Shown piece by piece: positions 1-64,000 of a DNA stretch of 64,000 bases. Where the stretch lies: contig CAVYHJ010000002.1 in the NCBI GenBank assembly GCA_963768165.1, forward strand, positions 195,283 to 259,282. The letters are read 5' to 3'. The translations under genes were made by a program, and so were the position numbers. The DNA is from an uncultured bacterium (GTDB taxonomy: Bacteria; UBP4; UBA4092). How positions within the stretch are numbered: the stretch's first letter is position 1; each line of letters opens with the position of its first letter. The notes under the pieces were generated by a model, which ran no database searches, was not told the DNA's origin, and was given only the letters and a program-made list of their open reading frames with translations.

Positions 1-1
1 T

Positions 2-1963
2 CTGGCGGAATTTGCTTTACTTCAATCGGATACCACCAAGGCCATTTCCTTATTTCAAAAAGCGCTTTATTGCGCCCCTCACCGGGACGATATTCAGGAT
101 CGTGTCAGACTTTTATTGGGACAAAAAGATTTTTACGAACCCTATGATGTCGTATTCGAGACCGTGGATACTACCGGATACGATTCAGGAACCTATCCCC
201 GTGCCGCGGTAATTTATCTATTGGATTTAGCGGTTTCGGTTTATCATCCCGATGGCAGTGAACGCACGATGGTACATCAAGCGGTCAAAATCTTGAATAA
301 ACAAGGCAGGGAACGATTCGAAGAAATCTCCATTCCCTCGAATGCCACAGTCATTCTCGCCAGAACCATTACCAAAGATGGGAAAATTTATAAACCTACT
401 TTAATCACGCAAACTTCTTCCGGGAAAACTCTTTCCATGTATGCCGTGGAAGAAGGTACTATCGTGGAATATACTTATGTCTATAACGAAGGCGGGGGTG
501 GTTCACCTGTCAACCGTTATACCGCGGGAGAATTTTACTATCAAGAAAAAGAGGATGTCATGGCATTATCCCGCTCTGTATTTATTGTGCCGGATGGCGT
601 ATTGTTCCAATATCATTCTCATCCTGCGGATTTTCTGCCTACGATTTCTGTGACCACCCCCTTTAATTCCCCCTCCTTACTTAAGGAAGGGGGAGGGGGT
701 GGTCAAAAAGTATACTTATGGGAAAAAAGGAAAAGTCCGGGGATTAGAGATGAACCATTTATGCCCCCCATGGAAGATATCTCTGTCAATAATTTCGAAT
801 CCACCTATCCCAACTGGGAATCGGTCATTTTACCGATTCTGGACCATGTTCGAGAAGACTTGGTTCCATCATCCTGGATTTCTGAAACCGCAAAATCTTT
901 AATTTCATCGGCTACCACTGACAAAGAGAAAGTTCAAAAGATATACGACTTTGTGTCTCAAAAGATTACTTCCGACAATTCCGGCGGCGCGACAGTCACG
1001 GACATATTACTCATTGGATCAGGTTCTATGAGAGAAAAAACCTTGTTGGCCAAAGCCCTGCTCGATGCCGTTCAAATCAAGTCAGAATTGATGCTTGTGA
1101 CAACGGAAGATATTCCCGAAATTCAATCAGGGATTCCCCAGCCGGGACAATTTACTCGACCCTTACTTTATCTGCCGGATAAACCCGGAGGGTTTGAATA
1201 TTTGGATTTTAGTTCCCAGTATCGTCCGGCAGGACACATATCAGAATCCATCCAGGGGAAAGCAGAAATCCGGTTATCCTCAAATGGATTTGGATTTTAT
1301 TCTATTCCCGACTATAGCCAGACAGAACTTGGTACTTTCCATCAACTGGTTGTAACCGTTCTTAAAGACAGCACCTGCCGAGTGACCGGAAAAATCGTTT
1401 ATTATGGCGATAACGCCGTATCTCTGCGGGATTATCTCAACGACCCCATTCGAAAAAAGCGTACTCTCGACGAAGAGATCAACCGGTTATTCCGGGGAAT
1501 CGAAATCTCCACCAGCGCCTGGAACGGGTTAAACGATTTGACTCAGCCGGTTTCATTAACCTTTGAAGGGAAGGTTTCCAACCTGCTCACCCCCAATACC
1601 GAGGGATTCACTTTTACACCTCTATTAGATAAACTCAGCCTATCCCGGTATGTCCCTGCTCCTCAACGGGAATATCCATTGCAAATTAATGATGCCATCG
1701 CTCATGGCGAGTATGAACTTGAATTGAATTTGCCGGATACTATTCAAGTAGGCGGGTTACCTTCCGAACTTCTCGAAGTCAGTCCCTATGGAAATTATGA
1801 ATTGCACTGGACTCCGGTTACGCAGCATCAATGGATTGGGAAACGTTCGGTGCTGATACCTAAATTGAAAATCAAAAAGGACCAATATCCCGATTTTCTG
1901 GACTTTTGTCAAAAGATTGATTCCTTGGAAAAGCAACAATTGCATCTTATTTGGGTTAAATAA
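2..1963 (+). CDS. Transglutaminase-like superfamily (DUF3857-type) protein, 5' partial
   Basis: Reading frame of ORF 116..1963 stays open upstream to the window edge (LAEFALLQSDTTKAISLFQKALY...); motif GSGSMREKTLLAKALLDAVQ resembles a transglutaminase core with Cys replaced by Ser. Confidence 0.45.
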   Translation: MAEFALLQSDTTKAISLFQKALYCAPHRDDIQDRVRLLLGQKDFYEPYDVVFETVDTTGYDSGTYPRAAVIYLLDLAVSVYHPDGSERTMVHQAVKILNKQGRERFEEISIPSNATVILARTITKDGKIYKPTLITQTSSGKTLSMYAVEEGTIVEYTYVYNEGGGGSPVNRYTAGEFYYQEKEDVMALSRSVFIVPDGVLFQYHSHPADFLPTISVTTPFNSPSLLKEGGGGGQKVYLWEKRKSPGIRDEPFMPPMEDISVNNFESTYPNWESVILPILDHVREDLVPSSWISETAKSLISSATTDKEKVQKIYDFVSQKITSDNSGGATVTDILLIGSGSMREKTLLAKALLDAVQIKSELMLVTTEDIPEIQSGIPQPGQFTRPLLYLPDKPGGFEYLDFSSQYRPAGHISESIQGKAEIRLSSNGFGFYSIPDYSQTELGTFHQLVVTVLKDSTCRVTGKIVYYGDNAVSLRDYLNDPIRKKRTLDEEINRLFRGIEISTSAWNGLNDLTQPVSLTFEGKVSNLLTPNTEGFTFTPLLDKLSLSRYVPAPQREYPLQINDAIAHGEYELELNLPDTIQVGGLPSELLEVSPYGNYELHWTPVTQHQWIGKRSVLIPKLKIKKDQYPDFLDFCQKIDSLEKQQLHLIWVK

Positions 1964-1989
1964 TTAAACATTAAGTTGAAAGGTGAGTT

Positions 1990-2985
1990 ATGAGAAGAAT
2001 TCAAGTCGGCGTTGTAGGCGTTAATGGGATGGGGCGAGGACATTTGGAGGCGATTTCCAAATCGAAGAAAGTAGAATTGGTCGCGGTTTGTGATGTCCAA
2101 TTTCAGCCTCTTCAGGCGGCGATGAAAAAGTATGCTGTGCCCGGATTCACGGACTATGAAAAGATGTTTCGCACGGTTCCCATGGACGGAGTTATTCTGA
2201 TTCTACCGCATTTTGCCTATCCCAAAGCCGTGGATTCTGCTATCAAACATCGCATACATATCCTAAAAGAAAAGCCCTTGGCGCGAAATTTCAAAGAAGC
2301 CCAAGAGATGGTAAATAAAGTTAACGAGTCTGGCTTGGTATTTATGTTAGCAACCCAACGAAGGTATCATTCGGCGTTCGGGCAGGTTCACAAATACTTA
2401 CCGAAAATCGGGCGGGTATTTCTCGCGCGGGCACAATATGTTTTTCATTGGAAGTCCAAGGATATGAGTTGGCGTGGAGTTAAGAAATTGGCAGGTGGTG
2501 GAACTTTGCTGGATATGGGTTATCATGTCGTGGACATGGTCGTATCCAATCTCGGATTACCGGAGGAAGTGTATGGGTATCATGAATCTGTTGGCGCTCC
2601 CGGAGTGAAACATGATACGGAAGATACTTCCGTGGTCACATTCCGATATAAAAACGGATGTATCGGATATTTATTGAATTCCTGGGTTTCCAACCCTACG
2701 GAAGAAACCGTCATTTTTCATGGAACCAAAGGAATTTTAGTTGCCGATTGGCAGGGTCTGCGTTTGTTGAAACCTGACGGCAAAGAAGTCAAGAAAATCC
2801 CGGCGGACCCGAATTGGGTCAACACACTTTTAACTCAAGTGGAGCATTTTGCTGATTGTATTCGGCTTAAGAAAAAACCTCTTACTTCCGCTGATAAAAA
2901 TTTAGCAAATATGGCACTCATCGAAGCCGCCTATAAATCATATAAAACTCACAAACCGCAAAACCCACATCTGTTATTGAAATAA
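1990..2985 (+). CDS. Gfo/Idh/MocA family NAD(P)-dependent oxidoreductase
   Basis: N-terminal Rossmann motif VGVVGVNGMGRGH, EKP motif (ILKEKPLA), 331 aa; GTGAG-type RBS upstream. Confidence 0.85.
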   Translation: MRRIQVGVVGVNGMGRGHLEAISKSKKVELVAVCDVQFQPLQAAMKKYAVPGFTDYEKMFRTVPMDGVILILPHFAYPKAVDSAIKHRIHILKEKPLARNFKEAQEMVNKVNESGLVFMLATQRRYHSAFGQVHKYLPKIGRVFLARAQYVFHWKSKDMSWRGVKKLAGGGTLLDMGYHVVDMVVSNLGLPEEVYGYHESVGAPGVKHDTEDTSVVTFRYKNGCIGYLLNSWVSNPTEETVIFHGTKGILVADWQGLRLLKPDGKEVKKIPADPNWVNTLLTQVEHFADCIRLKKKPLTSADKNLANMALIEAAYKSYKTHKPQNPHLLLK

Positions 2986-3042
2986 ATATTTGCTCCGTTC
3001 CAATCTTTTCAATCTCCGCGACATGTTATAATTTTTAACATT

Positions 3043-4068
3043 ATGTCATCTGCCCTAATTTCCGTTCATCAATTAACCAAAACTTTTAAAACTTTTCACC
3101 GTAAGGAAGGCGTTGGTGGTGCGGTTTACAATTTATTCAAGCGGGATTATCGTCAAGTCCTGGCGGTTGACCATATCTCGTTTGAAATTCAAGACGGGGA
3201 ATTCATTGGATACATCGGCCCCAATGGCGCGGGAAAATCCACCACGATCAAAATGTTAACTGGTATCCTCGCGCCAACGTCCGGCGATATTCGAGTCGCG
3301 GGATTTATCCCTTGGAAACAGCGTCGGAAATATGTCACGCAAATCGGTGTGGTGTTTGGTCAGCGGACTCAGCTCTGGTGGGATATCGCCGTCATTGAAT
3401 CCTTTAAACTATTGCAAAAGATTTACGAGATTCCGTTGGACGTTTTCAAAAAACAACTGGACACCTACACTGAGATTCTTGAACTAAAAGAATTCCTCCA
3501 CACGCCTGTCCGTAAACTCAGTTTGGGTCAAAGAATGCGCTGTGATTTAACCGCTTCCCTACTACACCAGCCAAAAATTCTTTTTCTCGATGAGCCGTCG
3601 ATTGGATTGGACGTGGTCGCCAAATCTCGCATCCGTGATTTCTTAAAATATCTTAACCAGCAATTCAAAACCACAATCCTTTTGACCACCCATGACTTGG
3701 ATGAGATTGAGAAACTCTGTCCGCGTATTGTTCTCATAGACCACGGAAAAAAAGTCTATGACGGATTGCTTGATACTCTTTTGGATTCCTGTGTCCTGAC
3801 TCAAAAAATTACCGTTGACCTGGAAGACTCCTCGAAATTGGATTTCCTGCAATCGAAAAAAGGGAACGGGATTATGGATTATGCACGGATTAATCCCTAT
3901 CAAGGAACCATCACGATTGACCGCAAAAAAATGAGCGCGGGGGAAGCGGTTGCATTAGTCTTAACCAAGACGACCGTAAAAGATTTAAAGATCGAAGAAC
4001 CCTCAATCGAAGATGTCATCCGGGATATCTATGAAGGGAAACAAATTCTTCCATCGAGTAACCTATGA
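3043..4068 (+). CDS. ABC transporter ATP-binding protein (ABC-2 type system)
   Basis: Walker A GPNGAGKST, signature LSLGQRMR, Walker B LFLDEPSIGLD; ATGA overlap with next gene. Confidence 0.9.
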   Translation: MSSALISVHQLTKTFKTFHRKEGVGGAVYNLFKRDYRQVLAVDHISFEIQDGEFIGYIGPNGAGKSTTIKMLTGILAPTSGDIRVAGFIPWKQRRKYVTQIGVVFGQRTQLWWDIAVIESFKLLQKIYEIPLDVFKKQLDTYTEILELKEFLHTPVRKLSLGQRMRCDLTASLLHQPKILFLDEPSIGLDVVAKSRIRDFLKYLNQQFKTTILLTTHDLDEIEKLCPRIVLIDHGKKVYDGLLDTLLDSCVLTQKITVDLEDSSKLDFLQSKKGNGIMDYARINPYQGTITIDRKKMSAGEAVALVLTKTTVKDLKIEEPSIEDVIRDIYEGKQILPSSNL

Positions 4069-4880
4069 GTACCTCTTTCACCAAGATTCAGAAATATACC
4101 GAATACCTGCGTATATCCTTTCTCACTATGCTGGCGTATCGCGCGCGTTACTTTATCGGAATCACGACTTACATTATCTATATCGCCGTCAATTACTTCA
4201 TCTGGAAAGCCATGTTCAATTCCTCCGCATCTACCATCGGCGGATACACCTTCCCGCAAATGATTACCTACATTAACGTGGGTTGGATTTCCCGGAGTTT
4301 CTACTTTAATCGGCTCGATACGGAAATCGCGCAAAAAGTAGTCAAAGGGGATTTGGCGCTGGATTTGCTGAAGCCCGTGGACTTTCAAATGATGCAGTAT
4401 GCCCGAACGTTTGGAGAGGCGGTTTTCCGGTTATTCCTATTCACCCTGCCGACCTTCGTGGTGGCAATCTTCTTTTTTCCCATCCAGTTACCCGCTCATT
4501 CGACAACCTATGTTCTCTTCGTAATCAGCACACTCTTTGCCTTCTTACTTTTTACTTCCATCAATTACATTGTCGGTTTATTTTCCATCCCCTTGCAGAA
4601 CATTGAAGGGTTGTCCTATGCCAAGTCTAATTTGATGTTATTCTTTACCGGCTTGGTGATTCCCTTCAATCTCTTTCCGCCGATCATTACTCAAATTCTT
4701 AATTGTCTTCCCTTCGGCGGAATCTCTTATATCCCCTTGCAAATTTATCTGGAAAAGTTGTCTTTCCTAGGAATTTTTAAAGCTTTTGCAAATCAAATTA
4801 TTTGGATTTTGGTTCTTCATGCCATGGGTCGGTTAATTTATACTCAGTTCACTCGCAAGATTATTATTCAAGGAGGCTAA
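4065..4880 (+). CDS. ABC-2 family transporter permease
   Basis: Polytopic hydrophobic 271-aa protein translationally coupled to the upstream ATPase. Confidence 0.7.
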   Translation: MSTSFTKIQKYTEYLRISFLTMLAYRARYFIGITTYIIYIAVNYFIWKAMFNSSASTIGGYTFPQMITYINVGWISRSFYFNRLDTEIAQKVVKGDLALDLLKPVDFQMMQYARTFGEAVFRLFLFTLPTFVVAIFFFPIQLPAHSTTYVLFVISTLFAFLLFTSINYIVGLFSIPLQNIEGLSYAKSNLMLFFTGLVIPFNLFPPIITQILNCLPFGGISYIPLQIYLEKLSFLGIFKAFANQIIWILVLHAMGRLIYTQFTRKIIIQGG

Positions 4881-5684
4881 ATGCTTAAAACGATTATCTT
4901 TCATCTCAAAATCGGGTTCGGCCAGCAGGTGCAATTCCTTAAAGCGAAAATGGCGTATCAGGAAGATTTCTGGATTGGGCTGGTCGCGAACACTCTCTTG
5001 CACGTGGTCAACTTAATATTTATTAACGTCATATTCGAACAGACCAAGTCTCTGGCAGGCTGGGGAAAATATGACGTGTTCTTTATCTACGGAATGTCCA
5101 TCATCCCTTACTCTCTTTTCCACGGACTCTTTTCCAATATCTATTATTTGGCGAATGATTATATTGTCGAAGGAAATCTGGACCGGATTCTCCTCCGTCC
5201 GGTCAATAGCCTTTATCAGATTTATACCCAGAAAGTAGAACTGGAAGATTTAAGCGATATTTTTCTCGGTATTGGTATCCTGATTTATTCTTCCTTGGCT
5301 CTGCATTTACATTGGGGGATTCTGGAATATTTCGGATTGATTTTCTTTGTGATTTGCGGAGTGGCGGTATTTGTCGGCGTATTCACGACTTTATCATGTC
5401 TCAGTTTCTGGTTTTCCGACCGCACCGGCTTGATTCCCCCGGTCTATAACATGATGCAATTCGGCAGGTATCCTGTGACTATTTATAATTCCGTTGTCAA
5501 ATTCATCCTATCTTGGATCATCCCCTTTGCCTTTATCGGATTCTACCCCTCGACCTGGTTTATCCGCCGAGCGGAGTTCTCGCATTTTCTTCTCATCACA
5601 CCCGTCGTTGCCTTCGGTTGTATGTTCGTCGGCTACCTTACCTGGCATTTCGGATTACGACGATATGAGAGTACGGGAAGTTAA
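4881..5684 (+). CDS. ABC-2 family transporter permease (second subunit)
   Basis: Polytopic 267-aa protein starting 1 nt after the previous stop; same operon. Confidence 0.7.
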   Translation: MLKTIIFHLKIGFGQQVQFLKAKMAYQEDFWIGLVANTLLHVVNLIFINVIFEQTKSLAGWGKYDVFFIYGMSIIPYSLFHGLFSNIYYLANDYIVEGNLDRILLRPVNSLYQIYTQKVELEDLSDIFLGIGILIYSSLALHLHWGILEYFGLIFFVICGVAVFVGVFTTLSCLSFWFSDRTGLIPPVYNMMQFGRYPVTIYNSVVKFILSWIIPFAFIGFYPSTWFIRRAEFSHFLLITPVVAFGCMFVGYLTWHFGLRRYESTGS

Positions 5685-5763
5685 AAATTATCTTGATCAA
5701 TGCCAATCAGTGTTATCCGTGTCATCAGTGTACATTCTTTAACTTGGAACACCCAGCATCTAT

Positions 5764-6828
5764 CTACAATTTTATCACCAACTTGCCAAAGACCTGTCTC
5801 GATTCCATAATCGTCTCGGCTTTACTCACGTCTTTTAACGGATGCACGGAATGAATCGCGGGTTTCAATTTCCCCAGCGCCACCAATTCGGTCACGTGCA
5901 ATAATTCATTGCGCGTCCCCAGCATGGAACCCATGATATTTAATTGCCGCGAAAAGATGTAGCGTAAATCCACTTTCACTTCCGGTCCGGTGGTTGACCC
6001 GCAAAAGACCAATCGGCCATTCTTGCATAACGATTTCAAACTCTTGTCAAAAGTCGCGGGACCCACATGTTCAAACACCACATCCACGCCCCGCCCGCCG
6101 GTCAATTCCTTCACCTTTTCGTAAAAATCATGCGTCGGGAATGAAGTGTTCTCTACGGATTTCCCGACGCCGTAATCAATCGCTTCATCCGCGCCCAGTT
6201 TTTTACACTGTGCCAATTTCTCCTCACTACTGGACAGGGCTATCACTCTGGCACCGAACAATTTGGCAATTTGTATCGCTGCTGTTCCAATACCACTGCT
6301 CGCTCCCAAAATCAATACCGTCTCCGCTGGACGTAATTTCGCCCGTCCTATCAACATGTGCCACGCCGTTAAATACGCCAATGGAAACGCTGCCGCGTCT
6401 TCGAATGAAATCGTCTTGGGTTTGGGTATCACATGCTTCGCCGGGACAGCGGCGTATTCCGCAAACGCCCCTTGCGTATGCCCGCCGAATAATTTAAATT
6501 GAACGCAGGTGCTTTCCTCTCCCATCCGGCAATATTCACATTCAAAACACGGTTGTCCGGGAGAGATAATCACCTCGTCCCCGATTTTCCACTGCGTTAC
6601 CCGCGCCCCGACTTTCTCGATAATCCCCGCCCCCTCACACCCGCCGATATGCGGCATCGGCGCGTGATACGCCGGGATTCCCTTCCGAATCCACACATCC
6701 ACATGATTAATCGAAGTCGCCTTCACCCGCACCAACACTTCATCTTCTTTCATCTCTGGTTGGGGAAATTGCTCTTCATACGTTAACTTCTCAACCCCAC
6801 CCGGCTCATAAAAAACTACAGCTTTCAT
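5764..6828 (-). CDS. Zinc-dependent alcohol dehydrogenase family (MDR) oxidoreductase
   Basis: Catalytic Zn motif GGCEGAGII, structural Zn Cys cluster CFECEYC, NAD-binding ILGASSGIGTAAIQIAK. Confidence 0.85.
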   Translation of the reverse strand: MKAVVFYEPGGVEKLTYEEQFPQPEMKEDEVLVRVKATSINHVDVWIRKGIPAYHAPMPHIGGCEGAGIIEKVGARVTQWKIGDEVIISPGQPCFECEYCRMGEESTCVQFKLFGGHTQGAFAEYAAVPAKHVIPKPKTISFEDAAAFPLAYLTAWHMLIGRAKLRPAETVLILGASSGIGTAAIQIAKLFGARVIALSSSEEKLAQCKKLGADEAIDYGVGKSVENTSFPTHDFYEKVKELTGGRGVDVVFEHVGPATFDKSLKSLCKNGRLVFCGSTTGPEVKVDLRYIFSRQLNIMGSMLGTRNELLHVTELVALGKLKPAIHSVHPLKDVSKAETIMESRQVFGKLVIKL

Positions 6829-6862
6829 CGTATGTTCTCCTTCTCATTTGATTATACATTGA

Positions 6863-7258
6863 ATGTCTTGCTCATTTAAACTGGGTTTGGTATATTCTCA
6901 GGTTATGAAAGTGGCTTCAGGAAAAAAGAAAAGGATACTCAATTTAATAGTGTATGTATTTACTAATAAAATTACAACACGTATACTCAGTATAGGATTC
7001 TTTGCTTTATATGTTGGCTTTTCTATGACAAATCAGCGTACTGCTGCATTCCGTCTGATCGGAGTATATTTTATTTGCGGTGCGCTATATAATCTTCGTC
7101 ATCCGTGTGTCCCTTATGGAATTAGAGGACAACCACCAGCAGGATATTTAAGAGGGATTTATGCGGTTATCTTTGATATTGTGATTTTTATTATTGGTTT
7201 ATATTTTATTGTTTCACCAGAGTTGGCTAAGGAAATTTACGCTTATATGCATTCTTGA
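6863..7258 (+). CDS. Hypothetical small membrane protein
   Basis: 131-aa ORF with hydrophobic segments; no recognisable motif. Confidence 0.3.
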   Translation: MSCSFKLGLVYSQVMKVASGKKKRILNLIVYVFTNKITTRILSIGFFALYVGFSMTNQRTAAFRLIGVYFICGALYNLRHPCVPYGIRGQPPAGYLRGIYAVIFDIVIFIIGLYFIVSPELAKEIYAYMHS

Positions 7259-7512
7259 TATTTAGATAGAGCAATGCATCCTTCACCGCATCCTTGTCAT
7301 TCTGAGCGCAGCGAAGAATCCCTGTGTTCTACTCCCATATTATAGATTCAATGCGTCGGGAATTTTAGTGTTCTTTACGGTATTCCTGATGCATCTTTTA
7401 AAAAGGTTAAATTGTGATTGACATGATTAATTTCGTATGATAACCTTACGTTTCGTGTGGTAGGCGAAAATTTGATTTTTCCACATATTAACTCTAAAGG
7501 GAGGTAGTCGTT

Positions 7513-8016
7513 ATGAAGAAAATAATTCTATTCAGTTCGCTATTCGTATTTTTCATGATTGGATGGACTTGGACAAAAGTTGCGTGGACTAATTCTTTGG
7601 GTCCATTCGAAGACGTATATACACTGATTCCAATGAGCGGGTACACTACACTTCAGATCCAGTATGAATATTCAACAACAAGGTTTCAATTAAAATTGCC
7701 ATCCAAACCTGATTTGATTATGGAAAAGATTGAGAAAATAAAATTGTCAGTGAGTAAAAGTCCACATCCCTACCATATCATTATTGAGTTCAGTTCTGAT
7801 TATACTACTCAATTTGCTAAGCTTACTAGAAAAAACATAGGAAAATATATGGCAGTAATTGCGGATAACAAAGTGCTGGCTTGTAGAGTAATTACAAATA
7901 CCACTTCGAATACTTACATATTTATCAATTGGAGCGGTACTAACGAAGAGAATTCCCAATTCATAAAGTGGCTTAAAGGCAAGCCTCTGGAATTTTATTT
8001 TATTGTAATACCGTAA
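7513..8016 (+). CDS. Hypothetical secreted protein
   Basis: N-terminal signal-peptide-like segment MKKIILFSSLFVFFMIGWTWT; GGGAGG RBS upstream. Confidence 0.35.
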   Translation: MKKIILFSSLFVFFMIGWTWTKVAWTNSLGPFEDVYTLIPMSGYTTLQIQYEYSTTRFQLKLPSKPDLIMEKIEKIKLSVSKSPHPYHIIIEFSSDYTTQFAKLTRKNIGKYMAVIADNKVLACRVITNTTSNTYIFINWSGTNEENSQFIKWLKGKPLEFYFIVIP

Positions 8017-8083
8017 ATTATTTTTCCCTACTTCAGAAATAAAAAGTCTTTGAACGCGCGCCTCTCAAAACCCAACCACCGGA

Positions 8084-8464
8084 TTATCGCAAGTTCCACC
8101 GGTTCATATGGTCATCCCATGGATGGTTGCCGGTGGTAATTCCCAATATGCCATTAAAGCCAATGGCAACCCACTGTTTTTTGAGTTTCCCGATAGTATC
8201 TCTCACAACTTTATCAAACCGGATGATTTTTGCCTTTATAGTATACTCGCCTGCCTTGACTTCATCACCCAAAGGCATCGATAGATGTATCGTAACGGTA
8301 ACAGTCTGTTTAGGATCATACTCATGATTGGAAACAAAACAAGCGCCCGATCCGCTGATGTTCATGGTGATAGTTTCATCGGTAAAGGTATCCCCTTTAG
8401 GATCAATCCCTTGTACTTCAATGGGGACATCTAGGAAATATCTCTTTAATCTCCTGTTATCCAT
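8084..8464 (-). CDS. PilZ domain protein (c-di-GMP binding type)
   Basis: N-terminal RxxxR (RRLKR) followed by NISGSG (D/NxSxxG) motif typical of PilZ. Confidence 0.6.
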   Translation of the reverse strand: MDNRRLKRYFLDVPIEVQGIDPKGDTFTDETITMNISGSGACFVSNHEYDPKQTVTVTIHLSMPLGDEVKAGEYTIKAKIIRFDKVVRDTIGKLKKQWVAIGFNGILGITTGNHPWDDHMNRWNLR

Positions 8465-8662
8465 TACAATTTGCCATATTAATTAGATACCCATGCGGGA
8501 ATATATCCCGCATAAATCGTACCATATTTAATAAAAAAATCCCGGTGAACAGGAAGGTAAACCGCTCTACTTGGCAGAACTATCCTCTAAATCCCGTTAA
8601 AAAATAGGCGTTGTTGGATAGACAGGGGAAATTGAATCCGGGGCAGGTAAGAAACTTAATAA

Positions 8663-10996
8663 CTACGGCTTTTTATCCTTATGCTCGATCTTCTTGAAAT
8701 CATCAAGGGTTTCAGTCTTTTTGTTGAGGTCGTTTTTTAACCGCTGTAACGCCACTCTCATGACATCTCCATGAGAAATCCGCTTACCGTCCATGCGGGA
8801 CTGTACGTCAAGCCATAGGCTGTGTACCATATTAATATCTTCCTCACTCAATTGAGGAGCATGGGCACCCAAATTAAAGACATATTCAAACCCGTCCATA
8901 TCCACGACTTTAAACTGGACTTGTCGACGGGGTTTTTGCGGGAGCCGTTCCCAAGCTTGGCCAATGAGCTTTTCCTGTTCCCGGGCGTTCATTTTGGCAG
9001 ATAGACCGGTCACGATTTCAGCGGAATCCAGCCGCACCGCCGTTTGCGCCAGCGCATCGAATATATTATTGGAAGGAACCACCAGCAGGTCTACATGTTT
9101 CCCGTGTTTTTCAGCCATATTGACCACCGCGGTAAATAGGCGTTGTTCGTAATCCCGGAATAAGTTTTCCTGGTACAGGTCTCGTTCCCCGCTATCCGGT
9201 CCGGTAAGTAAGCGTATGGTGGTAACTACCACATCCTGTGCCACAGTATCGGTTTCATCCAACATATGTTCCAAGTGAGCGAGGAGATTGTAATTATGTA
9301 CCGCCACTAAAATATTGCCCGGTCGGGTTTGTACGGATTCCAGGCTGACTTCATGTTCTTGCGAAAGATTAAATTGTTCCAGGGAAGATACGGATTTATC
9401 CACTCTTTTGTGATTAATGTATTCCGAAACCGCAAATACGGTATAAAAAATACAGGTAAAGGCAATCCCTGAAATCGTGGCGATTTCTTTGGTAAATATA
9501 TTCACGACAGCGATGAAAAGTAAAACAGACGTAATCAGGATAAGTCCAAACGGGATTTCCAAAGTACCAATATATAAATTCCCCGGGACTTTCCATTCCC
9601 GCGGTGATTTGTCCTTATAGCGCAATACCACCATCGCCAGCCCTTTGAAGGCAAAAGACCATACCACACCAAAGGCGTAGGCTTCACCGAGCATATAGAC
9701 GTCTCCATGAGAACCCACGATGGTTAATAGTTGCATAAAGACAATCAAATTGATCATCCGGTAAGTGGTGCCGTATTTTTTCTGCGGTTTTCTAAACCAG
9801 GACGTCAGCACACCGTCTTCACTCAGCCGGTTGAGTACGCCGTTCGACCCGACAATGGCGGTATTCACCGCGCCGGAAAGCATTAAAAATCCCACAAAGA
9901 CTACAAAGGCTTGGAATAATAAGCGTAACGACAGTGGGCCAATCATATACATCGAAAGACCCGATATTAAATTGTCAAAGTATTGCGGTCGTACCGAGTC
10001 CGGGATAATCATAGAAGCAAAAATGCTGACCAGGGAAGTGAATATCAGGGAATAAACAAAGATGACAAAGCCGGCGCGCATAAGGTTTTTATGTTTGGGA
10101 TATTCCAGTTCCCTGTTCACCTGCGCCAGGGATTCTTCTCCGCTCATGGCTAAAACCGCATGGCCAAATGCGATCATGATTCCCAGTACCCCCATCCACA
10201 TGCCGAGTCCCCCGCGCATTCCAAACCGGGTTTCAGGGGGCGGTGCACTTGGATCCGCGGGGACAGCGTTGGGAGTATGAGTTAATGGATAAAATGCTTT
10301 AGGGAATATTTTCGGCATCCATCCGATAGCATCTTTGCTATATTCCATATGGCTGGCGGTCGGGGGAGGGGGCATTTGAGTTATCCCTTTTTGGATAAGA
10401 GTCAGGCTGCACCAGAATATCATAATGACCACCATCACGGTAGTAATTTTCATTATTTGTAAAGCATCCGAGGACGATTCATGCATCCCCTGGATATTCC
10501 GCCACCAGAAATACAGGGTTATAAATATGGCGATTCCAGCGGAAATCAAGTTAATGACCGATTTATCGGGCTGCCAGGGATGGCCAAAATAGGTCATAGT
10601 TTGCGCCACCAGTCCTACAATATACTGTCCTGCCGACACACCTGAAATGGGTCCCGTGAGTACATAGTCAAACATCAGGGCAGACACACTGATTTTAGCG
10701 AGCGTCCCGCCCATGGCTTCTTTGACCACGCGGTACACCCCACCCCGGGTAAACATGGCACAGCTTTCAACATAGACTGCCCGCACGGCGTAACTGAATA
10801 ACATGACCCCCAAAACCAGCCAGGGAGCCGCCCGGCCTGCCGCTTCTTCCGCAATCCCACCGACATAAAATGCCGATGAGCCCAGGTCGTTTAAGACAAT
10901 AGCCGCCGCGCGCCAAAAGGAGATAAAGGACAACATCACGGTCGTCGCGATAACTACCCGGACTCGATTTTGTTGAGGTGTAGTAGTAGGTTCCAT
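8663..10996 (-). CDS. APC-superfamily transporter with about 300-aa C-terminal cytoplasmic (USP-like) domain; possible K+ or amino-acid importer
   Basis: About 12 predicted TM segments in the N-terminal 480 aa plus a soluble C-terminal domain; immediately preceded by riboswitch-like leader A. Confidence 0.7.
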   Translation of the reverse strand: MEPTTTPQQNRVRVVIATTVMLSFISFWRAAAIVLNDLGSSAFYVGGIAEEAAGRAAPWLVLGVMLFSYAVRAVYVESCAMFTRGGVYRVVKEAMGGTLAKISVSALMFDYVLTGPISGVSAGQYIVGLVAQTMTYFGHPWQPDKSVINLISAGIAIFITLYFWWRNIQGMHESSSDALQIMKITTVMVVIMIFWCSLTLIQKGITQMPPPPTASHMEYSKDAIGWMPKIFPKAFYPLTHTPNAVPADPSAPPPETRFGMRGGLGMWMGVLGIMIAFGHAVLAMSGEESLAQVNRELEYPKHKNLMRAGFVIFVYSLIFTSLVSIFASMIIPDSVRPQYFDNLISGLSMYMIGPLSLRLLFQAFVVFVGFLMLSGAVNTAIVGSNGVLNRLSEDGVLTSWFRKPQKKYGTTYRMINLIVFMQLLTIVGSHGDVYMLGEAYAFGVVWSFAFKGLAMVVLRYKDKSPREWKVPGNLYIGTLEIPFGLILITSVLLFIAVVNIFTKEIATISGIAFTCIFYTVFAVSEYINHKRVDKSVSSLEQFNLSQEHEVSLESVQTRPGNILVAVHNYNLLAHLEHMLDETDTVAQDVVVTTIRLLTGPDSGERDLYQENLFRDYEQRLFTAVVNMAEKHGKHVDLLVVPSNNIFDALAQTAVRLDSAEIVTGLSAKMNAREQEKLIGQAWERLPQKPRRQVQFKVVDMDGFEYVFNLGAHAPQLSEEDINMVHSLWLDVQSRMDGKRISHGDVMRVALQRLKNDLNKKTETLDDFKKIEHKDKKP

Positions 10997-11016
10997 TATC
11001 CTGTCAATTCACTCCA

Positions 11017-11237
11017 ATAAAAAACGCTCGAAAGGCACGTTCCCTTCGAGCGGTTATTGCCACCACTAAAAGCGCTATGTTAGAAACGTCCACTGTCTCT
11101 CCCACGCCTGCGGGGTTAGCTGTTGGGTTCGGGTTGAAAAGTAACCCTGCGCGTTTCCGCGATTCACCCCCTGACATCGGTTCCCCCGTCTCTTGCGAGC
11201 TCGGCGATCTTTCGTGGGATTCTTATTCCAAATTTAA
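11017..11237 (-). promoter_or_regulatory. Candidate c-di-AMP (ydaO/kimA-type) riboswitch leader, copy A, with intrinsic terminator
   Basis: Conserved core shared with three other copies (RNA sense ...GGGGGAACC...GGGGUGAAUC-CGCG-GAAA-CGCG-CAGGGUUACUUUUCAACCCGAACCC..CAGCUAACC..GCAGGCGUGGG); 3' hairpin CGCUCGAAGG/CUUUCGAGCG plus U-run at 11017-11055; extended -10 TGATATAAT at 11245-11253; start codon 10996 about 20 nt past the U-run. Confidence 0.6.
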
Positions 11238-11270
11238 CGGAATTATTATATCATACTTGGGGGGATTTGA

Positions 11271-11591
11271 ATGATGCATATAGACTTTACATATTTGTTC
11301 CGAATAGCCTGCATATCCACTGCGTTATGCTTCTTGTGTTATGAATATTATTATTTTAAGTGTTACTTTTATTTAAGAAAGCATTTTCTGGACTTTCGTT
11401 TACGATGGAATCGTCTGTATTTTGCATACTTAAATATGAAAAATTATCGGGATTATATGTTGGAAAAAGGAGTAACAGAGGAAACGACAACGTTAAAAAA
11501 GTATATTACAATACTTAGAATAAGTATTCTTTTAGGTGTGATTAGTTTGATTTTCGTGGTAGTATTTGGTCATTTAAGTCACCTAATTTAG
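11271..11591 (+). CDS. Small membrane protein, tandem paralog 1
   Basis: 106 aa, N-terminus MMHIDFTYLFRIA, TTETTTLK motif, two TM segments; paralog of the next gene. Confidence 0.4.
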   Translation: MMHIDFTYLFRIACISTALCFLCYEYYYFKCYFYLRKHFLDFRLRWNRLYFAYLNMKNYRDYMLEKGVTEETTTLKKYITILRISILLGVISLIFVVVFGHLSHLI

Positions 11592-11622
11592 CCAGACTCG
11601 TTTTGCTTTGGATGGTATTTGA

Positions 11623-11934
11623 ATGATGCATACTGTCTATACATATCTCTTCCGAATAGCCAGTGTATCCTTTGTGTGGTACTTATTACGTTATTTATAT
11701 GATGGTGTAGTGTTTACCTTTTATTTAAAGGAGCATTTTCATGACTTTGAAAAAAGATGGTTTAGTGGAAGTCGTGCTTACTTCAATACGAAAAGTTTTA
11801 GAGATTATATGTTTGAGTTTGACATTACCACAGAAACTACGACTTTAAAATGGCATCTTAAAAAAGTTAGAATAAGTTTTCTTTCATGTGTTGTTAGTTA
11901 TATTTTAGCGGTAGTATTTTATATTTTAAGATAG
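11623..11934 (+). CDS. Small membrane protein, tandem paralog 2
   Basis: 103 aa, MMHTVYTYLFRIA...TTETTTLK; same architecture as 11271..11591. Confidence 0.4.
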   Translation: MMHTVYTYLFRIASVSFVWYLLRYLYDGVVFTFYLKEHFHDFEKRWFSGSRAYFNTKSFRDYMFEFDITTETTTLKWHLKKVRISFLSCVVSYILAVVFYILR

Positions 11935-11986
11935 CTATATTAACCAGACCCGTTTTGCTTTGGTAATGAAGTCTTGTCGTATAATA

Positions 11987-12080
11987 GGGCTAAAGCCCTG
12001 AGAACCGTGCACTAAAGTGCCGTAGAAGAAACAATCCTTCTACCCTGCTTTAGCAGAGGGTTACTGGACTTTAGTCCAAA
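11987..12080. repeat. Interspersed double-hairpin palindromic repeat (family R1), copy 1
   Basis: Halves GGGCTAAAGCCC..GCACTAAAGTGCCGTAGAAGAA and CTTCTACCC..GCTTTAGC..GGACTTTAGTCC; same family at 14083-14186 and 25597-25686. Confidence 0.6.
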
Positions 12081-12183
12081 CCAACCCCATCCCCTCTTTT
12101 CCCCCTCCCGCCAGCGCCGGATAAACAGGTAATTTAAATAGGTGTATAATAACCCTCACTGAAATATTGAGGTATAGATAGAG

Positions 12184-12663
12184 ATGAAAAAAACAGTTTC
12201 AATAATTTTGAATATACTTTCTTTGCTATCAATGTTTTTCAGTATTTTATGGACTTTTGTAATGTCATTGTTGTTATTCCGATGTTTACTTTATCCTGTA
12301 AAGTTTTCTGTGCAAAAAGATTCCCTAACTAATGGAATTTTTTATCGTTTTGTAGCTGCATATCCTATCTCTTTTTGCTTGATTGGAATTATTGCATTTC
12401 TCGGCCAGTTAGTCGTGTCTTTTGGGGTTTTAAAAAGGTTTAAATGGGGACTGTATGGGGTAAGAATTATTCTATTTCTTTTTCTCATAGCTGATATAAT
12501 CTATGATTATAGCAATCTAACCTATATTGATATTAACATTGGATTGATTGTATTCTTGTTAATTTTCTTTTATCTCCCCATCGTCAAAAGCCTGTTTGAA
12601 AAGCAACCCCCGATTCCCAGCGAACCCACCCCCTCTTTCCCCCCTCCCGCCAGTGCCGGATAA
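12184..12663 (+). CDS. Polytopic membrane protein with Pro-rich C-terminal tail, tandem paralog 1
   Basis: 159 aa; C-terminus FLPIVKSLFEKQPPIPSEPTPSFPPPASAG nearly identical to next gene; 5' region (CCCTCCCGCCAG..TAATAACCCTCACTGAA..ATAGATAGAGATG) also duplicated. Confidence 0.45.
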   Translation: MKKTVSIILNILSLLSMFFSILWTFVMSLLLFRCLLYPVKFSVQKDSLTNGIFYRFVAAYPISFCLIGIIAFLGQLVVSFGVLKRFKWGLYGVRIILFLFLIADIIYDYSNLTYIDINIGLIVFLLIFFYLPIVKSLFEKQPPIPSEPTPSFPPPASAG

Positions 12664-12722
12664 ACAGGTTGTTTAAATAGATGTATAATAACCCTCACTG
12701 AACTATAGAGGAATAGATAGAG

Positions 12723-13268
12723 ATGAAAAAAGCTATAACCATAATAATGTACCTTCTCGCTGTCCTTTGTATCTTGTTCAGTGTGATAGGTCTTTATCAA
12801 GGAATATCCTTTTTATCTGTATTATTCTTTCTCCCAGATTCAGTTTGGTATGAAATAAAAAGCGTGGGGATTCACTCGTCCTCATCAGTCATACACACGC
12901 AGAGTGTCTTACAATGTTTTCTAGATATTATTTTTGGTATCATTCAGTTTTTTGGATTTATAGGGGTATTACAGAAAAAGAAATGGGGATTGTATTGTGT
13001 TCAGGTAGTCTTGATTACTAGTTTTATTGACTTGATTCTGACAATGATAGATTATTACTCGGTAATTCAACCGATGATGAAACAACAAGGGGGCAATGTT
13101 CATTTGTTGATAGGCGGAAATCAATGGAAATTTATAAGGGGATTTGTCTTGGAAATCATCCTCTTGGTTTTCTTTTTCCTCCCCATCGTCAAAAGCCTGT
13201 TTGAAAAGCAACCCCCGATTTCCAGCGAACCCGTCCCCTCTTTCCCCCCTCCCGCCAGCGTCGGATAA
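12723..13268 (+). CDS. Polytopic membrane protein with Pro-rich C-terminal tail, tandem paralog 2
   Basis: 181 aa; same conserved C-terminal tail and duplicated 5' region. Confidence 0.45.
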   Translation: MKKAITIIMYLLAVLCILFSVIGLYQGISFLSVLFFLPDSVWYEIKSVGIHSSSSVIHTQSVLQCFLDIIFGIIQFFGFIGVLQKKKWGLYCVQVVLITSFIDLILTMIDYYSVIQPMMKQQGGNVHLLIGGNQWKFIRGFVLEIILLVFFFLPIVKSLFEKQPPISSEPVPSFPPPASVG

Positions 13269-13303
13269 GCGAACTAATAGCGAATATGCACCGAACCAGA
13301 AGC

Positions 13304-13346
13304 GGAGCTGGTGTGGAGGTGAAAATTTCACCTCCACACCAGCTCC
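13304..13346. other. Perfect 19-bp-stem palindrome
   Basis: GGAGCTGGTGTGGAGGTGAAAATTTCACCTCCACACCAGCTCC between convergent genes. Confidence 0.6.
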
Positions 13347-13414
13347 ACTCCATATTCGGTTCAAAAAGAGTTTTGAAACATAGACCCGACCACCTTCTGC
13401 GTCCATATCCTCCC

Positions 13415-13442
13415 GTAGAGACGTAACATGTTACGTCTCTAC
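13415..13442. other. Perfect 28-nt palindrome
   Basis: GTAGAGACGTAACATGTTACGTCTCTAC; no adjacent T-run. Confidence 0.6.
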
Positions 13443-13460
13443 AGAGGAATAGGGGTGGTC

Positions 13461-13937
13461 TTAATGGGTTAGCAGATAATTGGAAACAAACAAGTTATGC
13501 CCGGAATCTTGCAATCCTTTGGCTTTTTCATCCCAAATTGCCTTTTGTGCGGGAGACAGAGACTGCCAAGCTGATTGGGCAGGGCTCATTTTCCCTCTTT
13601 GTGCCTGTTGGAGAGGGGTGCGGGGGTTCGCCCCTTCTTCGTAATCCCGGGCATACTGTGTCCCGGTTTTCCCGACGACTTGATAGGTTAATCCCTTGAA
13701 TTTCCCATGCGCCTGCAAAGAATCCAACGGGAATTGTTCGACAATGAGAACCACATCCCCGCCCAGAACCGATTGGGGAATGGAACCCAATATCCTTTTA
13801 ACTTTGGCAGGTTTCACCGTAATCCCTTCCGGTTGAAACGCAGATTGCAACGCTTTCAGTAATATTTTTTCGACCTCTTTCCCACGAAACACCTGAATCA
13901 CCTTGTTTTTAGGTTTGCGATATATATTCGTTGGCAT
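13461..13937 (-). CDS. Hypothetical protein
   Basis: 158-aa ORF with GGAGG-like RBS; no recognisable motif. Confidence 0.35.
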   Translation of the reverse strand: MPTNIYRKPKNKVIQVFRGKEVEKILLKALQSAFQPEGITVKPAKVKRILGSIPQSVLGGDVVLIVEQFPLDSLQAHGKFKGLTYQVVGKTGTQYARDYEEGANPRTPLQQAQRGKMSPAQSAWQSLSPAQKAIWDEKAKGLQDSGHNLFVSNYLLTH

Positions 13938-14030
13938 ACATGAATCCTCCTATTCTTAGTATAATACAATCCCACTTTTCCCACACATTATTTTACCTCT
14001 AAATTGATAGGTAGTAAAGAGAGGGAAGGT

Positions 14031-14050
14031 GTCGAGTCGGGAGACTCGAC
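14031..14050. repeat. Short hairpin repeat (family R2) GTCGAGTC-GGGA-GACTCGAC
   Basis: Identical hairpin also at 21546-21565 and 22151-22170. Confidence 0.55.
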
Positions 14051-14082
14051 CTATCGGATGTAGAATTCATTATGAAGTAAAT

Positions 14083-14186
14083 CTTCTACCCGGCTTTAGC
14101 CGAGGGTTTCTGGACTTTAGTCCAAACATTTCAGAAGAGAATGGGCTAAAGCCCAAAGAACCGTACACTAAAGTGTCGTAGAAGAA
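14083..14186. repeat. Interspersed double-hairpin palindromic repeat (family R1), copy 2
   Basis: CTTCTACCCGGCTTTAGCCGAGGG..GGACTTTAGTCC...GGGCTAAAGCCC..ACACTAAAGTGTCGTAGAAGAA. Confidence 0.6.
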
Positions 14187-14195
14187 TAGATTTAT

Positions 14196-14894
14196 TTATT
14201 CTTTGGCTCCGGCATCTTTCAGGAGTTTTACGATGTCGTCATATTTCTTATATGTCGCTATTGATAAGGCAGTTTTACCATCATTGGTTTTCGTATTGAT
14301 ATTGGCTCCTTTATCTAGCAAGGCTTTCATGGTATCCATACGACCACCACGAACCGCCCACATCAAAGCAGTATAACCAATAACATCTTTCGCATTGACC
14401 TCCGCGCCTTTCGCTAATAAGGCTTGTACGGTCTCGTTATGTCCTACAACTGCCGCATTCATCAAGGCGGTCATACCGTACTTGTTTTTCGCATTGACCT
14501 CCGCACCTTTCGCTAATAAAGCGTTCACGATATTCGTTTGGCCCCACCATGCCGCTGACATCAAGGCGGTGTTACCAAACTTATTTTTTACATTAACATC
14601 GGCTCCTTTCGCCAATAAAGCTTGCACGGTATCTGTATGACCATTTTCTTCTGCTAACATCAAAGCGGACACACCTGTACTATCTTTCACATTCGGGTTC
14701 ATCCCCGCATCCAAATATAATTTTATAACATCGGTTTTGCTATGTCCTGCACATTTAAAAAACTCATCTTCGCTATAGGTAATCTTCATTTGCGCCAGTT
14801 CATTACGCGCTTCTTGCGGGGTTTTGGCGAAGGAAGGGAATACCAGGAACAAAAATAGTACAAGAGAGAGACACGGTAATGGTTTCAATTTCAT
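14196..14894 (-). CDS. Secreted ankyrin-repeat protein
   Basis: Signal peptide then repeated TALM.AA..GH...V..LL.KGA.VNAK units; AAGGAG RBS. Confidence 0.8.
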   Translation of the reverse strand: MKLKPLPCLSLVLFLFLVFPSFAKTPQEARNELAQMKITYSEDEFFKCAGHSKTDVIKLYLDAGMNPNVKDSTGVSALMLAEENGHTDTVQALLAKGADVNVKNKFGNTALMSAAWWGQTNIVNALLAKGAEVNAKNKYGMTALMNAAVVGHNETVQALLAKGAEVNAKDVIGYTALMWAVRGGRMDTMKALLDKGANINTKTNDGKTALSIATYKKYDDIVKLLKDAGAKE

Positions 14895-14976
14895 TATAAT
14901 TGGTACTCCTTTTTCCTCTAGAATGTATGGCGTCGGGAAAAAGAAGAGCGTTTATTCCCGACGCAGTTTTATTCTG

Positions 14977-15783
14977 TTATTCTTTCGCCCCGGCACTCTT
15001 GAGGAGTTTTACGACGTCGGGATGGTTCTCTTTTGCCGCGTCCATCAAAGCAGTATGACCTTCATTATCTTTCGCATTGACTTGAGCACCTTTTTTTAAT
15101 AAGACTTTAACGGTCTCTGCATGACCTGTGACTGCCGCAAACATCAAGGCAGTCCTGCCATTATTGATTTTCGCATTGACTTCAGCACCTTCTTTTAATA
15201 AGACTTGCACAGTCTCCGTATGACCATTCACTGCCGCTAATATCAATGCGGTCACACCACCCTTGTTTTTTGCATTGACATCCGCCCCTTTTGCTAATAA
15301 GGTTTGAACGATCTTCGTATAACCAAACTCTGCCGCAAGCATCAAGGCGTTTTTACCTTGTTTAGTTATCGCATCAACTTTTGCCCCTTTTGCTAAAAGG
15401 GCTTGCAACGTATCTGTACGACCACTAAGTGCCGCCCATGTCAATGGGGTCCAGTCATCGTTTGATTTCGCATTAATATCAGCACCTTTCGCCAATAAGG
15501 CTTGTAGAGTCTCAATATTATTATGAAATGCCGCAGCCATCAAGGGGGTTCGACCATTATCGTCTTTCAAATTCGGATTCATCCCAGCATCTAAAAACAA
15601 TCTCACAGCGTCAGTTTTGCCGTGTTGTGCACAAAAGAGAAATTCATCTTCGCTATAGGTTATTTTCATTTGCGCCAGTTCATTGCGCGCTTCTTGCGGG
15701 GTTTTGGCGAAGGAGGGGAATACCAGAAACGAAAATAGTAAAAGAGAGAGGCTTAATAATGGATTGAATTTCATCATACTTGG
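14977..15783 (-). CDS. Secreted ankyrin-repeat protein (paralog)
   Basis: Start placed at internal MMKFNPLLSL (AAGGAG RBS) rather than the ORF-track start; same N-terminal FLVFPSFAKTPQEARNELAQMKITYSEDEF as neighbour; at least six ankyrin units. Confidence 0.8.
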   Translation of the reverse strand, partial: PSMMKFNPLLSLSLLLFSFLVFPSFAKTPQEARNELAQMKITYSEDEFLFCAQHGKTDAVRLFLDAGMNPNLKDDNGRTPLMAAAFHNNIETLQALLAKGADINAKSNDDWTPLTWAALSGRTDTLQALLAKGAKVDAITKQGKNALMLAAEFGYTKIVQTLLAKGADVNAKNKGGVTALILAAVNGHTETVQVLLKEGAEVNAKINNGRTALMFAAVTGHAETVKVLLKKGAQVNAKDNEGHTALMDAAKENHPDVVKLLKSAGAKE

Positions 15784-16064
15784 TACTCCTTTTTCCCAAA
15801 GAATGAGAGAGTTTTTTATTACCGATAGCATACTCCCTTCTAGAACCCAGAGTCAAGTTAAAGAGTGGAAGGAACGGGAGAAACGGAGAATGGGCGAGAG
15901 AGCGAAATAGAATCAGGAATGAAGGAAAAGGTCAAATATGTTACCTGCTCCAGCAAAGAGATACCCATTATTTTGCCTATAAATAGACAGGTAGAAAAGA
16001 GTTGAAAAGATAACAGATTGTGCTATAATTTTTCTTAGTCAAAAACGGTCGGGAGGACACTTCG

Positions 16065-17670
16065 ATGAAAACACGTAAACGCATTATTGTTATTTCACAT
16101 TTTCTGTTAGGACTCGCTACGATGATTCTGATTTTACCCGGGAGCGGGTTCGGGAACCAATTGGTGTATTCCACGTATCTGGGCGGGACGAGCGATCATG
16201 CGGAATCATTAGGGATTGCGATTGATACGGCTGGGAATATCTATATTACCGGATTTACCAAAGCACCGAATTTTCCCGTCACAGCATCCGGCTACGATAC
16301 AGTGTATGAAGGCGCGGGAGAGCATGTGTTTGTAAGCAAAATCAATCCGAGTTTATCGGGTGTCTCGTCTTTAGTCTATTCCACTTTTCTTGGCGGAGAG
16401 GGATATGAACTTGCCCGGGGCATTGCGGTGGATAGCGCGGGGAATATCTATGTAACCGGCTTTACCAACTCCTCTACCTTTCCAGTAACCGCGAATGCCT
16501 ACGATACAGGATTACATGGCGCGGAGTACGCGGCTTATCTCAGCGAAATCAATCCGAGTTTATCGGGTGCTTCTTCGTTGGTGTATTCCACGTATCTGGG
16601 TTCGGGTTACGCGGGAGGCTATGGCATTGCCCTTGGTAAATCCGGCAATGCCTATATTACCGGCTCTCAAAGCTATTACACGTTCCCGGTAACTGCCAAT
16701 GCCGTGGATACTGTGGGTACCGGCAATGATGTCGCTTTTATCTCTGAATTTAATACCAGTTTATCGGGTGTCTCCTCCCTGGTCTATTCGACTTTGCTGG
16801 GACCCAAGGACACTTTCGCCGCATATGCCAATGCCATCGCCGTAGATACTTCAGGGAAAATTTACGTAACCGGATTGACGGACTCGTCCACCTTACTTAC
16901 CACAACCAATGCGTTTAATACGACTTTTCATGGGTTACAGGACACGTTTGTGAGTGTGATAAATCCTAATGTGGCGGGATTGGCGGGGTTGGTGTATTCG
17001 ACCCTGCTGGGAGGAAGCCCCGCTAATTACGAGGATTCCGGCAATGGAATTACGGTAGACAAAGCGGGTATTGCCTATGTCACCGGTGTAACAGAAGACA
17101 CAATCTTCCCGGTGACCGCCATTGCCTATGACACCGTATTCAAAGGAAACGGAAATGTATTCCTGTGCAAAATCAATCCGTCCTTATCGGGGGTCTCGTC
17201 TCTGGTCTATTCGACATTATTAGGCGGCAGTGGGGGCGAGGGAGGGGAAGCCATTGCCATTGATACTGCCGAGAAAGTCTATGTGACAGGGTACACATTT
17301 CCCGGTCACGGCAGACGGGTATGATACGACATTCAACGGAACTCAGGATGTTTTTGTGACTGTATTGAATCCCAACTCATTGGGAACCTCCGCTTTGATT
17401 TATTCGACCTTTCTGGGAGGCAATAGCTATAGCGATGGACAGGGAATTGCTCAAGACAATAATAACAAAGTGTATGTCACAGGATATACCTATGCATCGA
17501 ATTTCCCCATCACCTCCAATGCTGTCAGCACTTCTTTACGAGGGACTGCAGGCAGTAACTATGATGCCTTTGCCACGGTGCTGAATATCACTCCTCCGGT
17601 AGCGGTCAATGATTGGATGCTGTATGCAGAGCCGGAAGTGGCGCAAGGGAGTGAGTCGGGAAAGAGGTAA
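16065..17670 (+). pseudogene. SBBP (beta-propeller) repeat protein disrupted by frameshift/deletion
   Basis: Repeating LVYSTYLGG...IYVTGFT...FPVTA.AYDT units; frame 0 stops at 17324 (VTGYTFPGHGRRV*) while the repeat continues in frame +1 from 17299 (FPVTADGYDTTFNG...). Confidence 0.55.
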
Positions 17671-17700
17671 AAAGCGGTTTGTTATCGAGGGAATAGTATC

Positions 17701-18039
17701 TTACTTTTTATCTGCTTCAATTAATGAATTTGTGTTTATCGACTCGAAAGCAAAAATGATTTTAAAAAGTATTATATAAAGAATAAGCATGAGAAAAATA
17801 ATCGGTAGCCTCTGATCAAAATAGGTTAGGTGATACGCACCGCATAAAGACATAGTGATAATATAAAGAGTAAACGATATTAATCCATTTATCAAACCGT
17901 ACATGAACCTTTTTTTTGCCATAAATCCTTTATGACATTTAGGGCATTTCAAGGTATAGTTGTACAAAGAGAAAAGCACATTCCCAAAAGTTATTACGTG
18001 TCCACATGCTGGACAGGGTCTGGAAAATTTCATGAACAA
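17701..18039 (-). CDS. Zinc-ribbon (CPxCG...CPKCHK) membrane protein
   Basis: N-terminal MKFSRPCPACGH..CPKCHK then two TM segments; paralog at 21703..22083. Confidence 0.45.
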   Translation of the reverse strand: MFMKFSRPCPACGHVITFGNVLFSLYNYTLKCPKCHKGFMAKKRFMYGLINGLISFTLYIITMSLCGAYHLTYFDQRLPIIFLMLILYIILFKIIFAFESINTNSLIEADKK

Positions 18040-18562
18040 TCAATCTTTCTCACTGAATTGTCTTTATTATAACATATAGGTAGGTTATTTTGATTTAAAC
18101 GAATAGTTCCGAATAGCCAGAGAACTTACACTGATAAAAGATTCCAGCAGGTTTTTTTAACTATATCGGAAATGAGTATATTTCTCTTTCCCGATAAAGA
18201 GAAATTGCCATACATTGCGGTTAATAACAGTCAGTTTTCCCTTAATTAAAAACGGTTTTTAAGAATCAGAATTTATTTTTCTGTGACAAATCATTTAACA
18301 AAATACTGAAACGAGTCATGGTTGACAAAGAAAAATACTTACTATATATTGTAGTCCTGGCTAGGATTAATTAGTAACTGTTGAAAATCCTGTTTCTATA
18401 GATGAACCAATTAAAACTTGTGTATGCTCATGCAATACTTTTTCTCCAAAAGAAAAAAGTAAACCATTTATTTCATTGGAGATAAGTATTTGCCATTTGG
18501 TAAATATTATTCTATTATCATTAGTATATACCTAGGATTTATATGGTTTGTCTATAGCTTAA

Positions 18563-20090
18563 ATGCCAACATTTCTAGCAAGGAATATTCCGGTAAGTAC
18601 AAAATATAAAAATCACTTAGAAAAGGACCATAATATATTTATTCCGTTGTTGTTCTTTGTGATTTATTGTTTCAGTTTTATATTTCACGATCCAATCACA
18701 CACATTTATTATGGGTATTGGCAATTATTACCTTTGGATGCTTTACTTCAACATCCCATTAGTAGTTTACTCCTGATTCACTCACAACCTCCCCTGCTTA
18801 ATCTACTGTTTTATATCGTACATATTCCATCCATGATATGGGAAATCAATCCTCAATTCACCGCAACGCTTTTATTTTTCTTTATCTCCCTATTCTCGAT
18901 ATATGTCTATTACAACCTGGTTTTTCTTATCACAAAAAATAAAGTATGTGGCATGGCCGTTCTTTCCCTCATTCTACTCAATCCCGGTTTCTCCTTTTTT
19001 CAGGGGTATTTCTTTTATCAGAATATGGACTTTTTAGTCAGTGGTATCCTGGTCTATCAAGCCTGTCTGTGGGCACTAAAACCGGATTTATACCGATTTG
19101 GAGGCGTGGTCATAGTGTATACTACAATGGTTTATTTACGGAGTTTATGGCATCCTCTTTTCGGATTTTTTATCGTTCTCTTTTTACCCCTAATGATTTA
19201 TCCAAAAATGAATAAAAAAATAATCCAAAAGCATTGGATCTATGGCAGTCTCCTTTTTATTTTATTAATCAGTCCTTGGATGTTAAAAAACCTTATTTTG
19301 TTTAACACCCCTTCTTTTTCTTCCTGGCTGGGTGGAAACCTTGGTGGTCAACGATTTTCGAAATTCATTCTTTCCAATAATCCAGCCGATGCTTTTGATA
19401 ACTCTTTGGTTAAACAATATTATTCCGACTGGCAATTAAAGATTTTAATGAATTATCCTGCTACTGCAGACATCGAAAAAAATTTAATTTCTGCCCCCCC
19501 CCTACATGAAGAGAAATTTAAATCACTACGCCCTTCCTGCAATCTGTAATGAGGATATGAAAGAGCGAATATCCTATTATAGAGAACACCCCTACCAATA
19601 TATACAGAGAATCTATTCAAATTTTGTCTACATGGATCTTCCCCCATATATTAATTCGTATACACAGGATTCAACAACAGGTTGGTATGGCGGTTTGCAA
19701 CGGATGGGAACTTATGGATATTGGTATGATGTCATATTTTATGGAAGTTGGTTTAGAAATTTTATAGTCATACATACCCTGGATTTTGTATACAGACCCA
19801 GCCTGTTTATCTTCATACTGATCCTGCTGTTATTACTCAGCATTCGGTTGGCAATCAATCAAAAGACAGAACCTATCCAGAGAATATTTTATTTCTTGTC
19901 ATCGTTAATGTTTCTCTGGTTTCTTGCCATGATTTTACTGATCGATGGAAAGGAAAGTAACCGAATGAGATGGGATATGGAAGGGATCTATCTATCAATC
20001 CTGGTTGAACGATGTTACGCCCTCTATCAATCTTTGAGGATACATAAACCGAATAATAAAAAACGGGTCCAAGTCAAACGCAGTAAATAA
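18563..20090 (+). pseudogene. Polytopic membrane protein split by frameshift at a 9-C homopolymer
   Basis: ORFs 18563..19549 and 19506..20090 overlap in different frames at the C9 tract 19494-19502; removing one C fuses them (...ISAPPYMKRNLNHY...). Confidence 0.5.
19494..19502. repeat. Poly-C homopolymer tract (9 nt)
   Basis: CCCCCCCCC at the junction of the two overlapping ORFs. Confidence 0.9.
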
Positions 20091-20205
20091 CAACATTTAT
20101 TTATTCAACTAACCTATACATGAATGTTAATCAAGTTAATGGTAGACATGAGGTTGTGATTCGCTGGTGAGATGTATCGGGAATGACACACACAAGAATA
20201 AAAGG

Positions 20206-20262
20206 TTACTTGGCTTTGGCGGAGTGGTTGTAGATAGCCAGGGAGATGACGCTGAGAAAGGG
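20206..20262 (-). pseudogene. 3'-terminal remnant of a kdpD-like gene
   Basis: Minus strand encodes DPFLSVISLAIYNHSAKAK*, matching the C-terminus of the KdpD-like gene at 23023 (FLSVISLAIYNYSAKTK*); no open upstream frame. Confidence 0.4.
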
Positions 20263-20307
20263 GTCGGAAAATACGCCAAGAGCGCTCCTTCTCGACGCAT
20301 AATTCAA

Positions 20308-20418
20308 GTAGTAACGAGAGATTCTTCACTTCGTAAAAAACACTACGCTCAGAATGGCAGATAGGGGGACGATGGGAAGAAGGCGTCGGGAAAGAGATAA
20401 AAGGCGGGTTGTTATCGA
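20308..20418. repeat. Composite repeat (R3+R4), copy 1
   Basis: GAGATTCTTCACTTCGTAAAAAACACTACGCTCAGAATGGCA ... GTCGGGAAAGAGATAAAAGGCGGGTTGTTATCGA; related copies at 21586-21695, 22951-23002, 17661-17695 and inverted at 7294-7333. Confidence 0.55.
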
Positions 20419-20426
20419 GTCACAGT

Positions 20427-20906
20427 TCAGGATTTCTTGATTAATTTGAAATCCAGTACAGAAAGGAAATAGATGAATGAAGCATAGACTAGAATTACAA
20501 CACACGTCAAAATATATTCCCTTTGCTCCGGTAAATTTTTTATCACTCGCACATCTTTATTCGCCGAAATCAGACTGAATAATTTCGCTATTTGCAAAAA
20601 TAATAATACCGATAGCATAGAAAGCGTCAGAGTTTTAGCCCCAGGTCTTTTGCGTAAGATTCCAATACAACCAATAATTAAACACAGGGTTAAACCAAAT
20701 TCTAGAACGACTCCAATAATTGTTACTCGCAAAAACTGCGCATTACTTACGCCCGCAAACCCAAAAATTAAATAGACCAACGCAAAGCCCATTATTAACA
20801 GAAAACATACTCCCAAAGTGAGTAGAAGTATAACCCAAGGACGATAATGCTTGTTAACAAAAGATTTCATCTTTTTCTTCCCACGACGTAATCTTATATC
20901 TAACAA
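20427..20906 (-). CDS. Hypothetical polytopic membrane protein
   Basis: 159 aa with four hydrophobic segments. Confidence 0.4.
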   Translation of the reverse strand: MLDIRLRRGKKKMKSFVNKHYRPWVILLLTLGVCFLLIMGFALVYLIFGFAGVSNAQFLRVTIIGVVLEFGLTLCLIIGCIGILRKRPGAKTLTLSMLSVLLFLQIAKLFSLISANKDVRVIKNLPEQREYILTCVVILVYASFIYFLSVLDFKLIKKS

Positions 20907-21039
20907 GTTTCGTTGTCAATCACCTCCAAATTATAGAGGCGAAGTTTACCCTGCGCCTACGGTTTAGTTGAGAAAAAACGCGAGAAGGCGTCGGGAAAGG
21001 CTTGAAAAGTGAGACGTTCCCGACTCAGGAGAAATACGT

Positions 21040-21261
21040 TTACAGAAGTTTAAGGAATTCTTCCACGGTTAAACCGGAATTGCGGATGAGCGCTCGCAGA
21101 GTCCCTACTGAAAGTTCCTTGTGCTGGGGAATCGAGAGATTGACCCGGATTCCGGGTTTGACGAGAACCAGATGACTACCGACCTGACCCATGACCTGCC
21201 ACCCGGCTTTTTGAAAAGCCTTGGCGGCTTCCCTCCCAGAAATATTGGCCAGTCTCCCCAT
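21040..21261 (-). CDS. hicA: Type II toxin-antitoxin system HicA-family toxin
   Basis: 73 aa; SGREAAKAFQKAGWQ...GSH...GTLRALIRNSGL matches the HicA pattern. Confidence 0.7.
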   Translation of the reverse strand: MGRLANISGREAAKAFQKAGWQVMGQVGSHLVLVKPGIRVNLSIPQHKELSVGTLRALIRNSGLTVEEFLKLL

Positions 21262-21265
21262 TGGA

Positions 21266-21481
21266 TCAAACAGCGACTACAACCGGAGAGTGACCTTTGG
21301 CGGGTTTGCGTTTTCGCAGGGCTTTTTGGTCTTCCGCCCATAGCCAAGCGGTGATGGCTTCTTTTACATTTTCCAAGGCTTCTTTTTCGTCTTTACCTTG
21401 GGAAACGCAACCGGGGAGTGCGGGAACCTCCGCGACAATCCACCCGTCTTCCGCTTTCTCTAATAAAACGTGAAACATCAT
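21266..21481 (-). CDS. hicB: Type II toxin-antitoxin system HicB-family antitoxin (UPF0150-like)
   Basis: 71 aa; MMFHVLLEKAEDGWIVAEVPALPGCVSQGKDEKEALENVKEAI matches the small HicB pattern; 4-nt gap to hicA. Confidence 0.7.
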   Translation of the reverse strand: MMFHVLLEKAEDGWIVAEVPALPGCVSQGKDEKEALENVKEAITAWLWAEDQKALRKRKPAKGHSPVVVAV

Positions 21482-21585
21482 AATCGTTTGTCCTTTATTT
21501 TTTCCTCAATGACTCTAATATACCATAGAAATAGTTTCAAAGGCAGTCGAGTCGGGAGACTCGATCTAAAAAAGATTTACTTCAG

Positions 21586-21695
21586 GTAGAACACAGGGAT
21601 TCTTCGCTCCGTAAAAAGCACTACGCTCAGAATGACAAATTTGGAGGCGGTGGGGATTGAGTCGGGGAAGAGATAAGAAACGGGTTGTTGCTGAT
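21586..21695. repeat. Composite repeat (R3+R4), copy 2
   Basis: GGTAGAACACAGGGATTCTTCGCTCCGTAAAAAGCACTACGCTCAGAATGACA...GTCGGGGAAGAGATAAGAAACGGGTTGTTG. Confidence 0.55.
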
Positions 21696-21702
21696 TAGGA
21701 TT

Positions 21703-22083
21703 TTATTCTTTTGGGTTATCCTTGAACAGGTTATATAACAAGGGGTAAGCTGGTTTCCATTTTGTTTCTATTAATGTAACGTTGTCAAAGATGAATAAAG
21801 TTAAGATGAATCTGTAAACTATCTCAAAAACAAGTATAATTGGAATTAATAAAATAATGACCTCAAGCGGGTTTAGAATATTCACAAATTGCAATGTAAA
21901 TAAAACAATTAATATAATGACTAGACTTATTGCTTCTACTATTATAATCCCTTTACGCCAAGCTTGCGCCCAGTAGACTTTATGACATTTTGGGCATTGC
22001 AAATGATATCTATATAGTGTGGGAAGCATTTCCCAATTAGAAACACTATGTCCACATGCCGGACAGGGTCTGGAAAATTTCAT
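21703..22083 (-). CDS. Zinc-ribbon membrane protein (paralog of 17701..18039)
   Basis: MKFSRPCPACGH...CPKCHK followed by two TM segments. Confidence 0.45.
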   Translation of the reverse strand: MKFSRPCPACGHSVSNWEMLPTLYRYHLQCPKCHKVYWAQAWRKGIIIVEAISLVIILIVLFTLQFVNILNPLEVIILLIPIILVFEIVYRFILTLFIFDNVTLIETKWKPAYPLLYNLFKDNPKE

Positions 22084-22326
22084 ATCAAATTCCTTTTCAT
22101 TTCCAAACGCAGATTATAGCATTAGTGGAGGGCGGCGGGAATAGTAAAGTGTCGAGTCGGGAGACTCGACCTATCGGATAGAGGAATGGTCAAAACCAAT
22201 TTCTTACGAATATCATAAGTCGTATTGATTTAAACAAAAAGTAAGCGTAATATAATGGGGTTCAGACCATGGAAATTATCATTCACCCACGATATGATAC
22301 CGGGGATTTATTCAGGAGGGCAGGTC

Positions 22327-22956
22327 ATGAAACGCTTGATTTGTTTGTTAACAATCACTCTTAGTATAGGTTTTGTAACGCAATTATGTTGGGGTTACTC
22401 CTCATCGGAATTGATAATTCCGCCATCCGCCAGAGTACCCGGGTCTGTATCCAGCCAAGATACTTCCGCAAATACGCCCCCAATACGAAACTATGTTAGC
22501 GAACTTCCATCTTCTTTTAAAAAGGATGCCAATGAAATTTATAATTTTTCCGTTAAAAGTCTGGAAGGTAAATATACCCACATGGGGGACTATAAAGGGA
22601 AAGTCATCGTGGTCAATTTCTGGGAATCCACCTGTTATCCAAGTTATCTGGAATTGTTCAAAATCGAAAGCTTGGCTAATTTTGACAAGAGAAAAGAAGT
22701 GGTCATTATATGTGTCGCCGAGGATGACGAGAAACTCCTACTTCATTATAAGGACAAAATCCCCCAGCTTTCATTCCCCATCTTTACTTATAACCAGTTT
22801 GATATACCGGATGCGCTGGAACATGAATATGTCCCCACCACGTTTATCATCAACCAGAACGGTAAAATTATACTGGCAGAATCCGGTATCATTGAAGGTT
22901 TCCAACTATGGGAAGAAATCCAAAAACTCCTTCCCCACAAACCAAACACCAAGTAA
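22327..22956 (+). CDS. Thioredoxin-fold (TlpA/redoxin-like) protein with single-Cys site
   Basis: Start set at MKRLICLL (AGGAGGG RBS); VVNFWESTCYPS aligns with the WxxWCxxC redoxin site but the second Cys is Ser. Confidence 0.5.
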   Translation: MKRLICLLTITLSIGFVTQLCWGYSSSELIIPPSARVPGSVSSQDTSANTPPIRNYVSELPSSFKKDANEIYNFSVKSLEGKYTHMGDYKGKVIVVNFWESTCYPSYLELFKIESLANFDKRKEVVIICVAEDDEKLLLHYKDKIPQLSFPIFTYNQFDIPDALEHEYVPTTFIINQNGKIILAESGIIEGFQLWEEIQKLLPHKPNTK

Positions 22957-23022
22957 CGAGAGATTCTTCGCTCCGTAAAGAGCACTACGCTCAGAATGAC
23001 AATTTTGGGGGTGGTGGGGATG

Positions 23023-25002
23023 CTATTTGGTTTTGGCGGAGTAGTTGTAGATAGCCAGCGAGATGACGCTGAGGAAGGATTCGAGGAGATAGTCCTGTTC
23101 TTGCGAGAGGAACTGAGAATCCTGCGGACGACCGATAGCGAGGACGCCGACAATATCGTTTTTGACGTTCAAGGGGATAAAGCGCCACGCGGAAGAGGAG
23201 AGAGTCTGGGTCTCCCGACCGGCAAGTTCCTTGTGCTCAAATACCCATAAAGCGATAGTCATTTCGTGACTATTAAATTTCACAGAGTCACCGGTTTGGG
23301 AGCGGATAGTGAGTTTACCGGTTTTGTCGGGAAGCAGGAGCGCCGAGTCACAGGCGAACATTTCGGAAATGTCCGAACTGATTCTATCGAGCAAATCAAT
23401 AAACCCGATAGCGTGATACAAATCCTGGCTGAATTCATTGAGCAACGAAATGTACCGCACCTGGGTGCGGGAAGATTCCGATTGCCGTTTGAGACGGTCG
23501 GCAAGGAGACTTGTCACAATGCCGACTAAAAACATGACAAAGAACGTGGGCAGATAACTCATATCGCTGACTGTAAAAGTGAAAATCGGCGGAACAAAAA
23601 AGAAATCGAAACAAAGCACGCTCAACAGGGATGCGACCAGACCGCCGATGAGTCCGCGATAAATCCCTGACAGAATCACGGGAATGATGAATAAAAGGGC
23701 AACATTCGTGAGACCGATGTAAGAATGAAGAGGAAAGCAAATGAGAGTGGTTGCGCCCACGATGGCAAGGCTCATAAGATAGGAACGCCAATCAAGAACG
23801 AGATTGCTTCGTCGCTGCGCTCCTCGCAATGACAAAGGTTGTGGTGACGATTCGCCACCGACTACCAAGACTTGAATAGGATTGCTTTTATCAATAATCT
23901 GGTTCAAGAGTGACCCGCGTATCATTCTACGAAACCGGGATTGGCCGGAGAAACCAACAATAATCAACGAGGCATTTTTTGAACGGGCAAACCGCACGAC
24001 TTCATCGGCAGGCTGGTTGCTGGAAAGACGGACAATTTTCCCGCCCAATTCTTTGGCGAGATTAAAATTCTTCTCCAACTGTTTAGCCCTTTGCGGGTCG
24101 AGCGTAGTTTGCACCTGTGGTTCGACATAGACCGCAAACCAATCGGCTTTTAAATCTTCCGCCAACCGATGTGCCACGCGGACGGGTTGTTCGGACAAGG
24201 GACTCGGACTGATACATACCATAATCCGGGTGCCGACGGGCCAGGGACCTTTAATGCCCTGCAATTGCATGTAAGAGAGCATGGCATCGTCCACGTGCTT
24301 GGCGGTATAGCGCAGGGCTAATTCGCGGAGCGCGAGCAAAGTGCCTTCTTTAAAATAATTCTGGGAGGCGAGTTTCGCCATATTGGCCATGTAGACTTTA
24401 CCTTCGGTTAAGCGCTGGAGAAGTTCTTCCACGGGAAGGTCTACGAGAGCAATTTTATCCGCCAGTTCCAGAATGCGGTCGGGGACGGTTTCCTTCACTT
24501 CAATTTTGGTAATTTGATAAATAATGTCATTGACACTTTCAATATGCTGGATGTTCAAGGTGGTGTAGACACTGATACCGTTATTGAGGAGTTCTTCAAT
24601 ATCTTGAAACCGTTTTACATGGCGTGACCCGGGGACATTGGTATGCGCCAATTCATCCACCAGAACATATTTGGGTTTGCGCTTAAGAATATAGTCCAGG
24701 TTAAACTCATCCAAGACCATACCCTGATATTCTATTTTCAGGAGGGGAGAACGTTCCAATCCAAAAATCAACTGTTCGGTTTCGGCACGACCATGGGTTT
24801 CGACAATGCCGATAATGATATCTTCGCCCTTTTGTTTGATCGCCTGGGCTTCCTGCAACATGCGGTAGGTCTTGCCGACACCGGCCACGTACCCTAAGAA
24901 TATTTTAAGAAATCCCCGGGTGCGATGCTGCTGTTCCTGTTCTTTATTAAACAGGTTCAGCAGTTGATCCGGATCGGGGCGATTTTGATTCTGTTCAACC
25001 AT
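23023..25002 (-). CDS. kdpD: KdpD sensor protein lacking histidine-kinase domains
   Basis: N-terminal P-loop GVGKTY, USP-like region, 4-TM block and GAF-like C-terminus; ends at 659 aa with no H-box or HATPase motifs; directly downstream of kdpC. Confidence 0.75.
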   Translation of the reverse strand: MVEQNQNRPDPDQLLNLFNKEQEQQHRTRGFLKIFLGYVAGVGKTYRMLQEAQAIKQKGEDIIIGIVETHGRAETEQLIFGLERSPLLKIEYQGMVLDEFNLDYILKRKPKYVLVDELAHTNVPGSRHVKRFQDIEELLNNGISVYTTLNIQHIESVNDIIYQITKIEVKETVPDRILELADKIALVDLPVEELLQRLTEGKVYMANMAKLASQNYFKEGTLLALRELALRYTAKHVDDAMLSYMQLQGIKGPWPVGTRIMVCISPSPLSEQPVRVAHRLAEDLKADWFAVYVEPQVQTTLDPQRAKQLEKNFNLAKELGGKIVRLSSNQPADEVVRFARSKNASLIIVGFSGQSRFRRMIRGSLLNQIIDKSNPIQVLVVGGESSPQPLSLRGAQRRSNLVLDWRSYLMSLAIVGATTLICFPLHSYIGLTNVALLFIIPVILSGIYRGLIGGLVASLLSVLCFDFFFVPPIFTFTVSDMSYLPTFFVMFLVGIVTSLLADRLKRQSESSRTQVRYISLLNEFSQDLYHAIGFIDLLDRISSDISEMFACDSALLLPDKTGKLTIRSQTGDSVKFNSHEMTIALWVFEHKELAGRETQTLSSSAWRFIPLNVKNDIVGVLAIGRPQDSQFLSQEQDYLLESFLSVISLAIYNYSAKTK

Positions 25003-25012
25003 TGATTTTCAC

Positions 25013-25579
25013 TTATTTTTTAAGGACATCCAGTGCCATATTCAATTTTAATACATTGACAACCGGATCGCCGAACAACCCCAAGAGAGGTTTTTCGGTA
25101 TATTTTTGAACCAAATCAGTTACGACATCATCCTGCAAACTGCGAGATTTTGCAACTCTTGGCACTTGAAGCAAGGCGGCATCCAGACTTATATGGGGAT
25201 CGAGACCGCTGGCCGAGGATGTGACCAAGTCCACGGGAACAGGCGCATCGGGTGGCAAATTATTTTCCGCACGAACCGCGCGTGCCGTGGAATCAATCTG
25301 GCTAATCAATTTCTGGTTGGTGGGACCGAAATTGGTCGCATTGGAATTGGTGGCATCGAAATTAGCCGCCGAGGGACGCCCGTGGAAATATTCGGGTTTG
25401 GTGAAGGATTGTTCTATTAATTCGGAACCAACAACCTTGTTGTTCACTGTCGCCAGACTGCCATTGGCCTTGTGTGGGAAAAGTATCTGTGCGATTCCGG
25501 TCATTGCCAACGGGTATATCAACCCGGTGAGAATGGTGAATACGATTAAACTCAAGATGGAAATTTTTAACTGTTTCAT
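25013..25579 (-). CDS. kdpC: K+-transporting ATPase subunit KdpC (operon 1)
   Basis: 188 aa, N-terminal TM, conserved GRPSAANFD and SGLDPHIS segments. Confidence 0.85.
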   Translation of the reverse strand: MKQLKISILSLIVFTILTGLIYPLAMTGIAQILFPHKANGSLATVNNKVVGSELIEQSFTKPEYFHGRPSAANFDATNSNATNFGPTNQKLISQIDSTARAVRAENNLPPDAPVPVDLVTSSASGLDPHISLDAALLQVPRVAKSRSLQDDVVTDLVQKYTEKPLLGLFGDPVVNVLKLNMALDVLKK

Positions 25580-25596
25580 TTGTATAATCTCCTTTT

Positions 25597-25686
25597 TTAA
25601 TAACTTCTACCCGACTTTAGTCGAGGGTTCGGGGACTTCAGTCCCAATTTAAGGGCTAAAGCCCTAAGAACCGTGGACTAAAGTCC
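25597..25686. repeat. Interspersed double-hairpin palindromic repeat (family R1), copy 3
   Basis: CTTCTACCCGACTTTAGTCGAGGG..GGACTTCAGTCC..GGGCTAAAGCCC..GGACTAAAGTCCCGTAGAAGAA between kdpC and kdpB. Confidence 0.6.
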
Positions 25687-25702
25687 CGTAGAAGAAAATA
25701 TG

Positions 25703-27739
25703 TTATGCCCAACCTAATACAACGATGAGCATGTCAATTAGTTTGATACCGATGAAGGGAAGAAGCACTCCGCCCAACCCATATACCAGTAAATTCATTT
25801 TCAAGAACGAGGAAACGGAAACGGCACGTAATTTGACGCCCCTCAATGCCAACGGGATTAAGAACAAAATAATAATCGCGTTGAAAATGACGGCGGACAA
25901 AATCGCACTCCCAGGATTATTTAACCTCATCACATTCAGAATATTCAACTGCGGATAAGCGACCGCAAACATTGCCGGAACGATGGCGAAATATTTCGAG
26001 ACATCGTTGGCAATACTAAAAGTAGTAAGCGCGCCACGCGTGATAAGGATTTGTTTTCCGACTTCCACAATATCGAGAAGTTTCGTGGGATTGGAATCCA
26101 AATCAATCATATTGGATGCTTCCCGCGCCACCTGCGTGCCTGCATTCATAGCGACCGCGACATCGGCTTGCGCGAGAGCGGGTGCGTCATTAGTCCCGTC
26201 TCCAATCATCGCGACAAGGTTACCGTCCTCTTGTGCCTTGCGAATTAATGCCAATTTGGTTTCGGGTTTGGCCTGAGCAACGAAATCATCCAGCCCGGCT
26301 TCCGCGGCAATCGAAGCAGCGGTGAGCGGGTTATCGCCGGTAATCATGGTGGATTTGATACCCATTTCACGGAGTTGCGCGAGACGAGCTTTAATGCCTT
26401 GTTTCAGAACGTCTTTGAGACGAATCACGCCAAGAACTCTTTTCCCGTCAGAAACGACCAAAGGCGTATTACCTTGTTTGGCGAACCCTTCCACGATGTC
26501 CTTGACTCCGGCAGGGATTGTGGCATTGGACTGTTTCAGAAATTCTTCAATCGCGTCCAAGGAACCCTTGCGGATTTTTTTGCCATCAATATCAATCCCG
26601 CTCATGCGTGTTTCGGGAGTGAAAGGTACGAACACGGCACCTTCGGGAGCACGGATATCGCTTCCCTTGATACCTTTTTCGGTTTTACAGAGGGTTACAA
26701 TACTTCTGCCTTCGGGAGTTTCATCGGATAGTGAGGATAACAAGGCACAGTCCACCAATTCTGCTTTTTCAACTCCAGCAGAAGGAACCAAATCGGTTGC
26801 CATACGATTGCCGAGAGTGATGGTACCCGTCTTATCGAGCAAGACGATATTGACATCGCCTGCCGCTTCTACCGCACGACCGCTCAGAGCGATGACGTTG
26901 TGTTGTAATAGTCTATCCATCCCTGCGATACCGATAGCGGGAAGTAAACCGCCAATGGTGGTCGGCATGAGGCATACCAAGAGAGAAATCAATATCGGGA
27001 CGGTGGTCGCGATACCCAAATAATTGGCATAGGTGGGCAGGACGATAACGACGATTAGGAACAACACTGTGATGCCGACAAGGAGAATTTCTAAAGCGAT
27101 TTCATTGGGTGTCTTTTGACGTTTCGCGCCTTCGACCATAGAAATCATGCTATCGAGGAATGTCTCACCGGCATTCGCCGTGATACGGATTTTGATATGT
27201 CCCGATAATAGTTTGGTTCCACCAGTCACGCCACTGCGGTCACCACCGGATTCCCGAATCACGGGAGCGGATTCACCAGTGATGGCAGATTCGTCCACAA
27301 GAGCGACGCCTTCGATAATTTCTCCATCACCGGGAATGACTTCCCCTTCAATAACCAGAATCAAATCGCCTTTGCGAAGATCCAAGGCGGATACTTTTTC
27401 TTTCGCTCCACTTTCCAATATTTTAAGAGCAAAGAGTTCGCTGCGTGCTTTCCGCAAAGATTCCGCACGTGCTTTCCCTTGAATTTCCGCCAAGGCTTCC
27501 GAGAAGGTGGCGAAAAGAACGGTCACCCAGAGCCAAAGGGTAATTTGCAAATTAAACCCGAAACTGGCATGATGGGTGATATTGATTACCGTGATGATAG
27601 TGGTAATCACAGCGCCGATTTCAACGACCAACATTACGAGATTGCGCCATAATAAAAAGGGATTTAATTTTTTAATAGCTTCCTGCAATCCCTTGAACAG
27701 AAAGTCCGCTTGAAATATACTTCGTTTCGTTTGTGCCAT
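25703..27739 (-). CDS. kdpB: K+-transporting P-type ATPase subunit KdpB (operon 1)
   Basis: P-type motifs [21 protein letters not shown]; 678 aa. Confidence 0.95.
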
Positions 27740-27806
27740 ATATTATCTCCTTAGAACCACCACCCCCTTCCCCCTCCTTAATTAAGGAGGGGGACTGAGG
27801 GAGTGA

Positions 27807-29507
27807 TTAAAATGTTTTTCCTTGCAACATGAATAAATGTTCCAACACGGGACCGAGGGTGAATGCCGGGAAATAGGTCAATGCGCCGACAATAAAGACT
27901 ACGCAAACCAGCATAGCGACAAATAACCAGCCGGTGGTTGGAAATGTAGCCAAACTGGTAGGAACAATCTTTTTCCTGACCAGTGCTCCGGCAATAGCCA
28001 GTCCTGGAATGAGGGTGGAAAATCGTCCAACCAACATGGTGGCGCCACCGGTTAAATTATAAAACACGGTATTGGCGTTAAGTCCGGCAAACGCGGAACC
28101 GTTATTCCCACCATAGGATAAAAAGGCATATAACACTTCCGACCAACCGTGGGCGGAGGGATTATTCATGCTGGACAATCCGGTGGCGGTAATCATAGCG
28201 AATGCCGCAAAGATTTTAAGAACAATGGGCGCTGCCAAAATTGCAATCACCGTCCAAATCATTTCATAAGGACCAAGTTTCTTGCCAAGATATTCAGGGG
28301 TACGTCCGATCATCAATCCAGCAATAAACATAGTGGCGAAGACATAGAAAAACATTCCGATGAGTCCGACACCCAATCCGCCGAAGATGACTTCCCCAGT
28401 GCATAAGTTAAACATATAGACTAGACCCGTGAGGGGGAGCATACTGTCGTGCATAGAGTTCACGGAGCCGTTGGAAGTGACGGTGGTCATGTGTCCCCAT
28501 GCAGCAGAATTGATAATCCCAAAACGGGCTTCTTTGCCTTCCATATTCCCCCCAACCAGATGCAACTTATCGAAAAAGGGGTTACCCTGGGTTTCGCTAT
28601 AGAATACTACGGCCAAACCTATAATAAATAGGGTTAACATGGAATAAAAGATGGCTTTGCCTTGACGGCTATCGCGTACCATAAAACCAAACATGAACAC
28701 TTGCGCGGTGGAAATGAAGAGAATTGCCATCATTTCAAAAATATTAGACAAGCCAGTGGCATTCTCAAAGGGATGCGCGGAGTTGACGTTGAAGAAACCG
28801 CCGCCATTAGTTCCCAACTGTTTAATGGCAATCTGTGAAGCTGCAGGACCAACGGCAATGGTTTGCGCACCGCCTTCCAATGTCTTTACTACCTCATACG
28901 GATGTAAGGTTTGAACGACACCTTGAGACACCAAAATGAGGGTAAGGATAATGCTCAATGGCAATAATATATATATTACAGAACGGGTCATATCCACCCA
29001 GTAATTGCCTATCTTGTCGGTATCTTTGCGAATAAATCCGCGAATCATGGCGACCATGACTGCCATCCCCATCGCGGGGGTAACGAAATTATGTACCGTG
29101 AGTCCCAGCATTTGGGTGAGATAACTCAGGGTACTTTCCCCGCCATACGCCTGCCAGTTGGTATTGGTGACAAAAGAGATGGCGGTATTTAATGCCAAAT
29201 CCCAACGGACGGCAGCGAATTTTTGCGGATTCAAAGGCAGATGCCCTTGAAGAAGCTGCAATAAAAATAAAGCGGCGAGAAATATTACATTGAACCAGAA
29301 TACCGCCCAGGCATAAGTTTTCCAGTTCATTTCTTCGGATTCATTGACGCCGCAGAGACGGTATATTCCACGCTCAAGAGGTTTTAAGAACCCGCTGAGA
29401 AATGTCCATTCTCCGTTATACACCCGGAACATATATTTCCCTGTCGGGATGGACAGGAAAAACATGATTGCCAAGGCAACAACAACTACAATCATATCTA
29501 TTAACAT
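27807..29507 (-). CDS. kdpA: K+-transporting ATPase subunit KdpA (operon 1)
   Basis: 566-aa polytopic protein with KdpA-typical GTNGGGFF selectivity-filter-like motifs. Confidence 0.9.
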   Translation of the reverse strand: MLIDMIVVVVALAIMFFLSIPTGKYMFRVYNGEWTFLSGFLKPLERGIYRLCGVNESEEMNWKTYAWAVFWFNVIFLAALFLLQLLQGHLPLNPQKFAAVRWDLALNTAISFVTNTNWQAYGGESTLSYLTQMLGLTVHNFVTPAMGMAVMVAMIRGFIRKDTDKIGNYWVDMTRSVIYILLPLSIILTLILVSQGVVQTLHPYEVVKTLEGGAQTIAVGPAASQIAIKQLGTNGGGFFNVNSAHPFENATGLSNIFEMMAILFISTAQVFMFGFMVRDSRQGKAIFYSMLTLFIIGLAVVFYSETQGNPFFDKLHLVGGNMEGKEARFGIINSAAWGHMTTVTSNGSVNSMHDSMLPLTGLVYMFNLCTGEVIFGGLGVGLIGMFFYVFATMFIAGLMIGRTPEYLGKKLGPYEMIWTVIAILAAPIVLKIFAAFAMITATGLSSMNNPSAHGWSEVLYAFLSYGGNNGSAFAGLNANTVFYNLTGGATMLVGRFSTLIPGLAIAGALVRKKIVPTSLATFPTTGWLFVAMLVCVVFIVGALTYFPAFTLGPVLEHLFMLQGKTF

Positions 29508-29737
29508 AAATTTCCTTTCTTTTGTAATTTAGGCTTTTACTTTATACAACAGCCTGAATTTTACTACTATTCAAAAATCAATTCAACTGTTTTCCTTTTA
29601 CATGGTACCCTCCATTAAAAAATTGGCTTTTGAAAATATTAGATTACACTTTTGCTCAATTTAAACAATCTTAAAATTGCAAAGAATTGTGTTACTACAA
29701 CTGATAAATAATAAAAAGAAGTTAGGTGGAGGGTTCA

Positions 29738-29896
29738 TAAATAAAAAACCCACTCACTCTTCCACGCCTACGAGGTTAGCTGACGGGCTCGGGTTGAAAA
29801 GTAACCCTACGCTTTCGCGATTAGCCCCAACTTCCGGTTCCCCCGTATCTTTCGAATTCGGCGAACTTAAGTGGTAATACTGCTATATTTTTCTAC
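29738..29896 (-). promoter_or_regulatory. Candidate c-di-AMP (ydaO/kimA-type) riboswitch leader, copy B
   Basis: Same conserved core as copies A, C, D; internal GNRA-capped hairpin CGC-GAAA-GCG; 3' tail GAGUGAGUGGGUUUUUUAU. Confidence 0.6.
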
Positions 29897-29903
29897 TAGT
29901 ATT

Positions 29904-29932
29904 ATTATCGGATATTTTCAAGAAAATGTCAA
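29904..29932 (-). promoter_or_regulatory. Sigma70-type promoter candidate for leader B
   Basis: Minus-strand TTGACA (29927-29932), 17-nt spacer, GATAAT (29904-29909). Confidence 0.4.
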
Positions 29933-30074
29933 ATTGGAAGGTAAATAACAAGAGGATAACTATCTCATTTGTAATGGAAGTATTTTACTATGGATTATTG
30001 ATATTATTTAACATGTACAATTATTAGAGAGAGTAATTCCTAACTCATTACAATGGGAATATAGCAATTAATTA

Positions 30075-30114
30075 AAAAACAATAGGAATCCTACCTTTTC
30101 AAGGCAGGATTCCT
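30075..30114 (-). terminator. Intrinsic terminator downstream of kdpC (operon 2)
   Basis: Hairpin GGAATCCTGCC/GGTAGGATTCC followed by U-run on the minus-strand transcript. Confidence 0.55.
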
Positions 30115-30140
30115 ACAAAAGCAACCACTTTAGGAATATA

Positions 30141-30716
30141 TTATTTGGCAGAAGATTGAACTTGATCCAATGCGATATTTAACTTCAAGACATTGACGCC
30201 CGGATCACCAAGGAAGCCCAAAGTTCGAGAATCGGTATTTTTCTGGATCAGATCTTGTACCGTTGCCTCATCCATTTTTCGAGCTTTAGCAACCCTTGGA
30301 ACTTGAAATAAGGCAGCCTCCAGGCTTATATGGGGATCCAAACCACTGGCGGACCCTGTGACCAAGTCTACTGGCACTAGTGCATCTGCGGGCAGGTTAT
30401 TTTCCTGTCGAATAACATTCGCAGTAGAATCAATTTGACTAATAAGTTTTTGGTTGGTGGGTCCCAAGTTAGACCCGGTGGAATTCCCACCATCAAAATT
30501 CGCCGGAGATGGCCGCCCATGAAAATACTCCGGTTTGGTAAAAGATTGTTCGATTAATTCAGAACCAACCGTTTTCCCATTCACCTGTATTAGACTGCCA
30601 TTGGCTTTATATGGGAATAAAACCTGACAGATGCCTGTCATCATCAAGGGATAAAATAACCCTGTTAAGATTGAAAAAACTACAAAGGTTGTGATCGATC
30701 TTGTTAAATCTTTCAT
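30141..30716 (-). CDS. kdpC: K+-transporting ATPase subunit KdpC (operon 2)
   Basis: 191 aa, paralog of 25013..25579. Confidence 0.85.
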   Translation of the reverse strand: MKDLTRSITTFVVFSILTGLFYPLMMTGICQVLFPYKANGSLIQVNGKTVGSELIEQSFTKPEYFHGRPSPANFDGGNSTGSNLGPTNQKLISQIDSTANVIRQENNLPADALVPVDLVTGSASGLDPHISLEAALFQVPRVAKARKMDEATVQDLIQKNTDSRTLGFLGDPGVNVLKLNIALDQVQSSAK

Positions 30717-30729
30717 TTTTAGGACCTCC

Positions 30730-32793
30730 TTAAGCCCAACCTAAAGATACAATGAGCATGTCTATGAGTTTAATACCGATAAATGGTAATATCACACCAC
30801 CCAACCCATAAATTAACAAGTTTCTCTTCAAGAAAGCAGAAACTGTAGTGAGTCGTAACTTGACCCCTTTCAATGCCAAAGGAACCAAACAAAGAATGAT
30901 AATGGCATTGAAGATAACAGCAGACAAAATCGCACTGTATGGGTTTGACAACCCCATCACGTTTAATATATTCAACTGTGGATAGGTAATTGCAAACATA
31001 GCCGGTATGATGGCGAAATACTTGGATACATCATTGGCTATGCTGAACGTGGTTAAAGCTCCACGGGTAATGAGAATTTGTTTACCCACTTCAACGATAT
31101 CCAATAGTTTGGTGGGATTGGAATCCAAATCCACCATATTGGAGGCTTCCCGTGCCACTTGAGTTCCGGCATTCATTGCTACCGCTACATCGGCTTGAGC
31201 CAGGGCAGGAGCATCATTGGTCCCATCCCCAATCATAGCGACCAAGTTCCCATCGGACTGATATTTGCGTATCAACTGTAATTTGGTTTCCGGTTTGGCT
31301 TGCGCTACAAAATCATCCAATCCAGCTTCTGCGGCAATAGACGAAGCAGTTAATGGATTGTCACCGGTAATCATAATCGACTTAATCCCCATCTCTCGTA
31401 GTTGTGCCAACCTGGCTTTGATACCTTGCTTTAATACATCTTTTAACCGGATGACCCCTATGATCTTTTTGCTATTTGCTACAACCAAAGGAGTATCGCC
31501 TTGTTTCGCAAATTCTTCGACTTTGTTTCTCACATCACTAGGGATACTGAAATGAGATGGGCGTATAAATTCTTCGATGGCATCAAGCGCTCCTTTTCGA
31601 ATCATTTTTCCATCAATATCTATTCCACTCATCCTGGATTCAGGTGTAAAAGGAACAAAAACCGCACCTTCGGGAGCCCGGATATCACTTCCTCTAATCC
31701 CTTTTTCAGTTTTACACAATGTTACTATGCTTCTTCCTTCCGGTGTTTCATCTGAAAGTGAAGATAATAAAGCGCATTCGGTCATTTCTTTTTTATCTAT
31801 CCCTGCCGCCGGGATCAATTCAGTCGCCATGCGGTTTCCTAGGGTGATCGTCCCGGTCTTATCCAACAGAACCACATTGACATCACCGGAAGCTTCTACG
31901 GCACGACCGCTAAGGGCGATCACATTGTGTTGCAATAATCTATCCATGCCAGCAATACCAATAGCCGGAAGTAATCCTCCGATCGTGGTGGGCATTAAGC
32001 AAACCAATAAGGAGATTAAGATTGGAATGGTAGTAACGATTCCCATATAACTGGCATAAGCGGGAAGGGTTACGACGACAATCACGAACAATACGGTTAT
32101 ACCAATCAGCATGATCTCCAAAGCGATTTCGCCGGGTGTTTTTTGCCGTTTCGCACTTTCCACCATTTTAATCATGCCATCCAGAAATGTTTCTCCAGGA
32201 TTGGCAGTAATTTTGATTTTGACTTTTCCAGAGATTAATTTTGTTCCTCCGGTTACCCCACTCCGGTCTCCTCCAGATTCTCGAATAACCGGAGCTGATT
32301 CTCCTGTTATGGCCGATTCATCGATTAAGGCAACACCTTCAACTATTTCACCATCTCCAGGAATTACATCTCCATCAGCGACTAAAATTATGTCGCCTTT
32401 GCGAAGAGACAGGGCAGATACAGTCTCTATGCTACCATTGTCCAACAATTTTTGGGCAGACAATTCGCTTCTGGCACGGCGTAAAGATTCAGCACGAGCT
32501 TTTCCCTGAATTTCAGCCAAGGCTTCCGAAAAGGTTGAGAAAATAACAGTAAACCACAACCAGAGGGAAATCTGTAAATTAAAGGAGAAACTGGTGTGAT
32601 GGGCAATACTGACGATGGTTACTACAGTAGTAACCATCGCGCCGATCTCCACAACCAGCATGACAATATTTCTCCATAGTGTAAAAGGATTTAATTTTAT
32701 TATGGATTCTTTCAATCCTTGTAACAAGAAATCCGCTTGAAATAGGTTTTGTTTTTTTTGTGTCATATGCAATCTCCTTATGCGTTGGGTCAT
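30730..32793 (-). CDS. kdpB: K+-transporting P-type ATPase subunit KdpB (operon 2)
   Basis: [17 protein letters not shown]; paralog of 25703..27739. Confidence 0.95.
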
Positions 32794-32811
32794 GACATCG
32801 TCATGACTCTA

Positions 32812-34560
32812 CTAAAAAGTTTTTCCTTGCAACATAAATAAATGTTCCAATACAGGTCCTAGTGTAAACGCCGGAAAATACGTTAAGGCACCCACAATGA
32901 ATATTACACAGACTAACATGACAACAAACAACCAACCAGTGGTAGGAAAAGTGGCTGTACTTGTAGGAACAATCTTTTTCTGTACTAGTGAACCGGCAAC
33001 AGCCAGTCCCGGTATTAAGGTGGCGAACCGACCTACTAGTATGGTGACTGATCCTGTGAGGTTATAAAATAAGGTGTTAGCGTTAAGACCCGCAAAAGCA
33101 GAACCATTATTACCACCAAAGGATAAATAGGCATAGAGTATTTCTGACCAGCCATGTGCTGAGGGATTATTTAAGCTGGATAATCCTGTCGGTGTAATAA
33201 TGGCAATCGCTGAAAATATTTTGAGTATGATAGGCGCTGCCAGAATTGCAACCACCGTCCAAATCATTTCATAAACTCCTAATTTTTTACCCAGATACTC
33301 AGGAGTTCGTCCTATCATCAACCCGGCTATGAACATGGTGGTAAATACATAAAACAAAACACCAACCGTTCCTATGCCGACACCGCCGAAAATTACTTCT
33401 CCGGTACCCATAAAGAACATATAAACCAAACCGGTGAGCGGGAGCATACTGTCATGCATGGAATTAATCGAACCATTGGCTGTTCCTGTTACCAATCCTC
33501 CCCACACAGCGGAGTTTATAATCCCACAGCGAGTTTCCTTGCCTTCCATATTCCCGCCCACAACGTGTAATTTAGCAAACAAAGGATTCCCTTGCGTTTC
33601 TGTATATACACAAATGATTAACCCAATCACTAAGAGAATCAACATGGAATAAAAGATGGATCGGCCCTGACGAACATCTTTGACCATATATCCAAAGGTA
33701 AAAACAGGTGCACTGACCAAAAGGATAATCGCCATCATTTCCAAAAACATAGTCAACCCGTTTGGATCTTCAAAAGGATGTGAGGAATTCGTGTTGAAGA
33801 AACCTCCGCCATTGGTACCCAACTGTTTAATAGAAATTTGTGAGGCTACAGGACCCATGGCAATGGTCTGAGACCCGCCTTCCAAAGTTTTCACAGTTAC
33901 ATAAGGATGTAAGTTTTGAATAACACCCTGGGATCCCAATATCAATCCTAAAACAATACTTAATGGAATTAACACGTAAAGAATCGACCGGGTCAAGTCC
34001 ACCCAATAGTTACCAATAAAATTGGTATCTTTGCGTATAAATCCCCGGGTCAGAGCAACCAATACTGCTAAAGCTATGGCAGGAGAGACAAAATTATGCA
34101 CAGTCATACCTAGCATTTGGGTAAGATAACTCATGGTGGTTTCTCCCCCATAAGCCTGCCAGTTGGTATTGGTGATAAAGGAGATAGCTGTATTTAATGC
34201 CAGGTCCCATTTCAACCCCGGCAATTTTTGTGGATTCAGAGGAAGATAACCCTGAACCAGTTGTAAGACAAACAAAGTTATCAAAAAGATAACATTTGAC
34301 CAAACAAATGCCCAAGCATAGGTTTTCCAATTCATCTCCTCATCTTCATTAATGAAACAAACCCGGTAGATTCCTTTTTCCAATGGCCGGAATACCGGGG
34401 AAAGAAATGTTCTTTTCCCTTCGTATACATGAGCCATGAATTTCCCTATTGGGATGGACAGGAGTAATGTAACGATTAAACCAATTGTGACTACAAGTAT
34501 ATCTATCATATTAATTATCCTTTCTTCAAAAGATGGTCTTTCATTAATCTCATTAATCAA
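32812..34560 (-). CDS. kdpA: K+-transporting ATPase subunit KdpA (operon 2)
   Basis: Paralog of 27807..29507; alternative start at 34509 (MIDILVV, GAAAGGA RBS) is plausible. Confidence 0.9.
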   Translation of the reverse strand: MINEINERPSFEERIINMIDILVVTIGLIVTLLLSIPIGKFMAHVYEGKRTFLSPVFRPLEKGIYRVCFINEDEEMNWKTYAWAFVWSNVIFLITLFVLQLVQGYLPLNPQKLPGLKWDLALNTAISFITNTNWQAYGGETTMSYLTQMLGMTVHNFVSPAIALAVLVALTRGFIRKDTNFIGNYWVDLTRSILYVLIPLSIVLGLILGSQGVIQNLHPYVTVKTLEGGSQTIAMGPVASQISIKQLGTNGGGFFNTNSSHPFEDPNGLTMFLEMMAIILLVSAPVFTFGYMVKDVRQGRSIFYSMLILLVIGLIICVYTETQGNPLFAKLHVVGGNMEGKETRCGIINSAVWGGLVTGTANGSINSMHDSMLPLTGLVYMFFMGTGEVIFGGVGIGTVGVLFYVFTTMFIAGLMIGRTPEYLGKKLGVYEMIWTVVAILAAPIILKIFSAIAIITPTGLSSLNNPSAHGWSEILYAYLSFGGNNGSAFAGLNANTLFYNLTGSVTILVGRFATLIPGLAVAGSLVQKKIVPTSTATFPTTGWLFVVMLVCVIFIVGALTYFPAFTLGPVLEHLFMLQGKTF

Positions 34561-34714
34561 CAGTGAAATTAAAATTCTTTTCTAAATGCCAACCCATTGG
34601 ACCGTCATAATTCCTCTTCATCTCCTCCTAAAATTTCTCCTGACGAATCATGGTCACCAGGAGATAGACTATTAAAATCACAGTTATAAAACCTGCAATT
34701 AAATCCCCATAGGC

Positions 34715-34807
34715 TTACTGGTCCTCCAGTTTCTCTAATGCTTTGATACAGACAAAGCAAAGGGCTATAATAATCACAGCTATGGCAATGACTTGCAAAT
34801 CACTCAT
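34715..34807 (-). CDS. kdpF: KdpF-like small hydrophobic peptide (30 aa)
   Basis: MSDLQVIAIAVIIIALCFVCIKALEKLEDQ; AGGAGGG RBS 8 nt upstream; sits between the P-II gene and kdpA; not in the ORF track because it is short. Confidence 0.5.
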   Translation of the reverse strand: MSDLQVIAIAVIIIALCFVCIKALEKLEDQ

Positions 34808-34819
34808 GCAATTTCCCTC

Positions 34820-35179
34820 CTACAAAAATGAAACTGCGCATTCATCCGTTTCTCCGGTACGAATACGAACGGCTCTTTCGATTGGAAACACATAAATTCT
34901 GTCATTGGAGACTTTGCCATTACGCGCGGCAAACATCATGGTTTCCACAATCCGGTCGGTTTGTTCTCGGGGAACAACCACTTCAACTTTCAATTTGGGC
35001 AGAAAATCCATAATATACTCCACTCCCCGATAAACTTCTTTATGCCCTTTTTCCGTCCCACAGACTTGAACTTCTGTCACGGTGATGCCTTGAACTCCAA
35101 GGGCCTGAAGCGCGTCTTTCACATCATCCAACTTATACGGTTTAATGATGCATTCAATTTTGTTTAACATATTTAACAT
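34820..35179 (-). CDS. P-II (GlnB/GlnK-like) signal-transduction protein, first gene of kdp operon 2
   Basis: KIECIIKPYKLDDVKDAL...GITVTEV...EVYRGVEY...FLPKLKVEVVVP...RIRTGE aligns with GlnB; T-loop and GDGKIF-like B-loop are diverged; AGGAGG RBS. Confidence 0.75.
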   Translation of the reverse strand: MLNMLNKIECIIKPYKLDDVKDALQALGVQGITVTEVQVCGTEKGHKEVYRGVEYIMDFLPKLKVEVVVPREQTDRIVETMMFAARNGKVSNDRIYVFPIERAVRIRTGETDECAVSFL

Positions 35180-35427
35180 GTTTCTTTAACCTCCTATGTA
35201 GCAAGTTAATCTCGATTCAAATATTTTTTAATTAGCAAAGTGCGGAGCCGGAAACTTAAGGAGGAAACCGGCTCCGCGATTAGCCCATATAACACAATTC
35301 AAAAATATGGGTTAACTTTTAAATTCTAATTACATCATCCGATACATGTATTTGGACTTAAACCAAAATTAACGTCATGTATCTATAACGATGAATCAAT
35401 TATTTAGGAAGTTAATGGGGTGGGGTT

Positions 35428-35590
35428 TCAATAAAAAACCCACTCACTCTTCCACGCCTGCGAGGTTAGCTGACGGGCTCGGGTTGAAAAGTAACCCTAC
35501 ACCTTGCGGTGATTCGCCCCAACTTTCGGTTCCCCCGCCTTTTTCAAGCTCGGCGAACTTAAGTGGTACTATTAAAATTCTATGTTATTT
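35428..35590 (-). promoter_or_regulatory. Candidate c-di-AMP (ydaO/kimA-type) riboswitch leader, copy C
   Basis: Conserved core; internal hairpin CACC-GCAA-GGUG covaries with GCGC-GCAA-GCGC (D), CGC-GAAA-GCG (B) and CGCG-GAAA-CGCG (A). Confidence 0.6.
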
Positions 35591-35760
35591 TACTTATATA
35601 AAAATAACGCATATCCCATACCAGTTATAATGAATTCTAAAGGTTTTCAACAACTCAAATATTTTCAATATTTTACAATTAAATCTGTAAAAACCATTCG
35701 GTAAACTTATGACATAAATGTCATTTAGAACTGCGAAACATTGTCATAATTATGACATTT

Positions 35761-35976
35761 TTAGAAACAGTTATGTTTTTTTATGTTCAAGTTATGGATC
35801 ACCTTTAATTGGCTATTTGAGTTATTTTTGTTTTTGGCACACTTAGTTAATACCACCCCACCTTGAGGGTGAATTGCTTTATCGGAGTTATAAAGCATAT
35901 CCTGCAAATCCATAATTTGATCCCTCATAATTCGGATCATATAATCTTCCTGTAACTCGTAATGGGCATGGATCAT
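35761..35976 (-). CDS. Small helical protein, paralog b
   Basis: 71 aa; AAGGAG RBS; shares an RDQIMDLQDML / RLQIMELQRFL segment with the next gene. Confidence 0.4.
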   Translation of the reverse strand: MIHAHYELQEDYMIRIMRDQIMDLQDMLYNSDKAIHPQGGVVLTKCAKNKNNSNSQLKVIHNLNIKKHNCF

Positions 35977-36001
35977 AGGATTCTCCTTAGTCTTTATTGC
36001 T

Positions 36002-36220
36002 TTAGTACATCAGGAACTTTTGACGGAGTTCCTGGCGCAATTTTTTTAATTGCAATTCGATATTACTTAATGTTTCGACGCCCAATTCGCCATCCTTTTG
36101 AAAACCGTGATTATGTTCCAGCGCCTTTAGAAATCTCTGCAATTCCATAATCTGGAGGCGTAATATACTCGCTCTGAAATCTTTCATTCGACTCATATTT
36201 ATGCCTATTTGAACTCTCAT
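36002..36220 (-). CDS. Small helical protein, paralog a
   Basis: 72 aa; start overlaps the stop of the upstream P-II gene (ATGA). Confidence 0.4.
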   Translation of the reverse strand: MRVQIGINMSRMKDFRASILRLQIMELQRFLKALEHNHGFQKDGELGVETLSNIELQLKKLRQELRQKFLMY

Positions 36221-36558
36221 ACAGCGCTTTCAGACAGTTCTCCAGTTCGAATCCGAACAGCCATATCAATGGGAATCACAATAATCTTAATGTTGGAGAT
36301 ATGATTATTACGCAAGGTTGAAGTAATCGTATCTACAGCCCTGGAGACCATTTCTTCAGGGAGCACTAACTCGATTTTCACCTTAAGTAAATAATCAACG
36401 TTGAACTCTACTCCACGATAAACTTCAGTAGGTTTAATTTCTCGATTAGAAACTTTAACCTCCGTGGCCGCCAATCCGTGAATACCAATATCAAGGAGGG
36501 CTTCTTTCACTTCCTCCACTAGACTGGGTTTGATAATGCACTCGATTTTTTGTAACAT
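36217..36558 (-). CDS. Divergent P-II-like protein (paralog 2)
   Basis: MLQKIECIIKP...ATEVKV...EVYRGVEF...KVKIELVLP...RIRTGE; GlnB-like fold signature with altered T-loop. Confidence 0.6.
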   Translation of the reverse strand: MLQKIECIIKPSLVEEVKEALLDIGIHGLAATEVKVSNREIKPTEVYRGVEFNVDYLLKVKIELVLPEEMVSRAVDTITSTLRNNHISNIKIIVIPIDMAVRIRTGELSESAV

Positions 36559-36686
36559 GGTTATTTACCTCCTCATAAATTTTTTATTTTGTGTTCTCAA
36601 TCGTTTTCATTTCATTGGGACGCCGGATTGGGTGATGTGAATCCGGCGCCCATTAATCCCCCAATAAATATAGTGGATAGCTTGTA

Positions 36687-37028
36687 CTAAGCCGCTTTCG
36701 GATACCATTTTTGGGGATATTGTTCACTTACAACCATTACCGGGACCACATAAAAGTTTCCCTTTGTTTTACCATCAACACAAATAATACGAGTGATGGT
36801 CTCAATCACCCTGTTTACCAGATGTTGGGAAACGATAGTTTCGATTTTGGTGTATGCCTGGAACTCCAACTTGTATTGGATACCCCTATAGGATAAGGTC
36901 GGGCTATTAACCGGATCATACACTTTGGCATCAGAAAGTGTAATCTCATCAATACCCATACCCTTTAGGGCTTCAGTGACTCCACCCAATTTATAGGATT
37001 TGATGGTGCATTCGATTTTTTGAAACAT
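36687..37028 (-). CDS. Divergent P-II-like protein (paralog 3)
   Basis: MFQKIECTIKSYKL...SYRGIQY...TKIETIVS; weaker GlnB-like pattern, C-terminal RxR motif absent. Confidence 0.5.
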   Translation of the reverse strand: MFQKIECTIKSYKLGGVTEALKGMGIDEITLSDAKVYDPVNSPTLSYRGIQYKLEFQAYTKIETIVSQHLVNRVIETITRIICVDGKTKGNFYVVPVMVVSEQYPQKWYPKAA

Positions 37029-37049
37029 GTTACGAACCTCCTTTAAGGT

Positions 37050-37304
37050 TTAATTGATGAATTTGTTTAATTTTTTGTGATATTCAATTGATTTATTATG
37101 TTTCTGAAAATAAGCTTGTACCGTAATCACATAAATGCCACAAACCAATATGGAAAGGATAAAAAACCCCAGAAAAAAACACTGGTCGGCATTGAACCCT
37201 AAAAATGACCAAGGCTGGCTTTGAGCAACAGTATCTGTACTCATCTCACTCCATACTTTTTGTACGAGAGGAGCAATAGCTTGAATTGTATAATTAAAAG
37301 TCAT
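37050..37304 (-). CDS. Small membrane protein
   Basis: 84 aa with one TM segment; between the M23 peptidase and P-II paralog 3. Confidence 0.35.
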   Translation of the reverse strand: MTFNYTIQAIAPLVQKVWSEMSTDTVAQSQPWSFLGFNADQCFFLGFFILSILVCGIYVITVQAYFQKHNKSIEYHKKLNKFIN

Positions 37305-37363
37305 CGTTGAAACTCCTTATAACGTCATTTCATTGGAGGACTCTAAAAATCCATCCAAAAGAA

Positions 37364-37912
37364 TTAAAGTAAATATTTCATAGGATTCACAGGTACTCCA
37401 TTTAGCCGAATTTCAAAATGGACATGCGGTCCTGTGGCAAGTCCGGTACTGCCCACCAAGGCAATGACCTGTCCGCGTTCCACCCCTTGACCCACTTGGA
37501 CTAGAACACTGGAACAATGCCCATATAAAGTAATAAAATCATTGTCATGTTGGATAATGACGCATTTCCCTAAAAGCCCATGCCATCCGGCACCTACCAC
37601 ACGCCCGGATTGCGATGCGCAAATAATGGTTCCATGCTCTGCGGCAATATCTATTCCACTATGAAACCGGATTCCCCCCTCGATAGGATGATGGCGATAA
37701 CCAAACCCAGACGTTATAAGCCCATCTACCGGCCAGACAAAACCAAGTTTTTCATCAGGCACGGAACCGTTAAAATATTGATTGACATTCCTATTATTCA
37801 TCTCAGGTGCCTGCGCATAACTCCAATTGGCGATAATTCCAGGTATCACCAAAAGCAACATAATACCTGTCATCCGTTTTTTATAGAGTTGTTTCCATAA
37901 CCGTTTCATCAT
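37364..37912 (-). CDS. Secreted M23 family metallopeptidase
   Basis: HxxxD-type HSGIDIA and HVHFE motifs; start set at MMKRLW (AGGAG RBS, signal peptide) rather than the ORF-track start 38023. Confidence 0.8.
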   Translation of the reverse strand: MMKRLWKQLYKKRMTGIMLLLVIPGIIANWSYAQAPEMNNRNVNQYFNGSVPDEKLGFVWPVDGLITSGFGYRHHPIEGGIRFHSGIDIAAEHGTIICASQSGRVVGAGWHGLLGKCVIIQHDNDFITLYGHCSSVLVQVGQGVERGQVIALVGSTGLATGPHVHFEIRLNGVPVNPMKYLL

Positions 37913-38097
37913 TTTTCTCCTAACTTTTTGACGAGCAGAGCCGGACTGGTGGCAATCCGACCCTGCTCTAACCCCGCTCATACAATTCAAAATACGGGAT
38001 ATCTTTAAATCCTTAAAAAACACCTATAAGGATTATTTCCAATACATACTGTACAAAAAATGATTAAATTGGTTTAGGAAGTAAAATGGGAGGGTTA

Positions 38098-38261
38098 TAA
38101 ATAAAAAACCCACTCACTCTTCCACGCCTGCGAGGTTAGCTGACGGGCTCGGGTTGAAAAGTAACCCGGCGCTTGCGCGCTTCGCCCCTACTTCTTGGTT
38201 CCCCCGCCTCTTACGAGCTCGGCGAACTTAAGTGGTGCTAAGTTCTTGATTTAATTTTCTA
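38098..38261 (-). promoter_or_regulatory. Candidate c-di-AMP (ydaO/kimA-type) riboswitch leader, copy D
   Basis: Conserved core with GCGC-GCAA-GCGC hairpin; 3' tail GAGUGAGUGGGUUUUUUAU; M23 peptidase gene downstream. Confidence 0.6.
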
Positions 38262-38268
38262 ATTCAAT

Positions 38269-38297
38269 TATATAATACCTTTTATCCCGTTTGTCAA
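38269..38297 (-). promoter_or_regulatory. Sigma70-type promoter candidate for leader D
   Basis: Minus-strand TTGACA (38292-38297), 17-nt spacer, TATATA (38269-38274). Confidence 0.4.
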
Positions 38298-38516
38298 GTT
38301 TTGGTCTTGAGAGGCAGAGTACTCATTGTAATTTAAAACTTTCTCCATTTGGATAATAATTTGTAAGTCATTGAATTTATTAATATTAAAATTTTTTTGC
38401 CTATTGTCATGTGTCAGGTGTAATAGGTATAATATCACTTACTTGAACTAAATTCATAACCCTTTTTATCAAAAGCGTTTTATAATAAATGTTTATAAAA
38501 ATGGTGCGATGCGAAT

Positions 38517-39365
38517 ATGTGGCCATTAAGATATTTTGAGTCAAATACATGGGCTATTCCTGAGGTAGATAATTCACCTACGTGGGATGGTGTAATCTTT
38601 TTCATCCTAGCCATTTTGTTTTACTTTGAATTTTACAGATTTATATTAAATAAGACAGAGGGTACTCAGAAAACATGGTTAAAACAATGGGTAATTTTCG
38701 GTGCTATTTTTATAATCTCTAAATTACTCGATGCCGGTGCATTAACAAATTTTCTTGGGTATTCCGGTGGGATGATACTGGTTTTCCTAACAATTTCACT
38801 TATCCGAAAGATATGGTATTCATCAATTCGTCTATCCCAAAAATGGAAATGGACAGGAATCGGTCTTTTTTATACCTTGATAATAATTTTTTGTATATTG
38901 GGTTGGTGGTGTTCTTACGTATATTTTTTACCCGCCTCCTACCCACCGGAAGAAAGAGATCAATTGCGTATGATTCGTCGAATCATTGAAATTGAACCTC
39001 ACGGGGGTGACTTGGATAAGCCCATCATTCCTTTAACCGAAGCCCATTTGGTGTATGCGGGAAAAGAACTAATACCCGACTCAATTCGGTCCAATCTTGA
39101 ATATCAAGGTTATCATTATACTTTAATCACAAACAAAGCATATCAACCCGCATTATTTACTATTGATGCGGTTCCGATAAACGTTAAAAAGAGACAGAAA
39201 TCTTTCCATGCCTATCCGGTAAATCCTGAAGGACTAAAAGAAGATTTCAAACACGTCGGTTATTGCATCACAATGGCAAACCATGCAGGTGGACCTGCTA
39301 CCGATAAAGACCGCCATTTTCATGAAAAAGGGTATTGGTCTCTTTTAAAATATTACCTATTCTAA
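38517..39365 (+). CDS. Hypothetical polytopic membrane protein
   Basis: 282 aa with several TM segments. Confidence 0.4.
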   Translation: MWPLRYFESNTWAIPEVDNSPTWDGVIFFILAILFYFEFYRFILNKTEGTQKTWLKQWVIFGAIFIISKLLDAGALTNFLGYSGGMILVFLTISLIRKIWYSSIRLSQKWKWTGIGLFYTLIIIFCILGWWCSYVYFLPASYPPEERDQLRMIRRIIEIEPHGGDLDKPIIPLTEAHLVYAGKELIPDSIRSNLEYQGYHYTLITNKAYQPALFTIDAVPINVKKRQKSFHAYPVNPEGLKEDFKHVGYCITMANHAGGPATDKDRHFHEKGYWSLLKYYLF

Positions 39366-39497
39366 CCGTATCATGAGTGGAATTGTTATTTTCAATTCCA
39401 CTCCTAGTACTAAAGAAGATAGGATTTCCCCGCCAATTGACTATCATTTTCATGAAATGGTGGAAAGTTGGGCAATAATGTTAGAATAATAGGAGAT

Positions 39498-40031
39498 ATG
39501 GCGATATTAAAAGTAGCAAAAATGGGTCACCCGGTATTGCGAACGAAGGCTCAACCCTTGAGTCCAAAGGAAATACGGTTACCGGAAAATCAACTTTTGA
39601 TAGAAAACATGGTAGAAACCATGCGGGAATATGATGGGGTGGGTTTGGCGGGACCGCAAGTACATGAATCGAAACGGATATTTGTGGTGGAGGTAGTAGA
39701 AAATCCTGATAATCCGAAACGGGGGGGGACTCCTTTAAAAGTATTGATTAACCCGATCATTAAACCGTTAACCAATGAGAAAGCGTTGGGTTGGGAAGGG
39801 TGCCTCTCCATACCGGATATCCGCGGGATGGTGCCAAGATATACGGAAATTGAAGTTTCGGCGGTTGATCGGCATGGGAAAGAATTGAATTTTAAAGCCA
39901 AGGATTTTTTTGCGGTGGTGATTCAACATGAAACCGATCATCTGGACGGGATATTGTTTCTTGACCGGATGCAGGATTTTTCCACCTTGACCTATTTGAA
40001 CGAATATGCCAAGTATTGGGCAAAAGAATAG
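39498..40031 (+). CDS. def: Peptide deformylase
   Basis: Motifs GVGLAGPQV, EGCLSIP, HETDHLDG; start at MAILKV with AGGAG RBS. Confidence 0.9.
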   Translation: MAILKVAKMGHPVLRTKAQPLSPKEIRLPENQLLIENMVETMREYDGVGLAGPQVHESKRIFVVEVVENPDNPKRGGTPLKVLINPIIKPLTNEKALGWEGCLSIPDIRGMVPRYTEIEVSAVDRHGKELNFKAKDFFAVVIQHETDHLDGILFLDRMQDFSTLTYLNEYAKYWAKE

Positions 40032-40093
40032 TCTAAAGCTTGAGTTTTAAAGCTCTAACATTGGATGTGAGACCTTAGACTTGGGACTTAATT

Positions 40094-40843
40094 ATGGATA
40101 CGGATACGAGAAATGCAGTCGCGGAATTGATTCTGGAAGCGTTGAAAAAACCGGAAAAAGCGAGATACATGGATTTGTTGGAGGGATATTGTTCTCATGT
40201 GGAGAAATGGAACGCTCTTATGGTTCCGTTCACTTCTTTGAATCATAACTTCCCCATTACCCGAAATATTTTAGAGTCTTTGGTCCATTCAGGATTGTTT
40301 AAAATGTTTCCCTTGGAAATGCCATTGGAAGAAGAGGATACTCCCCTACCCTCCGGAGCAACTTTATGTTTAAATCCGGAAATTGAGAATGATTTTCCCT
40401 ACCTGGCATCCCGCATCCACGCGGGGTACCGGATTGTGGATACCTTGCGTAATAATCCTGTCCCGAAAGAAAAGAATCATATTGAAAGCGGGATCATCAA
40501 AGCTTCGCTCCTGTTTAATAACAAACTATATTTTGAGACCCATGAGATATTGGAAGAAATCTGGCTGGAGGAGACGGGTTCTATCCGTCCATTTTTACAA
40601 GGGATTATTCAAATTGCGGTGGGTTTTCATCATCTCCTGAATAGTAATTATTATGGGGTGGTAAGTTTGACGAAAGACGGAGCAAATAAATTACGTCCCT
40701 ATACACCCGTTCATAGTGGATTGGATGTAAAATCATTTTTGGCGGGAGTAGACCGATGCCAGGAAAGATTAACAGAGTTAAACAGAGAAACAGTTTCCCA
40801 ATTTGATCCTTCGTTAATCCCGAAGATGAGATTGGTGAATTAA
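40094..40843 (+). CDS. DUF309-like domain protein
   Basis: LFNNKLYFETHEILEEIWLEETG...FLQGIIQIAVGFHHLL fits the DUF309 pattern as remembered. Confidence 0.5.
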   Translation: MDTDTRNAVAELILEALKKPEKARYMDLLEGYCSHVEKWNALMVPFTSLNHNFPITRNILESLVHSGLFKMFPLEMPLEEEDTPLPSGATLCLNPEIENDFPYLASRIHAGYRIVDTLRNNPVPKEKNHIESGIIKASLLFNNKLYFETHEILEEIWLEETGSIRPFLQGIIQIAVGFHHLLNSNYYGVVSLTKDGANKLRPYTPVHSGLDVKSFLAGVDRCQERLTELNRETVSQFDPSLIPKMRLVN

Positions 40844-40912
40844 GTTGAAGTAAATTTTGATTCTATGTAAAATGGAAAGACTGAGCAATATAATTTCAAG
40901 TTACAAGGAGGA

Positions 40913-41224
40913 ATGCGTATGGCCGAGTTTGTTTTTGCGGCAAAAAAAAGCGAGATTGAGCCGGGAAACGGGAAAACCGTGGAAATTAACGGGACACCGG
41001 TGGCGATTTTCAATGTAAACGGAAAGTTTTATGCAATTCATGACACGTGTGTTCATGCCGGAGGCCCGTTGGGAGAAGGGTATCTGGATGAGAATATCGT
41101 GACCTGTCCGTGGCACGGGTGGAAATATGATGTGATCACCGGCCAGTCCGAAGTTACCGCTTCTGCTAAAGTCCAGACTTTTGAAGTGAAAGTAGAAGGC
41201 GACGACATCAAAGTCGCGGTGTAA
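40913..41224 (+). CDS. Rieske [2Fe-2S] domain protein
   Basis: CVHAGGPL and CPWHGWKYD (CxH...CxxH) motifs; 103 aa. Confidence 0.8.
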   Translation: MRMAEFVFAAKKSEIEPGNGKTVEINGTPVAIFNVNGKFYAIHDTCVHAGGPLGEGYLDENIVTCPWHGWKYDVITGQSEVTASAKVQTFEVKVEGDDIKVAV

Positions 41225-41315
41225 GCATATTGGAAAATTTGAGATTTCAGAGGGGATTTGCCCGGTGAGACACCTTTAGATAAGGTGTTTCAAAAAAAGA
41301 GAATTTGAGATATCT

Positions 41316-42095
41316 ATGGCGGCTGTTGGAAAAGTTGAAAATTCAAAAAGATTTAAAACAAGCTGGATGGGGATGGCAGTCCTCTTCTTTGGATTGTTAG
41401 TTATTAATCAATTCATCCTCACTCAGCGGGTACAATTGGGATTACAAAAATCGGAGTTTTATGACGCCCCCAAAAAACTATTAGGAGGAGCATTCCGAGA
41501 AGTTCGGGTGACCATCGCAGATATTTTATGGGTCAAGGTAGATACGTATTTTCATGCGGCATTAACACCGGAAGAACATGAACAAATCCATCCCGGCCAT
41601 CCGGAACATATGCTCGGGATATCCCATTCTGCCAGTGCACGAGCCATGGCGGAAACCCAATTTCTCCCTTTGATTAAGATCATCACGGAGTTGGATCCCA
41701 ATTTTATCACCGCCTACTCAACCGGGGGATGGTGGTTATGGCAAAAACTTAACCAGGTACCGCAAGCAATAGATTTTTTCAAAGAGGGCATCCGGAATAA
41801 TCCCACCAGTTTTCAACTGCATTACGATTTGGCAACACTATATTTTTGGAAATTGGAGGATTATGAAAAGACCAAAGGAGAACTCATCGCGGCGTTAAAC
41901 ATGGAAATGGATGACCGCACGAGAGTCGAAGTAATGAATTTTTTGGGATATACTTACGAGAGATTGAACGATAATACGAATGCCATTAAAATTTGGGAAC
42001 AGATTGAAAAAACGAACGTATTCCCTTACTCAAATTCCGCAAAACGGCGGTTGGCCGAATTACAACCCATGCAAAAAAGGCTCTCAGGAAAATGA
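41316..42095 (+). CDS. Hypothetical protein, TPR-like C-terminus
   Basis: N-terminal TM then helical repeats; ATGA overlap with the downstream kinase gene. Confidence 0.4.
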   Translation: MAAVGKVENSKRFKTSWMGMAVLFFGLLVINQFILTQRVQLGLQKSEFYDAPKKLLGGAFREVRVTIADILWVKVDTYFHAALTPEEHEQIHPGHPEHMLGISHSASARAMAETQFLPLIKIITELDPNFITAYSTGGWWLWQKLNQVPQAIDFFKEGIRNNPTSFQLHYDLATLYFWKLEDYEKTKGELIAALNMEMDDRTRVEVMNFLGYTYERLNDNTNAIKIWEQIEKTNVFPYSNSAKRRLAELQPMQKRLSGK

Positions 42096-43705
42096 TTATG
42101 CGCACAAAACCAATGAATCTAGAATCGTCCACCCAAATCGGTTTGAGTGACGATTCTCATGCCAATGAATCTAATAAAAAGAACCAATCAAGACTTGAAG
42201 AAAACACTTCTTTATTTAATCGTGGAACCCTGAGAATCCGACTAATCATCGCCGGGCCATTATTCGTCAGTTTACTGGTTTTACTCACCGGCGTATTCAT
42301 TTTACAGATCGTCGAACTCAAAATAACAAATGCGGGAGTGCCTCAAGCAAATATCAATAATATTTTGTCGACACTTGAATTAACCATTTTAGGGTTTACA
42401 GTGATTGCGGCTTTTGCTGGATTTTTACTGAGTTATGTTATTGTTAAACCGGTCCGCCGAATGACGGAAACCGCAAGAAATATTGCTACTGGAAAATTGA
42501 CCCAAACCGACCAAATTCCTTCGCACGTGGAATTAGATACGTTGCAGGCGACATTTAATAACATGGTCACTTCGCTACGTGAATTTTCCTATGAACGAAA
42601 TACCTATATTTTAGAGAGTTTAACGAGTGCCTTGGTAACATTGGACAGTACGGGGAAAATTGCCACCATCAACACAGCAGCAGAATCCATCCTGGGAGTC
42701 GAACCAGATTCCGCCACGGGAAAATCCATTTTCGATATTCTGGAAGATTTACCAGAAAACCAACAAGTCCGAAGGATGTTTCAAAACAGTTTACAGCGCC
42801 ACATCACCTATTCTTCCGAGGAAATAATTTTAAGTTCTGCTAAATTTAAAAAACTACCGATCGGAATAACCATTTCACTTTTAAAAGAAGAAGACCAACT
42901 CATCGGGATTGTCGCCGCATTCAAAGACTTGAGTAAAATCAAACAGATTCACCAGCAACTCCAGCGTTCTGACCGGCTGGCGGCCATCGGGACTTTGGCT
43001 ACAGGATTAGCACATGAGATCCGCAACCCGCTGGGTTCCATGCGAGGATTGGCACAATTACTGGCGGAAGATATGAAACCGGAAGATCCCAAATTACGTT
43101 ATGCCCAGGTTATTATAAAAGAAATTGACCGTTTAAATCATGTGGTACAGGAACTCTTAACTTTTTCACAGGCATCGACCGGCGGAATGGAATATAATGA
43201 CATCAATATTGCTTTGCGTGATGCTTTATTCGTTGCAAAACAGAATCCGAAAATGAACCCGAATATTACCATAACGGAATATTATGACACGCAAATTCCC
43301 CTGGTAAAGATTGAAAAAGAAAAGCTTATTCAAGCATTTTTGAACATCATCATAAACGGCTTGGAAGCTGCAGGGGAAATGCCGGGAGATAAAAGCAATT
43401 TGAATGTTCGTACTTCGTTAGCCAACCCACGTTCCGATTACCCGGTGCCGAACCTGGGGTTTGCACTAGTCGAAATAAGCAATACCGGCAAGACCATTCC
43501 ACCGGAACATCTCGATCATATTTTTGACCCATTTTTTACAACAAAAGAATCCGGTACGGGATTGGGTCTGGCGATTGTTCACCAAATTATTGCTTCTCAC
43601 AGCGGATTAATCGAAGTCAGCAGCGAACCGAATAAAGGGACGGTTTTCCAAATTTACATTCCTATTATTAAAGAACAGGAGGCATTTGAACTTGCCACCA
43701 CCTAA
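42092..43705 (+). CDS. Sensor histidine kinase (NtrB/PilS-like)
   Basis: Two TM segments, PAS-like region, H-box LAHEIRNPLGSMRGL, HATPase G-boxes (GTGLGLAIV). Confidence 0.85.
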   Translation: MIMRTKPMNLESSTQIGLSDDSHANESNKKNQSRLEENTSLFNRGTLRIRLIIAGPLFVSLLVLLTGVFILQIVELKITNAGVPQANINNILSTLELTILGFTVIAAFAGFLLSYVIVKPVRRMTETARNIATGKLTQTDQIPSHVELDTLQATFNNMVTSLREFSYERNTYILESLTSALVTLDSTGKIATINTAAESILGVEPDSATGKSIFDILEDLPENQQVRRMFQNSLQRHITYSSEEIILSSAKFKKLPIGITISLLKEEDQLIGIVAAFKDLSKIKQIHQQLQRSDRLAAIGTLATGLAHEIRNPLGSMRGLAQLLAEDMKPEDPKLRYAQVIIKEIDRLNHVVQELLTFSQASTGGMEYNDINIALRDALFVAKQNPKMNPNITITEYYDTQIPLVKIEKEKLIQAFLNIIINGLEAAGEMPGDKSNLNVRTSLANPRSDYPVPNLGFALVEISNTGKTIPPEHLDHIFDPFFTTKESGTGLGLAIVHQIIASHSGLIEVSSEPNKGTVFQIYIPIIKEQEAFELATT

Positions 43706-45071
43706 AGTTTTAATCGTTGACGACGAAGAAACATTACGATTTACTCTATCTGAGGTAATGAACAAGGAGGGGTATACCGCGGTGACAGCCGCAGACGGCG
43801 AAGAAGCCTTGCAAAAAGCAACCGGGACACTGTTCGATCTGATTATTTTAGATATCAAGATGCCCAAAATGGACGGGATGGAAACGCTACCACGAATTAA
43901 AGAAATAGATCCAGATGCCACCGTCATTATGATAACAGCTTTTGGTTCCAAAGAATTGGCTCTTCAAGCCATCCATATCGGCGCTTACGACTATTTCACC
44001 AAACCTTTTGATATTGAAGAAATGCGGGTAGTGGTGCGAAGAGGTTTGGAAAAAAACCGGCTGCAACGGGAACTTTCGGTATTACAAAAGCAACCCTTTG
44101 AATTTGACAATATGATTGGGCAAAGCAACCAAATGCAGGATGTTTTCCGTTTAATCCATCAAGTAGCTAACTCCGATGCGACGGTATTAATTTGCGGAGA
44201 AAGCGGCACGGGGAAGGAATTGGTCGCTCAAGCGATTCATTACCACAGTTCCCGTTCCAGAAAACCGTTTGTCAAAATGAATTGTGTTGCCATTCCGGAG
44301 GGTCTGCTCGAATCGGAATTATTTGGCCATGAAAAAGGGTCGTTCACCGGTGCCGTAACGCAACGAGTAGGCAAATTCGAATTGGCGCAGGATGGTACTT
44401 TGCTTTTGGATGAAATCGGAGATATGAGTCTGACCACCCAGGCAAAACTGTTGCGGGTACTTCAAGAAAGAGAATTTGAACGAGTTGGGGGAAACAAGAT
44501 TGTCAAAGTCAATATTCGTATCATTGCAGCAACCAATCAAGACCTAGCCAAGGCGGTGCAAGAAAAAAAATTTCGGGAAGATTTATATTTTCGATTGAAT
44601 GTAGTACCGATTTATTTACCTCCGTTACGTGAACGAAAAGGCGATATTCCATTATTATTGGATCATTTTTTGCGGATTTACAATGCCAGATTTTCAAAAC
44701 AGGTCAGGAATGTTGCTCCATCTGTGATGAAATTTCTTACGGAATATTCCTGGCCGGGGAATATCAGGGAATTTGAAAATATCATTCAACGCGCGGTGGT
44801 ACTTGCTCAATCGGATACACTGACAGAGAACTATTTACCCTTGGGCACTCCCCCGGTAAAATCCAACGATACAATTGCTACAGAATCTCTTTCCGGCAAT
44901 CAACCTCTTAGTAAAAAGATTAACGCTATTACTTCGGAAGCGGAAAAAAAGATTATCCTCCAAGCTCTGGAAGAAGCTCAGGGAAATAGGACTATTGCTG
45001 CTAGAATACTGGGTCTAAGCCGCAAGGGACTTTACGATAAGTTGGCCAGATACCATATTTCGGATAACTGA
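43686..45071 (+). CDS. Sigma54-dependent response regulator (NtrC/PilR family)
   Basis: REC domain, AAA+ Walker A GESGTGKE, GAFTGA-type ESELFGHEKGSFTGA, C-terminal HTH. Confidence 0.9.
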   Translation: MNLPPPKVLIVDDEETLRFTLSEVMNKEGYTAVTAADGEEALQKATGTLFDLIILDIKMPKMDGMETLPRIKEIDPDATVIMITAFGSKELALQAIHIGAYDYFTKPFDIEEMRVVVRRGLEKNRLQRELSVLQKQPFEFDNMIGQSNQMQDVFRLIHQVANSDATVLICGESGTGKELVAQAIHYHSSRSRKPFVKMNCVAIPEGLLESELFGHEKGSFTGAVTQRVGKFELAQDGTLLLDEIGDMSLTTQAKLLRVLQEREFERVGGNKIVKVNIRIIAATNQDLAKAVQEKKFREDLYFRLNVVPIYLPPLRERKGDIPLLLDHFLRIYNARFSKQVRNVAPSVMKFLTEYSWPGNIREFENIIQRAVVLAQSDTLTENYLPLGTPPVKSNDTIATESLSGNQPLSKKINAITSEAEKKIILQALEEAQGNRTIAARILGLSRKGLYDKLARYHISDN

Positions 45072-45256
45072 TCTTTTACAACGAACAATTCTGTAAAACA
45101 GACACTTTCCAATCATCTCAGATTAACTCTAATAAACAACTGTAACCCTAACTTTACATATTGGCAAATTTATCAAGGATTATAATTCCACCCAGTGTTC
45201 AATTAGATAATTGATTATATTATTGTTATGATTACTTTTTGAAAATAATAAGGTAA

Positions 45257-45272
45257 TGGCATGGGGTTTGCG
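45257..45272 (+). promoter_or_regulatory. Sigma54 (-24/-12) promoter candidate
   Basis: TGGCATGGGGTTTGCG: GG and GC elements with canonical spacing, about 65 nt upstream of the first pilin-like gene. Confidence 0.5.
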
Positions 45273-45337
45273 TTATCATAACCTACAATGAAAAATAAAA
45301 TACACATAAACCAAATTAGAAAGGGGGGGAATAATTA

Positions 45338-45712
45338 ATGAAAACATTAAGAAATAAACGTGGTTTTACCTTGGTGGAAATTATGATCGTAGTAGCGATC
45401 ATCGGAATCTTGGCGGCTATTGCTATCCCGAACTTTATCAGAGCGCGGATACAATCTAATGCCAAGGCGTGCGTCAATAACCTGAAACAAGTATCGGGTG
45501 CCAAAGACCAATATGCCTTGGAATTCAAATTGACAGGTTCGAATTCCGTGAGTCCGTTTGCCAATCTGACGGTGTATCTGTTGAACCCGAATGCGACAAC
45601 CTGCCCGACTAATGGGTCCGCCTATACCGGCGATGTGGTTATTCAAAATACTGTGGTCTGTCCGAACTTTGCTTCAACCGATCCAGAATTTTCACTACAT
45701 CATTTCCCTTAA
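45338..45712 (+). CDS. Prepilin-type (pilin/pseudopilin-like) protein 1
   Basis: N-terminal GFTLVEIMIVVAIIGILAAIAIP cleavage/methylation motif; 124 aa. Confidence 0.8.
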   Translation: MKTLRNKRGFTLVEIMIVVAIIGILAAIAIPNFIRARIQSNAKACVNNLKQVSGAKDQYALEFKLTGSNSVSPFANLTVYLLNPNATTCPTNGSAYTGDVVIQNTVVCPNFASTDPEFSLHHFP

Positions 45713-45797
45713 AAACGTATTTACTCAAAACCGGCGTCTTGGTTTAACTTACAAGCCGTCGGTTTTTTTACTGTTTCGGGAAAAAAAGGAGAAAAAT

Positions 45798-46172
45798 ATG
45801 TTTAAAAAAAGAGGTCAATTAGGATTTACCTTGGTAGAAATCATGATTGTCGTGGCTATTATCGGAATCTTGGCGGCTATCGCTATTCCGAACTTTATCA
45901 GGGCCCGAATTCAATCTAATGCCAAGTCTTGCGTCAATAATCTTAAGCAAGTAACCGGTGCGAAAGCGCAATACGCCTTGGAATTCAAACTGACAGGTTC
46001 CAATTCCGTTAGCCCGTTTGCCAACCTGACCGTGTATCTGTTGAATCCGAATGCGACAGCCTGCCCCACCAATGGATCCGCCTATACTGGCGATGTGGTT
46101 ATTCAAAATGCTGTTGTCTGTCCGAACTTTGGTTCAACCGATCCGGAATTTTCACTACATTACTATCCGTAA
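45798..46172 (+). CDS. Prepilin-type protein 2
   Basis: Start set at MFKKRGQLGFTLVEIM (AAGGAG RBS); about 85 percent identical to gene 1. Confidence 0.8.
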   Translation: MFKKRGQLGFTLVEIMIVVAIIGILAAIAIPNFIRARIQSNAKSCVNNLKQVTGAKAQYALEFKLTGSNSVSPFANLTVYLLNPNATACPTNGSAYTGDVVIQNAVVCPNFGSTDPEFSLHYYP

Positions 46173-46281
46173 TTCAAGAAGAGGGCGATTGTGTATAATA
46201 AGAAGTTATCATACCAAGGAGTTCTTGGAAGCCGAGAACTCCTTGGGTAATCAGTTTAGTGTGAAAACCAGTGATAGTGAT

Positions 46282-46662
46282 ATGAAACCTAGAACAAAAA
46301 AGTTAAAACGTGGATTTACCCTTGTTGAAATCATGATTGTGGTTGCAATCATCGGAATTTTGGCCAGCATTGCTATTCCATGGTGGATACGCAGTGTAAT
46401 TCAAACCAATGCGAAAGCTTGCATCAACAACCTTAAACAATTGGATAGTGCCAAATTCCAATATGCATTGGAATTAAAAATGTCTGGTTCCGCATCTATT
46501 ACATCAATTTCGGATCTAACAGTCTACCTGTTACAGCCCAATGCGACAACCTGCCCTACTAATGGCAGCCCCTATTTGGGAAGTTTTGTGGTAAGCAATG
46601 ATTTTGTATGTCCTAATTTTACCTCGATTGATCCCGAATTCTCAATGCATACCTGGCCTTAA
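46282..46662 (+). CDS. Prepilin-type protein 3
   Basis: Start set at MKPRTKKLKRGFTLVEIM; more divergent paralog. Confidence 0.75.
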   Translation: MKPRTKKLKRGFTLVEIMIVVAIIGILASIAIPWWIRSVIQTNAKACINNLKQLDSAKFQYALELKMSGSASITSISDLTVYLLQPNATTCPTNGSPYLGSFVVSNDFVCPNFTSIDPEFSMHTWP

Positions 46663-46695
46663 TCCATTCCGAAGTTTCTGAAATATTATCTTTAA

Positions 46696-48714
46696 TTATT
46701 GTAATTCCAGCAGTCCCTTTTTTGCCCCCGCATATTCCGGATTGAAAAACAAGACTCGATTGTAAGATTCTTTCGCCAGATCCTTTTTCCCCTGAGTTTG
46801 GTATAACAATCCCAATCGGTAATGGGAGGAAATATTTTCGGGTTCTAACTGTACCGACTCTTTCCATTCACTTTCTGCTTTCCCAAATTCTTTATTGGTG
46901 AAATAATAAATTCCCTGATAGTAATGGTAATCCGATAAACGCTCGAACGCCCATGCCCTCCAAAAATCTTTTTGGGAAATATCTGACGGCGTATACCGGT
47001 AAACATAATTTATTTTTGGCGGTAGATATGGATAAGGATGTTCAGGGACGGCATTTTTGACAGGTACACTTGTCACATGATAAAGCAACCCTTCCTGAGT
47101 TACTGATAACGACGGGTTAATTCGAAGATTATATTTCTCATAAAAATAACAGGGACGCTGTGATAGATTCTGTTTGAAAAATTGGAACATTTGCCAATCC
47201 ACAAACGTGAATGCCTGGTTGGGATTTTTGGGGACTTGAGAATTGTTGAAGGTGGGGATTTGTAATTTTGGATCATGGATTCTGTTTAACCCTTCATAAT
47301 ACCATCCCAGCGCCAGTGACGTTCGCGAAAGTACGGTGACATCCGCACGATAATGTTCCACTTGCTGCAAATACCAAACTGGGAATACATGTAAATCATC
47401 GTCACCGATAAATAAAGCCTTCGGTTCCATAGTATCCAAAATATCTTTTCCAAAATCATACGCGAGATAATAATTACGCTCATTATGTTTTAAGAATTGG
47501 GTTACAAAGCCCGTCAAAACAAAAAAAACGCTAATGGCATATGCTAGAAAATATCTATTGGGTTTGTTATTGATAATTGTATATCCAATTCTCGTAATCC
47601 CTATCCCCCCCCATATCCCATAAATTAAGTATGCAGGAATAAAAAAAACGTCCCGGGTTTCTAAAGAGAGTAGTTGAGTCATGGGATGATTATTGACAGC
47701 ACAGAAAAATAACCACACGACTATAGCAATCCCTCCCAATAGAATGGCGGAGGATTTATGATTCTGTCCAAGCCAAGATAACCCGAATAATGCGCATAAT
47801 CCCAAAATAATTCCGTAAATCAATCCGGAGATGGTTACGGATTGCCCGGTCAACAAAACCCATGCGGTCGTGCCCAACTGTTCTTCCAGCAAGCCCCATG
47901 ACCGTCTCCATTCAAACGGCGGGTAATCGCTTCGTAATAGAATTTCTCTGAATCCTTTCCATGTATCCGCTTTTCCCCATTCGATCATTCCCAAATGCGG
48001 TGTTACCAACGGCAGTAATAAATATACCGAAAATCCTAATAAAGCCAGGGAAATACCAATAAGTAAAGGTTTAAGTGAAAATGTATTTTTGAATTGCCCC
48101 TGCAATAACAAAAAAAGAATTACTACCGGAACATAAAGAACGGAGGTATGATGAATCCCCAGGCTGAACGACCACAGGAATACCCCCGCGTACCAATATC
48201 GCCGTTCCCGGGTCCGGGCGTAAAGCAATACAAATAAAATGATAAATGCCGTAAAGAACGCGCTCAACGGATGAACTTTTGCCACCAACGCCTGCGACCA
48301 AAAGGTCCCGGAAAAAGCAAATGTCAACGCACCGGATATGGCTCCGATGTGTGCCATTGTACTTGACTGTAAATCCTTTTCCGTTAAACAGTACCATTGC
48401 AAAAGAAGAAAAATAATGACATACGTTACGCCCACAGAAGCCGCCGCAAAGAATACCGATAATAAGTTCACTCTATAGCCGATATCCGTTCCAAAAGGCA
48501 GAAAAGTAAACAATTTCGCCAACAGAATATATGTCGGATAACCGGGTGGGTGCGCGAATCGCAAACCGTAGGATGCCGTGATAAAATCCCCGCTATCTCC
48601 GAAGGTCACGGTCGGTGCGACAGTATAAAGATACACCGCCCCGCTAATCAAAAAAGTCAAAATGAAATATGTAATAACTTTTTTTTGATTTACCATAAAT
48701 TTCTTGGAATTCAA
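46696..48714 (-). CDS. DUF2723-like polytopic membrane protein with C-terminal TPR repeats
   Basis: N-terminal YLYTVAPTVTFGDSGDF motif, many TM segments, C-terminal TPR-like helices. Confidence 0.6.
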   Translation of the reverse strand: MNSKKFMVNQKKVITYFILTFLISGAVYLYTVAPTVTFGDSGDFITASYGLRFAHPPGYPTYILLAKLFTFLPFGTDIGYRVNLLSVFFAAASVGVTYVIIFLLLQWYCLTEKDLQSSTMAHIGAISGALTFAFSGTFWSQALVAKVHPLSAFFTAFIILFVLLYARTRERRYWYAGVFLWSFSLGIHHTSVLYVPVVILFLLLQGQFKNTFSLKPLLIGISLALLGFSVYLLLPLVTPHLGMIEWGKADTWKGFREILLRSDYPPFEWRRSWGLLEEQLGTTAWVLLTGQSVTISGLIYGIILGLCALFGLSWLGQNHKSSAILLGGIAIVVWLFFCAVNNHPMTQLLSLETRDVFFIPAYLIYGIWGGIGITRIGYTIINNKPNRYFLAYAISVFFVLTGFVTQFLKHNERNYYLAYDFGKDILDTMEPKALFIGDDDLHVFPVWYLQQVEHYRADVTVLSRTSLALGWYYEGLNRIHDPKLQIPTFNNSQVPKNPNQAFTFVDWQMFQFFKQNLSQRPCYFYEKYNLRINPSLSVTQEGLLYHVTSVPVKNAVPEHPYPYLPPKINYVYRYTPSDISQKDFWRAWAFERLSDYHYYQGIYYFTNKEFGKAESEWKESVQLEPENISSHYRLGLLYQTQGKKDLAKESYNRVLFFNPEYAGAKKGLLELQ

Positions 48715-48849
48715 AAACAGTATATTGTATCACTGAATCCTAAACTATATTATCCTACAAATCGCCCATCACGAGTCCTATTCATTACAAGATGAAGCTA
48801 AAATCAGAGCGGACTCCAATACAAGATGTGGCGGAAATAGTGGGAGGGC

Positions 48850-48896
48850 GGGTAAGAAAATAAATAAAAATTAGGGGTGTCCAGACATGAACACCC
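48850..48896 (-). terminator. Intrinsic terminator after GH44-like gene copy 1
   Basis: Hairpin GGGTGT/ACACCC followed by U-rich tract on the minus-strand transcript. Confidence 0.5.
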
Positions 48897-48951
48897 TATG
48901 TACTCATTATTGTAAAATACTAGTAGAATGTCTTCTAATTATTACCATGGG

Positions 48952-50637
48952 TTAATATTTCTTCCAGTCAGCTATATCTACAGTCGATGGTGTCAGTATC
49001 AAATGGGTAATGGATAAGGGAGGAAGATTGTAAGTGAAAGAATTCCCGGTTACTGAAATGACGGATGGTCCAATAATGGAGGCTCCACTGTTTGAGGCTA
49101 CCGAATAGATGGTCGCACTATTGAACGTGGTTTGACTGCTAATTGTAAAATTTCCATTAATGGTCTGGGTCATATTTTTATTGAGGACCATGATATGCAA
49201 TTGTGATTGATTACTGGACATCACAGAGGCATAGATGGAGGTATCGGTAGTATCGTTCATCAACGCCTGCACATGGGTATCGCCAAAGGTGGAATTATGT
49301 CCGTCATAATTCCGGTACATCTTATAGGCTAGTGAATTATATTCATCCCCATTCCCTAAAGACCACAAACAACCCGCAAAGACACCATATTTCCCGAATA
49401 TTCCCAATACATCTGCTTCCGCTATTCCCCCTGTGATATCCCATCCTCCACCATAGTTATATTCTGAGATCGAAAGTTGGGTTCCGGGATTATAGATATT
49501 GATACAAGATTGAATCGCTGGAATATAAGGACAAAATGGTGCCCAGTAAGTTGTTTGACCTTGTCCTATCCAACTGGGTTGAATATAATTGCTATCCCAT
49601 AATTCACGGGGAGCTTGTAACCGGGCTAATTTATCTGCATTCGTGTCATTACCGGAATTGGTACTATTTATCCGATGAGTACCTGTGACCTCTGAATAGT
49701 CATGAATATCGAGCACATCCAGTAATCTAAATCCGTAAGCTGTAGAAGCCTGATACAGTTTATCCAAATAATAGCTAAGAAACCAGCCATAACTTCCTTG
49801 AACAGTGCTCCAATCGGGTGCATTTTGCAAAGTCAGAAAACCTTCAAAACCATAGTCTACCGGGCCGAACATCAGAGCCGTTGAATCCACCGACTTGATG
49901 GCGGAAGAACAGGCAATTGTCTTTTGGACTAATTCCGTGCATTGGGTTGCCGTGGGATGAATTTCCTTATGTGTGGAGGGCCATAGACTGGGTTCATTAT
50001 CCAAGTCGTAGAAGGGAACTCCACCAGTTACCTGGCTTAATGTACTGAAAGAGCTTAGGCTGCCAGCACCCGTCCCAAACCTGTTCACCAGATAGTTGAC
50101 CTGTTCATCCATATACACGGTAGAACCATTATCATACTTTGTCTCTTTCGGGTTCGTAGTAAAGGCGGAACCTTTATGAAATGCTATGGGATTAAATCTC
50201 GATGAAGAGAATGATGCCGTACTGACAACACCTGTATCATCTGCTGAAACATAACCGGCCATCTGGATTGTTAATAGGTTCTGTGCCGTGAATTTCGATC
50301 GGGTATCTAAGACATACACCGTATTCGTAGTACACGGAGACACCGTACCAATGGAAACGGAAACCCCGCCTGGTAGCATATAATCATCGCTTTCGAATAT
50401 ATAATCATTTCCTGCATTGGACCAATTCGTGACCCAGTTATATGCCGTCAAACGGTTTCCACCCATTCGAAACAAAGTAAAATTCTCCCCCCCTACCAAA
50501 TCCTGATTGGTTCCGTAAATATAGGGGCTGATTGGTTGCTGGTCGGTTTGGGGTGAAATCGTGTAGTTGACGTTTATTTGTGCGAAGGCGGAAATGGTTA
50601 GGTTGAGTAAGACGAGAAACACGAGCTTTTTTTGCAT
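48952..50637 (-). CDS. Secreted glycoside hydrolase, GH44-like (short paralog)
   Basis: Signal peptide; FRMGGNRLTAYNW, DLDNEPSLW and SEYNYGGGWDITGG motifs resemble GH44 from memory; 561 aa. Confidence 0.55.
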   Translation of the reverse strand: MQKKLVFLVLLNLTISAFAQINVNYTISPQTDQQPISPYIYGTNQDLVGGENFTLFRMGGNRLTAYNWVTNWSNAGNDYIFESDDYMLPGGVSVSIGTVSPCTTNTVYVLDTRSKFTAQNLLTIQMAGYVSADDTGVVSTASFSSSRFNPIAFHKGSAFTTNPKETKYDNGSTVYMDEQVNYLVNRFGTGAGSLSSFSTLSQVTGGVPFYDLDNEPSLWPSTHKEIHPTATQCTELVQKTIACSSAIKSVDSTALMFGPVDYGFEGFLTLQNAPDWSTVQGSYGWFLSYYLDKLYQASTAYGFRLLDVLDIHDYSEVTGTHRINSTNSGNDTNADKLARLQAPRELWDSNYIQPSWIGQGQTTYWAPFCPYIPAIQSCINIYNPGTQLSISEYNYGGGWDITGGIAEADVLGIFGKYGVFAGCLWSLGNGDEYNSLAYKMYRNYDGHNSTFGDTHVQALMNDTTDTSIYASVMSSNQSQLHIMVLNKNMTQTINGNFTISSQTTFNSATIYSVASNSGASIIGPSVISVTGNSFTYNLPPLSITHLILTPSTVDIADWKKY

Positions 50638-50860
50638 GATTACATACTCCTAATAAATTAAATAGTTCAATATGTCTACATTAGATAATAGGATAATAAA
50701 AATATATTTGCAATATGATAAATCTTTTCCAATATAAGACGTGGCGGAAATAGTGGAAGAGTGGGCAAGAGAATTAATAAAAAAGAGGATATTCTGAAAT
50801 GAACAACCCTATGTACTTATTATAAATTTCTAGTAAAATTTCCCTTGATTATTACCCCGA

Positions 50861-53287
50861 TTAATATTTTTCCCAGTCATCTATATCTACAGTCGATGGT
50901 GTCAGTATCAAATGGGTTATGGATAAGGGAGGGAGATTGTAGGTGAAAGAATTCCCGGTTACTGGAATAACGGACGGTCCGATGATGGATGTTCCACTGC
51001 TTGAGGCTACCGAATAAACGGTGGCACTATTGAACGTAGTGAGACTGCTAATCGTAAAATTTCCCTGGATGGACGATGTCCAATTTTTATTCAGCACCAT
51101 GATATGCAATTGCGATTGATTACTGGACATTACAGAGGCATAGATGGAACTATCTACCGTATCGTTCATCAACGCCTGCACATGAGTATCGCCAAAGGTG
51201 GAATTTTTACCGTCATAGTTCCGATACATTCGAAAAGCCAAGGAAATAAAATTATCTACCGATCCCCAATAACTTGCCGCATAAACCCCGTATTTCCCAC
51301 AAATTCCAAAAAAGTCCGCTTGGGCAATTCCCCCCGTAATATCCCAACTGCCGCCAAAACTATATTCCGAAAATGATGTTTTTGTACCGGGATAGTAATT
51401 ATAAATGGAAGTTTGAATGGTCGGAATAAGCGGTAAATAGGCATCGTAATATTGTCCAATCCAGCTATTCTCAACATAATTCTTATCCCATAATGTCCGC
51501 GGCGCTTGTAGCCGGACGGTCTTATCTGAATACGTATCGGAGTCGGAATTTGTCCCCGTAATGGAATTTCCCTCAGAGCCAGCAGCGGAAGAATAATAAT
51601 GCAGATCCAACACATCCAACAATCGTTCTCCTATAGTCACAGAAGCTTTATGCACTGTATCCAAATAGTACGATAAAAACCAATCCGGTGAATACCCGTT
51701 ATCTACATTGGCCCAATCCGGAGCACCTTGCAAAGTCAGATAACCTTCAAAACCATATTCCACCGGGCCAAACACCATGGCCGTCGAATCCACCGACTTG
51801 ATGGCAGAAGAACAGGCTATCGTCTTCTGAACCAGTTCCGTACAACAGGTTGCTGTGGGATGAATTTCCTTATGTGTTCCCGACCAAATCGAGGGTTCAT
51901 TATCCAAGTCATAGAAGGGAATTCCACCGGTTACCTGACTTAATGTACTGAAAGAGCTTAGACTGCTGCCACCCGTACCAAACCTATTCACCAGATAGTT
52001 CACTTGTTCATCCATATACACCGTAGCCCCATCATCATAACTTGTCTCTGTCGGTTTCGTGGTAAAGGCGGAACCTTTATGAAACGCTATCGGGTTAAAT
52101 CTCCACGATTGAAATGACGTCGTACTGACGTCCCCCGTATCATCTGCCGAAACATACCCAGCCATCTGGATCGTTAATAGGTTCTGTGCCGTGTAATGGG
52201 AGCGGGTATCTAAGACATACACCGTGTTGGTCGTACACGGATTCGCGTTAAAACTGCCAGAAACACCGCTGGGATACATACCATCATCGCTCTCAAAATA
52301 CCAGTCACTTCCTGCATTGGACCAATTAGTGACCCAGTTATAGGCGGACAAACGGTTTCCGCCCATGCGAAATAAAGTAAAGTTCTCTCCCCCTACCAAA
52401 GGCCCGAAATTAATTCCATAAATATAGGGACTAATGGCTTGTTGTTCCAATTGAGGGGAGATAGAGTAATTGATTGTGATTTGAGACAGGGTAATGGATA
52501 AAGCTTGGGTGGCTGTGGATCCCACTGAATCAGTTACTTTCACAGTAAAGTCATAAACACCTAATGAAGTCGGAGTTCCTGAAATAGTGCCTGAACTATA
52601 GAAAGTCAACCCGGGAGGTAATGTTCCCGTCGTTGTAGTCCAAGTATAGGGAGGAGTCCCATTCGCTGCTTGAAGGATCTGATTATAAGGAAAATTAATT
52701 GTTCCATTGGGTAAACTGGAGGTCGTGATAATTAAAGAAGGTGTTGTCGTAGATAGGGAGGGGCCAAAAATAACATTGTCAATTTTAAAAGTATAATTTC
52801 CGGTATTGGTCCCGATAAGAATTTGAAGGCCAATCCGATCCATCGGAGTTCCAATCCCGGTGTCATTTCCATATAATATGCTTGACTGCCAAGAGTTGGA
52901 TAAAGTCAACCATGATCCATTAGCCCAGGTCCATCCAGAACCTTGTTGCGAATATACTTGTGCATTGGGGGAAGATGCAGAATTGGTACATGCAACATAC
53001 ATACTCAAGATAGTATCAGTTCCCAATGTAAATGGTGGATTCGAGTAATAGACATCTATATTGGCACTGGTAGATGAAGTTTTGTTTACATAGACATAAA
53101 GACAGTCCTCACCGGAATATCCACCGGGTCCCCAACCGATAGTAAAAGAACCATAGTTACCACTTTCCCAGGCAGCTACCCAACCGGTGGTATTACTCGA
53201 TTGGGAAAAGAAATCTGAATATGATGCAATTACAGGGCTGAGAATGGTTAGGGAAAGTAGAAGAGTTGAAATAAGAAGTTTTTTCAT
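50861..53287 (-). CDS. Secreted GH44-like hydrolase with N-terminal extra and Ig-like domains
   Basis: 808 aa; N-terminal about 270 aa with PPYTWTTTTGTLPPGL...GTISGTP Ig-like segment, then the same catalytic region as 48952..50637. Confidence 0.55.
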   Translation of the reverse strand: MKKLLISTLLLSLTILSPVIASYSDFFSQSSNTTGWVAAWESGNYGSFTIGWGPGGYSGEDCLYVYVNKTSSTSANIDVYYSNPPFTLGTDTILSMYVACTNSASSPNAQVYSQQGSGWTWANGSWLTLSNSWQSSILYGNDTGIGTPMDRIGLQILIGTNTGNYTFKIDNVIFGPSLSTTTPSLIITTSSLPNGTINFPYNQILQAANGTPPYTWTTTTGTLPPGLTFYSSGTISGTPTSLGVYDFTVKVTDSVGSTATQALSITLSQITINYSISPQLEQQAISPYIYGINFGPLVGGENFTLFRMGGNRLSAYNWVTNWSNAGSDWYFESDDGMYPSGVSGSFNANPCTTNTVYVLDTRSHYTAQNLLTIQMAGYVSADDTGDVSTTSFQSWRFNPIAFHKGSAFTTKPTETSYDDGATVYMDEQVNYLVNRFGTGGSSLSSFSTLSQVTGGIPFYDLDNEPSIWSGTHKEIHPTATCCTELVQKTIACSSAIKSVDSTAMVFGPVEYGFEGYLTLQGAPDWANVDNGYSPDWFLSYYLDTVHKASVTIGERLLDVLDLHYYSSAAGSEGNSITGTNSDSDTYSDKTVRLQAPRTLWDKNYVENSWIGQYYDAYLPLIPTIQTSIYNYYPGTKTSFSEYSFGGSWDITGGIAQADFFGICGKYGVYAASYWGSVDNFISLAFRMYRNYDGKNSTFGDTHVQALMNDTVDSSIYASVMSSNQSQLHIMVLNKNWTSSIQGNFTISSLTTFNSATVYSVASSSGTSIIGPSVIPVTGNSFTYNLPPLSITHLILTPSTVDIDDWEKY

Positions 53288-53394
53288 CGGAAGGACTATC
53301 CTTTCAAATAAATAATTTATGATACGTTAAATTTACCTCAATCGGTGAGGTCATGTCAATGGATCTTAACCAATAAAAACGCGATAGAAATAGT

Positions 53395-53437
53395 GGAAGA
53401 ATAAATAAAAAAAGGAGTGTTCTGACATGAACACCCC
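53395..53437 (-). terminator. Intrinsic terminator after GH44-like gene copy 3
   Basis: Hairpin GGAGTGTTC-TGACAT-GAACACCCC followed by U-run on the minus-strand transcript. Confidence 0.5.
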
Positions 53438-53478
53438 TATATACTCATTATTATAAAATTCTAGTAGAATGTCTCTAG

Positions 53479-55908
53479 TTAATCTTTCTTCCAGTCAGGT
53501 ACATTAAGATTTACAGGCATCAATATAAAATGGGTAATGGATAAGGGAGGGAGATTGTAGATGAAAGAATTCCCGGTCACTGGAATAACAGATGGCCCGA
53601 TGATGGATGTTCCACTGGTTGAGACTATCGAATAAACGGTTGCAGTATCGAAAGTGTATAGACTGCTAATCGTAAAATTTCCCTGGATGGACTGAGTCCA
53701 ATTTTTATTCAACACCATGATATGTAATTCCTGATTACTCGACATCACAGAGGCATAGATGGAGGTGTCTGTGGTATCATCCATCAATGCCTGGACATGA
53801 GTATCCCCAAAAGTGGAATTTTTCCCGTCATAATTCCGATACATTTTATAGGCCAAGGAAGTATACTTGTCTCCCTGACCCAAGGACCAATAGCACGCCG
53901 CATAAACCCCATATTTCCCATAAATTCCTAAAGCATCCGCTTGCGCTATCCCACCCGTAATATCCCAACCGCCGCCAAAGCTGTATTCCGTAAATGAGTT
54001 TTTTGTACCGGGATAGTAATTATTGATGGAAGTTTGGATGGTCGGAATAAGCGGCAGATATTGGTCATTCCATTGTGCAATCCAGCTTGGTTCAATATAA
54101 TTCTTATCCCATAATGTCCGCGGTGCTTGTAGCCGAACTTGTTTATCACTCAATGTATCACTGGTAGGCGTTGTCCCCGTAATGGAATTTCCTTCAGAAC
54201 CAGTAGGGGAAGAATAATAATGAAGATCCAACACATCCAACAATCGTTCTCCAAAAGTCACAGAGGCTTGTTTCACAGTGTCCAAATAGTACGATAAAAA
54301 CCAGTTCGGTGAATATCCGGTGCTCACACTGGCCCAATCCGGTGCACCTTGCAAAGTCAGATAACCTTCAAAACCATATTCCACCGGACCGAACACCAAA
54401 GCCGTTGAATCTACCGACTTGATGGCAGAAGAACAGGCAATCGTCTTTTGAACTAATTCCGTACAACAAGTTGCTGTGGGATGAATTTCCTTATGTGTTC
54501 CCGACCAAATCGAGGGTTCATTATCCAAGTCATAGAAGGGAATTCCACCGGTTACCTGACTTAATGTACTGAAAGAGCTTAGACTGCTGCCACCCGTACC
54601 AAACCTATTCACCAGATAGTTCACTTGTTCATCCATATACACCGTAGCCCCATCATCATAACTTGTCTCTGTCGGTTTCGTGGTAAAGGCGGAACCTTTA
54701 TGAAACGCTATGGGATTAAATCTCCACGATTGAAATGACGTCGTACTGACGTCCCCCGTATCATCTGCCGAAACATACCCAGCCATCTGGATCGTTAATA
54801 GGTTCTGTGCCGTGAACTGGGAGCGGGTATTTAAGACATACACCGTATTGGTCGTACACGGAGACACCGTACCAATGGAAACGGAAACCCCGCCTGGTAA
54901 CATACCATCATCGCTCTCGAAATACCAATCATTTCCTGCATTGGACCAATTCGTGACCCAGTTATAGGCGGATAAACGGTTTCCGCCCATTCGAAATAAA
55001 GTAAAGTTCTCACCCCCCACCAAAGTCTGATTAGTTCCATAAATATAAGGACTAATGGCTTGTTGCTCTAATTGAGGGGAAATGGTGTAATTGACTGTGA
55101 TTTGAGTCAGGGTAATGGATAAAGCCTGGGTGGCTGTGGAGGCTACTGAGTCGGTTACTCTCACAGTAAAGTTATAAATACCTAATGAAGTCGGAGTTCC
55201 TGAAATAGTGCCTGAACTATAGAAATTCAATCCGGGAGGTAAAGTTCCTGCCGTGGTTGTCCAGGTATAAGGAGGTGTTCCATTGGCTGCTTGCAATACC
55301 TGGCTATAAGAATAATTAATCGTTGCATTGGGTAAACTGGAAGTTGTAATCACTAAGGGCGGTACTGTTGTGGATAAAGATGGGCCAAAAATAACATTAT
55401 CAATTTTAAAAGTATAATTTCCGGTATTGGTTCCGATAAGAATTTGAAGGCCAATCCGATCCATCGGAGTCCCACTTCCGGTGTCATTTCTATATAATAT
55501 GCTTGACTGCCAAGAGTTGGATAAAGTCAACCATGATCCATTAGCCCATGTCCATCCAGAACCTTGTTGCGAATATACTTGTGCATTGGGGGAAGATGCA
55601 GAATTGGTACATGCTACATACATATTTAAAACGGTATCGGTTCCTAAAGTAAAGGCTGGATTCGAGTAATAGACATCTATATTGGCACTGGAGGATGAGG
55701 TTTTGTTTACATAGACATAGAGACAATCCTCTCCGGAATATCCCCCTAGACCCCAACCAACAGTGATGGTACCATAAGGACCCCCTTCCCATGCAGCACT
55801 CCAACCAACGGTATCACTCGATTGGGAAAAGATAGTTGAATAAGAAGCAAATACAGGACTGAAAATTATTATGGTAAGAAGAAGAGTTGGAATAAGAAGT
55901 TTTTTCAT
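53479..55908 (-). CDS. Secreted GH44-like hydrolase with N-terminal extra and Ig-like domains (paralog)
   Basis: Start set at MKKLLIPTLLL (same RBS context as copy 2); nucleotide-level similarity to 50861..53287. Confidence 0.55.
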   Translation of the reverse strand: MKKLLIPTLLLTIIIFSPVFASYSTIFSQSSDTVGWSAAWEGGPYGTITVGWGLGGYSGEDCLYVYVNKTSSSSANIDVYYSNPAFTLGTDTVLNMYVACTNSASSPNAQVYSQQGSGWTWANGSWLTLSNSWQSSILYRNDTGSGTPMDRIGLQILIGTNTGNYTFKIDNVIFGPSLSTTVPPLVITTSSLPNATINYSYSQVLQAANGTPPYTWTTTAGTLPPGLNFYSSGTISGTPTSLGIYNFTVRVTDSVASTATQALSITLTQITVNYTISPQLEQQAISPYIYGTNQTLVGGENFTLFRMGGNRLSAYNWVTNWSNAGNDWYFESDDGMLPGGVSVSIGTVSPCTTNTVYVLNTRSQFTAQNLLTIQMAGYVSADDTGDVSTTSFQSWRFNPIAFHKGSAFTTKPTETSYDDGATVYMDEQVNYLVNRFGTGGSSLSSFSTLSQVTGGIPFYDLDNEPSIWSGTHKEIHPTATCCTELVQKTIACSSAIKSVDSTALVFGPVEYGFEGYLTLQGAPDWASVSTGYSPNWFLSYYLDTVKQASVTFGERLLDVLDLHYYSSPTGSEGNSITGTTPTSDTLSDKQVRLQAPRTLWDKNYIEPSWIAQWNDQYLPLIPTIQTSINNYYPGTKNSFTEYSFGGGWDITGGIAQADALGIYGKYGVYAACYWSLGQGDKYTSLAYKMYRNYDGKNSTFGDTHVQALMDDTTDTSIYASVMSSNQELHIMVLNKNWTQSIQGNFTISSLYTFDTATVYSIVSTSGTSIIGPSVIPVTGNSFIYNLPPLSITHFILMPVNLNVPDWKKD

Positions 55909-55997
55909 CGGAAGGACTATCCTTTCAAATAAAAATATATATGATACATTAACTATATTTACCACAATCGGTGAGGCTATGTCAATGTATAATAATC

Positions 55998-57429
55998 AGG
56001 AGTTTCCCCATTTTTTAATCGAAATCAAATTGAAGGAACAACTGATTGGGTTCCAAGAAAGGTTTTTGGGATTGGGGAGTATATTTCCAACGGGTATTAA
56101 AGAAGACCCGAAAGATGCCATCGGCCAAGGCATATTGATGGAAAGCAGGAATTTGAAAGAAACGTTTGGCCCGGGTATAAATTTTACGAAGAAGTACCGC
56201 AAGTCGAAGAGTTCCACCAAGGAAGACACTCAGGAAATAGAAGACGGCAAAGAGTAAGACGACAGTATTTTTCAGAGAGCGATACGTGCGTACCCGTACA
56301 TCCTCGAGATGATATTCTTTTTTAAGAAACCGGATACTTTCTTCCACTTTCCAACGAGTCAGATAAATCTCCAAAATACGAAGAGGGGAAAAGGTTACAT
56401 TGGTTAAGAGGATGAGCGGCTCGGATCCAAATCCTTTCACGACCACTAAAAACAAATCTTCCCCTGATAGCGTAGGAAAATGAACTTTGGTTTTCCCCAG
56501 AGATAATAATCGTTTTTCCGTATACCCTTGTTGATCGACCTCCACCGTATACTCCTGGGGACAAGCAAGCTCTTGGGCCATCTGTCGAGCCAGTTGTTCA
56601 ACCCGATTCGGAGTAATCAATCCACGGTCTCCTTTGAGACGAACCACAAATCGCAAGTCCCTCGCCAACCAGTCTCGAATCAGGTTTTTTCGGTCTCCCC
56701 CACGGTCCATGACCCAAATCCCTTTACCCTTCAAGGAGCTATTGACTTGATCCATCGCTTTGAATATTTGATGGTTCTCGCTGATGAAATCATGCGCCTT
56801 CGCCGAATATAATTCACTGTAGAGGGGATACAAATTCTTTTGGTCTACCCGGGCACCCACCACTTCTAACACCCAATATCCCCAGGTCTTCTGTTTCTCT
56901 ACCCCATCCCAAACCCAATCTAAGAAATCCATCTTCTGGGCATAGGGTTTGGAGATATCCGTCAAATCAATCGCTAATACCGTATCCGGATCTATTCGAT
57001 CTCGCACATGCTCCAGCATCTGATCCAAGACCTGTTGGGATAACTCTGGATCTTGCAGATTTCGAGACAACCGATTCTCCGTCTTGATCAATTTGATCTC
57101 CTCATGTAAATTACGGGCCACTTCCGATAACTTGATATCCCGCGAGGCTTGAATCCCAAAGAGCATCTGATGAAGAAATCTCCGTTGTGGTTTGGGGAGT
57201 CCTTTCCCAAGGACCTCCATAAAGTGATCTAATTGAGTATTGATTTTTTCCAGTAATCTGCTATCGTTATTCATAGGAACCTCCGATTTTGGGGAATAAG
57301 ATTCCCCATTTTTTTCTCCAAGGCTATTTTATCCCCGCTCAGAGGTTCCTTACCACTTCCTATTTTACATCCCTTATTGATATCTCGCAGGTTATATTAT
57401 TCAATCCCTAAATTCTGGGGAAACTCCTC
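55998..57429 (-). mobile_element. IS4-like insertion sequence with 8-bp target-site duplication
   Basis: Terminal inverted repeats CAGGAGTTTCCCCA (55998-56011) and TGGGGAAACTCCTC (57416-57429); flanking direct repeats ATAATAAT at 55990-55997 and 57430-57437; one transposase ORF. Confidence 0.7.
56015..57274 (-). CDS. DDE transposase (IS4-family-like)
   Basis: 419 aa; candidate DDE residues in AIDLTDI, VMDRGGD and YLTRWKVEESIRFLKKE. Confidence 0.75.
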   Translation of the reverse strand: MNNDSRLLEKINTQLDHFMEVLGKGLPKPQRRFLHQMLFGIQASRDIKLSEVARNLHEEIKLIKTENRLSRNLQDPELSQQVLDQMLEHVRDRIDPDTVLAIDLTDISKPYAQKMDFLDWVWDGVEKQKTWGYWVLEVVGARVDQKNLYPLYSELYSAKAHDFISENHQIFKAMDQVNSSLKGKGIWVMDRGGDRKNLIRDWLARDLRFVVRLKGDRGLITPNRVEQLARQMAQELACPQEYTVEVDQQGYTEKRLLSLGKTKVHFPTLSGEDLFLVVVKGFGSEPLILLTNVTFSPLRILEIYLTRWKVEESIRFLKKEYHLEDVRVRTYRSLKNTVVLLFAVFYFLSVFLGGTLRLAVLLRKIYTRAKRFFQIPAFHQYALADGIFRVFFNTRWKYTPQSQKPFLEPNQLFLQFDFD

Positions 57430-57803
57430 ATAATAATTGATTCAAGATGGCTTTATTTTCAATCATGTTATTTTAAAAATTGTAAAGAATAATTTCAAAT
57501 TAACAATCATTTCTATTATTGGTTAAATAAGTGTAAAGTTAGCTACACACTGTCTCCGTATTAACTCCACTTTGTCTCCCAATGAACCGTATAGGTACTT
57601 TTCAGATGCTTTTACTAAAATAAATTTATGAAACACTTTATTTTTTTAATTTTTAGGGCTTTTAGAAGGAGAGTTGTCTACACTTTAGCGACTAACCTAC
57701 TAATCATTTAAGGCACGTAGATTGAGCTCCATAAAATTTTCTTGCATGGTCGGTATCCAGTGACACCCGTACCGAAATAGGGAGATCTTTGATTCGTGAA
57801 AAA

Positions 57804-58643
57804 TTAACCTTTCAGCCCGGAGGTGGATAAAGACTTCACAATATGCTCTTGAAAAACAAAGAAGATAATCAAGACAGGAATTATAGCCAGTGCAGCTCCA
57901 GCCATCTGGATATTTTCCGACCCGGTATATCTTCCCTGGAGGAGAGCTATTCCCAAGGGAAGAGTATATTTATCTTCATCCAATAGAAAAATTAAAGGAC
58001 CTACAAAATTATTCCAGGAACCCAAGAAAGTGAGGATGGCTAAAGTAGCAATCAAGGCTTTCGATAATGGAACAATTATTAAACTATAGGTATAGAAATC
58101 CGGACAGCCATCAATTTTGGCGGCATCTGTTAAATCATTCGGGATCGTCTCAATAAACTGTTTCGCAAGAAACACACCAAAGGTACCTGCCAGACTGGGG
58201 ACTATTAAAGGAAGGTAGGTATTTAACCAATGGAAATCCCGCATGAGTATAAATCCCGGCACCAATAAAACACTGCCCGGAATCATCATGGTCGCCAGCA
58301 TCGCCAGGAATATTTTATCTTTACCCGGGAATTGGTGTTTGGCAAAGGTATACCCCGCGAGAGAACAAAAGAAAATGGTTCCCAAGGTAACACTCCCGGA
58401 GACAACTACACTATTCCACATGAAACGTAGGTACGGCATACCGACCATCAGTTCCCGGTAGGGAATTAAAGTTGGAAAGTGTTTGAACCATAAACTAATA
58501 GGAATAGCGATGACATCCTCCCCCTTTTTAAAAGAAGTAATCACCATAAAATAGAACGGGATGACCATCACAATTCCAAACAAAGCCATCAAGAAATAAA
58601 TTAAAAAGCGAAAGAAGGATTTCTTGATTCGATAAGTATTCAT
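57804..58643 (-). CDS. Carbohydrate ABC transporter permease (MalG-like)
   Basis: Six-TM permease with EAA-loop-like AAKIDGCPDF..IIVPLSKAL. Confidence 0.85.
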   Translation of the reverse strand: MNTYRIKKSFFRFLIYFLMALFGIVMVIPFYFMVITSFKKGEDVIAIPISLWFKHFPTLIPYRELMVGMPYLRFMWNSVVVSGSVTLGTIFFCSLAGYTFAKHQFPGKDKIFLAMLATMMIPGSVLLVPGFILMRDFHWLNTYLPLIVPSLAGTFGVFLAKQFIETIPNDLTDAAKIDGCPDFYTYSLIIVPLSKALIATLAILTFLGSWNNFVGPLIFLLDEDKYTLPLGIALLQGRYTGSENIQMAGAALAIIPVLIIFFVFQEHIVKSLSTSGLKG

Positions 58644-58647
58644 TGCA

Positions 58648-61149
58648 TTAATCTACTTTCTTACCAAACAACCATTTAAAATTGATATACGTTAAAACAA
58701 AAATGATAGCAAATAAAATATACGCTATGGCGGAAGATTCACCCATTTTAAAATCCTCGAATCCTTTACGATAGAGATAACACACCATGGTCATCCCCGA
58801 ATCCGCCGGACCAAACTTGGAACCCGCTTCTCCGGCACCACCACCCAAAACATAAATCTGGTCAAAGACCTGGAGCGCGCCGATTGTGCCGGTAACGGTA
58901 AGAAACAAAATCTGCGGGCGCAGCATAGAGAGCGTTATCTGCCAGAAATTCTGAAGGGCATTCGCCCCATCAATTGCAGCCGCCTCATAGAGTTCATTGG
59001 GAATATTCTGCAATCCTGCCAAATAAATAAGAACCGTGAATGCCAATCCCTGCCAGACGCTCATGGCAATAACAGCATAGAGGAAGGTCTGGGAGTTATG
59101 AAGAAAATTAACCGGGTCTCGAATTAATCTTAAATTTAATAACAATGCATTAATCCAGCCATATTTAGCTCCCAGAAAGAGAACTGTCCAAATTAATGCC
59201 ACAGATACTACAGAAGTGACCAATGGAGAAAAATAGACAAACTTGAACATTCTATCCGGTTTAAGTTTCTTGTCCAACCCAATCGCAAATAAGACGGCCA
59301 TAAACATTTGTAATGGAATGACTATCAGACAAAATACCAGTGTTCTGCCGAAACTGGACCATAAATCATTTTCAGACAGGAACATTTTTAACTTACCCGC
59401 CCAGGACAGATTGGCATTGGCAGAATCCGTAAAGATCTGGGAATTAGCAAACAATATTCCTTTAAAGTTTTTAAGACCCACCCAGTCCGCTGTCGACAAG
59501 GGCAAGACAGGATTATATGCTGTAAACGCTATATAAATGGATACACACATAGGGATAAATAGAAAAATTAATAAACTTAAAACAGTCGGGGTAATGTACA
59601 GATAAGAATACCAGTTTTTACGAGCCTGAGAATTCAACAGAATGAATCCTAAACAACAAAGGATGAGAATACCTGACGCGATTTTGGAATAAAAAAGAAC
59701 ATCTTTTTTCTTTTCAAGAGCAGGCAACCGTTCCACGATATTCGTATAATATTTATTAAAATCTTTGAGTCGTTCTGCCAACGCCTTATTCGCAAGGGGT
59801 GTAATGCGGTCAATTTCCTCGTCGCATAAATTACTTTCATAATTCAAGAATTTCTTATATTCATCAGGATATTTCCCCTGAGCGAACGCCGCATTGATTT
59901 TAAAAAGAGTAGTTTTTTCCTTACCGGCCACACTGATGAGATAATCCCGGATATCATTACGAAGTCTTGAAAAAGAATTATCAAGGAATCTATCCGATTC
60001 AGGACTGCCCACAATATAGGGCCATGACCGGGTACAATACATAATCTGTTTTAAAGATTCCTGATCGTCTTTCGGGATGCCAGGTAAAGGCTCATCCCAA
60101 AATTCTTTTAAAGGAGACAAGAAAAGGTTCCGGCCTTCTCCCCGGTTATTCATATTATCGTTAAAAATATATTTTTGAACATCCTTCCGGTAATAGTATT
60201 GAATCCACTGCATGGCTTCTTTGGGATGTTTAGACTTCCGAAAAATGACAAAACTGGTACCGCCAAGAATCGAAGCCGATTGGCCGTTATCTGCTGCCGG
60301 CATGGGAACGATGCCCCATTTCCCTTTTAGAAAAGGAGCCCGTTTTTCAATTTCCAGGTAATACCATATCCCATCAATCATCATGGGGGCCGCGAATCCC
60401 TTTTCATCCGAGACAAATAATTCCAACCCTTTATCCAACTCAATATTACCGTTATTCCATAACCCTATTGCAAACTTAAATCCTTCTCGAAACCGGGGGT
60501 CCTGCCAGTTGACTTTGGTACCATCGGTAGACATGGTTTCCGTCCCCAATGGCCAAACAAACTGGCCAATCGCCCAGCCTGAATCTCTTGTAAAAGAAAC
60601 ACTATACTGGTATTCATTGGCTTCCAGAACCCGGATGACTTCTTTAAGTTCCGACCAGGTATTGGGTGGTTTAATCCCTAGTTTGGCAAAAATATCTTTC
60701 CGGTAGTAAATACCCAAGGAGGTCATTCCCTGCGGAATACCATAAAGATGATTTTGAAAATAAAAAATCCTCCAAGGACCTTCAAAAGACTTTTGTTTGA
60801 GATCTTCGATTTCCTTTGGGAACATAGCTTGCAGGTCAACCAATCCCCCGATTGAACCATAATCTCCCGGTCCTCCCAAATTAGTCGTCGCCAAATCCGG
60901 CGGGTCTCCAGCGGCCATCGCAGTAAGATATTTGGTATAGAATTGCCCCCAGGAGATGGGTTGAACAATTACATGGATTCCGGTTTCTCTTTCAAAGTTT
61001 CCGGCAATTACCCGGTACATCCGGCCATCATACGCATCTCCGACATTCCAAAAACGCAAGGTAACAGCCAAGGAAGAATTTGGTAACAACCCAAAAGTGA
61101 TAAGTATGATTGATGAAACAGTTAGTAATTTAATATATCGCCAAGGCAT
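58648..61149 (-). CDS. Fusion of extracellular solute-binding protein and ABC permease (MalF-like)
   Basis: N-terminal signal peptide and about 450-aa family-1 SBP-like region, then six-TM permease with EAA loop (EAAAIDGANALQ); 833 aa. Confidence 0.75.
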   Translation of the reverse strand: MPWRYIKLLTVSSIILITFGLLPNSSLAVTLRFWNVGDAYDGRMYRVIAGNFERETGIHVIVQPISWGQFYTKYLTAMAAGDPPDLATTNLGGPGDYGSIGGLVDLQAMFPKEIEDLKQKSFEGPWRIFYFQNHLYGIPQGMTSLGIYYRKDIFAKLGIKPPNTWSELKEVIRVLEANEYQYSVSFTRDSGWAIGQFVWPLGTETMSTDGTKVNWQDPRFREGFKFAIGLWNNGNIELDKGLELFVSDEKGFAAPMMIDGIWYYLEIEKRAPFLKGKWGIVPMPAADNGQSASILGGTSFVIFRKSKHPKEAMQWIQYYYRKDVQKYIFNDNMNNRGEGRNLFLSPLKEFWDEPLPGIPKDDQESLKQIMYCTRSWPYIVGSPESDRFLDNSFSRLRNDIRDYLISVAGKEKTTLFKINAAFAQGKYPDEYKKFLNYESNLCDEEIDRITPLANKALAERLKDFNKYYTNIVERLPALEKKKDVLFYSKIASGILILCCLGFILLNSQARKNWYSYLYITPTVLSLLIFLFIPMCVSIYIAFTAYNPVLPLSTADWVGLKNFKGILFANSQIFTDSANANLSWAGKLKMFLSENDLWSSFGRTLVFCLIVIPLQMFMAVLFAIGLDKKLKPDRMFKFVYFSPLVTSVVSVALIWTVLFLGAKYGWINALLLNLRLIRDPVNFLHNSQTFLYAVIAMSVWQGLAFTVLIYLAGLQNIPNELYEAAAIDGANALQNFWQITLSMLRPQILFLTVTGTIGALQVFDQIYVLGGGAGEAGSKFGPADSGMTMVCYLYRKGFEDFKMGESSAIAYILFAIIFVLTYINFKWLFGKKVD

Positions 61150-61291
61150 GTTTGTTTTCTATTTAAGAACCGAAAACGTTTTTATTATAGCAGAAAAGCA
61201 TGCCATAATTATTTTTGGAAGGCCAAAGGAGGGGGTACTAGAACATTCGATTATTCGCTCGGAATAGCATACCATCTCCACTCAATCCCGT

Positions 61292-61867
61292 TCAAGTAGT
61301 TAAAGAGACATTGACCGGTTTGCGGGCTTCCAAAGAATCAATTTCAAAGTATTCTTTTGTTTTAAAACCACCAAAGGAGGCAATCATGCTACTGGGAAAC
61401 ATCAACACCTGATTATTGAAATCCCGGACATTGGAATTGTAAAATCTGCGTGAGGCTTGAATCCGATTTTCGGTATTGATCAGTTCTTGTTGCAATTTTA
61501 GAAAATTCTGATTGGCTTTAAGCTCAGGATAATTTTCAACCACGGCAAATAAAGATTTCAATTCATTCACAAGTTGATTCTCAGCCTGTGCCTGGGACTC
61601 TGGATTTCCGGTATTAGCCATTGCAGCGGCACGGGCTTGGGCAATTCTTTCAAAAATATTTTTTTCATGTTGGGCATACCCTTTGACCGTCTCCACTAGA
61701 TTGGGGATAAGGTCATAGCGCCGCCGCAATTCTGTGTCTATATTTGACCAAGATTCGGGGATCATCTGATTTAATTTGACAAGAGAATTGTATCTTCCAA
61801 AACAATAAATAATAAAAGCTAAAAGTACCATTCCTGTTAAAGGACATAAAACCGCAAATGCACCCAA
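61292..61867 (-). CDS. lemA: LemA family protein
   Basis: N-terminal TM, then LemA-typical RYDLIPNLV...YAQHEK...ARAA...RRFYN. Confidence 0.85.
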   Translation of the reverse strand: MGAFAVLCPLTGMVLLAFIIYCFGRYNSLVKLNQMIPESWSNIDTELRRRYDLIPNLVETVKGYAQHEKNIFERIAQARAAAMANTGNPESQAQAENQLVNELKSLFAVVENYPELKANQNFLKLQQELINTENRIQASRRFYNSNVRDFNNQVLMFPSSMIASFGGFKTKEYFEIDSLEARKPVNVSLTT

Positions 61868-61900
61868 GACTGTCTCCTCTTATAAATATTTTCTTTATGT

Positions 61901-63040
61901 TTACAAAGAATTTTCCTCTTTCACATAATCGGGTATCAAATCAAAGAATTTATGCGCACATATAAGAAAATTATCCATTTGTTGTGCCGAAACACGATAA
62001 GTTTTCCATTGATCTTGTTGGGCTTTTTTAAAACGATCCCAATAATTTGTCGTATTCGTAAGGGAATGAACAAATTTGAATATAACCGTTTGCGATCTGG
62101 CTGTCATAGACAACATCGTTGTTCCCTGGCGTGGTAAATTGAGTATGAATTCAATCATTTGAGGATGAATGATGTCATAGGAGAATTTTTTATCTTCACA
62201 TTTTACATAATACTTTTTAGAGAATTCCGCTGATTCAAAGTCAAGCCCACGACGATTTGGGAATTTACCTAAAATACGCGCCAATTCAAAGAGCGATGGT
62301 TCAAACACGGTAGATGTTTCTGAGTTGGGATGTGATATCTCGACTGCGGTATCCCCGAATGCAGCGAGAGATTTGAAAAAAGATGCTCCACAAAATAGGA
62401 CATAGAGAGGATATCTAAATACCAGTGAAGTATCCACGGCAATGCATGTTTCGTAAATAGTTTTTCGTTCCTGACCTCTTCCCGTCGCGACTGTTACTTG
62501 ATAATCGAAAGTACAGATGTCCCTATCTTTCTCACGCCCCAGACAAATATTGTACATTTTTTTCTTCTCACCTCTAAAACCATAATCGGTAAACCTTTCA
62601 AGAAGGCCTATAGAATCATCTTGTAGGTATGTAAATCCATGGCGCTTGGCGAAATCCCGCCATTCCATCCGGCGTTTTTCATCTACCTTTTTCTGACTAA
62701 CAATAATGGAAATAATGATAGCGACAACACCTAAACTAAACATAGGACACAACAAACCCACCAAAGAATCTTTCATTATCAGCATAAGAGCAACGAAGAA
62801 GATACCAGTACCTCCAATTATGTACTTGGTTTTTATATCAAAATTTTTAGGCGGTTCGGCTGTGGGAGGAGTCGTTACTTCTGGCGGAACATTCTCCGGT
62901 GGATTTTCTCGAACTGGCGGGGATTCGTTCTGGACATATTCTTTTATAACTTGTGTTCCACACGAACTGCAAAATTCGTCTTCACGAGTAAGTGGTTTCC
63001 CACATTTTCTACAGAATCCCCCACCAGTATCAGTATCCAT
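61901..63040 (-). CDS. Zinc-ribbon membrane protein, LemA-associated (possibly DUF3137-like)
   Basis: N-terminal CRKCGKPL...CSSCG zinc ribbon, Pro-rich linker, two TM segments, about 250-aa soluble domain. Confidence 0.4.
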   Translation of the reverse strand: MDTDTGGGFCRKCGKPLTREDEFCSSCGTQVIKEYVQNESPPVRENPPENVPPEVTTPPTAEPPKNFDIKTKYIIGGTGIFFVALMLIMKDSLVGLLCPMFSLGVVAIIISIIVSQKKVDEKRRMEWRDFAKRHGFTYLQDDSIGLLERFTDYGFRGEKKKMYNICLGREKDRDICTFDYQVTVATGRGQERKTIYETCIAVDTSLVFRYPLYVLFCGASFFKSLAAFGDTAVEISHPNSETSTVFEPSLFELARILGKFPNRRGLDFESAEFSKKYYVKCEDKKFSYDIIHPQMIEFILNLPRQGTTMLSMTARSQTVIFKFVHSLTNTTNYWDRFKKAQQDQWKTYRVSAQQMDNFLICAHKFFDLIPDYVKEENSL

Positions 63041-63069
63041 AATTCAATCCTTCCTAATTGCAAGTATAC

Positions 63070-64000
63070 TTAGAACATATTGGTTAATACGATTTTGGTC
63101 AACCATCCACTCAATAAGATCATAATGGGGACGGTACAGGCTGATACGGCTTCTGAGATTTTGGAAATTTTCGTGCATCCGCTATACAGAATCAGGATTG
63201 TATAACAGAGGGAGAATACCGACAATATGCCCATAAGTTCTACGTTTGCCAGATCCAATATCCCAAAGAGAATCCCGGAAACGAGGATTACGACTGCCAT
63301 GGGTAATAACGCCGAACCGGCAATGAACATATCACCTTCGATTCCTCCCATTCCATGAAACGATTTACGGACTAAAAAACTGGCTAAAACAATGCTCAAG
63401 AAAGGGATTGCCGCAAACAGAATTAATTGGAAAAAATCTTTCATAGTTATTTGTTTAATTGCGTCTACGAAATTGGAACTCCCTCTAGGGTAGCTATAAG
63501 AAGAAGAATTTTGTGGTTCAAGAAATATTTTCCCCAGTCTATCTTTTACCTGATTGAGCTGTGCAACGGTCAGATCGGAAGATTTCTGAATATCGGGTGA
63601 TATGAGACCAAAGAGTTTTAGAGAATTGAATTCTTCATCATTCATACGGTAATTTTCCCTTTGTAATCCATTTTCAATTTCAGAATATACATTTTCTAAC
63701 CCTCTTATAATACCTCTGAGATCATTAAGCTGATCAAGAGTTAAATCCGAATAATTTTTAGAAAATGTATCTTCCCATTTACTTGCCGTTTCATTAATTC
63801 TATTAATTTGATCCTGATTCAGGTTGGGTACGTTTTGTGCGTTGGGAACAAGTCCCAAGCTTTTAATTTTTTTGAATTGCTGTTGGATTACTTCGGATTC
63901 ACTGAGTGTTTTAGGAATTCGCGTTCGTTGAGAAAATCCACTGGAATAGTTTAACATTCCAAGTCCCCAACCCTGTCCCGACATGGGACTATTCCACACA
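63070..64000 (-). CDS. Hypothetical membrane protein, 5' partial (continues beyond window)
   Basis: Reading frame open to the window edge; C-terminal TM segments. Confidence 0.4.
   Translation of the reverse strand, partial: VWNSPMSGQGWGLGMLNYSSGFSQRTRIPKTLSESEVIQQQFKKIKSLGLVPNAQNVPNLNQDQINRINETASKWEDTFSKNYSDLTLDQLNDLRGIIRGLENVYSEIENGLQRENYRMNDEEFNSLKLFGLISPDIQKSSDLTVAQLNQVKDRLGKIFLEPQNSSSYSYPRGSSNFVDAIKQITMKDFFQLILFAAIPFLSIVLASFLVRKSFHGMGGIEGDMFIAGSALLPMAVVILVSGILFGILDLANVELMGILSVFSLCYTILILYSGCTKISKISEAVSACTVPIMILLSGWLTKIVLTNMF

Follow-up and report, generated by a model that had tools for sequence, protein, structure and literature searches.

The gap between two convergent genes in the DNA analyzed here (a stretch of 64 kb from an uncultured lineage, referred to as the window) probably contains a solo double-foot REP together with a stem-loop that is the lineage's own, i.e., two hairpins with no relationship to each other. 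The two palindromes found in this gap are unrelated elements. As judged from the match to catalogued repeats, palindrome 2 is a solo copy of the subclass 2.4 (RAYT group 4) double-foot REP family; as judged from the orthologous positions in relatives, palindrome 1 is a structure-selected stem-loop at the convergent gene junction. The original prediction had considered that the palindromes could be protein-binding or recombination sites; this idea fits palindrome 2, for which a REP would represent the hairpin substrate of a Y1-HUH transposase, but the implied grouping of both under a single type of element does not stand.

Both palindromes are present exactly as previously described, and no other perfect inverted repeat of the 64-kb window has arms as long as theirs (21 and 14 nt); the maximum in ten shuffles was 12. 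Palindrome 1 is GGAGCTGGTGTGGAGGTGAAA-A-TTTCACCTCCACACCAGCTCC, i.e., 43 nt with 21+21 complementary bases around a single central A, and folds into a stem of 19-20 bp with a loop of 3-5 nt; palindrome 2 is the perfect 28-nt palindrome GTAGAGACGTAACATGTTACGTCTCTAC. Their reported location between convergent genes was also confirmed, with both lying in a 192-bp gap (13269-13460; Table 1). Pattern searches gave an expectation of 0 chance matches in the window for either palindrome, and no second copy of either was found in the 64 kb. The folding energy of the gap is -91 and -106 kcal/mol for the two strands (z = -10.4 and -11.9, respectively, versus shuffles), and each palindrome is enclosed by a longer imperfect inverted repeat. 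With regard to the flanking genes, the upstream gene is a tandem paralog of 12184-12663, and its stop codon is located 36 nt before the start of palindrome 1; the REP-bearing hairpin starts directly after the stop codon of the downstream gene, whose 158-aa product has homologs with 42-82% identity.

Table 1. Features at the convergent gene junction, with positions numbered from the first nucleotide of the window
Feature	Position	Strand	Basis
Upstream convergent gene, 181-aa predicted membrane protein, no Pfam match	12723..13268	+	ORF, Pfam
Extended imperfect inverted repeat enclosing palindrome 1; 38-nt arms, 84% complementary	13287..13363		repeat search, folds
Palindrome 1, perfect 21+1+21; inner core GGAGGTG-loop-CACCTCC	13304..13346		sequence, relatives
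Small A/T-rich hairpin TTCAAAAAGAGTTTTGAA between the palindromes; overlaps the spacer of the 100-nt block	13360..13377		folds
100-nt block: hairpin, REP and spacer GGGTCTATGTTTCAAAACTCTTTTTGA	13361..13460	-	alignment with relatives
Older imperfect hairpin with the REP in its apical loop; outer stem GACCACC/GGTGGTC, inner stem TCCTC/GAGGA	13388..13460	-	fold, L321 comparison
Palindrome 2, double-foot REP GTAG-AGACG-TAACATGTTA-CGTCT-CTAC, 12-14 bp stem	13415..13442		sequence, covariance model, catalogued match
Downstream convergent gene, 158-aa protein, no Pfam match	13461..13937	-	ORF, Pfam

The view that these hairpins are not canonical terminators was upheld, as neither shows the combination of a G+C-rich hairpin and a subsequent U-tract that defines an intrinsic terminator. 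No U-run follows palindrome 2 on either strand, and the minus strand of palindrome 1, which was flagged under a lax terminator scan, has the tail GCTTCTGGTT, which is not a real U-tract. Because classical hairpin-plus-T-run terminators are present at other genes of the window, the missing U-tracts represent a real difference. An Rfam search of the palindromes yielded no match at the gathering score (Whalefall-1, RF01762, reached 22.6 bits versus a threshold of 37) and otherwise returned spurious miRNA hairpins; Rfam also gave no match for 14 viral loci that carry copies of the palindrome 2 family. A cyanobacterial origin of the DNA was rejected, as the 64-kb window has 0 HIP1 sites; a KdpA search gave as neighbors of the organism only a sequence labeled "bacterium" (77%) and Spirochaetota (64%). 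A literature text search for the sequence string returned primer matches only.

The earlier suggestion that further copies be sought was borne out for one palindrome only: palindrome 2 belongs to a dispersed family found across phyla, but searches for palindrome 1 with 12-15-nt arms yielded no further copy, whether in the rest of the window or among viral and metagenome contigs. The identity of palindrome 2 was settled because copies elsewhere were searched for. The form of its family is GTAGAGACG-N10-CGTCTCTAC, with a length of 28 nt and 5' GTAG...CTAC 3' ends. When IMG/VR was scanned for this pattern, 152 copies were identified in 116 viral contigs, compared to a single matching viral contig for a composition-matched scrambled palindrome that served as control; a scan of one genome per species identified at least 120 loci. 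More than a dozen bacterial phyla are represented among the matches listed, which include Bacteroidota (the most frequent), many Cyanobacteria (with many matches in Nostocales), Anaerolineae/Chloroflexota, Acidobacteriota, Ignavibacteriota, Spirochaetales, Zixibacteria, Planctomycetaceae, Desulfobacterota, Gracilibacteria, Cloacimonadota, Rhodobiaceae, Methylococcales, and Binatia.

Members of this family share a structure as well as a pattern. The spacing from arm to arm is constant in 153 of 164 cases, and the 10-nt centre, for which 116 distinct sequences were found, keeps its self-complementarity throughout; pairs 10-19, 11-18, and 12-17 covary, each with 4-5 pair types. Double-sided changes were observed in 158 cells versus 47 in shuffles, with none of 500 shuffles attaining 158, and the signal collapsed in slid registers. 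Because the centre varies and yet covaries, the conserved object is a hairpin of 12-14 bp whose base is fixed and whose tip is free to vary; the outer 9 bp were set by the search pattern, and their conservation is thus partly due to ascertainment. The window copy scored 46.2 bits (E value of 4e-17) against a covariance model trained on 116 other members of the family, while the next match in the window scored 10.7 bits; its centre, TAACATGTTA, is absent from the 116 other variants.

Family copies are intergenic in 66% of cases, compared to 14% of random positions. In genomes, 27 copies were located between convergent, 49 between co-directional, and 7 between divergent genes, and the family is hence depleted between divergent genes; many phage contigs hold several copies, which are located in head and packaging modules. 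No target-site duplication was visible at the copies. A general habit of nesting in larger hairpins was rejected, as 6 of 248 copies were nested versus 1.4 expected, i.e., a slight enrichment. A CRISPR repeat was also rejected, since palindrome 2 occurs as a single copy in the window and forms no regular array; at one locus (L023) the palindrome occupies a spacer position between CRISPR-like repeats and is not itself a repeat. Separately, we observed that half-copies in direct tandem often adjoin full copies, at both the DNA and the protein level, with direct repeats of the half-site beside full copies at loci L111, L131, L134, L175, L192, L210, and L221; these tandem half-copies may record the copying mechanism.

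A connection between this family and RAYT transposases emerged from the genes that surround its copies. ORFs within 4 kb of 280 family copies were clustered all-against-all, and the only recurrent clusters were phage structural genes and a RAYT cluster; this clustering led us to reject a universal conserved neighbor gene. The RAYT cluster comprises ORFs of ~200-220 aa that overlap the palindrome, match NCBIfam REP_Tyr_transpos ("REP-associated tyrosine transposase") with an E value of 2.7e-13, which lies below the model cutoff, and weakly match Pfam Y1_Tnp. A full Y1-transposase gene is present at six genome loci and a fragment at one; the palindrome lies within the transposase gene at L128, L170, L194, and L117, flanks it at both ends at L129, and is located 80-290 nt upstream of it at L151 and L187. 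The transposase has 2278 homologs, with source names of either "REP element-mobilizing transposase RayT" or "Transposase IS200-like." Among the best 120 of these 2278 homologs, 94 carry RD....VST (mostly RDAMHCVST or RDAMHRVST), which represents the palindrome in-frame, and the motifs NH[IFV]H, WQ, and YIxNNP are found in 113, 118, and 87, respectively. By contrast with these other genomes, where copies flank or sit in-frame in tnpAREP genes, the 64-kb window contains no RAYT gene, as determined by tblastn and profile HMM. The possibility that the gene for the 158-aa protein itself encodes an IS200-type transposase was rejected by this profile HMM result and by the lack of a Pfam match.

These properties correspond to a class of repeats that has been catalogued. 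Quentin et al. (2018; PMC6006769) described the REPs of TnpAREP subclass 2.4 as double-foot REPs with 5' GT[AG]G and 3' C[TC]AC, found in Cyanobacteria, Bacteroidetes, and various other phyla; copies of subclass 2.4 (RAYT group 4) REPs were described in-frame inside genes, between HuH and Y, and the double foot was suggested to possibly derive from an inverted REP dimer through a central deletion. Table S1 of the same study (PMC6006769) gives GTAGAGACGCACGGCCGTGCGTCTCTAC for Chloroflexus aggregans, with 28 nt, a 12-bp stem, and a 4-nt loop, and also gives variant feet, e.g., GTAGGGGCG. Palindrome 2 has the GTAG...CTAC feet and this same architecture, including the GTAGAGACG arms. Because its arms, length, range, and in-gene habit match those of subclass 2.4, we classify palindrome 2 as a member of this known REP family; it is extragenic and the sole copy in 64 kb, and the contigs of relatives (23 kb) hold one more copy, located at another site.

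The relatives available for comparison are short contigs that encode homologs of the 158-aa protein (66-82% protein identity), and they show how palindrome 2 may have come to its present site. L324 (66% identity) has 1 nt between the stop codon and ACCGAAT, which corresponds to window positions 13360-13354, and the 100-nt block is thus absent; the block is also absent in L322 and L323, and apparently absent in L238 (82% identity), for which only 17 nt of sequence follow the stop codon. L321 (68% identity), on the other hand, possesses the block; its outer stem (GACCACC/GGTGGTC) and inner stem match those of the window, and the loop CCTTAAGTAA stands where the window has the 28-mer. Apart from the REP, the alignment of the two sequences contains a single 6-nt gap. 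Because L321 keeps the same stems without the REP, we regard the REP as lying in the apical loop of a hairpin that predates it. L238, the closest relative, has a REP at a different site, i.e., a copy (GTAGAGACGTAGCATGCTACGTCTCTAC, 45.6 bits) located 28 nt after the stop codon of an ankyrin gene, where the window is empty. The boundaries of insertion, including those at the L238 site, are not clean because the regions are too diverged. Different filled sites in close relatives are what an element that is mobile, or often gained and lost, should show. This lineage hence offers a before-and-after comparison, with the hairpin lacking the REP in L321 and the REP located elsewhere in L238; to our knowledge, REP movement has rarely been caught by a comparison of this type.

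Palindrome 1 has a different kind of conservation. At the orthologous position, L322 (which retains a recognizable orthologous C-terminal coding region of the 181-aa gene) and L323 have an identical 21-nt core, GGAGGTGAAAATTTCACCTCC, and L324 has GGACGTG-TTATTTT-CACGTCC, with a compensatory change from G-C to C-G. Across three distinct orthologous sequences, 6 of the 19 pairs are altered at both positions and pairing holds in 89.5% of cells, a result obtained in 1 of 500 shuffles. The outer arms are complementary at 7 of 11 positions in L322/L323 and in L324 versus 11 of 11 in the window, and among the compared relatives the perfect 21-bp arms are found in the window genome only. Because the core and its compensatory changes are found at the orthologous site and because no copies are found, palindrome 1 is best described as a position-conserved stem-loop and not as a dispersed repeat; it shows neither the conserved foot nor the dispersed copies of a GT[AG]G-footed REP. 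Its position and stability suggest that palindrome 1 is most likely an RNA-level terminator that lacks a U-tract, or a hairpin that protects 3' ends.

A number of other explanations for the hairpins were weighed against this reading. Both could be plain factor-independent terminators, either one per gene or as a bidirectional pair, with the sequence immaterial beyond the stability of the stem. Their location at the 3' ends of convergent genes, their very stable folds, the flag that the lax scan raised for the minus strand of palindrome 1, and the bias of palindrome 2 family copies elsewhere towards gene 3' ends are all consistent with termination; however, the missing U-tracts (with classical terminators elsewhere in the window), the 18 fixed bases and exact length of 28 nt shared by hundreds of loci in more than a dozen phyla and in phages, and the in-frame occurrence inside transposase genes, for which termination does not account, make this explanation quite unlikely. 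An alternative role at the RNA level is that of a processing signal, e.g., an RNase III substrate (palindrome 1, with 21 bp or about two helical turns) or a sequestered Shine-Dalgarno-like element. Duplexes as long as that of palindrome 1 are adequate substrates for RNase III, the conserved core is exactly an SD/anti-SD pair (GGAGGTG/CACCTCC), and the covariation points to selection on structure. The outer arms of the relatives are imperfect (7/11 complementary), though, and the 20-bp perfect duplex is thus not the conserved feature; in addition, the SD-like arm has no start codon at a usable distance, and we regard a processing signal as improbable.

For palindrome 2, an operator bound as double-stranded DNA by a dimeric transcription factor or other protein, with GTAGAGACG half-sites 10 bp apart, would be compatible with the perfect dyad symmetry and with the half-site direct repeats found beside full copies. 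Binding of double-stranded DNA does not need a self-complementary spacer, yet the centre covaries; no regulator gene recurs near the copies, where the sole recurrent non-phage neighbor is the Y1 transposase; and the range across phyla and phages suits a mobile element but not a regulon. An operator is therefore extremely improbable. The opposite assignment would make palindrome 1 itself a REP, with its inner 25 nt (GTGG-AGGTGAAAATTTCACCT-CCAC) belonging to a lineage-specific GTGG double-foot family as kin of a hairpin at 39377-39401 and having been extended later. The window contains only three double-foot hairpins of at least 8 bp, namely the palindrome 1 core, palindrome 2, and the 39377-39401 hairpin; the first and last of these are both 25 nt long and identical at 18 of 25 positions (counted by hand), with compensatory differences in the stem, and a hairpin of the 39377 type is found again at a different locus in L243. 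On the other hand, the orthologous hairpins do not keep the foot (TCGGAGGTG in L322, ACGGACGTG in L324), copies with 12-15-nt arms are lacking in the window and in viral and metagenome contigs, and the matches found with 9-nt arms have mixed spacings and loops and resemble unrelated hairpins of the SD/anti-SD type; a chance likeness of the two window hairpins has an estimated probability of roughly 0.05-0.3. The GAGTGGAATTG hairpin had 0 matches in viral contigs. Because the foot is not conserved in orthologs and the 9-nt-arm matches are mixed, the probability of palindrome 1 being a GTGG REP was rated low.

With palindrome 2 as a REP and palindrome 1 as a local stem-loop, a tentative sequence of events can be proposed. 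E. coli TnpAREP and the TnpA of IS200/IS605 bind a folded hairpin of single-stranded DNA, recognize its foot, and cut and rejoin the DNA. By analogy, the enzyme of subclass 2.4 would bind the folded hairpin on single-stranded DNA, read the GTAG foot, and cut and rejoin there, and copies would therefore be seeded in trans; we know of no REP family for which transposition by TnpAREP has been demonstrated in vivo. In the window genome, as the comparison with relatives shows, the REP landed in the apical loop of the older hairpin just 3' of the 158-aa gene, and given this position it would presumably be transcribed within the 3' UTR of that gene, where the nested hairpin (~-40 kcal/mol) is stable enough that it could block 3' exonucleases or read-through by polymerase. 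The arms of palindrome 1 turned perfect (21 bp) in the window genome only, and this hairpin would most likely act at the RNA level on both convergent transcripts.

The results represent an annotation clean-up in that one palindrome corresponds to a catalogued REP and the other to a conserved local stem-loop, with no new class of signal. Because the 9-bp foot GTAGAGACG is common to more than a dozen phyla and is frequent in tailed-phage genomes, its distribution points to horizontal spread, possibly with phages as vectors. A more far-reaching proposal, which we consider unlikely, is that the double-foot REP is a trans-mobilized hairpin that crosses phyla on phage genomes, could seed genomes that lack a cognate RAYT, and prefers gene 3' ends while sometimes entering the loops of existing hairpins, with the window copy being a recent arrival; if true, REP movement could be followed directly in metagenome populations by scoring its presence and absence in close relatives. 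What merits the attention of REP/RAYT specialists is that the REP occurs in phages and that its sites differ from one relative to the next.

Comparison with known systems places these hairpins among several types of short repeats. Like Rho-independent terminators, both palindromes fold into stable hairpins where the 3' ends of convergent genes meet, but they lack the U-tract. SDRs of filamentous cyanobacteria are reportedly hairpin repeats of 21-27 nt that show compensatory changes and can be nested by insertion, and in these respects they resemble the family of palindrome 2; while SDRs are said to be confined to cyanobacteria, the 28-nt family spans many phyla. REPINs and MITEs are likewise non-autonomous, hairpin-forming, dispersed, and intergenic; with its 28 nt, the element described here falls far below the length of a REPIN (~100 nt) or a MITE, and it shows no visible target-site duplication. 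The subterminal hairpins of IS200/IS605 elements are single-stranded DNA hairpins for a Y1-HUH transposase (TnpA), with foot bases that guide cleavage, a role that palindrome 2 may share by analogy; in contrast to these elements, palindrome 2 is non-coding, has 28 nt, and has neither an IS body nor a pair of left and right ends. E. coli REP/BIME sequences and their TnpAREP (RAYT group 2; Ton-Hoang/Messing 2012) provide a further parallel, as these REPs are short palindromes that lie outside genes, at gene 3' ends, and contain a GTAG tetranucleotide; they are associated with a Y1-HUH enzyme and form mosaic clusters with other motifs. An E. coli REP, however, has one unpaired GTAG foot, an imperfect, bulged, G+C-rich stem, and hundreds of copies, while palindrome 2 is a perfect palindrome with a paired foot on both sides. 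As compared to subclass 2.4 REPs, the window copy differs in being single, with no tnpAREP within 64 kb and in an uncultured lineage, in being nested in the loop of another hairpin, and in having a centre (TAACATGTTA) that is new among 116 others. It shares with these REPs the GTAG/CTAC feet, the length of 28 nt, the 12-bp stem, and the 4-nt loop, and its GTAGAGACG arms are identical to those of the Chloroflexus aggregans REP; the family of palindrome 2 also agrees with subclass 2.4 in its taxonomic range and in its in-frame placement inside tnpAREP genes.

Tailed-phage genomes commonly carry copies of the GTAG...CTAC REP family, to which the 28-nt palindrome between the convergent genes belongs; in IMG/VR, 116 viral contigs (L001-L116) matched the family pattern, many with two or three copies, versus a single contig for a scrambled control pattern. 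The phage copies adjoin terminase, major head protein, head protease and neck genes, and we know of no earlier report of RAYT-type REPs in phages. On one phage contig (L023, 8300-8470), a REP copy lies amid three CRISPR-like repeats (of the CGTTCCCCGCAAACGCGGGGATGAACCG type) in the position of a spacer; the spacers are irregular in length (38 and 24 nt).

A full REP is often preceded or followed by one to three direct tandem half-copies (e.g., GTAGAGACGTTCAAT GTAGAGACGTTCACC GTAGAGACGTTCAATTGAACGTCTCTAC), and such half-copies lie beside full copies at the loci L004, L111, L131, L134, L175, L192, L210, L221, and L233. Genes for RayT proteins (REP-associated transposases) from other genomes show the same REP half-duplications in the protein (RRDAMHCVSTNDNNKDAMHCVST; P0014, P0018, and P0030). 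These half-duplications may be the footprint of slippage or of the mechanism by which the element is copied. Among relatives that carry a homolog of the gene for the 158-aa protein, four metagenome contigs (L238, L239, L240, and L242) stop 10-44 nt past its stop codon, and L239 and L241, which encode the same protein, part 19 nt past the stop; both observations would fit palindromic inserts that are polymorphic or interrupt the assembly.

Further hairpins and short repeats were found in the window (see table). The arms of the hairpin at 39375-39403 were found again in a relative's contig (L243, 4985-5017), where they are placed between the homolog of the 158-aa protein gene and a convergent gene; because this is a different locus, the hairpin is suggested to be another lineage-specific dispersed hairpin, and a search of viral contigs for it gave no match. 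In the relative's contig L321 (1061-1083), a palindrome, CCCCCTCCTTAAGTAAGGAGGGG, that is near-identical to the one between kdpA and kdpB fills the hairpin tip where the window has the REP. The motif CATTCTGAGCGCAGCGAAGAATC recurs, with diverged relatives, in intergenic hairpins, and similar sequence is present at roughly 21570-21700 and 22960-23020, in the gaps adjoining ORFs 21703-22083 and 22255-22956; this motif looks like another short dispersed repeat.

Features of the window, with positions
Feature	Positions	Strand	Remark
Composite dispersed repeat, ~100 nt	11987-12080; 14040-14195; 25606-25697		3 copies
GTAGAAG-loop-CTTCTAC hairpin	12022-12043; 14060-14089		composite-repeat unit junctions
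Hairpin GAGTGGAATTG-TTATTTT-CAATTCCACTC	39375-39403		directly 3' of stop codon of ORF 38517-39365
Perfect palindrome TCCCCCTCCTTAATTAAGGAGGGGGA	27769-27794		kdpA/kdpB intergenic
Motif CATTCTGAGCGCAGCGAAGAATC	7298-7320		
c-di-AMP (ydaO-type) riboswitches (4)	11090-11216; 29750-29873; 35440-35565; 38110-38234	-	92-101 bits
First kdp set	kdpA 27807-29507; kdpB 25703-27739		
Second kdpB-like gene	30730-32793		
KdpD	23023-25002		
Small membrane protein paralogs, tandem pair 1	11271-11591 / 11623-11934		
Small membrane protein paralogs, tandem pair 2	12184-12663 / 12723-13268		

With regard to gene content, there are two sets of kdp genes in the window; one c-di-AMP riboswitch lies upstream of a kdp operon and another upstream of the gene for a 777-aa amino-acid permease. 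Neither tandem pair of small membrane proteins had a match in a Pfam search; both proteins of the second pair share a near-identical C-terminal tail, IVKSLFEKQPPI.SEP.PSFPPPAS.

All three copies of the composite repeat are located at gene 3' ends. The repeat is bounded by CTTCTAC...GTAGAAG, and its interior contains four 12-nt mini-hairpins (NNNCT[AT][AT]AGNNN), spaced by ~21 nt, with covarying stems (GGGCTAAAGCCC, GGACTTTAGTCC, GCACTAAAGTGC, CGGCTTTAGCCG, and CGACTTTAGTCG); a further GTAG...CTAC hairpin is found at the unit junctions. In its arrangement, this composite repeat resembles BIMEs and REPINs.

What the first reader, a model, noticed from the sequence alone, without database searches (positions are those of the whole stretch)
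14196..15783. Tandem pair of secreted ankyrin-repeat proteins
Both paralogs carry signal peptides and an identical N-terminal segment followed by five or six ankyrin units. Secreted ankyrin proteins are uncommon in free-living bacteria and often mediate host or partner interaction.
Basis: partly seen in the sequence, partly recalled or inferred. Interest (0 to 1): 0.4.

Follow-up and report, generated by a model that had tools for sequence, protein, structure and literature searches.

The report
Tandem exported ankyrin-repeat protein genes
Two neighbouring genes encode ankyrin-repeat proteins with export signals, but they belong to a large family of exported ankyrin proteins common in environmental bacteria, so the pair is real and fairly ordinary, with an unknown binding partner.

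Summary
Two minus-strand genes, 14196-14894 (232 aa) and 14977-15774/15777 (265/266 aa), are 57% identical paralogs with very strong ankyrin HMM matches. Each starts with a Sec-type signal peptide (Lys-containing n-region, roughly 15-residue hydrophobic core, Pro-Ser-Phe-Ala before Lys24). A 30-residue stretch is identical in both. A confident model (pLDDT 92) shows a capping helix plus six repeats in A, and register implies seven in B.

The same start module (signal peptide or lipoprotein signal, then the "PEEARxELAQMxIxYsExxF…LFLDAGMNPN" cap) occurs in dozens of proteins listed from soil, sediment and subsurface metagenomes. These include MAGs labelled Acidobacteriota, Sumerlaeota, Deltaproteobacteria and Verrucomicrobiota (Chthoniobacterales). 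Exported ankyrin proteins are therefore not rare in such bacteria.

The source genome encodes BamA, LpxC and LpxD, so a Sec signal most simply delivers the proteins to the periplasm, not outside the cell. No host, phage or secretion-system context and no conserved partner gene was found. The paralogs differ mainly at the canonical target-binding positions.

The most likely reading is two periplasmic protein binders with different specificities, working like Bd3460, Tli or AnkB. The target is unknown. I rate this a new member of a known kind, of low interest.

The parts
14196..14894 (-). ANK-A gene: 232 aa. Signal peptide residues 1-23, capping helix 26-35, six 33-residue ankyrin units (residues 36-232).
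   Evidence: ORF. Pfam Ank_2 E = 4e-43. AlphaFold pLDDT 92.4 with six helix pairs. 33-residue register.
14826..14894 (-). Signal-peptide coding part of ANK-A (MKLKPLPCLSLVLFLFLVFPSFA, predicted cleavage before K24).
   Evidence: Hydrophobicity and the -3/-1 rule. Low pLDDT in the model. It evolves faster (74% identical) than the next 22 residues (100%). Relatives have a lipoprotein signal at the same place.
14691..14825 (-). Conserved N-terminal cap of ANK-A (residues 24-68): helix PQEARNELAQ plus a degenerate first ankyrin unit ending LDAGMNPN.
   Evidence: For residues 24-45, dN = 0 and dS about 0.43 between the paralogs. pLDDT about 97. The same motif is found across relatives and recurs internally in fused proteins.
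14977..15777 (-). ANK-B gene: 266 aa from the ATG at 15777, or 265 aa from the ATG at 15774, which is homologous to the ANK-A start. Signal peptide, cap, then seven 33-residue units.
   Evidence: ORF. Pfam Ank_2 E = 2e-74. One extra 33-residue unit relative to A.
15706..15774 (-). Signal-peptide coding part of ANK-B (MKFNPLLSLSLLLFSFLVFPSFA).
15786..15792 (-). Shine-Dalgarno AAAGGAG of ANK-B, 8 nt before the first ATG and 11 nt before the second.
   Evidence: Read from the sequence. The block GGGAAAAAGGAG is conserved at DNA level upstream of ANK-A, ANK-B and the relatives in L016 and L001.
14906..14912 (-). Shine-Dalgarno AAAGGAG of ANK-A, 11 nt before the ATG.
14930..14964 (-). 10-bp GC-rich hairpin between the two genes (GCGTCGGGAA...TTCCCGACGC) with no U-tract. 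It may be a partial terminator or a processing or stabilising hairpin.
   Evidence: Fold of the 91-nt intergenic stretch that contains it: -20.2 kcal/mol, z = -2.9.
14074..14186 (-). About 115-nt imperfect palindrome made of mini-hairpins, immediately 3' of ANK-A. It is the likely end of the transcription unit and one of three copies of a repeated intergenic element in the window.
   Evidence: Repeat families D12 and D13. Fold of 14060-14200: -42.7 kcal/mol, z = -5.5. Terminator-like site at 14155-14142. Mini-hairpin count 11 against 0.66 expected.
15963..16001 (-). 39-nt motif about 190 nt upstream of ANK-B, repeated at 13983-14021 upstream of the next gene. Candidate shared promoter or operator.
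   Evidence: Repeat family D15, 85% identical. 2 matches against 0 expected. The downstream copy overlaps a weak sigma-70-like site at 14018-13990. Function not tested.

Best explanation
The two genes are old tandem duplicates encoding small ankyrin-repeat solenoids (six and seven repeats) that are exported by the Sec pathway.

Proposed sequence of events:
1. Each gene is translated from its own strong Shine-Dalgarno site.
2. The 23-residue signal peptide is most likely removed by signal peptidase I after Ser-Phe-Ala.
3. The mature protein starts at Lys-Thr-Pro-Gln-Glu-Ala-Arg and folds as a capping helix followed by stacked 33-residue repeats.
4. Because the organism has an outer membrane, the default destination is the periplasm.
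5. There the proteins act as stoichiometric protein binders.

The scaffold, both caps and the signal are conserved, while the concave-face positions that contact targets in ankyrin proteins have diverged. The two paralogs, and a third copy elsewhere on the same contig, should therefore bind different partners. By analogy with the characterised periplasmic ankyrin proteins, the likeliest activity is to sequester, inhibit or chaperone an envelope enzyme or an incoming one.

Shown here: gene structure, paralogy, the ankyrin fold, signal-peptide features, the selection pattern, family distribution, and genes for an outer membrane (BamA, LpxC, LpxD). Inferred: cleavage site, periplasmic location, binder function, and the nature of the partner.
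For: - Ankyrin HMM matches E = 1e-42 to 1e-74.
- AlphaFold model pLDDT 92.4, pTM 0.84, with a capping helix and six helix pairs. Best PDB fold matches are designed ankyrin binders at about 1 A rmsd.
- Signal-peptide features in both proteins. My crude rule flags 77 of 99 Met-start BamA sequences and only 3 of 118 KdpA sequences, so it has some specificity.
- Relatives carry a lipoprotein signal (…ACGK/SACG…) exactly where these proteins have FPSFA|K, directly before the same cap motif. In the fused two-module proteins P0241 and P0242, the second module has the cap but no hydrophobic segment. The hydrophobic stretch is therefore a targeting signal, not part of the domain.
- Between the paralogs, dN/dS is about 0.39 overall, so both are under purifying selection. 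In mature residues 24-45, dN = 0 while dS is about 0.43.
- Identity is 8/36 at the canonical binding positions against 112/161 at framework positions (Fisher p = 3e-7). Across 25 family repeats, the highest entropy sits at repeat positions 2, 3, 5, 10, 13 and 14.
- BamA, LpxD and LpxC-FabZ lie on a Logan contig (L001) that carries the third paralog P0002. BamA, P0002 and the window's KdpA are each listed with a longest contig of 1,257,976 bp.
- Precedents: Bd3460 has a signal peptide and six ankyrin repeats and inhibits DD-endopeptidases in the periplasm (PMC4686830). Tli is a periplasmic ankyrin lipoprotein that neutralises a phospholipase (bioRxiv 10.1101/2023.03.28.534661).
Against: - No dedicated signal-peptide predictor could be run, and cleavage and location are untested.
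- No partner gene is adjacent. The neighbours are a divergently transcribed SBBP beta-propeller protein and proteins of unknown function.
- No neighbour is conserved across the family. There is only lineage-specific synteny: a 700-aa protein with no Pfam match in six loci (two are Acidobacteriota MAGs, four are unlabelled metagenome contigs), and an M48 peptidase in three loci (two are Sumerlaeota MAGs). The inhibitor or chaperone role therefore rests on analogy only.
- Divergence at the binding positions is also what relaxed constraint alone would give.
- A type II secretion step or vesicle release to the outside cannot be excluded from a 64-kb window.
Confidence: 0.65

Rival explanations
1. 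One reading: truly secreted extracellular effectors that act on a eukaryotic host, grazer or partner. The models would be the signal-peptide-bearing ankyrin proteins of sponge symbionts and their phages, which reduce phagocytosis.
For: Signal peptide plus ankyrin repeats is the architecture described for the Ankyphage ANKp proteins (bioRxiv 10.1101/608950). Ankyrin proteins are statistically enriched in host-associated bacteria (PMC3932732). Several paralogs per genome would fit an effector repertoire.
Against: - No type II, IV or VI secretion genes and no phage or host-association markers in the window.
- No relative on IMG/VR viral contigs.
- Phage database hits are only generic ankyrin matches at 27-42% identity.
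- Dot/Icm effector models score 18-106 bits against cut-offs of 450-1400.
- Most relatives are lipoproteins, and those that carry an organism label come from environmental MAGs, which suits a cell-envelope role.
- The window is chromosomal and encodes polysaccharide hydrolases and transporters typical of a free-living heterotroph.
Confidence: 0.15
2. The hydrophobic N-terminus is an uncleaved signal anchor, so the ankyrin domain is tethered to the outer face of the inner membrane rather than soluble.
For: From my own recollection (not checked here), P. aeruginosa AnkB has been described as tethered by its N-terminal hydrophobic segment. Relatives are lipid-anchored lipoproteins, so anchoring at a membrane is the family norm.
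Against: The uninterrupted hydrophobic core is only about 15 residues. It is followed by Pro at -4 and small residues at -3 and -1, a typical signal peptidase I site. The sequence FPS(F/Y)A|KTPQEAR is conserved in the close relatives.
Confidence: 0.1
3. Cargo of a mobile element or prophage remnant (for example orphan immunity genes carried by transposons) rather than stable chromosomal genes.
For: The relative in L016 lies next to an IS110 transposase and directly downstream of an ORF matching phrog_19005 (E = 3e-22). The 66% relative in L018 follows an IS630-like transposase ORF (my reading of the translations, no family search run). The gene just downstream in the window (13461-13937) has two homologues in L016.
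Against: - No transposase, integrase or phage gene within 40 kb of the pair in the window. The nearest DDE transposase is at 56015-57274.
- GC content is about the same as the surroundings.
- dS of about 0.7 between the copies indicates long residence as a pair.
- No hits in viral contigs.
Confidence: 0.05

Closest known systems
Bd3460 of Bdellovibrio bacteriovorus (periplasmic ankyrin self-protection protein; PMC4686830)
   Same: Small (about 23 kDa), N-terminal signal peptide, six stacked ankyrin repeats, acts in the periplasm by binding and blocking enzymes. ANK-A has the same size, repeat number and predicted topology.
   Different: bd3460 sits next to its target DD-endopeptidase gene, and no such gene flanks the pair here. 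Bd3460 is not among the best 60 sequence matches or the best 50 fold matches in the PDB, which are consensus-type ankyrins. Similarity is therefore at the level of the ankyrin superfamily only.
Tli, ankyrin-repeat immunity lipoprotein against the T6SS phospholipase Tle of Enterobacter cloacae (bioRxiv 10.1101/2023.03.28.534661)
   Same: An exported ankyrin protein that must reach the periplasm to work. Many relatives of the window proteins are also lipoproteins.
   Different: The window proteins have a signal peptidase I site and no lipobox. There is no lipase, T6SS or CdiA gene in the neighbourhood.
AnkB of Pseudomonas aeruginosa (katB-ankB operon; cited through PMC94625 in PMC8466533; details from my own knowledge)
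   Same: An ankyrin protein with an N-terminal export signal that supports a periplasm-related function in a free-living or opportunistic bacterium.
   Different: No catalase gene is adjacent. The nearest redox gene, an AhpC/TSA-like protein at 22255-22956, is 6.4 kb away and separately transcribed.
Ankyphage ANKp and sponge-symbiont ankyrin proteins (bioRxiv 10.1101/608950)
   Same: Signal peptide followed by ankyrin repeats with no transmembrane domain.
   Different: Those are phage-encoded, in host-associated communities. Here there is no phage context and no viral-contig relative.
Designed and consensus ankyrin repeat proteins (DARPins)
   Same: The repeats are close to consensus, with top fold matches at 0.7-1.4 A rmsd and 36-40% identity. 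Variable positions coincide with the positions randomised in DARPin libraries, which I know from the literature.
   Different: The window proteins are natural, exported, and carry a distinct N-terminal cap motif (PQEARNELAQMKITYSEDEF) and a C-terminal cap (DIVKLLKxAGAKE).

Membership tests
Ankyrin-repeat superfamily (Pfam Ank / Ank_2) | HMM score above the curated gathering threshold | tested here: met
   Ank_2 scores 146 bits (A) and 247 bits (B) against a cut-off of 27.3. Ank scores 140 and 184 bits against 21.1.
Ankyrin-repeat superfamily (Pfam Ank / Ank_2) | 33-residue periodicity with stacked helix-turn-helix units | tested here: met
   Exact 33-residue register from residue 36. Six helix pairs in a pLDDT-92 model. 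Fold matches to ankyrin structures.
Sec / signal peptidase I substrates | Positively charged n-region, hydrophobic h-region of about 10-15 residues, small residues at -3 and -1 | tested here: met
   MKLK / M(M)K, then LSLVLFLFLVF / LSLSLLLFSFLVF, then P-S-F-A|K. This is a heuristic only. SignalP was not available.
Sec / signal peptidase I substrates | Experimental cleavage and export | not testable with these tools
   Needs fusion reporters, fractionation or N-terminal sequencing.
Bacterial lipoproteins (signal peptidase II) | Lipobox [LVI][ASTVI][GAS]C at the end of the signal | tested here: not met
   No Cys at the cleavage region in A or B. Most distant relatives do have a lipobox.
Tat substrates | Twin-arginine motif in the n-region | tested here: not met
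   No Arg in the first 23 residues of either protein.
Dot/Icm type IV ankyrin effectors (NCBIfam NF043019-NF043029) | Whole-protein score above the curated equivalog cut-off | tested here: not met
   Best scores are 18-106 bits against cut-offs of 450-1400. Only the repeats match.
Bd3460-type self-protection proteins | Gene adjacent to the DD-endopeptidase it inhibits | tested here: not met
   No peptidase within 20 kb. The neighbours are an SBBP protein and proteins of unknown function. The M23 peptidase at 37364-38023 is 21.5 kb away.
T6SS / CDI ankyrin immunity proteins (Tli type) | Gene immediately downstream of a toxin (lipase) gene, with a lipoprotein signal | tested here: not met
   No toxin or T6SS gene in the window. 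No lipobox.
Anti-phage defence ankyrin proteins (MzaA, PDC-M72A, PADLOC 'Ankyrin') | Full-length match including the non-ankyrin domains, with partner genes | tested here: not met
   Only the repeat region matches. MzaA scores 110-126 bits against a cut-off of 800. PADLOC matches cover repeat segments of longer profiles, and the neighbours have no PADLOC hit.
Phage-encoded secreted ankyrins (Ankyphage ANKp) | Location on a phage genome with hallmark phage genes | tested here: not met
   No PHROG hit for the neighbouring genes. No relative on viral contigs. Phage records give only generic matches.
Exported bacterial ankyrin family with the 'PEEARxELAQMxIxY…LFLDAGMNPN' cap (unnamed; defined here) | Signal peptide or lipobox followed within about 10 residues by the cap motif, then consensus-like repeats ending in a …IVKLLKxAGAK cap | tested here: met
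   Both window proteins fit. So do P0002, P0004, P0039 and P0104, the listed profile hits and 25 or more fetched loci.

The most novel reading that the evidence does not exclude
The family could be a natural 'binder library'. It would have a fixed signal, fixed caps and a fixed scaffold, with a hypervariable concave face and a variable repeat number: 166 to 325 aa in close relatives, fused double modules, and at least three copies on this contig. Such a set could serve a deep-branching uncultured two-membrane bacterium as a periplasmic repertoire of immunity or inhibitor proteins against incoming enzymes and toxins from competitors or predators. The association with transposases in relatives would fit acquisition of orphan immunity genes.
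Probability: 0.1. Interest if true: 0.5.

Novelty: new member of a known kind. Interest (0 to 1): 0.18.

Why it matters
The main value is corrective. A Sec signal on a bacterial ankyrin protein should not be read as a sign of host interaction. This start module is widespread in environmental bacteria, usually as a lipoprotein, which points to an envelope-internal role.

The family has no named model in Pfam, NCBIfam, PADLOC or PHROGs beyond the generic ankyrin repeats. Its conserved N-terminal cap motif could be used to define it. If the partners of such proteins were identified, they could reveal how poorly known bacterial lineages control periplasmic enzymes. Nothing in this window makes that question newly testable.

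Tried and rejected
- **Exact look-ups.** ANK-A and the long ORF of ANK-B are not on record in the gene-position collection. The best protein-collection hit is only 50-53% identical. Other proteins of the same contig are present at 100%. The source record could not be opened.
- **Taxonomy.** It remains unresolved.
  - Cluster look-ups gave no names.
  - The nearest named KdpA, at 77%, is labelled only 'MAG: bacterium'.
  - BamA has only ten relatives at 43% identity or more, none with a phylum name. The rest are 32% or below (Nitrospiraceae, Desulfobacterales, Geobacter).
It pointed to Sumerlaeota and Acidobacteriota relatives at 41-54% identity, too distant to classify the window.
  - A paper search for the run accessions found nothing.
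- **Named families.** NCBIfam, PADLOC and PHROGs gave only sub-threshold, repeat-only matches or nothing.
- **Phage link.** The phage database and IMG/VR gave no specific relatives.
- **Conserved partner.** I clustered all ORFs around 34 related loci and found only lineage-specific neighbours: a 700-aa protein without Pfam domains in six loci, and an M48 peptidase in three. Neither occurs in the window.
- **Downstream 158-aa gene (13461-13937).** It has no Pfam, NCBIfam, PHROG, PADLOC, PDB or phage match. The single-sequence AlphaFold model was unusable (pLDDT 46).
- **PDB searches.** Sequence and fold searches returned only consensus-type ankyrins and gave no functional lead.
Full report
**What is there.** The minus strand carries two co-oriented ORFs. 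ANK-A spans 14196-14894 (232 aa). ANK-B runs from 14977 to an ATG at 15777 or 15774 (266 or 265 aa), and its longest ORF reaches 15831.
- Both match the Pfam ankyrin models far above threshold: Ank_2 E = 4e-43 and 2e-74, Ank E = 3e-42 and 5e-56.
- They are 57% identical (E = 1e-86). The only gap is exactly 33 residues, one repeat.
- A conserved block GGGAAAAAGGAG lies 8-11 nt before the MK(L/F) start of both genes, and also before the close relatives in L016 and L001.
- This block explains why gene callers that chose upstream starts in relatives produce a spurious 'EKGEL' peptide. It supports the short starts.

**Signal peptide.** No dedicated predictor was available, so I checked the defining features directly.
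- Both proteins have a Lys-containing n-region and a hydrophobic core of about 15 residues (9-residue Kyte-Doolittle maximum 3.0-3.6).
- A helix-breaking Pro is followed by Ser at -3 and Ala at -1 before Lys24.
- There is no lipobox Cys, no twin arginine and no other hydrophobic segment.
- The same crude rule flags 77 of 99 Met-start BamA sequences and 3 of 118 KdpA sequences.
- Comparative evidence is stronger. In distant relatives, a lipoprotein signal (…ACGK, …SACG…) occupies exactly this position, immediately before the same cap motif.
- In two fused double-module proteins (P0241, P0242), the second module begins with the cap motif but has no hydrophobic stretch.
- The hydrophobic segment also evolves faster than what follows: 74% against 100% identity between the paralogs.

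**Fold and repeat count.**
- AlphaFold on a six-sequence alignment gives pLDDT 92.4 and pTM 0.84. Confidence is low only in residues 1-23.
- The model shows a helix at 26-35 and six helix pairs. A perfect 33-residue register from residue 36 gives six units in A and seven in B.
- The best PDB matches by sequence and by fold are consensus or designed ankyrin proteins at about 1 A rmsd.
- The 'identical N-terminal segment' is therefore the end of the signal peptide plus a structured N-terminal cap. It is not a separate domain.

**Evolution of the pair.**
- Codon-level comparison gives dS of about 0.70 and dN of about 0.27 overall, so the duplication is old and both copies are under purifying selection.
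- In mature residues 24-45, dN = 0 while dS is about 0.43. This indicates constraint on the protein sequence rather than very recent gene conversion.
- Identity at the six canonical target-contact positions of each repeat is 8/36, against 112/161 elsewhere (Fisher p = 3e-7).
- Across 25 repeats of the close family, entropy peaks at repeat positions 2, 3, 5, 10, 13 and 14. These are essentially the positions randomised in designed ankyrin libraries, as I know from the literature.
- This pattern fits paralogs with different binding specificities. Relaxed constraint at surface positions would look similar.

**The family.**
- Close relatives share the signal, the cap and the C-terminal …IVKLLKxAGAKE but differ in repeat number: P0002 (202 aa), P0004 (325 aa), P0039 (a 185-aa record that ends within a repeat, probably truncated), P0104 (166 aa) and L018 (66% identical).
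- P0002 is listed with a longest contig of 1,257,976 bp. So are a 100%-identical copy of the window's KdpA and a BamA. The genome therefore has at least three paralogs.
- A profile of the first 72 residues finds 3479 representatives (clusters at 50% identity) at E<=1e-3 and 412 at E<=1e-10. Many of them match only the generic ankyrin part.
- Among the listed hits that begin with Met, 83 of 136 have a predicted signal or lipobox, and 49 of those also have the cap motif.
- Loci with this architecture come from MAGs labelled Acidobacteriota, Sumerlaeota, Deltaproteobacteria, Abyssobacteria and Chthoniobacterales, and from metagenome contigs of unknown source.
- Tandem pairs recur in L006 and L009, and fused pairs occur in P0241 and P0242.

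**Organism and context.**
- The window is ordinary chromosome. It holds two kdpABC operons plus kdpD, peptide deformylase, three GH44 glycosidases, ABC transporters, a sigma-54 two-component pair and LemA.
- A Logan contig from the same genome (L001) carries BamA, OmpH, LpxD and an LpxC-FabZ fusion, so the cell has an outer membrane.
- BamA has only ten relatives at 43% identity or more, and the rest are at 32% or below. None carries a phylum label. The lineage is deep and unnamed in the sources I could reach.
- Next to the pair are a divergently transcribed SBBP beta-propeller protein, a 158-aa protein of unknown function and two small paralogous membrane proteins.
- No peptidase, lipase, catalase, secretion system, phage or defence gene is adjacent.

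**How it most likely works.**
- Each protein is exported through Sec and most likely cleaved after Ala23.
- It then folds in the periplasm into a capped six- or seven-repeat solenoid that binds another protein on its concave face, with a different partner for each paralog.
- The characterised periplasmic ankyrin proteins all work this way. Bd3460 blocks DD-endopeptidases (PMC4686830). Tli neutralises a phospholipase and must be periplasmic to do so (bioRxiv 10.1101/2023.03.28.534661). AnkB supports catalase KatB (from memory; the operon is cited in PMC8466533).
- In each of those cases the partner is encoded next door. That is not so here, and clustering ORFs around 34 related loci found only lineage-specific neighbours. 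The target therefore stays unknown, and the inhibitor or chaperone role is an inference by analogy.

**Rivals.**
Nothing here supports it. There are no viral-contig relatives, only generic phage matches and far sub-threshold scores for type IV effector models. The family is largely made of lipoproteins, and its labelled members come from environmental MAGs.
- An uncleaved signal anchor is possible but disfavoured by the short core and the good cleavage site.
- A mobile-element origin is hinted at in relatives: IS110 and a phrog_19005 ORF in L016, and an IS630-like ORF in L018. It is not supported in the window.

**Verdict.** The significance attached to it is overstated. This is a new member of a known kind, an exported bacterial ankyrin binder, belonging to a widespread but unnamed family with a recognisable N-terminal cap motif. 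Interest is low.

Noticed in passing
window 11090-11216, 29750-29873, 35440-35565, 38110-38234 (all minus strand): Four c-di-AMP (ydaO-type) riboswitches at 92-101 bits in 64 kb. They lie upstream of an amino-acid permease (8663-10996), the two kdpA genes (27807-29507 and 32812-34560) and an M23 peptidase (37364-38023). From my own knowledge, each target class is already known for this riboswitch, but the density is striking.
   Followed up: partly
window 25013-29507 and 30141-34560: Two complete kdpA-kdpB-kdpC operons in tandem (the KdpA copies are 75% identical), followed by kdpD at 23023-25002.
   Followed up: partly
window 11987-12081, 14074-14186, about 25612-25690: A repeated intergenic element: an imperfect palindrome of about 115 nt built from 12-nt mini-hairpins of the form NNNC-TAAA/TTTA-GNNN. 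There are 11 such hairpins against 0.66 expected. The copy after ANK-A folds at -42.7 kcal/mol, z = -5.5. It looks like a REP- or MITE-like element sitting between genes.
   Followed up: partly
window 13983-14021 and 15963-16001 (minus strand): A 39-nt motif, 85% identical in its two copies, lies upstream of ANK-B and of the next gene downstream (13461-13937). It gives 2 matches against 0 expected. It may be a shared promoter or operator.
   Followed up: no
window 13461-13937; L016 2294-2638 and 2734-3078: The 158-aa protein just downstream of the pair has two tandem homologues (34-38% identity) near the ankyrin relative P0004 in another genome. It has no match in any family library, the PDB or phage records, and its structure model failed.
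   Followed up: partly
window 12184-12663 and 12723-13268: Another tandem pair of paralogs: small multi-pass membrane proteins with no family match. Their last 110 nt are 90% identical, encoding …LPIVKSLFEKQPPI.SEP.PSFPPPAS.G.
   Followed up: no
window 48952-55965: Three consecutive glycoside hydrolase family 44 genes, two of them with He_PIG Ig-like domains. A DDE transposase follows at 56015-57274.
   Followed up: no
window 16065-17324 and 17356-17670: The SBBP beta-propeller gene divergent from ANK-B appears interrupted. The repeat pattern continues in a second ORF after a 31-nt gap. This could be a pseudogene, a sequencing error or two genes.
   Followed up: no
P0241 (436 aa), P0242 (450 aa): Relatives in which two complete ankyrin modules (cap, repeats, C-cap) are fused in one exported polypeptide through a Lys/Glu-rich linker. 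They are the single-gene equivalent of the tandem pair.
   Followed up: partly
L001 1448-3733 (same genome as the window): BamA of this organism has only ten relatives at 43% identity or more among 5.8 billion protein clusters. The rest are at 32% or below, and none has a phylum name. This suggests a deep, sparsely sampled lineage.
   Followed up: partly
L016 3826-4545: An uncalled 239-aa ORF directly upstream of the ankyrin relative P0004 matches phrog_19005 (unknown function, E = 3e-22). By eye it has Cys/His motifs reminiscent of a papain-like peptidase, but no Pfam match.
   Followed up: partly

Follow-up and report, generated by a model that had tools for sequence, protein, structure and literature searches.

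An 11-nt deletion splits the gene of a seven-bladed SBBP β-propeller between two reading frames and has probably inactivated it

The window, i.e. the whole 64-kb stretch of DNA that was analyzed, carries at 16065–17670 of its + strand one SBBP β-propeller repeat gene, rather than two genes, whose coding sequence is divided between two reading frames. ORF1 (16065–17324, 419 aa) ends at a TGA stop codon (17322–17324) in both the ORF list and the raw sequence; the C-terminus of its protein reads ...YVTGYTFPGHGRRV (also given as ...KVYVTGYTFPGHGRRV). The +1 frame translated from position 17299 reads FPVTADGYDTTFNGTQDVFVTVLNPNSLGTSALIYSTFLGG... (FPVTADGYDTT...), continues through SGKR to a stop codon at 17668–17670, and finishes in ...NDWMLYAEPEVAQGSESGKR. 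The two frames overlap by 34 nt. Public gene calls of the 3′ fragment hold just a GTG-started 104-aa piece (17356–17670), with an AGGA located 7 nt upstream of the GTG. The profile of the Pfam SBBP family (PF06739; gathering cut-off, 20.5 bits) scores above its cut-off on both pieces, with 117.1 bits in four stretches for ORF1 and 30.4 bits for the +1-frame piece. These scores support the assignment to SBBP repeat proteins made in an earlier note on this DNA; that note also described the repeat as resuming in the +1 frame from 17299, and its coordinates and quoted peptides are exact. A search of the 64-kb window for further SBBP genes found none besides this one. The features of the gene are as follows.

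16002–16029, + strand: promoter-like site TTGAAA-16 nt-TG-TATAAT with an extended −10 element, near-consensus (11/12 matches); a putative promoter, by consensus match only
16051–16057, + strand: Shine-Dalgarno-like GGGAGGA, 7 nt upstream of the ATG at 16065, read off the sequence
16065–16154, + strand: predicted Sec-type signal peptide (MKTRKR, hydrophobic core, ...GSGFG) without a lipobox cysteine, by inspection
16065–17324, + strand: ORF1, the 5′ fragment (blades 1–5, the first three strands of blade 6, then FPGHGRRV, eight residues out of frame)
16161–16370, + strand: blade 1 (repeat parsing, DNA repeat families D1–D8, four strands per blade in the AlphaFold2 model)
16371–16577, + strand: blade 2 (repeat parsing, D1–D8, AlphaFold2 strands)
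16578–16778, + strand: blade 3 (repeat parsing, D1–D8, AlphaFold2 strands)
16779–16988, + strand: blade 4 (repeat parsing, D1–D8, AlphaFold2 strands)
16989–17201, + strand: blade 5 (repeat parsing, D1–D8, AlphaFold2 strands)
17202–17394, + strand: blade 6, interrupted (frame 0 until 17297, +1 frame from 17299)
17297–17299, + strand: deletion junction, 11 nt absent, without a homopolymer or simple repeat
17299–17670, + strand: 3′ fragment in the +1 frame (remainder of blade 6, blade 7, tail and stop)
17395–17583, + strand: blade 7
17584–17667, + strand: native C-terminal tail, followed by the stop codon at 17668–17670
17599–17625, + strand: conserved C-terminal motif VAVNDWMLY, modeled as a short helix with low confidence

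Joined at the junction, the frames encode a seven-bladed protein of 534 aa. A leader of 32 residues (MKTRKR, hydrophobic core, ...GSGFGNQ), with no cysteine in residues 1–33 and hence no lipobox Cys, precedes seven units that each begin with [LI][VI]YST and carry the family signature LVYSTYLGG...GIAVD..GN.YVTG.T.S..FP.T...DAFV.K in units of ~69 aa; repeat parsing of the joined protein gives lengths of 70, 69, 67, 70, 71, 64, and 91 aa for units 1–7, the last of which also counts the tail. An AlphaFold2 model of the joined protein, built with a 69-sequence alignment, is a seven-bladed propeller with four-stranded blades (pLDDT 90.6, pTM 0.89); residues 1–27, in the signal peptide region, have pLDDT values below 50, and the final 27 residues are of low confidence, with a short helix over DWML. 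Only the conceptually joined sequence gives a closed propeller of seven blades; the ORF as encoded halts after 5¾ blades.

The surroundings of the gene are uneven in GC content (about 0.49 in the SBBP gene, 0.29–0.37 just downstream, and 0.42 as the mean of the window). On the other strand, upstream of the gene, lie two tandem genes of secreted ankyrin-repeat proteins (14196–14894 and 14977–15831) whose products have nearly identical N-terminal regions (common ...FLVFPSFAKTPQEARNELAQMKITYSEDEF), so that the pair looks like a recent local duplication; the contig of the Logan assembly discussed below breaks inside the second of them. Downstream of the SBBP gene are orphan membrane proteins and a HicA toxin/HicB antitoxin pair (about 21040–21481, − strand; L001 5303–5744), which is consistent with a flexible, island-like stretch. 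Elsewhere in the 64 kb, four c-di-AMP riboswitches (RF00379, 92–101 bits; 11090–11216, 29750–29873, 35440–35565, and 38110–38234, all on the − strand) lie upstream of genes for a 776-aa AA_permease_2 protein, a P-II-like protein, and an M23 peptidase, as well as of two complete kdpABC operons; two further P-II-like genes follow the peptidase gene, and all of these elements together make up a dense potassium/c-di-AMP island. Used as a taxonomic marker, KdpB had matches of just 70–73%, to a UBP4 MAG and to a Methanobacterium MAG. Beside the first Kdp operon, a KdpD-like sensor (23023–25002, − strand) contains KdpD, Usp, DUF4118, and GAF domains without HisKA or HATPase and aligns to positions 2–642 of a KdpD model that is 895 positions long; the adjoining ORF showed no kinase remnant, and the ORF that overlaps the end of this gene (22791–23168, − strand) has no Pfam match and was rejected as part of a split gene. 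The overlapping ORFs 45591/46051 were likewise rejected, being two separate pilin-like genes. Two paralogs of ~810–830 aa matching a GH44 EpsB-like model (50861–53287 and 53479–55965, − strand) are followed by a DDE transposase gene (56015–57274, − strand), and a third GH44-domain gene (Pfam Glyco_hydro_44) lies at 48952–50637.

The position and size of the lesion in the SBBP gene can be read from its own repeats. Four residues separate the Y[VI]TG.T and FP.T motifs in units 1–5 and 7, whereas none do so in unit 6; this linker is exactly four residues long in 591 of the 655 blades of 119 homologs. The comparison with intact SBBP relatives suggested in the earlier note, made here with six full-length homologs, gives a clean four-column gap at the blade 6 junction and nowhere else. 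At the DNA level, blade-to-blade spacings measured on one repeat family are 207, 201, 210, and 213 nt, all divisible by three, followed by 193 nt, which is 204 − 11. The register distance from ‘ATTGC..GGnTAyAC’ to ‘TTCCCGGT’ measures 13 nt in blades 2, 3, and 5 vs. 2 nt in blade 6; therefore, the stretch between 17296 and 17299 has lost 11 nt, and a single T at 17298 is left of the 12 linker nucleotides. In the AlphaFold2 model, the deletion site falls directly after strand 3 of blade 6, and the residues absent are those of the strand-3/strand-4 loop that links YVTGYT to FPVT. The frame-shifting deletion with a loss of about four residues that the earlier note had noticed is thus sharpened to 11 nt in this loop, and the reading frame of the gene is interrupted there (17297–17299) and then closed by the TGA at 17322.

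Beyond the junction, the coding sequence is preserved. A +1 downstream frame open for at least 123 codons arose in just 13 of 20,000 shuffles, i.e. it is beyond chance; off-frame open runs within the intact part of the gene do not exceed 67 codons; and the 3′ fragment retains the consensus blade residues. The interval 17251–17350 contains no run of at least four G/C or at least five A/T, and Tandem Repeats Finder (TRF) applied to the gene reported no tandem repeat at the junction, its sole match being a 9-nt, 2.3-copy repeat at 16972–16992. We rejected a phase-variable contingency gene driven by a simple-sequence repeat, as the junction has neither a homopolymer nor a short tandem repeat.

The following + strand gene (18563–20090, 0.9 kb downstream) is also split. 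Its two ORFs (18563–19549, 328 aa; 19506–20090, 194 aa) encode multi-transmembrane products without a Pfam match and change frame in a C9 tract (19494–19502); the GC content of the gene is about 33%. At C8 or C11, i.e. with one C fewer or two more, a stop-free ORF of 508/509 aa results, which is collinear across the junction with an intact homolog, P0123 (508 aa, 38% identity, 96% coverage). Three origins of the C9 split are conceivable: an error in homopolymer length, a fixed frameshift, or phase variation of the poly-C tract.

The earlier note had further proposed that the SBBP gene has an abrupt end that lacks the usual anchor domain at the C-terminus, and here our analysis disagrees. The intact homologs P0041, P0111, P0043, P0015, and P0099 consist of a signal peptide, seven blades, and a short tail with V-x-V-(E/N)-D-W-M-L-Y followed by 0–27 polar residues; because these intact homologs of 507–543 aa carry the same build and a homologous tail, the end of the window gene is its native C-terminus. 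The tails compare as follows.

Window gene: ...PPVAVNDWMLYAEPEVAQGSESGKR, then the stop codon
P0041: ...QVPVEDWMLYSIDQ...
P0111: ...NVAVEDWDLYGMEGSDERN
P0043: ...AVDGKLWMLYE
P0015: ...SVDQFWNVYK
P0099: a related tail

The motif in the form V-x-V-(E/N/D)-D-W-M-L-Y is common to the window gene, P0004, P0007, P0015, P0041, P0043, P0099, P0111, and P0129. A regular expression for the tail matched 8 of 273 SBBP proteins; every match falls within the final 30 residues, and none is internal. The P0043 tail is a variant spotted by eye outside this count. The motif also terminates other architectures, namely P0004 and P0007 (propeller plus PKD) and P0129 (1169 aa, with about twice as many blade matches), and many longer homologs bear extra Ig-like, PKD, or T9SS domains, which are not universal. 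Searches for sorting or anchor domains (T9SS Por_Secre_tail, PEP-CTERM-type, LPXTG) gave no Pfam or NCBIfam match on the tail of the window protein, which is polar and acidic and has no hydrophobic helix; nor did sorting-domain searches match the tails of P0007 (Pfam and NCBIfam) or of P0041, P0004, and P0111 (NCBIfam). A role of the tail as a velcro strand was rejected, since the tail also follows PKD domains and is of low confidence in the model.

Attempts to follow the tail beyond these proteins returned little. The motif is absent from the other ORFs of the window; 85 loci came up in a metagenome scan with back-translated VEDWM(L/F)Y, and the 80 in-frame loci analyzed all belong to unrelated families or short spurious ORFs, with no SBBP-type tail among them; in 1.84 billion representatives, matches to a profile of blade 7 plus tail were dominated by giant multi-propeller proteins, because scores sum over blades; and a tail-only profile gave 26 candidates, with one match at E = 7.9. 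It is a doubtful proposal that the VxV(E/N)DWMLY tail may serve as a C-terminal tag for sorting or anchoring that has not been described before and, separately, that the two adjacent broken genes may be switchable OFF states of a surface-protein module.

Four accounts of the split SBBP gene have to be weighed, of which a real inactivation, i.e. a recent frameshift that left a pseudogene or null allele, is in our judgment likely the correct one. The gene might instead be intact in the organism, with the gap produced by read errors, by polishing, or by mis-assembly of a repetitive gene. It is made of seven similar blades, the deposited contig of 1.26 Mb may point to long-read data, and the frameshift of the adjoining gene at a C9 homopolymer, a classic error site, casts some doubt on local accuracy. 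However, an 11-nt loss outside any repeat or homopolymer is an untypical read error; the blades have at most 23 identical nucleotides in common, too few for a k-mer mis-join, and a mis-join would add or remove whole blades. The sequence is reproduced at 100% identity, junction included and without a break, by a Logan contig of run ERR11523654 that spans window positions 15738–22178 (6.4 kb); this agreement rules out an assembler-specific error, and the 419-aa and 104-aa products each occur once in a collection of 15 billion proteins, from the NCBI/ENA assembly and from Logan. The Logan contig and the deposited assembly probably derive from the same reads, so that a systematic read error is formally possible. 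Elsewhere in the window, def and a TMEM260-like gene, which contain G8 or C8 runs, are full-length, as are KdpA/B, and the assembly is therefore not riddled with indels. We consider an artifact unlikely.

The remaining accounts take the deletion as real and would have the locus still make a working product. Two functional genes, i.e. a secreted truncated propeller of 419 aa (possibly self-associating) and/or the GTG-started 104-aa piece, would fit with the intact promoter, Shine-Dalgarno sequence, and signal peptide of ORF1, with the AGGA before GTG 17356, with the confidently modeled blades of the truncated product (pLDDT 88.8), and with the calling of both pieces as genes by public callers. 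Against this, no homolog stops after blade 5¾, and the lone match of similar size, P0016 (418 aa), lacks a signal peptide and starts mid-repeat, as a fragment would; ORF1 closes with eight residues read out of frame; the 104-aa piece begins mid-blade and lacks a signal peptide; and the model of the truncated product retains sevenfold geometry without closing. Superposition of this product works best with the seven-bladed CylK (TMq 0.64), and six-bladed propellers fit it poorly (about 0.35); this pattern suggests an open, unclosed arc rather than a re-closed ring. That the fragments work as two genes is accordingly hard to credit. Least probable of all, and scarcely believable, is a programmed +1 ribosomal frameshift or other recoding that yields the full-length protein. 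The 34-nt overlap and the fully preserved downstream frame would suit it; yet the junction ACA-T-TTC-CCG (ACA-U-UUC in RNA) is no known slippery or stall site, RNA folding of 17285–17420 is no better than that of shuffles (z = +0.50), homologs are encoded in a single frame, and a recoded product would still be without the near-invariant four-residue linker. A prfB-like programmed +1 frameshift in particular was rejected: a slippery or stall codon, a stimulatory element, and conservation in homologs are all missing.

Frameshift inactivation, the account we favor, would have run as follows. The ancestral product was probably a Sec-exported, single-domain, seven-bladed SBBP β-propeller of ~538 aa with a short conserved C-terminal tail; its molecular role was presumably extracellular ligand or glycan binding, by analogy with other secreted propellers. 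An 11-bp deletion would have taken out the four-residue linker between β-strand 3 (‘VYVTGYT’) and ‘FPVT’ of blade 6 and shifted the frame, such that translation from the intact promoter and ribosome-binding site should halt eight codons on, at TGA 17322. The predicted product is a secreted 5¾-blade fragment unable to close the ring; the final 1¼ blades and the tail would stay untranslated or, at best, be made as a 104-aa piece without a leader. Lacking the linker would not by itself be obviously lethal to the fold, because AlphaFold2 models the joined protein well without the four residues, and the damage would come from the frameshift. From the models of the truncated product, we infer that function has been lost.

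The lesion looks recent. The promoter, the Shine-Dalgarno sequence, and the downstream frame are all intact, and since the rest of the gene is undecayed, the event would be recent or the sequence a strain-level null allele in the population. No close ortholog with the ancestral 11 nt was found, either in the homolog search or in a scan of genome contigs with the joined protein; the best intact match is 44–47% identical, and the listed homologs of about 500 to 934 aa are each read in a single frame.

The case is one of routine, ordinary gene inactivation in a disrupted member of the known SBBP family, and it adds one more case in which a secreted propeller protein was lost recently; its sole mildly new element is the conserved tail at the C-terminus of the short SBBP subgroup. 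It also bears on annotation hygiene: the public 419-aa and 104-aa ‘proteins’ are two pieces of one inactivated SBBP gene, the neighboring 328-aa and 194-aa pair are likewise pieces of one gene, and both pairs should be flagged as pseudogene/frameshifted and excluded from family alignments.

The SBBP family is very large, with 94,729 representatives at 50% identity that match the blade profile, and SBBP proteins are among the predicted outer-membrane or extracellular proteins of Leptospira (PMC2387172). The LipL53-family SBBP lipoproteins of Leptospira (NCBIfam NF047494) give weak profile matches via the common SBBP blades; a LipL53-type identity was rejected, as the 3′ fragment, the only part of the window gene covered by the NCBIfam scan, scores 14 bits and the homologs score 60–120 bits vs. 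a cut-off of 400, and as the leader has no lipobox Cys. On the JGI contig of P0015, a TMEM260/PMT_2-like glycosyltransferase gene and nucleotide-sugar enzyme genes come after a tandem pair of short SBBP genes (498 and 507 aa); the window itself contains, at 46696–48714 (− strand), an intact gene with a C8 tract for a TMEM260-like O-mannosyltransferase with TPR repeats. A possible link of SBBP proteins to O-glycosylation may be read from such gene neighborhoods; a conserved SBBP-glycosyltransferase synteny was rejected, as the SBBP-SBBP-TMEM260-like order occurs on one contig and is lacking on those of P0043 and P0123.

Compared with its relatives, the window gene is frameshifted and lacks the N-terminal PF25778 and the C-terminal Ig, PKD, and T9SS modules of most relatives of 700–930 aa; it falls instead in a short SBBP subgroup of about 500–545 aa with a distinct C-terminal tail. 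P0041 (543 aa), P0111 (519 aa), P0043 (513 aa), P0015 (507 aa), and P0099 (525 aa) match it end to end, with 96–98% query coverage and 41–49% identity; all are intact and have the four-residue linker in blade 6, and none is a close ortholog. Among known structures, the best match to the joined model is the β-propeller of the Friedel–Crafts alkylating enzyme CylK (PDB 7fh6, 7ron; Foldseek E 1.6e-23 to 3.5e-22, TMq 0.63–0.66), which likewise has seven blades. Identity is just 18–19%, the CylK chain has 633–653 residues vs. 534 aa, and the TM score normalized by CylK length is 0.53–0.54, so that part of CylK is without a counterpart in the SBBP protein; judged from overall fold similarity of the model, the likeness to CylK is confined to the fold. 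At the sequence level, the PDB gives matches only to NHL-type six-bladed propellers (the PknD sensor domain, 1rwi, and the designed Pizza proteins), at one blade each with E values of 1e-5 to 2e-11; these have six blades of about 42 aa and reach a TMq of just 0.28–0.36 to the SBBP models.

Follow-up and report, generated by a model that had tools for sequence, protein, structure and literature searches.

What are the repeats that lie beside several small genes next to the kdp island of this uncultured bacterium, and how did they come to be there? In the window, the whole 64,000-nt stretch of DNA that was analysed, the initial annotation had described a composite repeat in the hicBA region, with a remnant of the kdpD 3′ end beside one copy, and had taken both as signs of past duplication and recombination between this region and the kdp island. 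All of the listed repeats were recovered by BLAST, a mismatch scan and a covariance model, with slightly refined coordinates. The genes identified by their Pfam domains are as follows.

21040-21261, minus strand: hicA
21266-21481, minus strand: hicB
22255-22956, plus strand: gene of the AhpC/TSA-redoxin family, convergent with kdpD
23023-25002, minus strand: kdpD, with KdpD sensor, Usp, DUF4118 and GAF domains and no kinase domain among its Pfam domains

The content of 17655-23022 is accessory-like, with hicAB, small membrane proteins and one frameshifted gene.

The first component of the composite, R3, has a long form that reads GAGATTCTTCGCTCCGTAAAAAGCACTACGCTCAGAATGACA on the plus strand. 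The following copies and relatives were found in the window, with scores from a covariance model of the hairpin (R1).

7296-7320, plus strand: canonical short hairpin GTCATTCTGAGCGCAGCGAAGAATC, inverted copy (R1 48.2 bits, E=1e-11)
20155-20189, minus strand: possible strongly decayed hairpin GTGTCATTC-N18-GAATCACA, left of the kdpD remnant (R1 12.5 bits, E=0.3)
20318-20359, minus strand: R3 copy 1, long-loop and degenerate (GCCA tag, GTGAAG), 91% to copy 3 by BLAST (R1 16.8 bits, E=0.017)
21596-21638, minus strand: R3 copy 2, long-loop, TGTCATTCTGAGCG-TAGTGCTTTTTACGG-AGCGAAGAATCCC (R1 25 bits)
22960-23001, minus strand: R3 copy 3, long-loop (R1 27.6 bits)
23802-23833, minus strand: second-subfamily hairpin GTCATTGCGAGGAGCGCAGCGACGAAGCAATC, an exact match in the window with none in shuffles

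Copies 2, 3 and 1 differ from the 40-nt R3 core by 0, 1 and 4 mismatches, respectively; copy 1 is beyond a scan at ≤3 mismatches and was recovered by BLAST and the covariance model, and shuffled versions of the window contain no match to the core. The candidate at 20155-20189, weakly scored by R1, aligns pairwise no better than shuffled background. The short copy, 37 nt past the stop of ORF 6863-7258, forms the core of the inverted copy noted previously, and its flanks (GTAGAACACAGG, reverse complement) are shared with R3 copy 2 out to 7294-7333, with exact matches of 23 nt and 15 nt. Since the apical loop is enlarged by the same insertion of 14 nt in all three long-loop copies, they must be descendants of a single progenitor within this genome. 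The kdp island has its own member of the hairpin family: the hairpin at 23802-23833 lies in frame within kdpD and encodes LSLRGAQRRSNL, which by protein alignment is part of the variable stretch linking the Usp domain to DUF4118, and its 32-mer is present in 62 IMG/VR stretches.

The family to which these copies belong has the consensus T-GTCA-YY-CTGAGCG-N-AGCGAAG-RR-TC-TC. The canonical unit of 25-29 nt consists of T-GTCA, a 5-bp stem (A-Y-Y-C-T), a tandem G.A/A.G mismatch and a G-C/C-G step carrying a GNA triloop, with TC-TC after the stem; the apex GCG-N-AGC is therefore the known d(GCGNAGC) mini-hairpin, which is unusually stable as DNA with any N and less stable as RNA (PMC13037366). The apical N is indeed free (A 41, C 41, T 16, G 14). 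The two stem positions left free are Watson-Crick in 81/87 non-TT/AA instances, against a chance level of 1/16, and 60 stem cells are changed on both sides compared with 13.9 in shuffles, none of 500 shuffles reaching 60; the signal collapses in slid controls. In Planktothrix the apical C-G is replaced by T-A. Outside the stem, conservation is 85% at T(-1), 77% at T(+1) and 63% at C(+2), and GTCA...TC is present on about three quarters of the core matches found without the tag in the query. Nearest-neighbour folding of the hairpin as DNA is weak (-1.9 kcal/mol, z ~0). In the long form the insertion splits the GCGNAGC apex, and for this reason the role of the apex, whatever its nature, may have been lost in long-loop R3.

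The search for the R3 core in other genomes that the initial annotation had proposed revealed how widespread the hairpin is, while the accompanying check of R3 against Rfam gave no match; the hairpin is described neither there nor in the searchable literature. The pattern GTCATTCTGAGCG-N(1-20)-GCGAAGAATC occurs in 116 IMG/VR stretches (phage/viral contigs), and the exact 28-mer TGTCATTCTGAGCGTAGCGAAGAATCTC in at least 120 stretches of species-representative genomes, whose labels span at least 15 phylum-level groups (among them Chloroflexota, Bacteroidota, Planctomycetota, Verrucomicrobiota, Clostridia, Nitrospirota, CPR groups, Cyanobacteria, Proteobacteria, Actinomycetota, Armatimonadota, Omnitrophota, Poribacteria and Cloacimonadota). 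Isolates with the exact 28-mer include Pedobacter nototheniae, Calothrix PCC 7103 and Microcoleus, and the hairpin is also found on cyanobacterial, Hymenobacter and Granulicella plasmids, where no annotation lies beneath it; complete E. coli genomes have none. A shared contaminant or vector is an unlikely source of the cross-phylum matches because isolate genomes, plasmids and Sanger-era Cycas mitochondrial DNA carry the hairpin or its core. The long form itself has no match in GTDB representatives or JGI metagenomes and is private to this lineage.

Elsewhere the family is dispersed among housekeeping genes and is indifferent to gene orientation. Relative to flanking ORFs, from crude longest-ORF calls, the counts are 50 vs 43 on viral contigs and 27 vs 43 at bacterial loci, and divergent and convergent contexts are nearly equal (22 vs 21). 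Adjacent copies are mostly arranged tail-to-tail (42, vs 5 head-to-head and 19 on the same strand; p=4e-11); the arms of these doublets have different stems in 20/31, and their flanks have no target-site duplication. We found no recurrent protein family near hairpin copies and saw no association with RAYT, nor did we find a trans-acting protein, a mobility event or any signature of a target site for the hairpin. One empty orthologous site was found, with sequences too diverged to fix the boundaries.

The remaining components of the composite, a G-rich spacer and R4, were delimited in alignments.

17635-17654: spacer-like stretch
17655-17689, minus strand: R4 copy 0, without R3, 11 nt past the stop of minus-strand ORF 17701-18039; the partial copy of the initial annotation
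20360-20384, no strand assigned: G-rich spacer of copy 1 (minus strand C-rich), between R3 and R4
20385-20419, minus strand: R4 copy 1, 7 nt past the stop of minus-strand ORF 20427-20906
21639-21660 and 23002-23022: equivalent G-rich spacers
21661-21695, minus strand: R4 copy 2, 7 nt past the stop of minus-strand ORF 21703-22083
20983-21028, minus strand: partial fourth R4, a complete hairpin GTCGGGAA-N19-TTCCCGAC (20986-21026) with a 17-nt exact match (nhmmer E=0.013), 3′ of hicA and followed by a terminator-like site (20992-20977)
14929-14965: sister hairpin GCGTCGGGAA-N15-TTCCCGACGC, 3′ of an ankyrin gene (nhmmer E=0.13)

The position of the repeats directly 3′ of three small genes is thus borne out. 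The reading of the composite as a single unit did not hold: R3 and spacer stand without R4 at 22960-23022, spacer and R4 without R3 at 17635-17689, and R3 plus spacer is 93% identical between copies 2 and 3. R4 copies 0, 1 and 2 are 84-91% identical to each other; R4 has no match in GTDB representatives or JGI metagenomes and yielded no consensus structure. It is a module separate from R3 and private to this lineage. What had been described as one composite is a mosaic in which R3 hairpin, G-rich spacer and R4 are independent intergenic modules, because R3 belongs to a pan-bacterial family and R4 is such a separate lineage-private module. Judging from sequence likeness, R4 is probably a decayed copy of the local terminator-like hairpins at 14929-14965 and 20986-21026, and would then belong, in decayed form, to a local family placed just past stop codons.

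Could the repeats instead be conserved C-termini or small ORFs, i.e., the coding-sequence paralogy that the initial annotation had set as a test? The one exception to their intergenic position is the plus-strand SBBP ORF 17356-17670, which reads into R4 copy 0 and terminates inside it (...SGKR*), and in its frame the differences among the three R4 copies would be synonymous. However, the informative substitutions number only three, R4 copies 1 and 2 lack a supporting plus-strand ORF, R3 copies sit between convergent or tandem genes, and the 159-aa protein has no relation to the two zinc-ribbon membrane paralogues. The stem, moreover, covaries like a nucleic-acid helix, and covariation together with the intergenic positions contradicts this reading, to which we attach hardly any credence.

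The kdpD remnant is informative about the local history. Two remnants adjoin R3 copy 1.

20206-20266, minus strand: kdpD 3′ remnant, the last ~19 codons and stop (60 nt; BLAST and extended alignment)
20265-20317, plus strand: decayed remnant of the redoxin 3′ end, abutting the kdpD remnant in permuted order (local alignment)

The former, already recognized beside copy 1, matches the intact gene at 92% over 52 nt (20210-20261 vs 23027-23078), extending to 20206-20266 vs 23023-23083, and local alignment pairs 20265-20376 with 22910-23018. The segment 20206-20376 runs kdpD 3′ end, redoxin 3′ end, R3 and G-rich spacer, and presents in circularly permuted form the redoxin/kdpD junction 22910-23083, where the 66-nt gap between the redoxin stop (22954-22956) and the kdpD stop (23023-23025) is wholly occupied by R3 copy 3 and its spacer. 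From its sequence, this arrangement fits the junction expected from a tandem duplication of ~174 bp; duplication of the convergent junction, itself containing R3 and spacer, and subsequent rearrangement would have left the kdpD remnant. To this extent the initial reading is supported, in that the kdpD remnant records a past duplication of the junction; R3, as a member of a pan-bacterial family, did not arise by local recombination. Segmental duplication and decay around the kdp island, with the copies having no identity as an element, is the reading of the initial annotation; it would draw on the permuted junction, the one insertion common to the three long-loop copies and the zinc-ribbon paralogues adjoining two R4 copies, yet it leaves unexplained the canonical copy 13 kb away, the in-ORF copy in kdpD and the letter-for-letter identity of the hairpin across phyla, and R4 also lies 3′ of an unrelated gene. 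We regard it as improbable; as a complete account it is contradicted by the cross-phylum distribution and stem covariation.

The placement 3′ of genes raises the possibility of an RNA-level 3′-UTR module, in which each small gene would be followed, on the minus (sense) strand, by R4, C-rich sequence and the R3 hairpin, and these together would protect the 3′ end of the transcript as a stem-loop, load Rho (the tract being C-rich and G-poor) or provide a site for processing. In keeping with this, the GTCA strand is the sense strand of the upstream gene in 4/4 intergenic R3 copies (n=4, not significant), R4-type modules stand 7-13 nt past stop codons in 5/5 cases, and the sequence 5′ of the hairpin is poor in G and rich in pyrimidines across the family (G 11-21% at -2 to -10). 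Classical REPs stabilise upstream mRNA. Against this stand the random gene orientation across the family, the absence of any T-run 3′ of the hairpin or terminator call at R3 or R4, RNA folds of single composites that resemble shuffles (z -0.2 to +0.9), and the lack of an R4 consensus structure or Rfam match; the opposite strand would have U.C mismatches instead of G.A. We consider such a module unlikely.

The order of the modules could also suggest a cassette array, with R3-spacer|R4 as an attC-like site and 17655-23022 as three inserted cassettes, each beginning with R4 and ending with R3 and spacer. The limits fit, with only spacer|R4 on the left (x|R4 at 17655), only R3-spacer on the right (R3-spacer|kdpD at 23022) and full composites inside, and so do the accessory-like content and a low-GC patch at 17.5-20.5 kb (32-39% vs 43-50% in the flanks). 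However, no integrase or recombinase gene is among the ORFs annotated in 16-25 kb, attC core sites (RYYYAAC/GTTRRRY) are absent from the sequence, genes within the supposed cassettes point both ways, the R3 family elsewhere is found among housekeeping genes rather than in cassette arrays, and searches including GTDB representatives and JGI metagenomes returned no relative showing presence or absence of a cassette. This makes a cassette array quite improbable.

On balance, we favour, with reasonable though far from full confidence, an explanation in which R3 is a lineage-private long-loop derivative of a widespread REP-like DNA hairpin, set in a mosaic composite next to a duplicated junction. 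The element would act as DNA, as a single-stranded hairpin or cruciform, may be a repeat of the REP/BIME/REPIN type, either non-autonomous or dependent on its host, and could supply homology patches for local rearrangement.

By analogy the hairpin can be called REP-like, since it resembles REP/BIME/REPIN elements (repetitive extragenic palindromes; RAYT-associated). In both, the unit is short and imperfectly palindromic, and a conserved tetranucleotide stays unpaired where the stem begins on its 5′ side; both also show dispersal among ordinary genes in both orientations, arrays, and inverted doublets with a short spacer, two arm types and no target-site duplication. The REP tag is GTAG or CGTC (PMC3733652), in contrast to GTCA here. 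Classical REPs are species-specific whereas this hairpin is identical across many phyla, has a GNA-triloop mini-hairpin apex beside tandem G.A pairs and, in the window, occurs as solo copies rather than doublets. Small dispersed repeats (SDR) of 21-27 nt, intergenic and occasionally intragenic, were reportedly described by Elhai et al. in 2008 from heterocystous cyanobacteria and are said to be confined to one lineage; compared by description only, they share size class, such positions and cyanobacterial occurrence with our hairpin and differ in this lineage limitation. The canonical apex is exactly the GCG-N-AGC, with N free, of the mini-hairpin of Hirao and colleagues, a physico-chemical structure of phage/plasmid priming origins and N4 promoters rather than a dispersed repeat family (reviewed in PMC13037366), from which the window long form departs by its split apex. 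The Bpu elements of Cycas and Ginkgo mitochondrial DNA, 36 nt long and in ~500 copies (Chaw et al., 2008, as quoted in PMC8297867), have, in the description quoted, a 15-nt core CTGAGCGTAGCGAAG identical to that of our hairpin, complementary arms flanking it and the same predicted fold (stem, 2x2 G.A loop, 2 bp, triloop). As quoted, their stem is 8 bp long, direct repeats of AAGG mark their termini, and they contain a Bpu10I site (CCTGAGC, where window copies read TCTGAGC) but not the GTCA/TCTC tags. The likeness in core sequence and predicted fold could reflect either homology or convergence.

R3, the hairpin repeat of this region, is a local variant of a pan-bacterial REP-like hairpin that is apparently undescribed. 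The repeats listed in the initial annotation (R3, its inverted copy and a second repeat module, R4) are all present in the window, as judged by pattern matching against shuffled sequence, BLAST-type identity and nhmmer.

Repeat copies and related hairpins, in window positions
21598-21637, R3 40-nt core, exact (0 matches in 100 shuffles)
22962-23001, R3 40-nt core with 1 mismatch (0 matches in 100 shuffles)
20320-20356, more diverged R3 copy, 91-92% identical to the other copies
7294-7332, short inverted R3 copy, GTCATTCTGAGCGCAGCGAAGAATC
17655-17689, 20385-20419 and 21661-21689, R4, GTCGGGAAAGAGATAAAAGGCGGGTTGTTATCGAG
20982-21028, partial R4 copy (nhmmer)
14927-14965, weak R4 copy (nhmmer)
14929-14965, complete hairpin GCGTCGGGAA-N15-TTCCCGACGC, just downstream of a minus-strand gene
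20988-21026, complete hairpin GTCGGGAA-N19-TTCCCGAC, just downstream of a minus-strand gene and overlapping a terminator-like site
23802-23833, minus strand, in-ORF hairpin GTCATTGCGAGGAGCGCAGCGACGAAGCAATC, with two tandem-G.A modules below the same GCGNAGC apex

In both sequence and covariance-model alignments, the three long R3 copies consist of the short-copy sequence GTCATTCTGAGCGCAGCGAAGAATC with ~14 nt inserted mid-sequence, and since this single insertion is shared, the long-loop copies derive from one progenitor. The long-loop R3 and the G-rich spacer that separates it from R4 form a unit of ~65 nt, with copies 2 and 3 being 93% identical over 60 nt. The composite of R3, spacer and R4 is a mosaic of separately occurring modules. 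R3 and spacer without R4 fill the entire gap between the convergent redoxin gene and kdpD (22960-23022), spacer and R4 without R3 are found at 17635-17689, and the left flank is GTAGAACACAGG in copy 2 and the short copy and AAGTAACGAGAG in copies 1 and 3. Four hairpin copies in the window are intergenic and one lies in an ORF; all are solo, with no doublet among them, and some other genomes carry the hairpin in several stretches each.

R4 ends 7-13 nt downstream of the stop codons of three minus-strand genes. Two of these genes are zinc-ribbon membrane paralogues (46% identity over 61 aa) and the third is unrelated, so gene paralogy does not account for the repeat, and the reading that the repeats reflect coding-sequence paralogy entirely, which the initial annotation had named as its refutation, does not hold. 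The first 12-17 nt of R4 are common to the two complete hairpins at 14929-14965 and 20988-21026. On its sequence, R4 looks like a decayed member of a local family of terminator-like hairpins; its consensus fold contains no pairs. The SBBP beta-propeller repeat gene at 16065-17670 is split by a stop (16065-17324 and 17356-17670), and its second ORF ends inside R4.

The proposed remnant of the kdpD 3′ end beside R3 copy 1 was also borne out, with 20210-20261 being 92% identical to 23027-23078. Local alignment extends this match to 20206-20266 against 23023-23083, the 3′ end of kdpD, and the abutting segment 20265-20376 matches 22910-23018, which comprises the redoxin 3′ end, R3 and the spacer. 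The order of the two segments is thus circularly permuted relative to the intact redoxin/kdpD junction. This is the novel joint expected of a ~174-bp tandem duplication across the convergent gene ends, followed by rearrangement. The remnant records a small duplication, located at a junction made up of hairpin modules. Of the past duplication and recombination with the kdp island suggested earlier, the duplication of the kdpD end stands, but that reading missed that R3 is a variant of a pan-bacterial hairpin. To the left of the remnant, 20155-20189 matches the covariance model of R3-type hairpins at E=0.3, with a pairwise alignment no better than shuffles; this weak match could possibly fit a first, decayed copy.

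The surroundings of the remnant are of low GC content, with 32-39% at 17.5-20.5 kb vs 43-50% in the flanks (the SBBP-repeat gene on one side and hicBA/kdp on the other). The patch holds accessory-type genes, and 17500-20500 looks like an accessory islet. The closest KdpD is only 66% identical, and relatives keep the kdp operon while differing in its downstream context. Within the patch, a run of nine Cs (19494-19502) lies between the overlapping ORFs 18563-19549 and 19506-20090, which together resemble a single membrane protein that has no match in Pfam; a frameshift, a sequencing error or a phase-variable tract could each explain the run.

The hairpin is an imperfect palindrome of 20-40 nt whose 5+2-bp pairing is backed by covariation. 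It is laid out as an unpaired (T)GTCA, a 5-bp stem, tandem G.A/A.G, two G-C pairs, a GNA triloop and an unpaired TC(TC), and this layout is recovered in the minimum-free-energy fold of the short form. When the two middle stem positions were left free on both sides (GTCANNCTGAGCG...GCGAAGNNTC), Watson-Crick pairing was kept in 81 of the 87 instances that are not TT/AA (TC/GA 61, CC/GG 7, TG/CA 6, TA/TA 5, CT/AG 2). In a 100-sequence alignment, 99.9% of cells were paired for the named structure. Double-sided changes numbered 60 compared with 13.9 in shuffles, a value reached by 0 of 500 shuffles, and the signal collapsed when the structure was slid. Of 179 distinct instances, 145 have the same stem length. 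Conservation continues into the flanks (T at -1, 85%; T at +1, 77%; C at +2, 63%), and the GTCA...TC tags, unpaired at the 5′ foot and 3′ side of the stem, are found on about three quarters of matches to a tag-free core.

At the apex, GCG-N-AGC, in which N is free, reproduces the "mini-hairpin DNA" motif exactly, and in Planktothrix the apical C-G pair is changed to T-A. The d(GCGNAGC) mini-hairpin is stable whatever the N, and less so as RNA (PMC13037366). The heptamer is contained in the short copy (7296-7320) and the in-ORF copy and is split by 14 nt in the three long-loop copies. Single-strand RNA folds of the whole composites, on both strands, were no better than shuffles. We infer that the hairpin works as DNA. 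A hammerhead or K-turn, suggested by CUGA...GAA and the tandem G.A, was discarded on inspection, the CUGANGA core and 3-nt bulge being absent, and a HinfI/CcrM (GANTC) site was discarded since GANTC is not kept by GGATC, GGGTC and GCATC, which are variants of the stem.

Outside the window, the short form proved widespread when the R3 core was sought in other genomes, while no relatives of the long-loop R3 or of R4 were found in GTDB representatives or JGI metagenomes. The exact 28-mer TGTCATTCTGAGCGTAGCGAAGAATCTC is present in at least 120 stretches of one-genome-per-species bacterial assemblies. Among the matches listed, record labels include Chloroflexota, Bacteroidota, Planctomycetota, Verrucomicrobiota, Clostridia, Nitrospirota, several CPR groups and Cyanobacteria, as well as Alpha-, Gamma-, Delta- and Zetaproteobacteria, Actinomycetota, Armatimonadota, Omnitrophota, Poribacteria and Cloacimonadota; isolates among them are Pedobacter nototheniae, Calothrix PCC 7103 and Microcoleus, and three complete chromosomes of Dehalococcoidia are also included. 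In IMG/VR, 116 stretches contain the pattern GTCATTCTGAGCG-N(1-20)-GCGAAGAATC; in most of them the gap is 2 nt, giving a 25-mer. Plasmids of Planktothrix, Calothrix, Oscillatoria, Hymenobacter and Granulicella also carry the hairpin, with no annotation under it. It is almost missing from deposited phage genomes and was found in none of 5,426 complete E. coli genomes. The Rfam search proposed in the initial annotation came back empty for every hairpin copy: a gathering-threshold scan of the window with Rfam 15 returned only four c-di-AMP riboswitches, and scans at E<=10 over all hairpin copies, R3, R4 and the in-ORF hairpin placed nothing on them. Full-text literature searches by DNA string gave a single relevant match, the Bpu consensus of Cycas mitochondrial DNA.

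Copies are mostly intergenic, amid unrelated housekeeping genes. Their orientation relative to flanking ORFs is random (co/co 50 vs anti/anti 43 in viral contigs; 27 vs 43 at bacterial loci), and divergent and convergent gene contexts are equal (22 vs 21). All-against-all BLAST of 3,635 nearby ORFs revealed no recurrent neighbor protein family, only phage structural clusters; Pfam searches of 97 flanking ORFs gave no repeated family and no transposase, and ORFs between inverted motif pairs are housekeeping genes, again with no transposase. The copies cluster, with 261 covariance-model matches in 100 loci of ~7 kb, and adjacent copies are arranged tail-to-tail in 42 cases, head-to-head in 5 and on the same strand in 19 (p=4e-11). 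The resulting doublets have 28-nt inverted arms with ends TGTCA...TGACA and spacers of mostly 15-25 nt. Their arms differ in stem in 20 of 31 doublets, and no flanking direct repeats (target-site duplication) are visible in the 31. A search for empty sites that would mark insertion boundaries yielded one phage group, which at 70-74% identity is too diverged to define ends. In three related IMG/VR phage contigs (L017, L079 and L113) the hairpin occupies one and the same intergenic position, with stems that compensate for each other's changes (ATTC/GAAT vs ACCC/GGGT), and a fourth contig, L075, is without it at that site. Plasmid3 of Planktothrix agardhii NIES-204 (AP017994.1; 2503-2789 of stretch L394) contains three tandem tail-to-tail doublets with a 98-nt period, which are unannotated; their left arms have the compensatory T-A in the apical stem and their right arms are a long-interior variant.

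The hairpin can also lie inside a gene. Within kdpD, the covariance model matches 23799-23835, and the hairpin there, GTCATTGCGAGGAGCGCAGCGACGAAGCAATC, is an exact instance of a 32-mer found in 62 IMG/VR stretches, a second widespread subfamily. It is in frame and encodes LSLRGAQRRSNL, which falls within the variable linker that joins the Usp and DUF4118 domains. This linker is nearly the same length as in homologues, which hints at replacement rather than simple insertion. In the nearest named relative (GCA_041890195.1, stretch L299), the kdpA-kdpB and kdpC-kdpD spacers of the kdp operon carry GTCATTCCCGCGAAAACGGGAATC-type hairpins, and on this basis GTCA-tagged hairpins appear to form a superfamily. 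The relative's hairpins, at 7029-7057 (+) and 9856-9896 (-), are of GTCATTCCCGC-AAAA-GCGGGAATC type, with the same GTCA...TC tags and a different interior.

Other features of the kdp region were seen. The paralogous kdpABC operons at 25013-29507 and 30141-34560 share 71-76% DNA identity (repeat families D10-D14), and kdpD (23023-25002) follows only the first. The four c-di-AMP (ydaO-type) riboswitches, all on the minus strand with 92-101 bits (11090-11216, 29750-29873, 35440-35565 and 38110-38234), comprise two upstream of the two kdp operons and others upstream of ORFs 8663-10996 and 37364-38023. A C-rich palindromic element, CCCCCTCCTTAATTAAGGAGGGGG, occurs at 668-703 and 27755-27808, with one copy between kdpA and kdpB of the first operon. 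The perfect palindrome TCGAGTC-GGGA-GACTCGA (14031-14049, 21547-21564 and 22151-22169; two copies share 31 nt with their flanks) is located 65-95 nt upstream of three minus-strand gene starts, including hicB, and could serve as an operator or represent a further repeat family. The region was also assembled independently in Logan (L001), and that assembly breaks exactly in this palindrome.

The hairpin is conserved letter for letter in most bacterial phyla, is also present in phage contigs and on plasmids, and has its core in common with a cycad mitochondrial repeat, while it is without an Rfam model, annotation in the records inspected or description in the searchable literature. We consider it probable that the hairpin is a DNA-level, non-autonomous REP/BIME-like element, and are more confident still of its identity as a family. 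Should the copies form one family, there are two alternatives, constraint by a universal host factor or movement between hosts that are very far apart. Cultured carriers exist (Planktothrix agardhii NIES-204, Pedobacter nototheniae and Calothrix PCC 7103) in which either alternative can be tested. A bolder reading, which we regard as unlikely, takes the GTCA-tagged GCGNAGC hairpin as a universal, host-independent mini-element, present in bacteria of most phyla, in their phages and plasmids and, as Bpu, in plant mitochondria. It would need no protein of its own to spread or be maintained, relying on a conserved activity in replication, priming or repair that recognizes the ultra-stable DNA mini-hairpin, and could enter coding sequence in frame (kdpD) and seed rearrangements (the permuted kdpD/redoxin junction). 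If true, this would be selfish or structural DNA of a new kind and not a REP variant. There are practical consequences as well, since such hairpins give rise to spurious small ORFs and broken assemblies and can lie within real genes, as in kdpD here.

The hairpin was compared with several known systems. An intrinsic terminator, with a GC-rich stem and T-run, does not fit, as there was no terminator-like call at any R3 or full R4; such a call overlaps only the partial R4 downstream of hicA. An integron attC site was rejected because the R4-R3 composites have no R''(RYYYAAC)...R'(GTTRRRY) core sites and there is no integrase among the ORFs annotated in 16-25 kb; unlike attC cassettes, which are all co-oriented, the genes here run in both directions. 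Of the marks of a MITE, namely terminal inverted repeats and a target-site duplication, the doublets show the 28-nt inverted arms, with no direct repeats visible beside any of the 31 doublets. The Bpu short interspersed element of Cycas mitochondrial DNA, with a 36-nt consensus AAGGTTATCCCTTTCCTGAGCGTAGCGAAGGGAAGG (PMC8297867), has an identical 15-nt core between complementary arms and the same fold architecture. However, Bpu has AAGG terminal direct repeats and a Bpu10I site (CCTGAGC) and no GTCA/TCTC tags, whereas the window copies have TCTGAGC at the corresponding position and lack AAGG ends. Judged by title, none of 30 listed papers citing Bpu has a bacterial subject. The family behaves like REP, BIME and REPIN sequences, which share the imperfect palindromic hairpin and the inverted doublets or mosaic clusters seen in it. 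REP-type repeats are regarded as confined to one species or genus and as dependent on a cognate transposase, the RAYT (Y1 transposase) whose gene the repeats flank. The two REP superfamilies have a conserved GTAG or CGTC tag (PMC3733652), whereas the conserved tag here is (T)GTCA, and, unlike in REP-type repeats, the hairpin sequence is the same across phyla.
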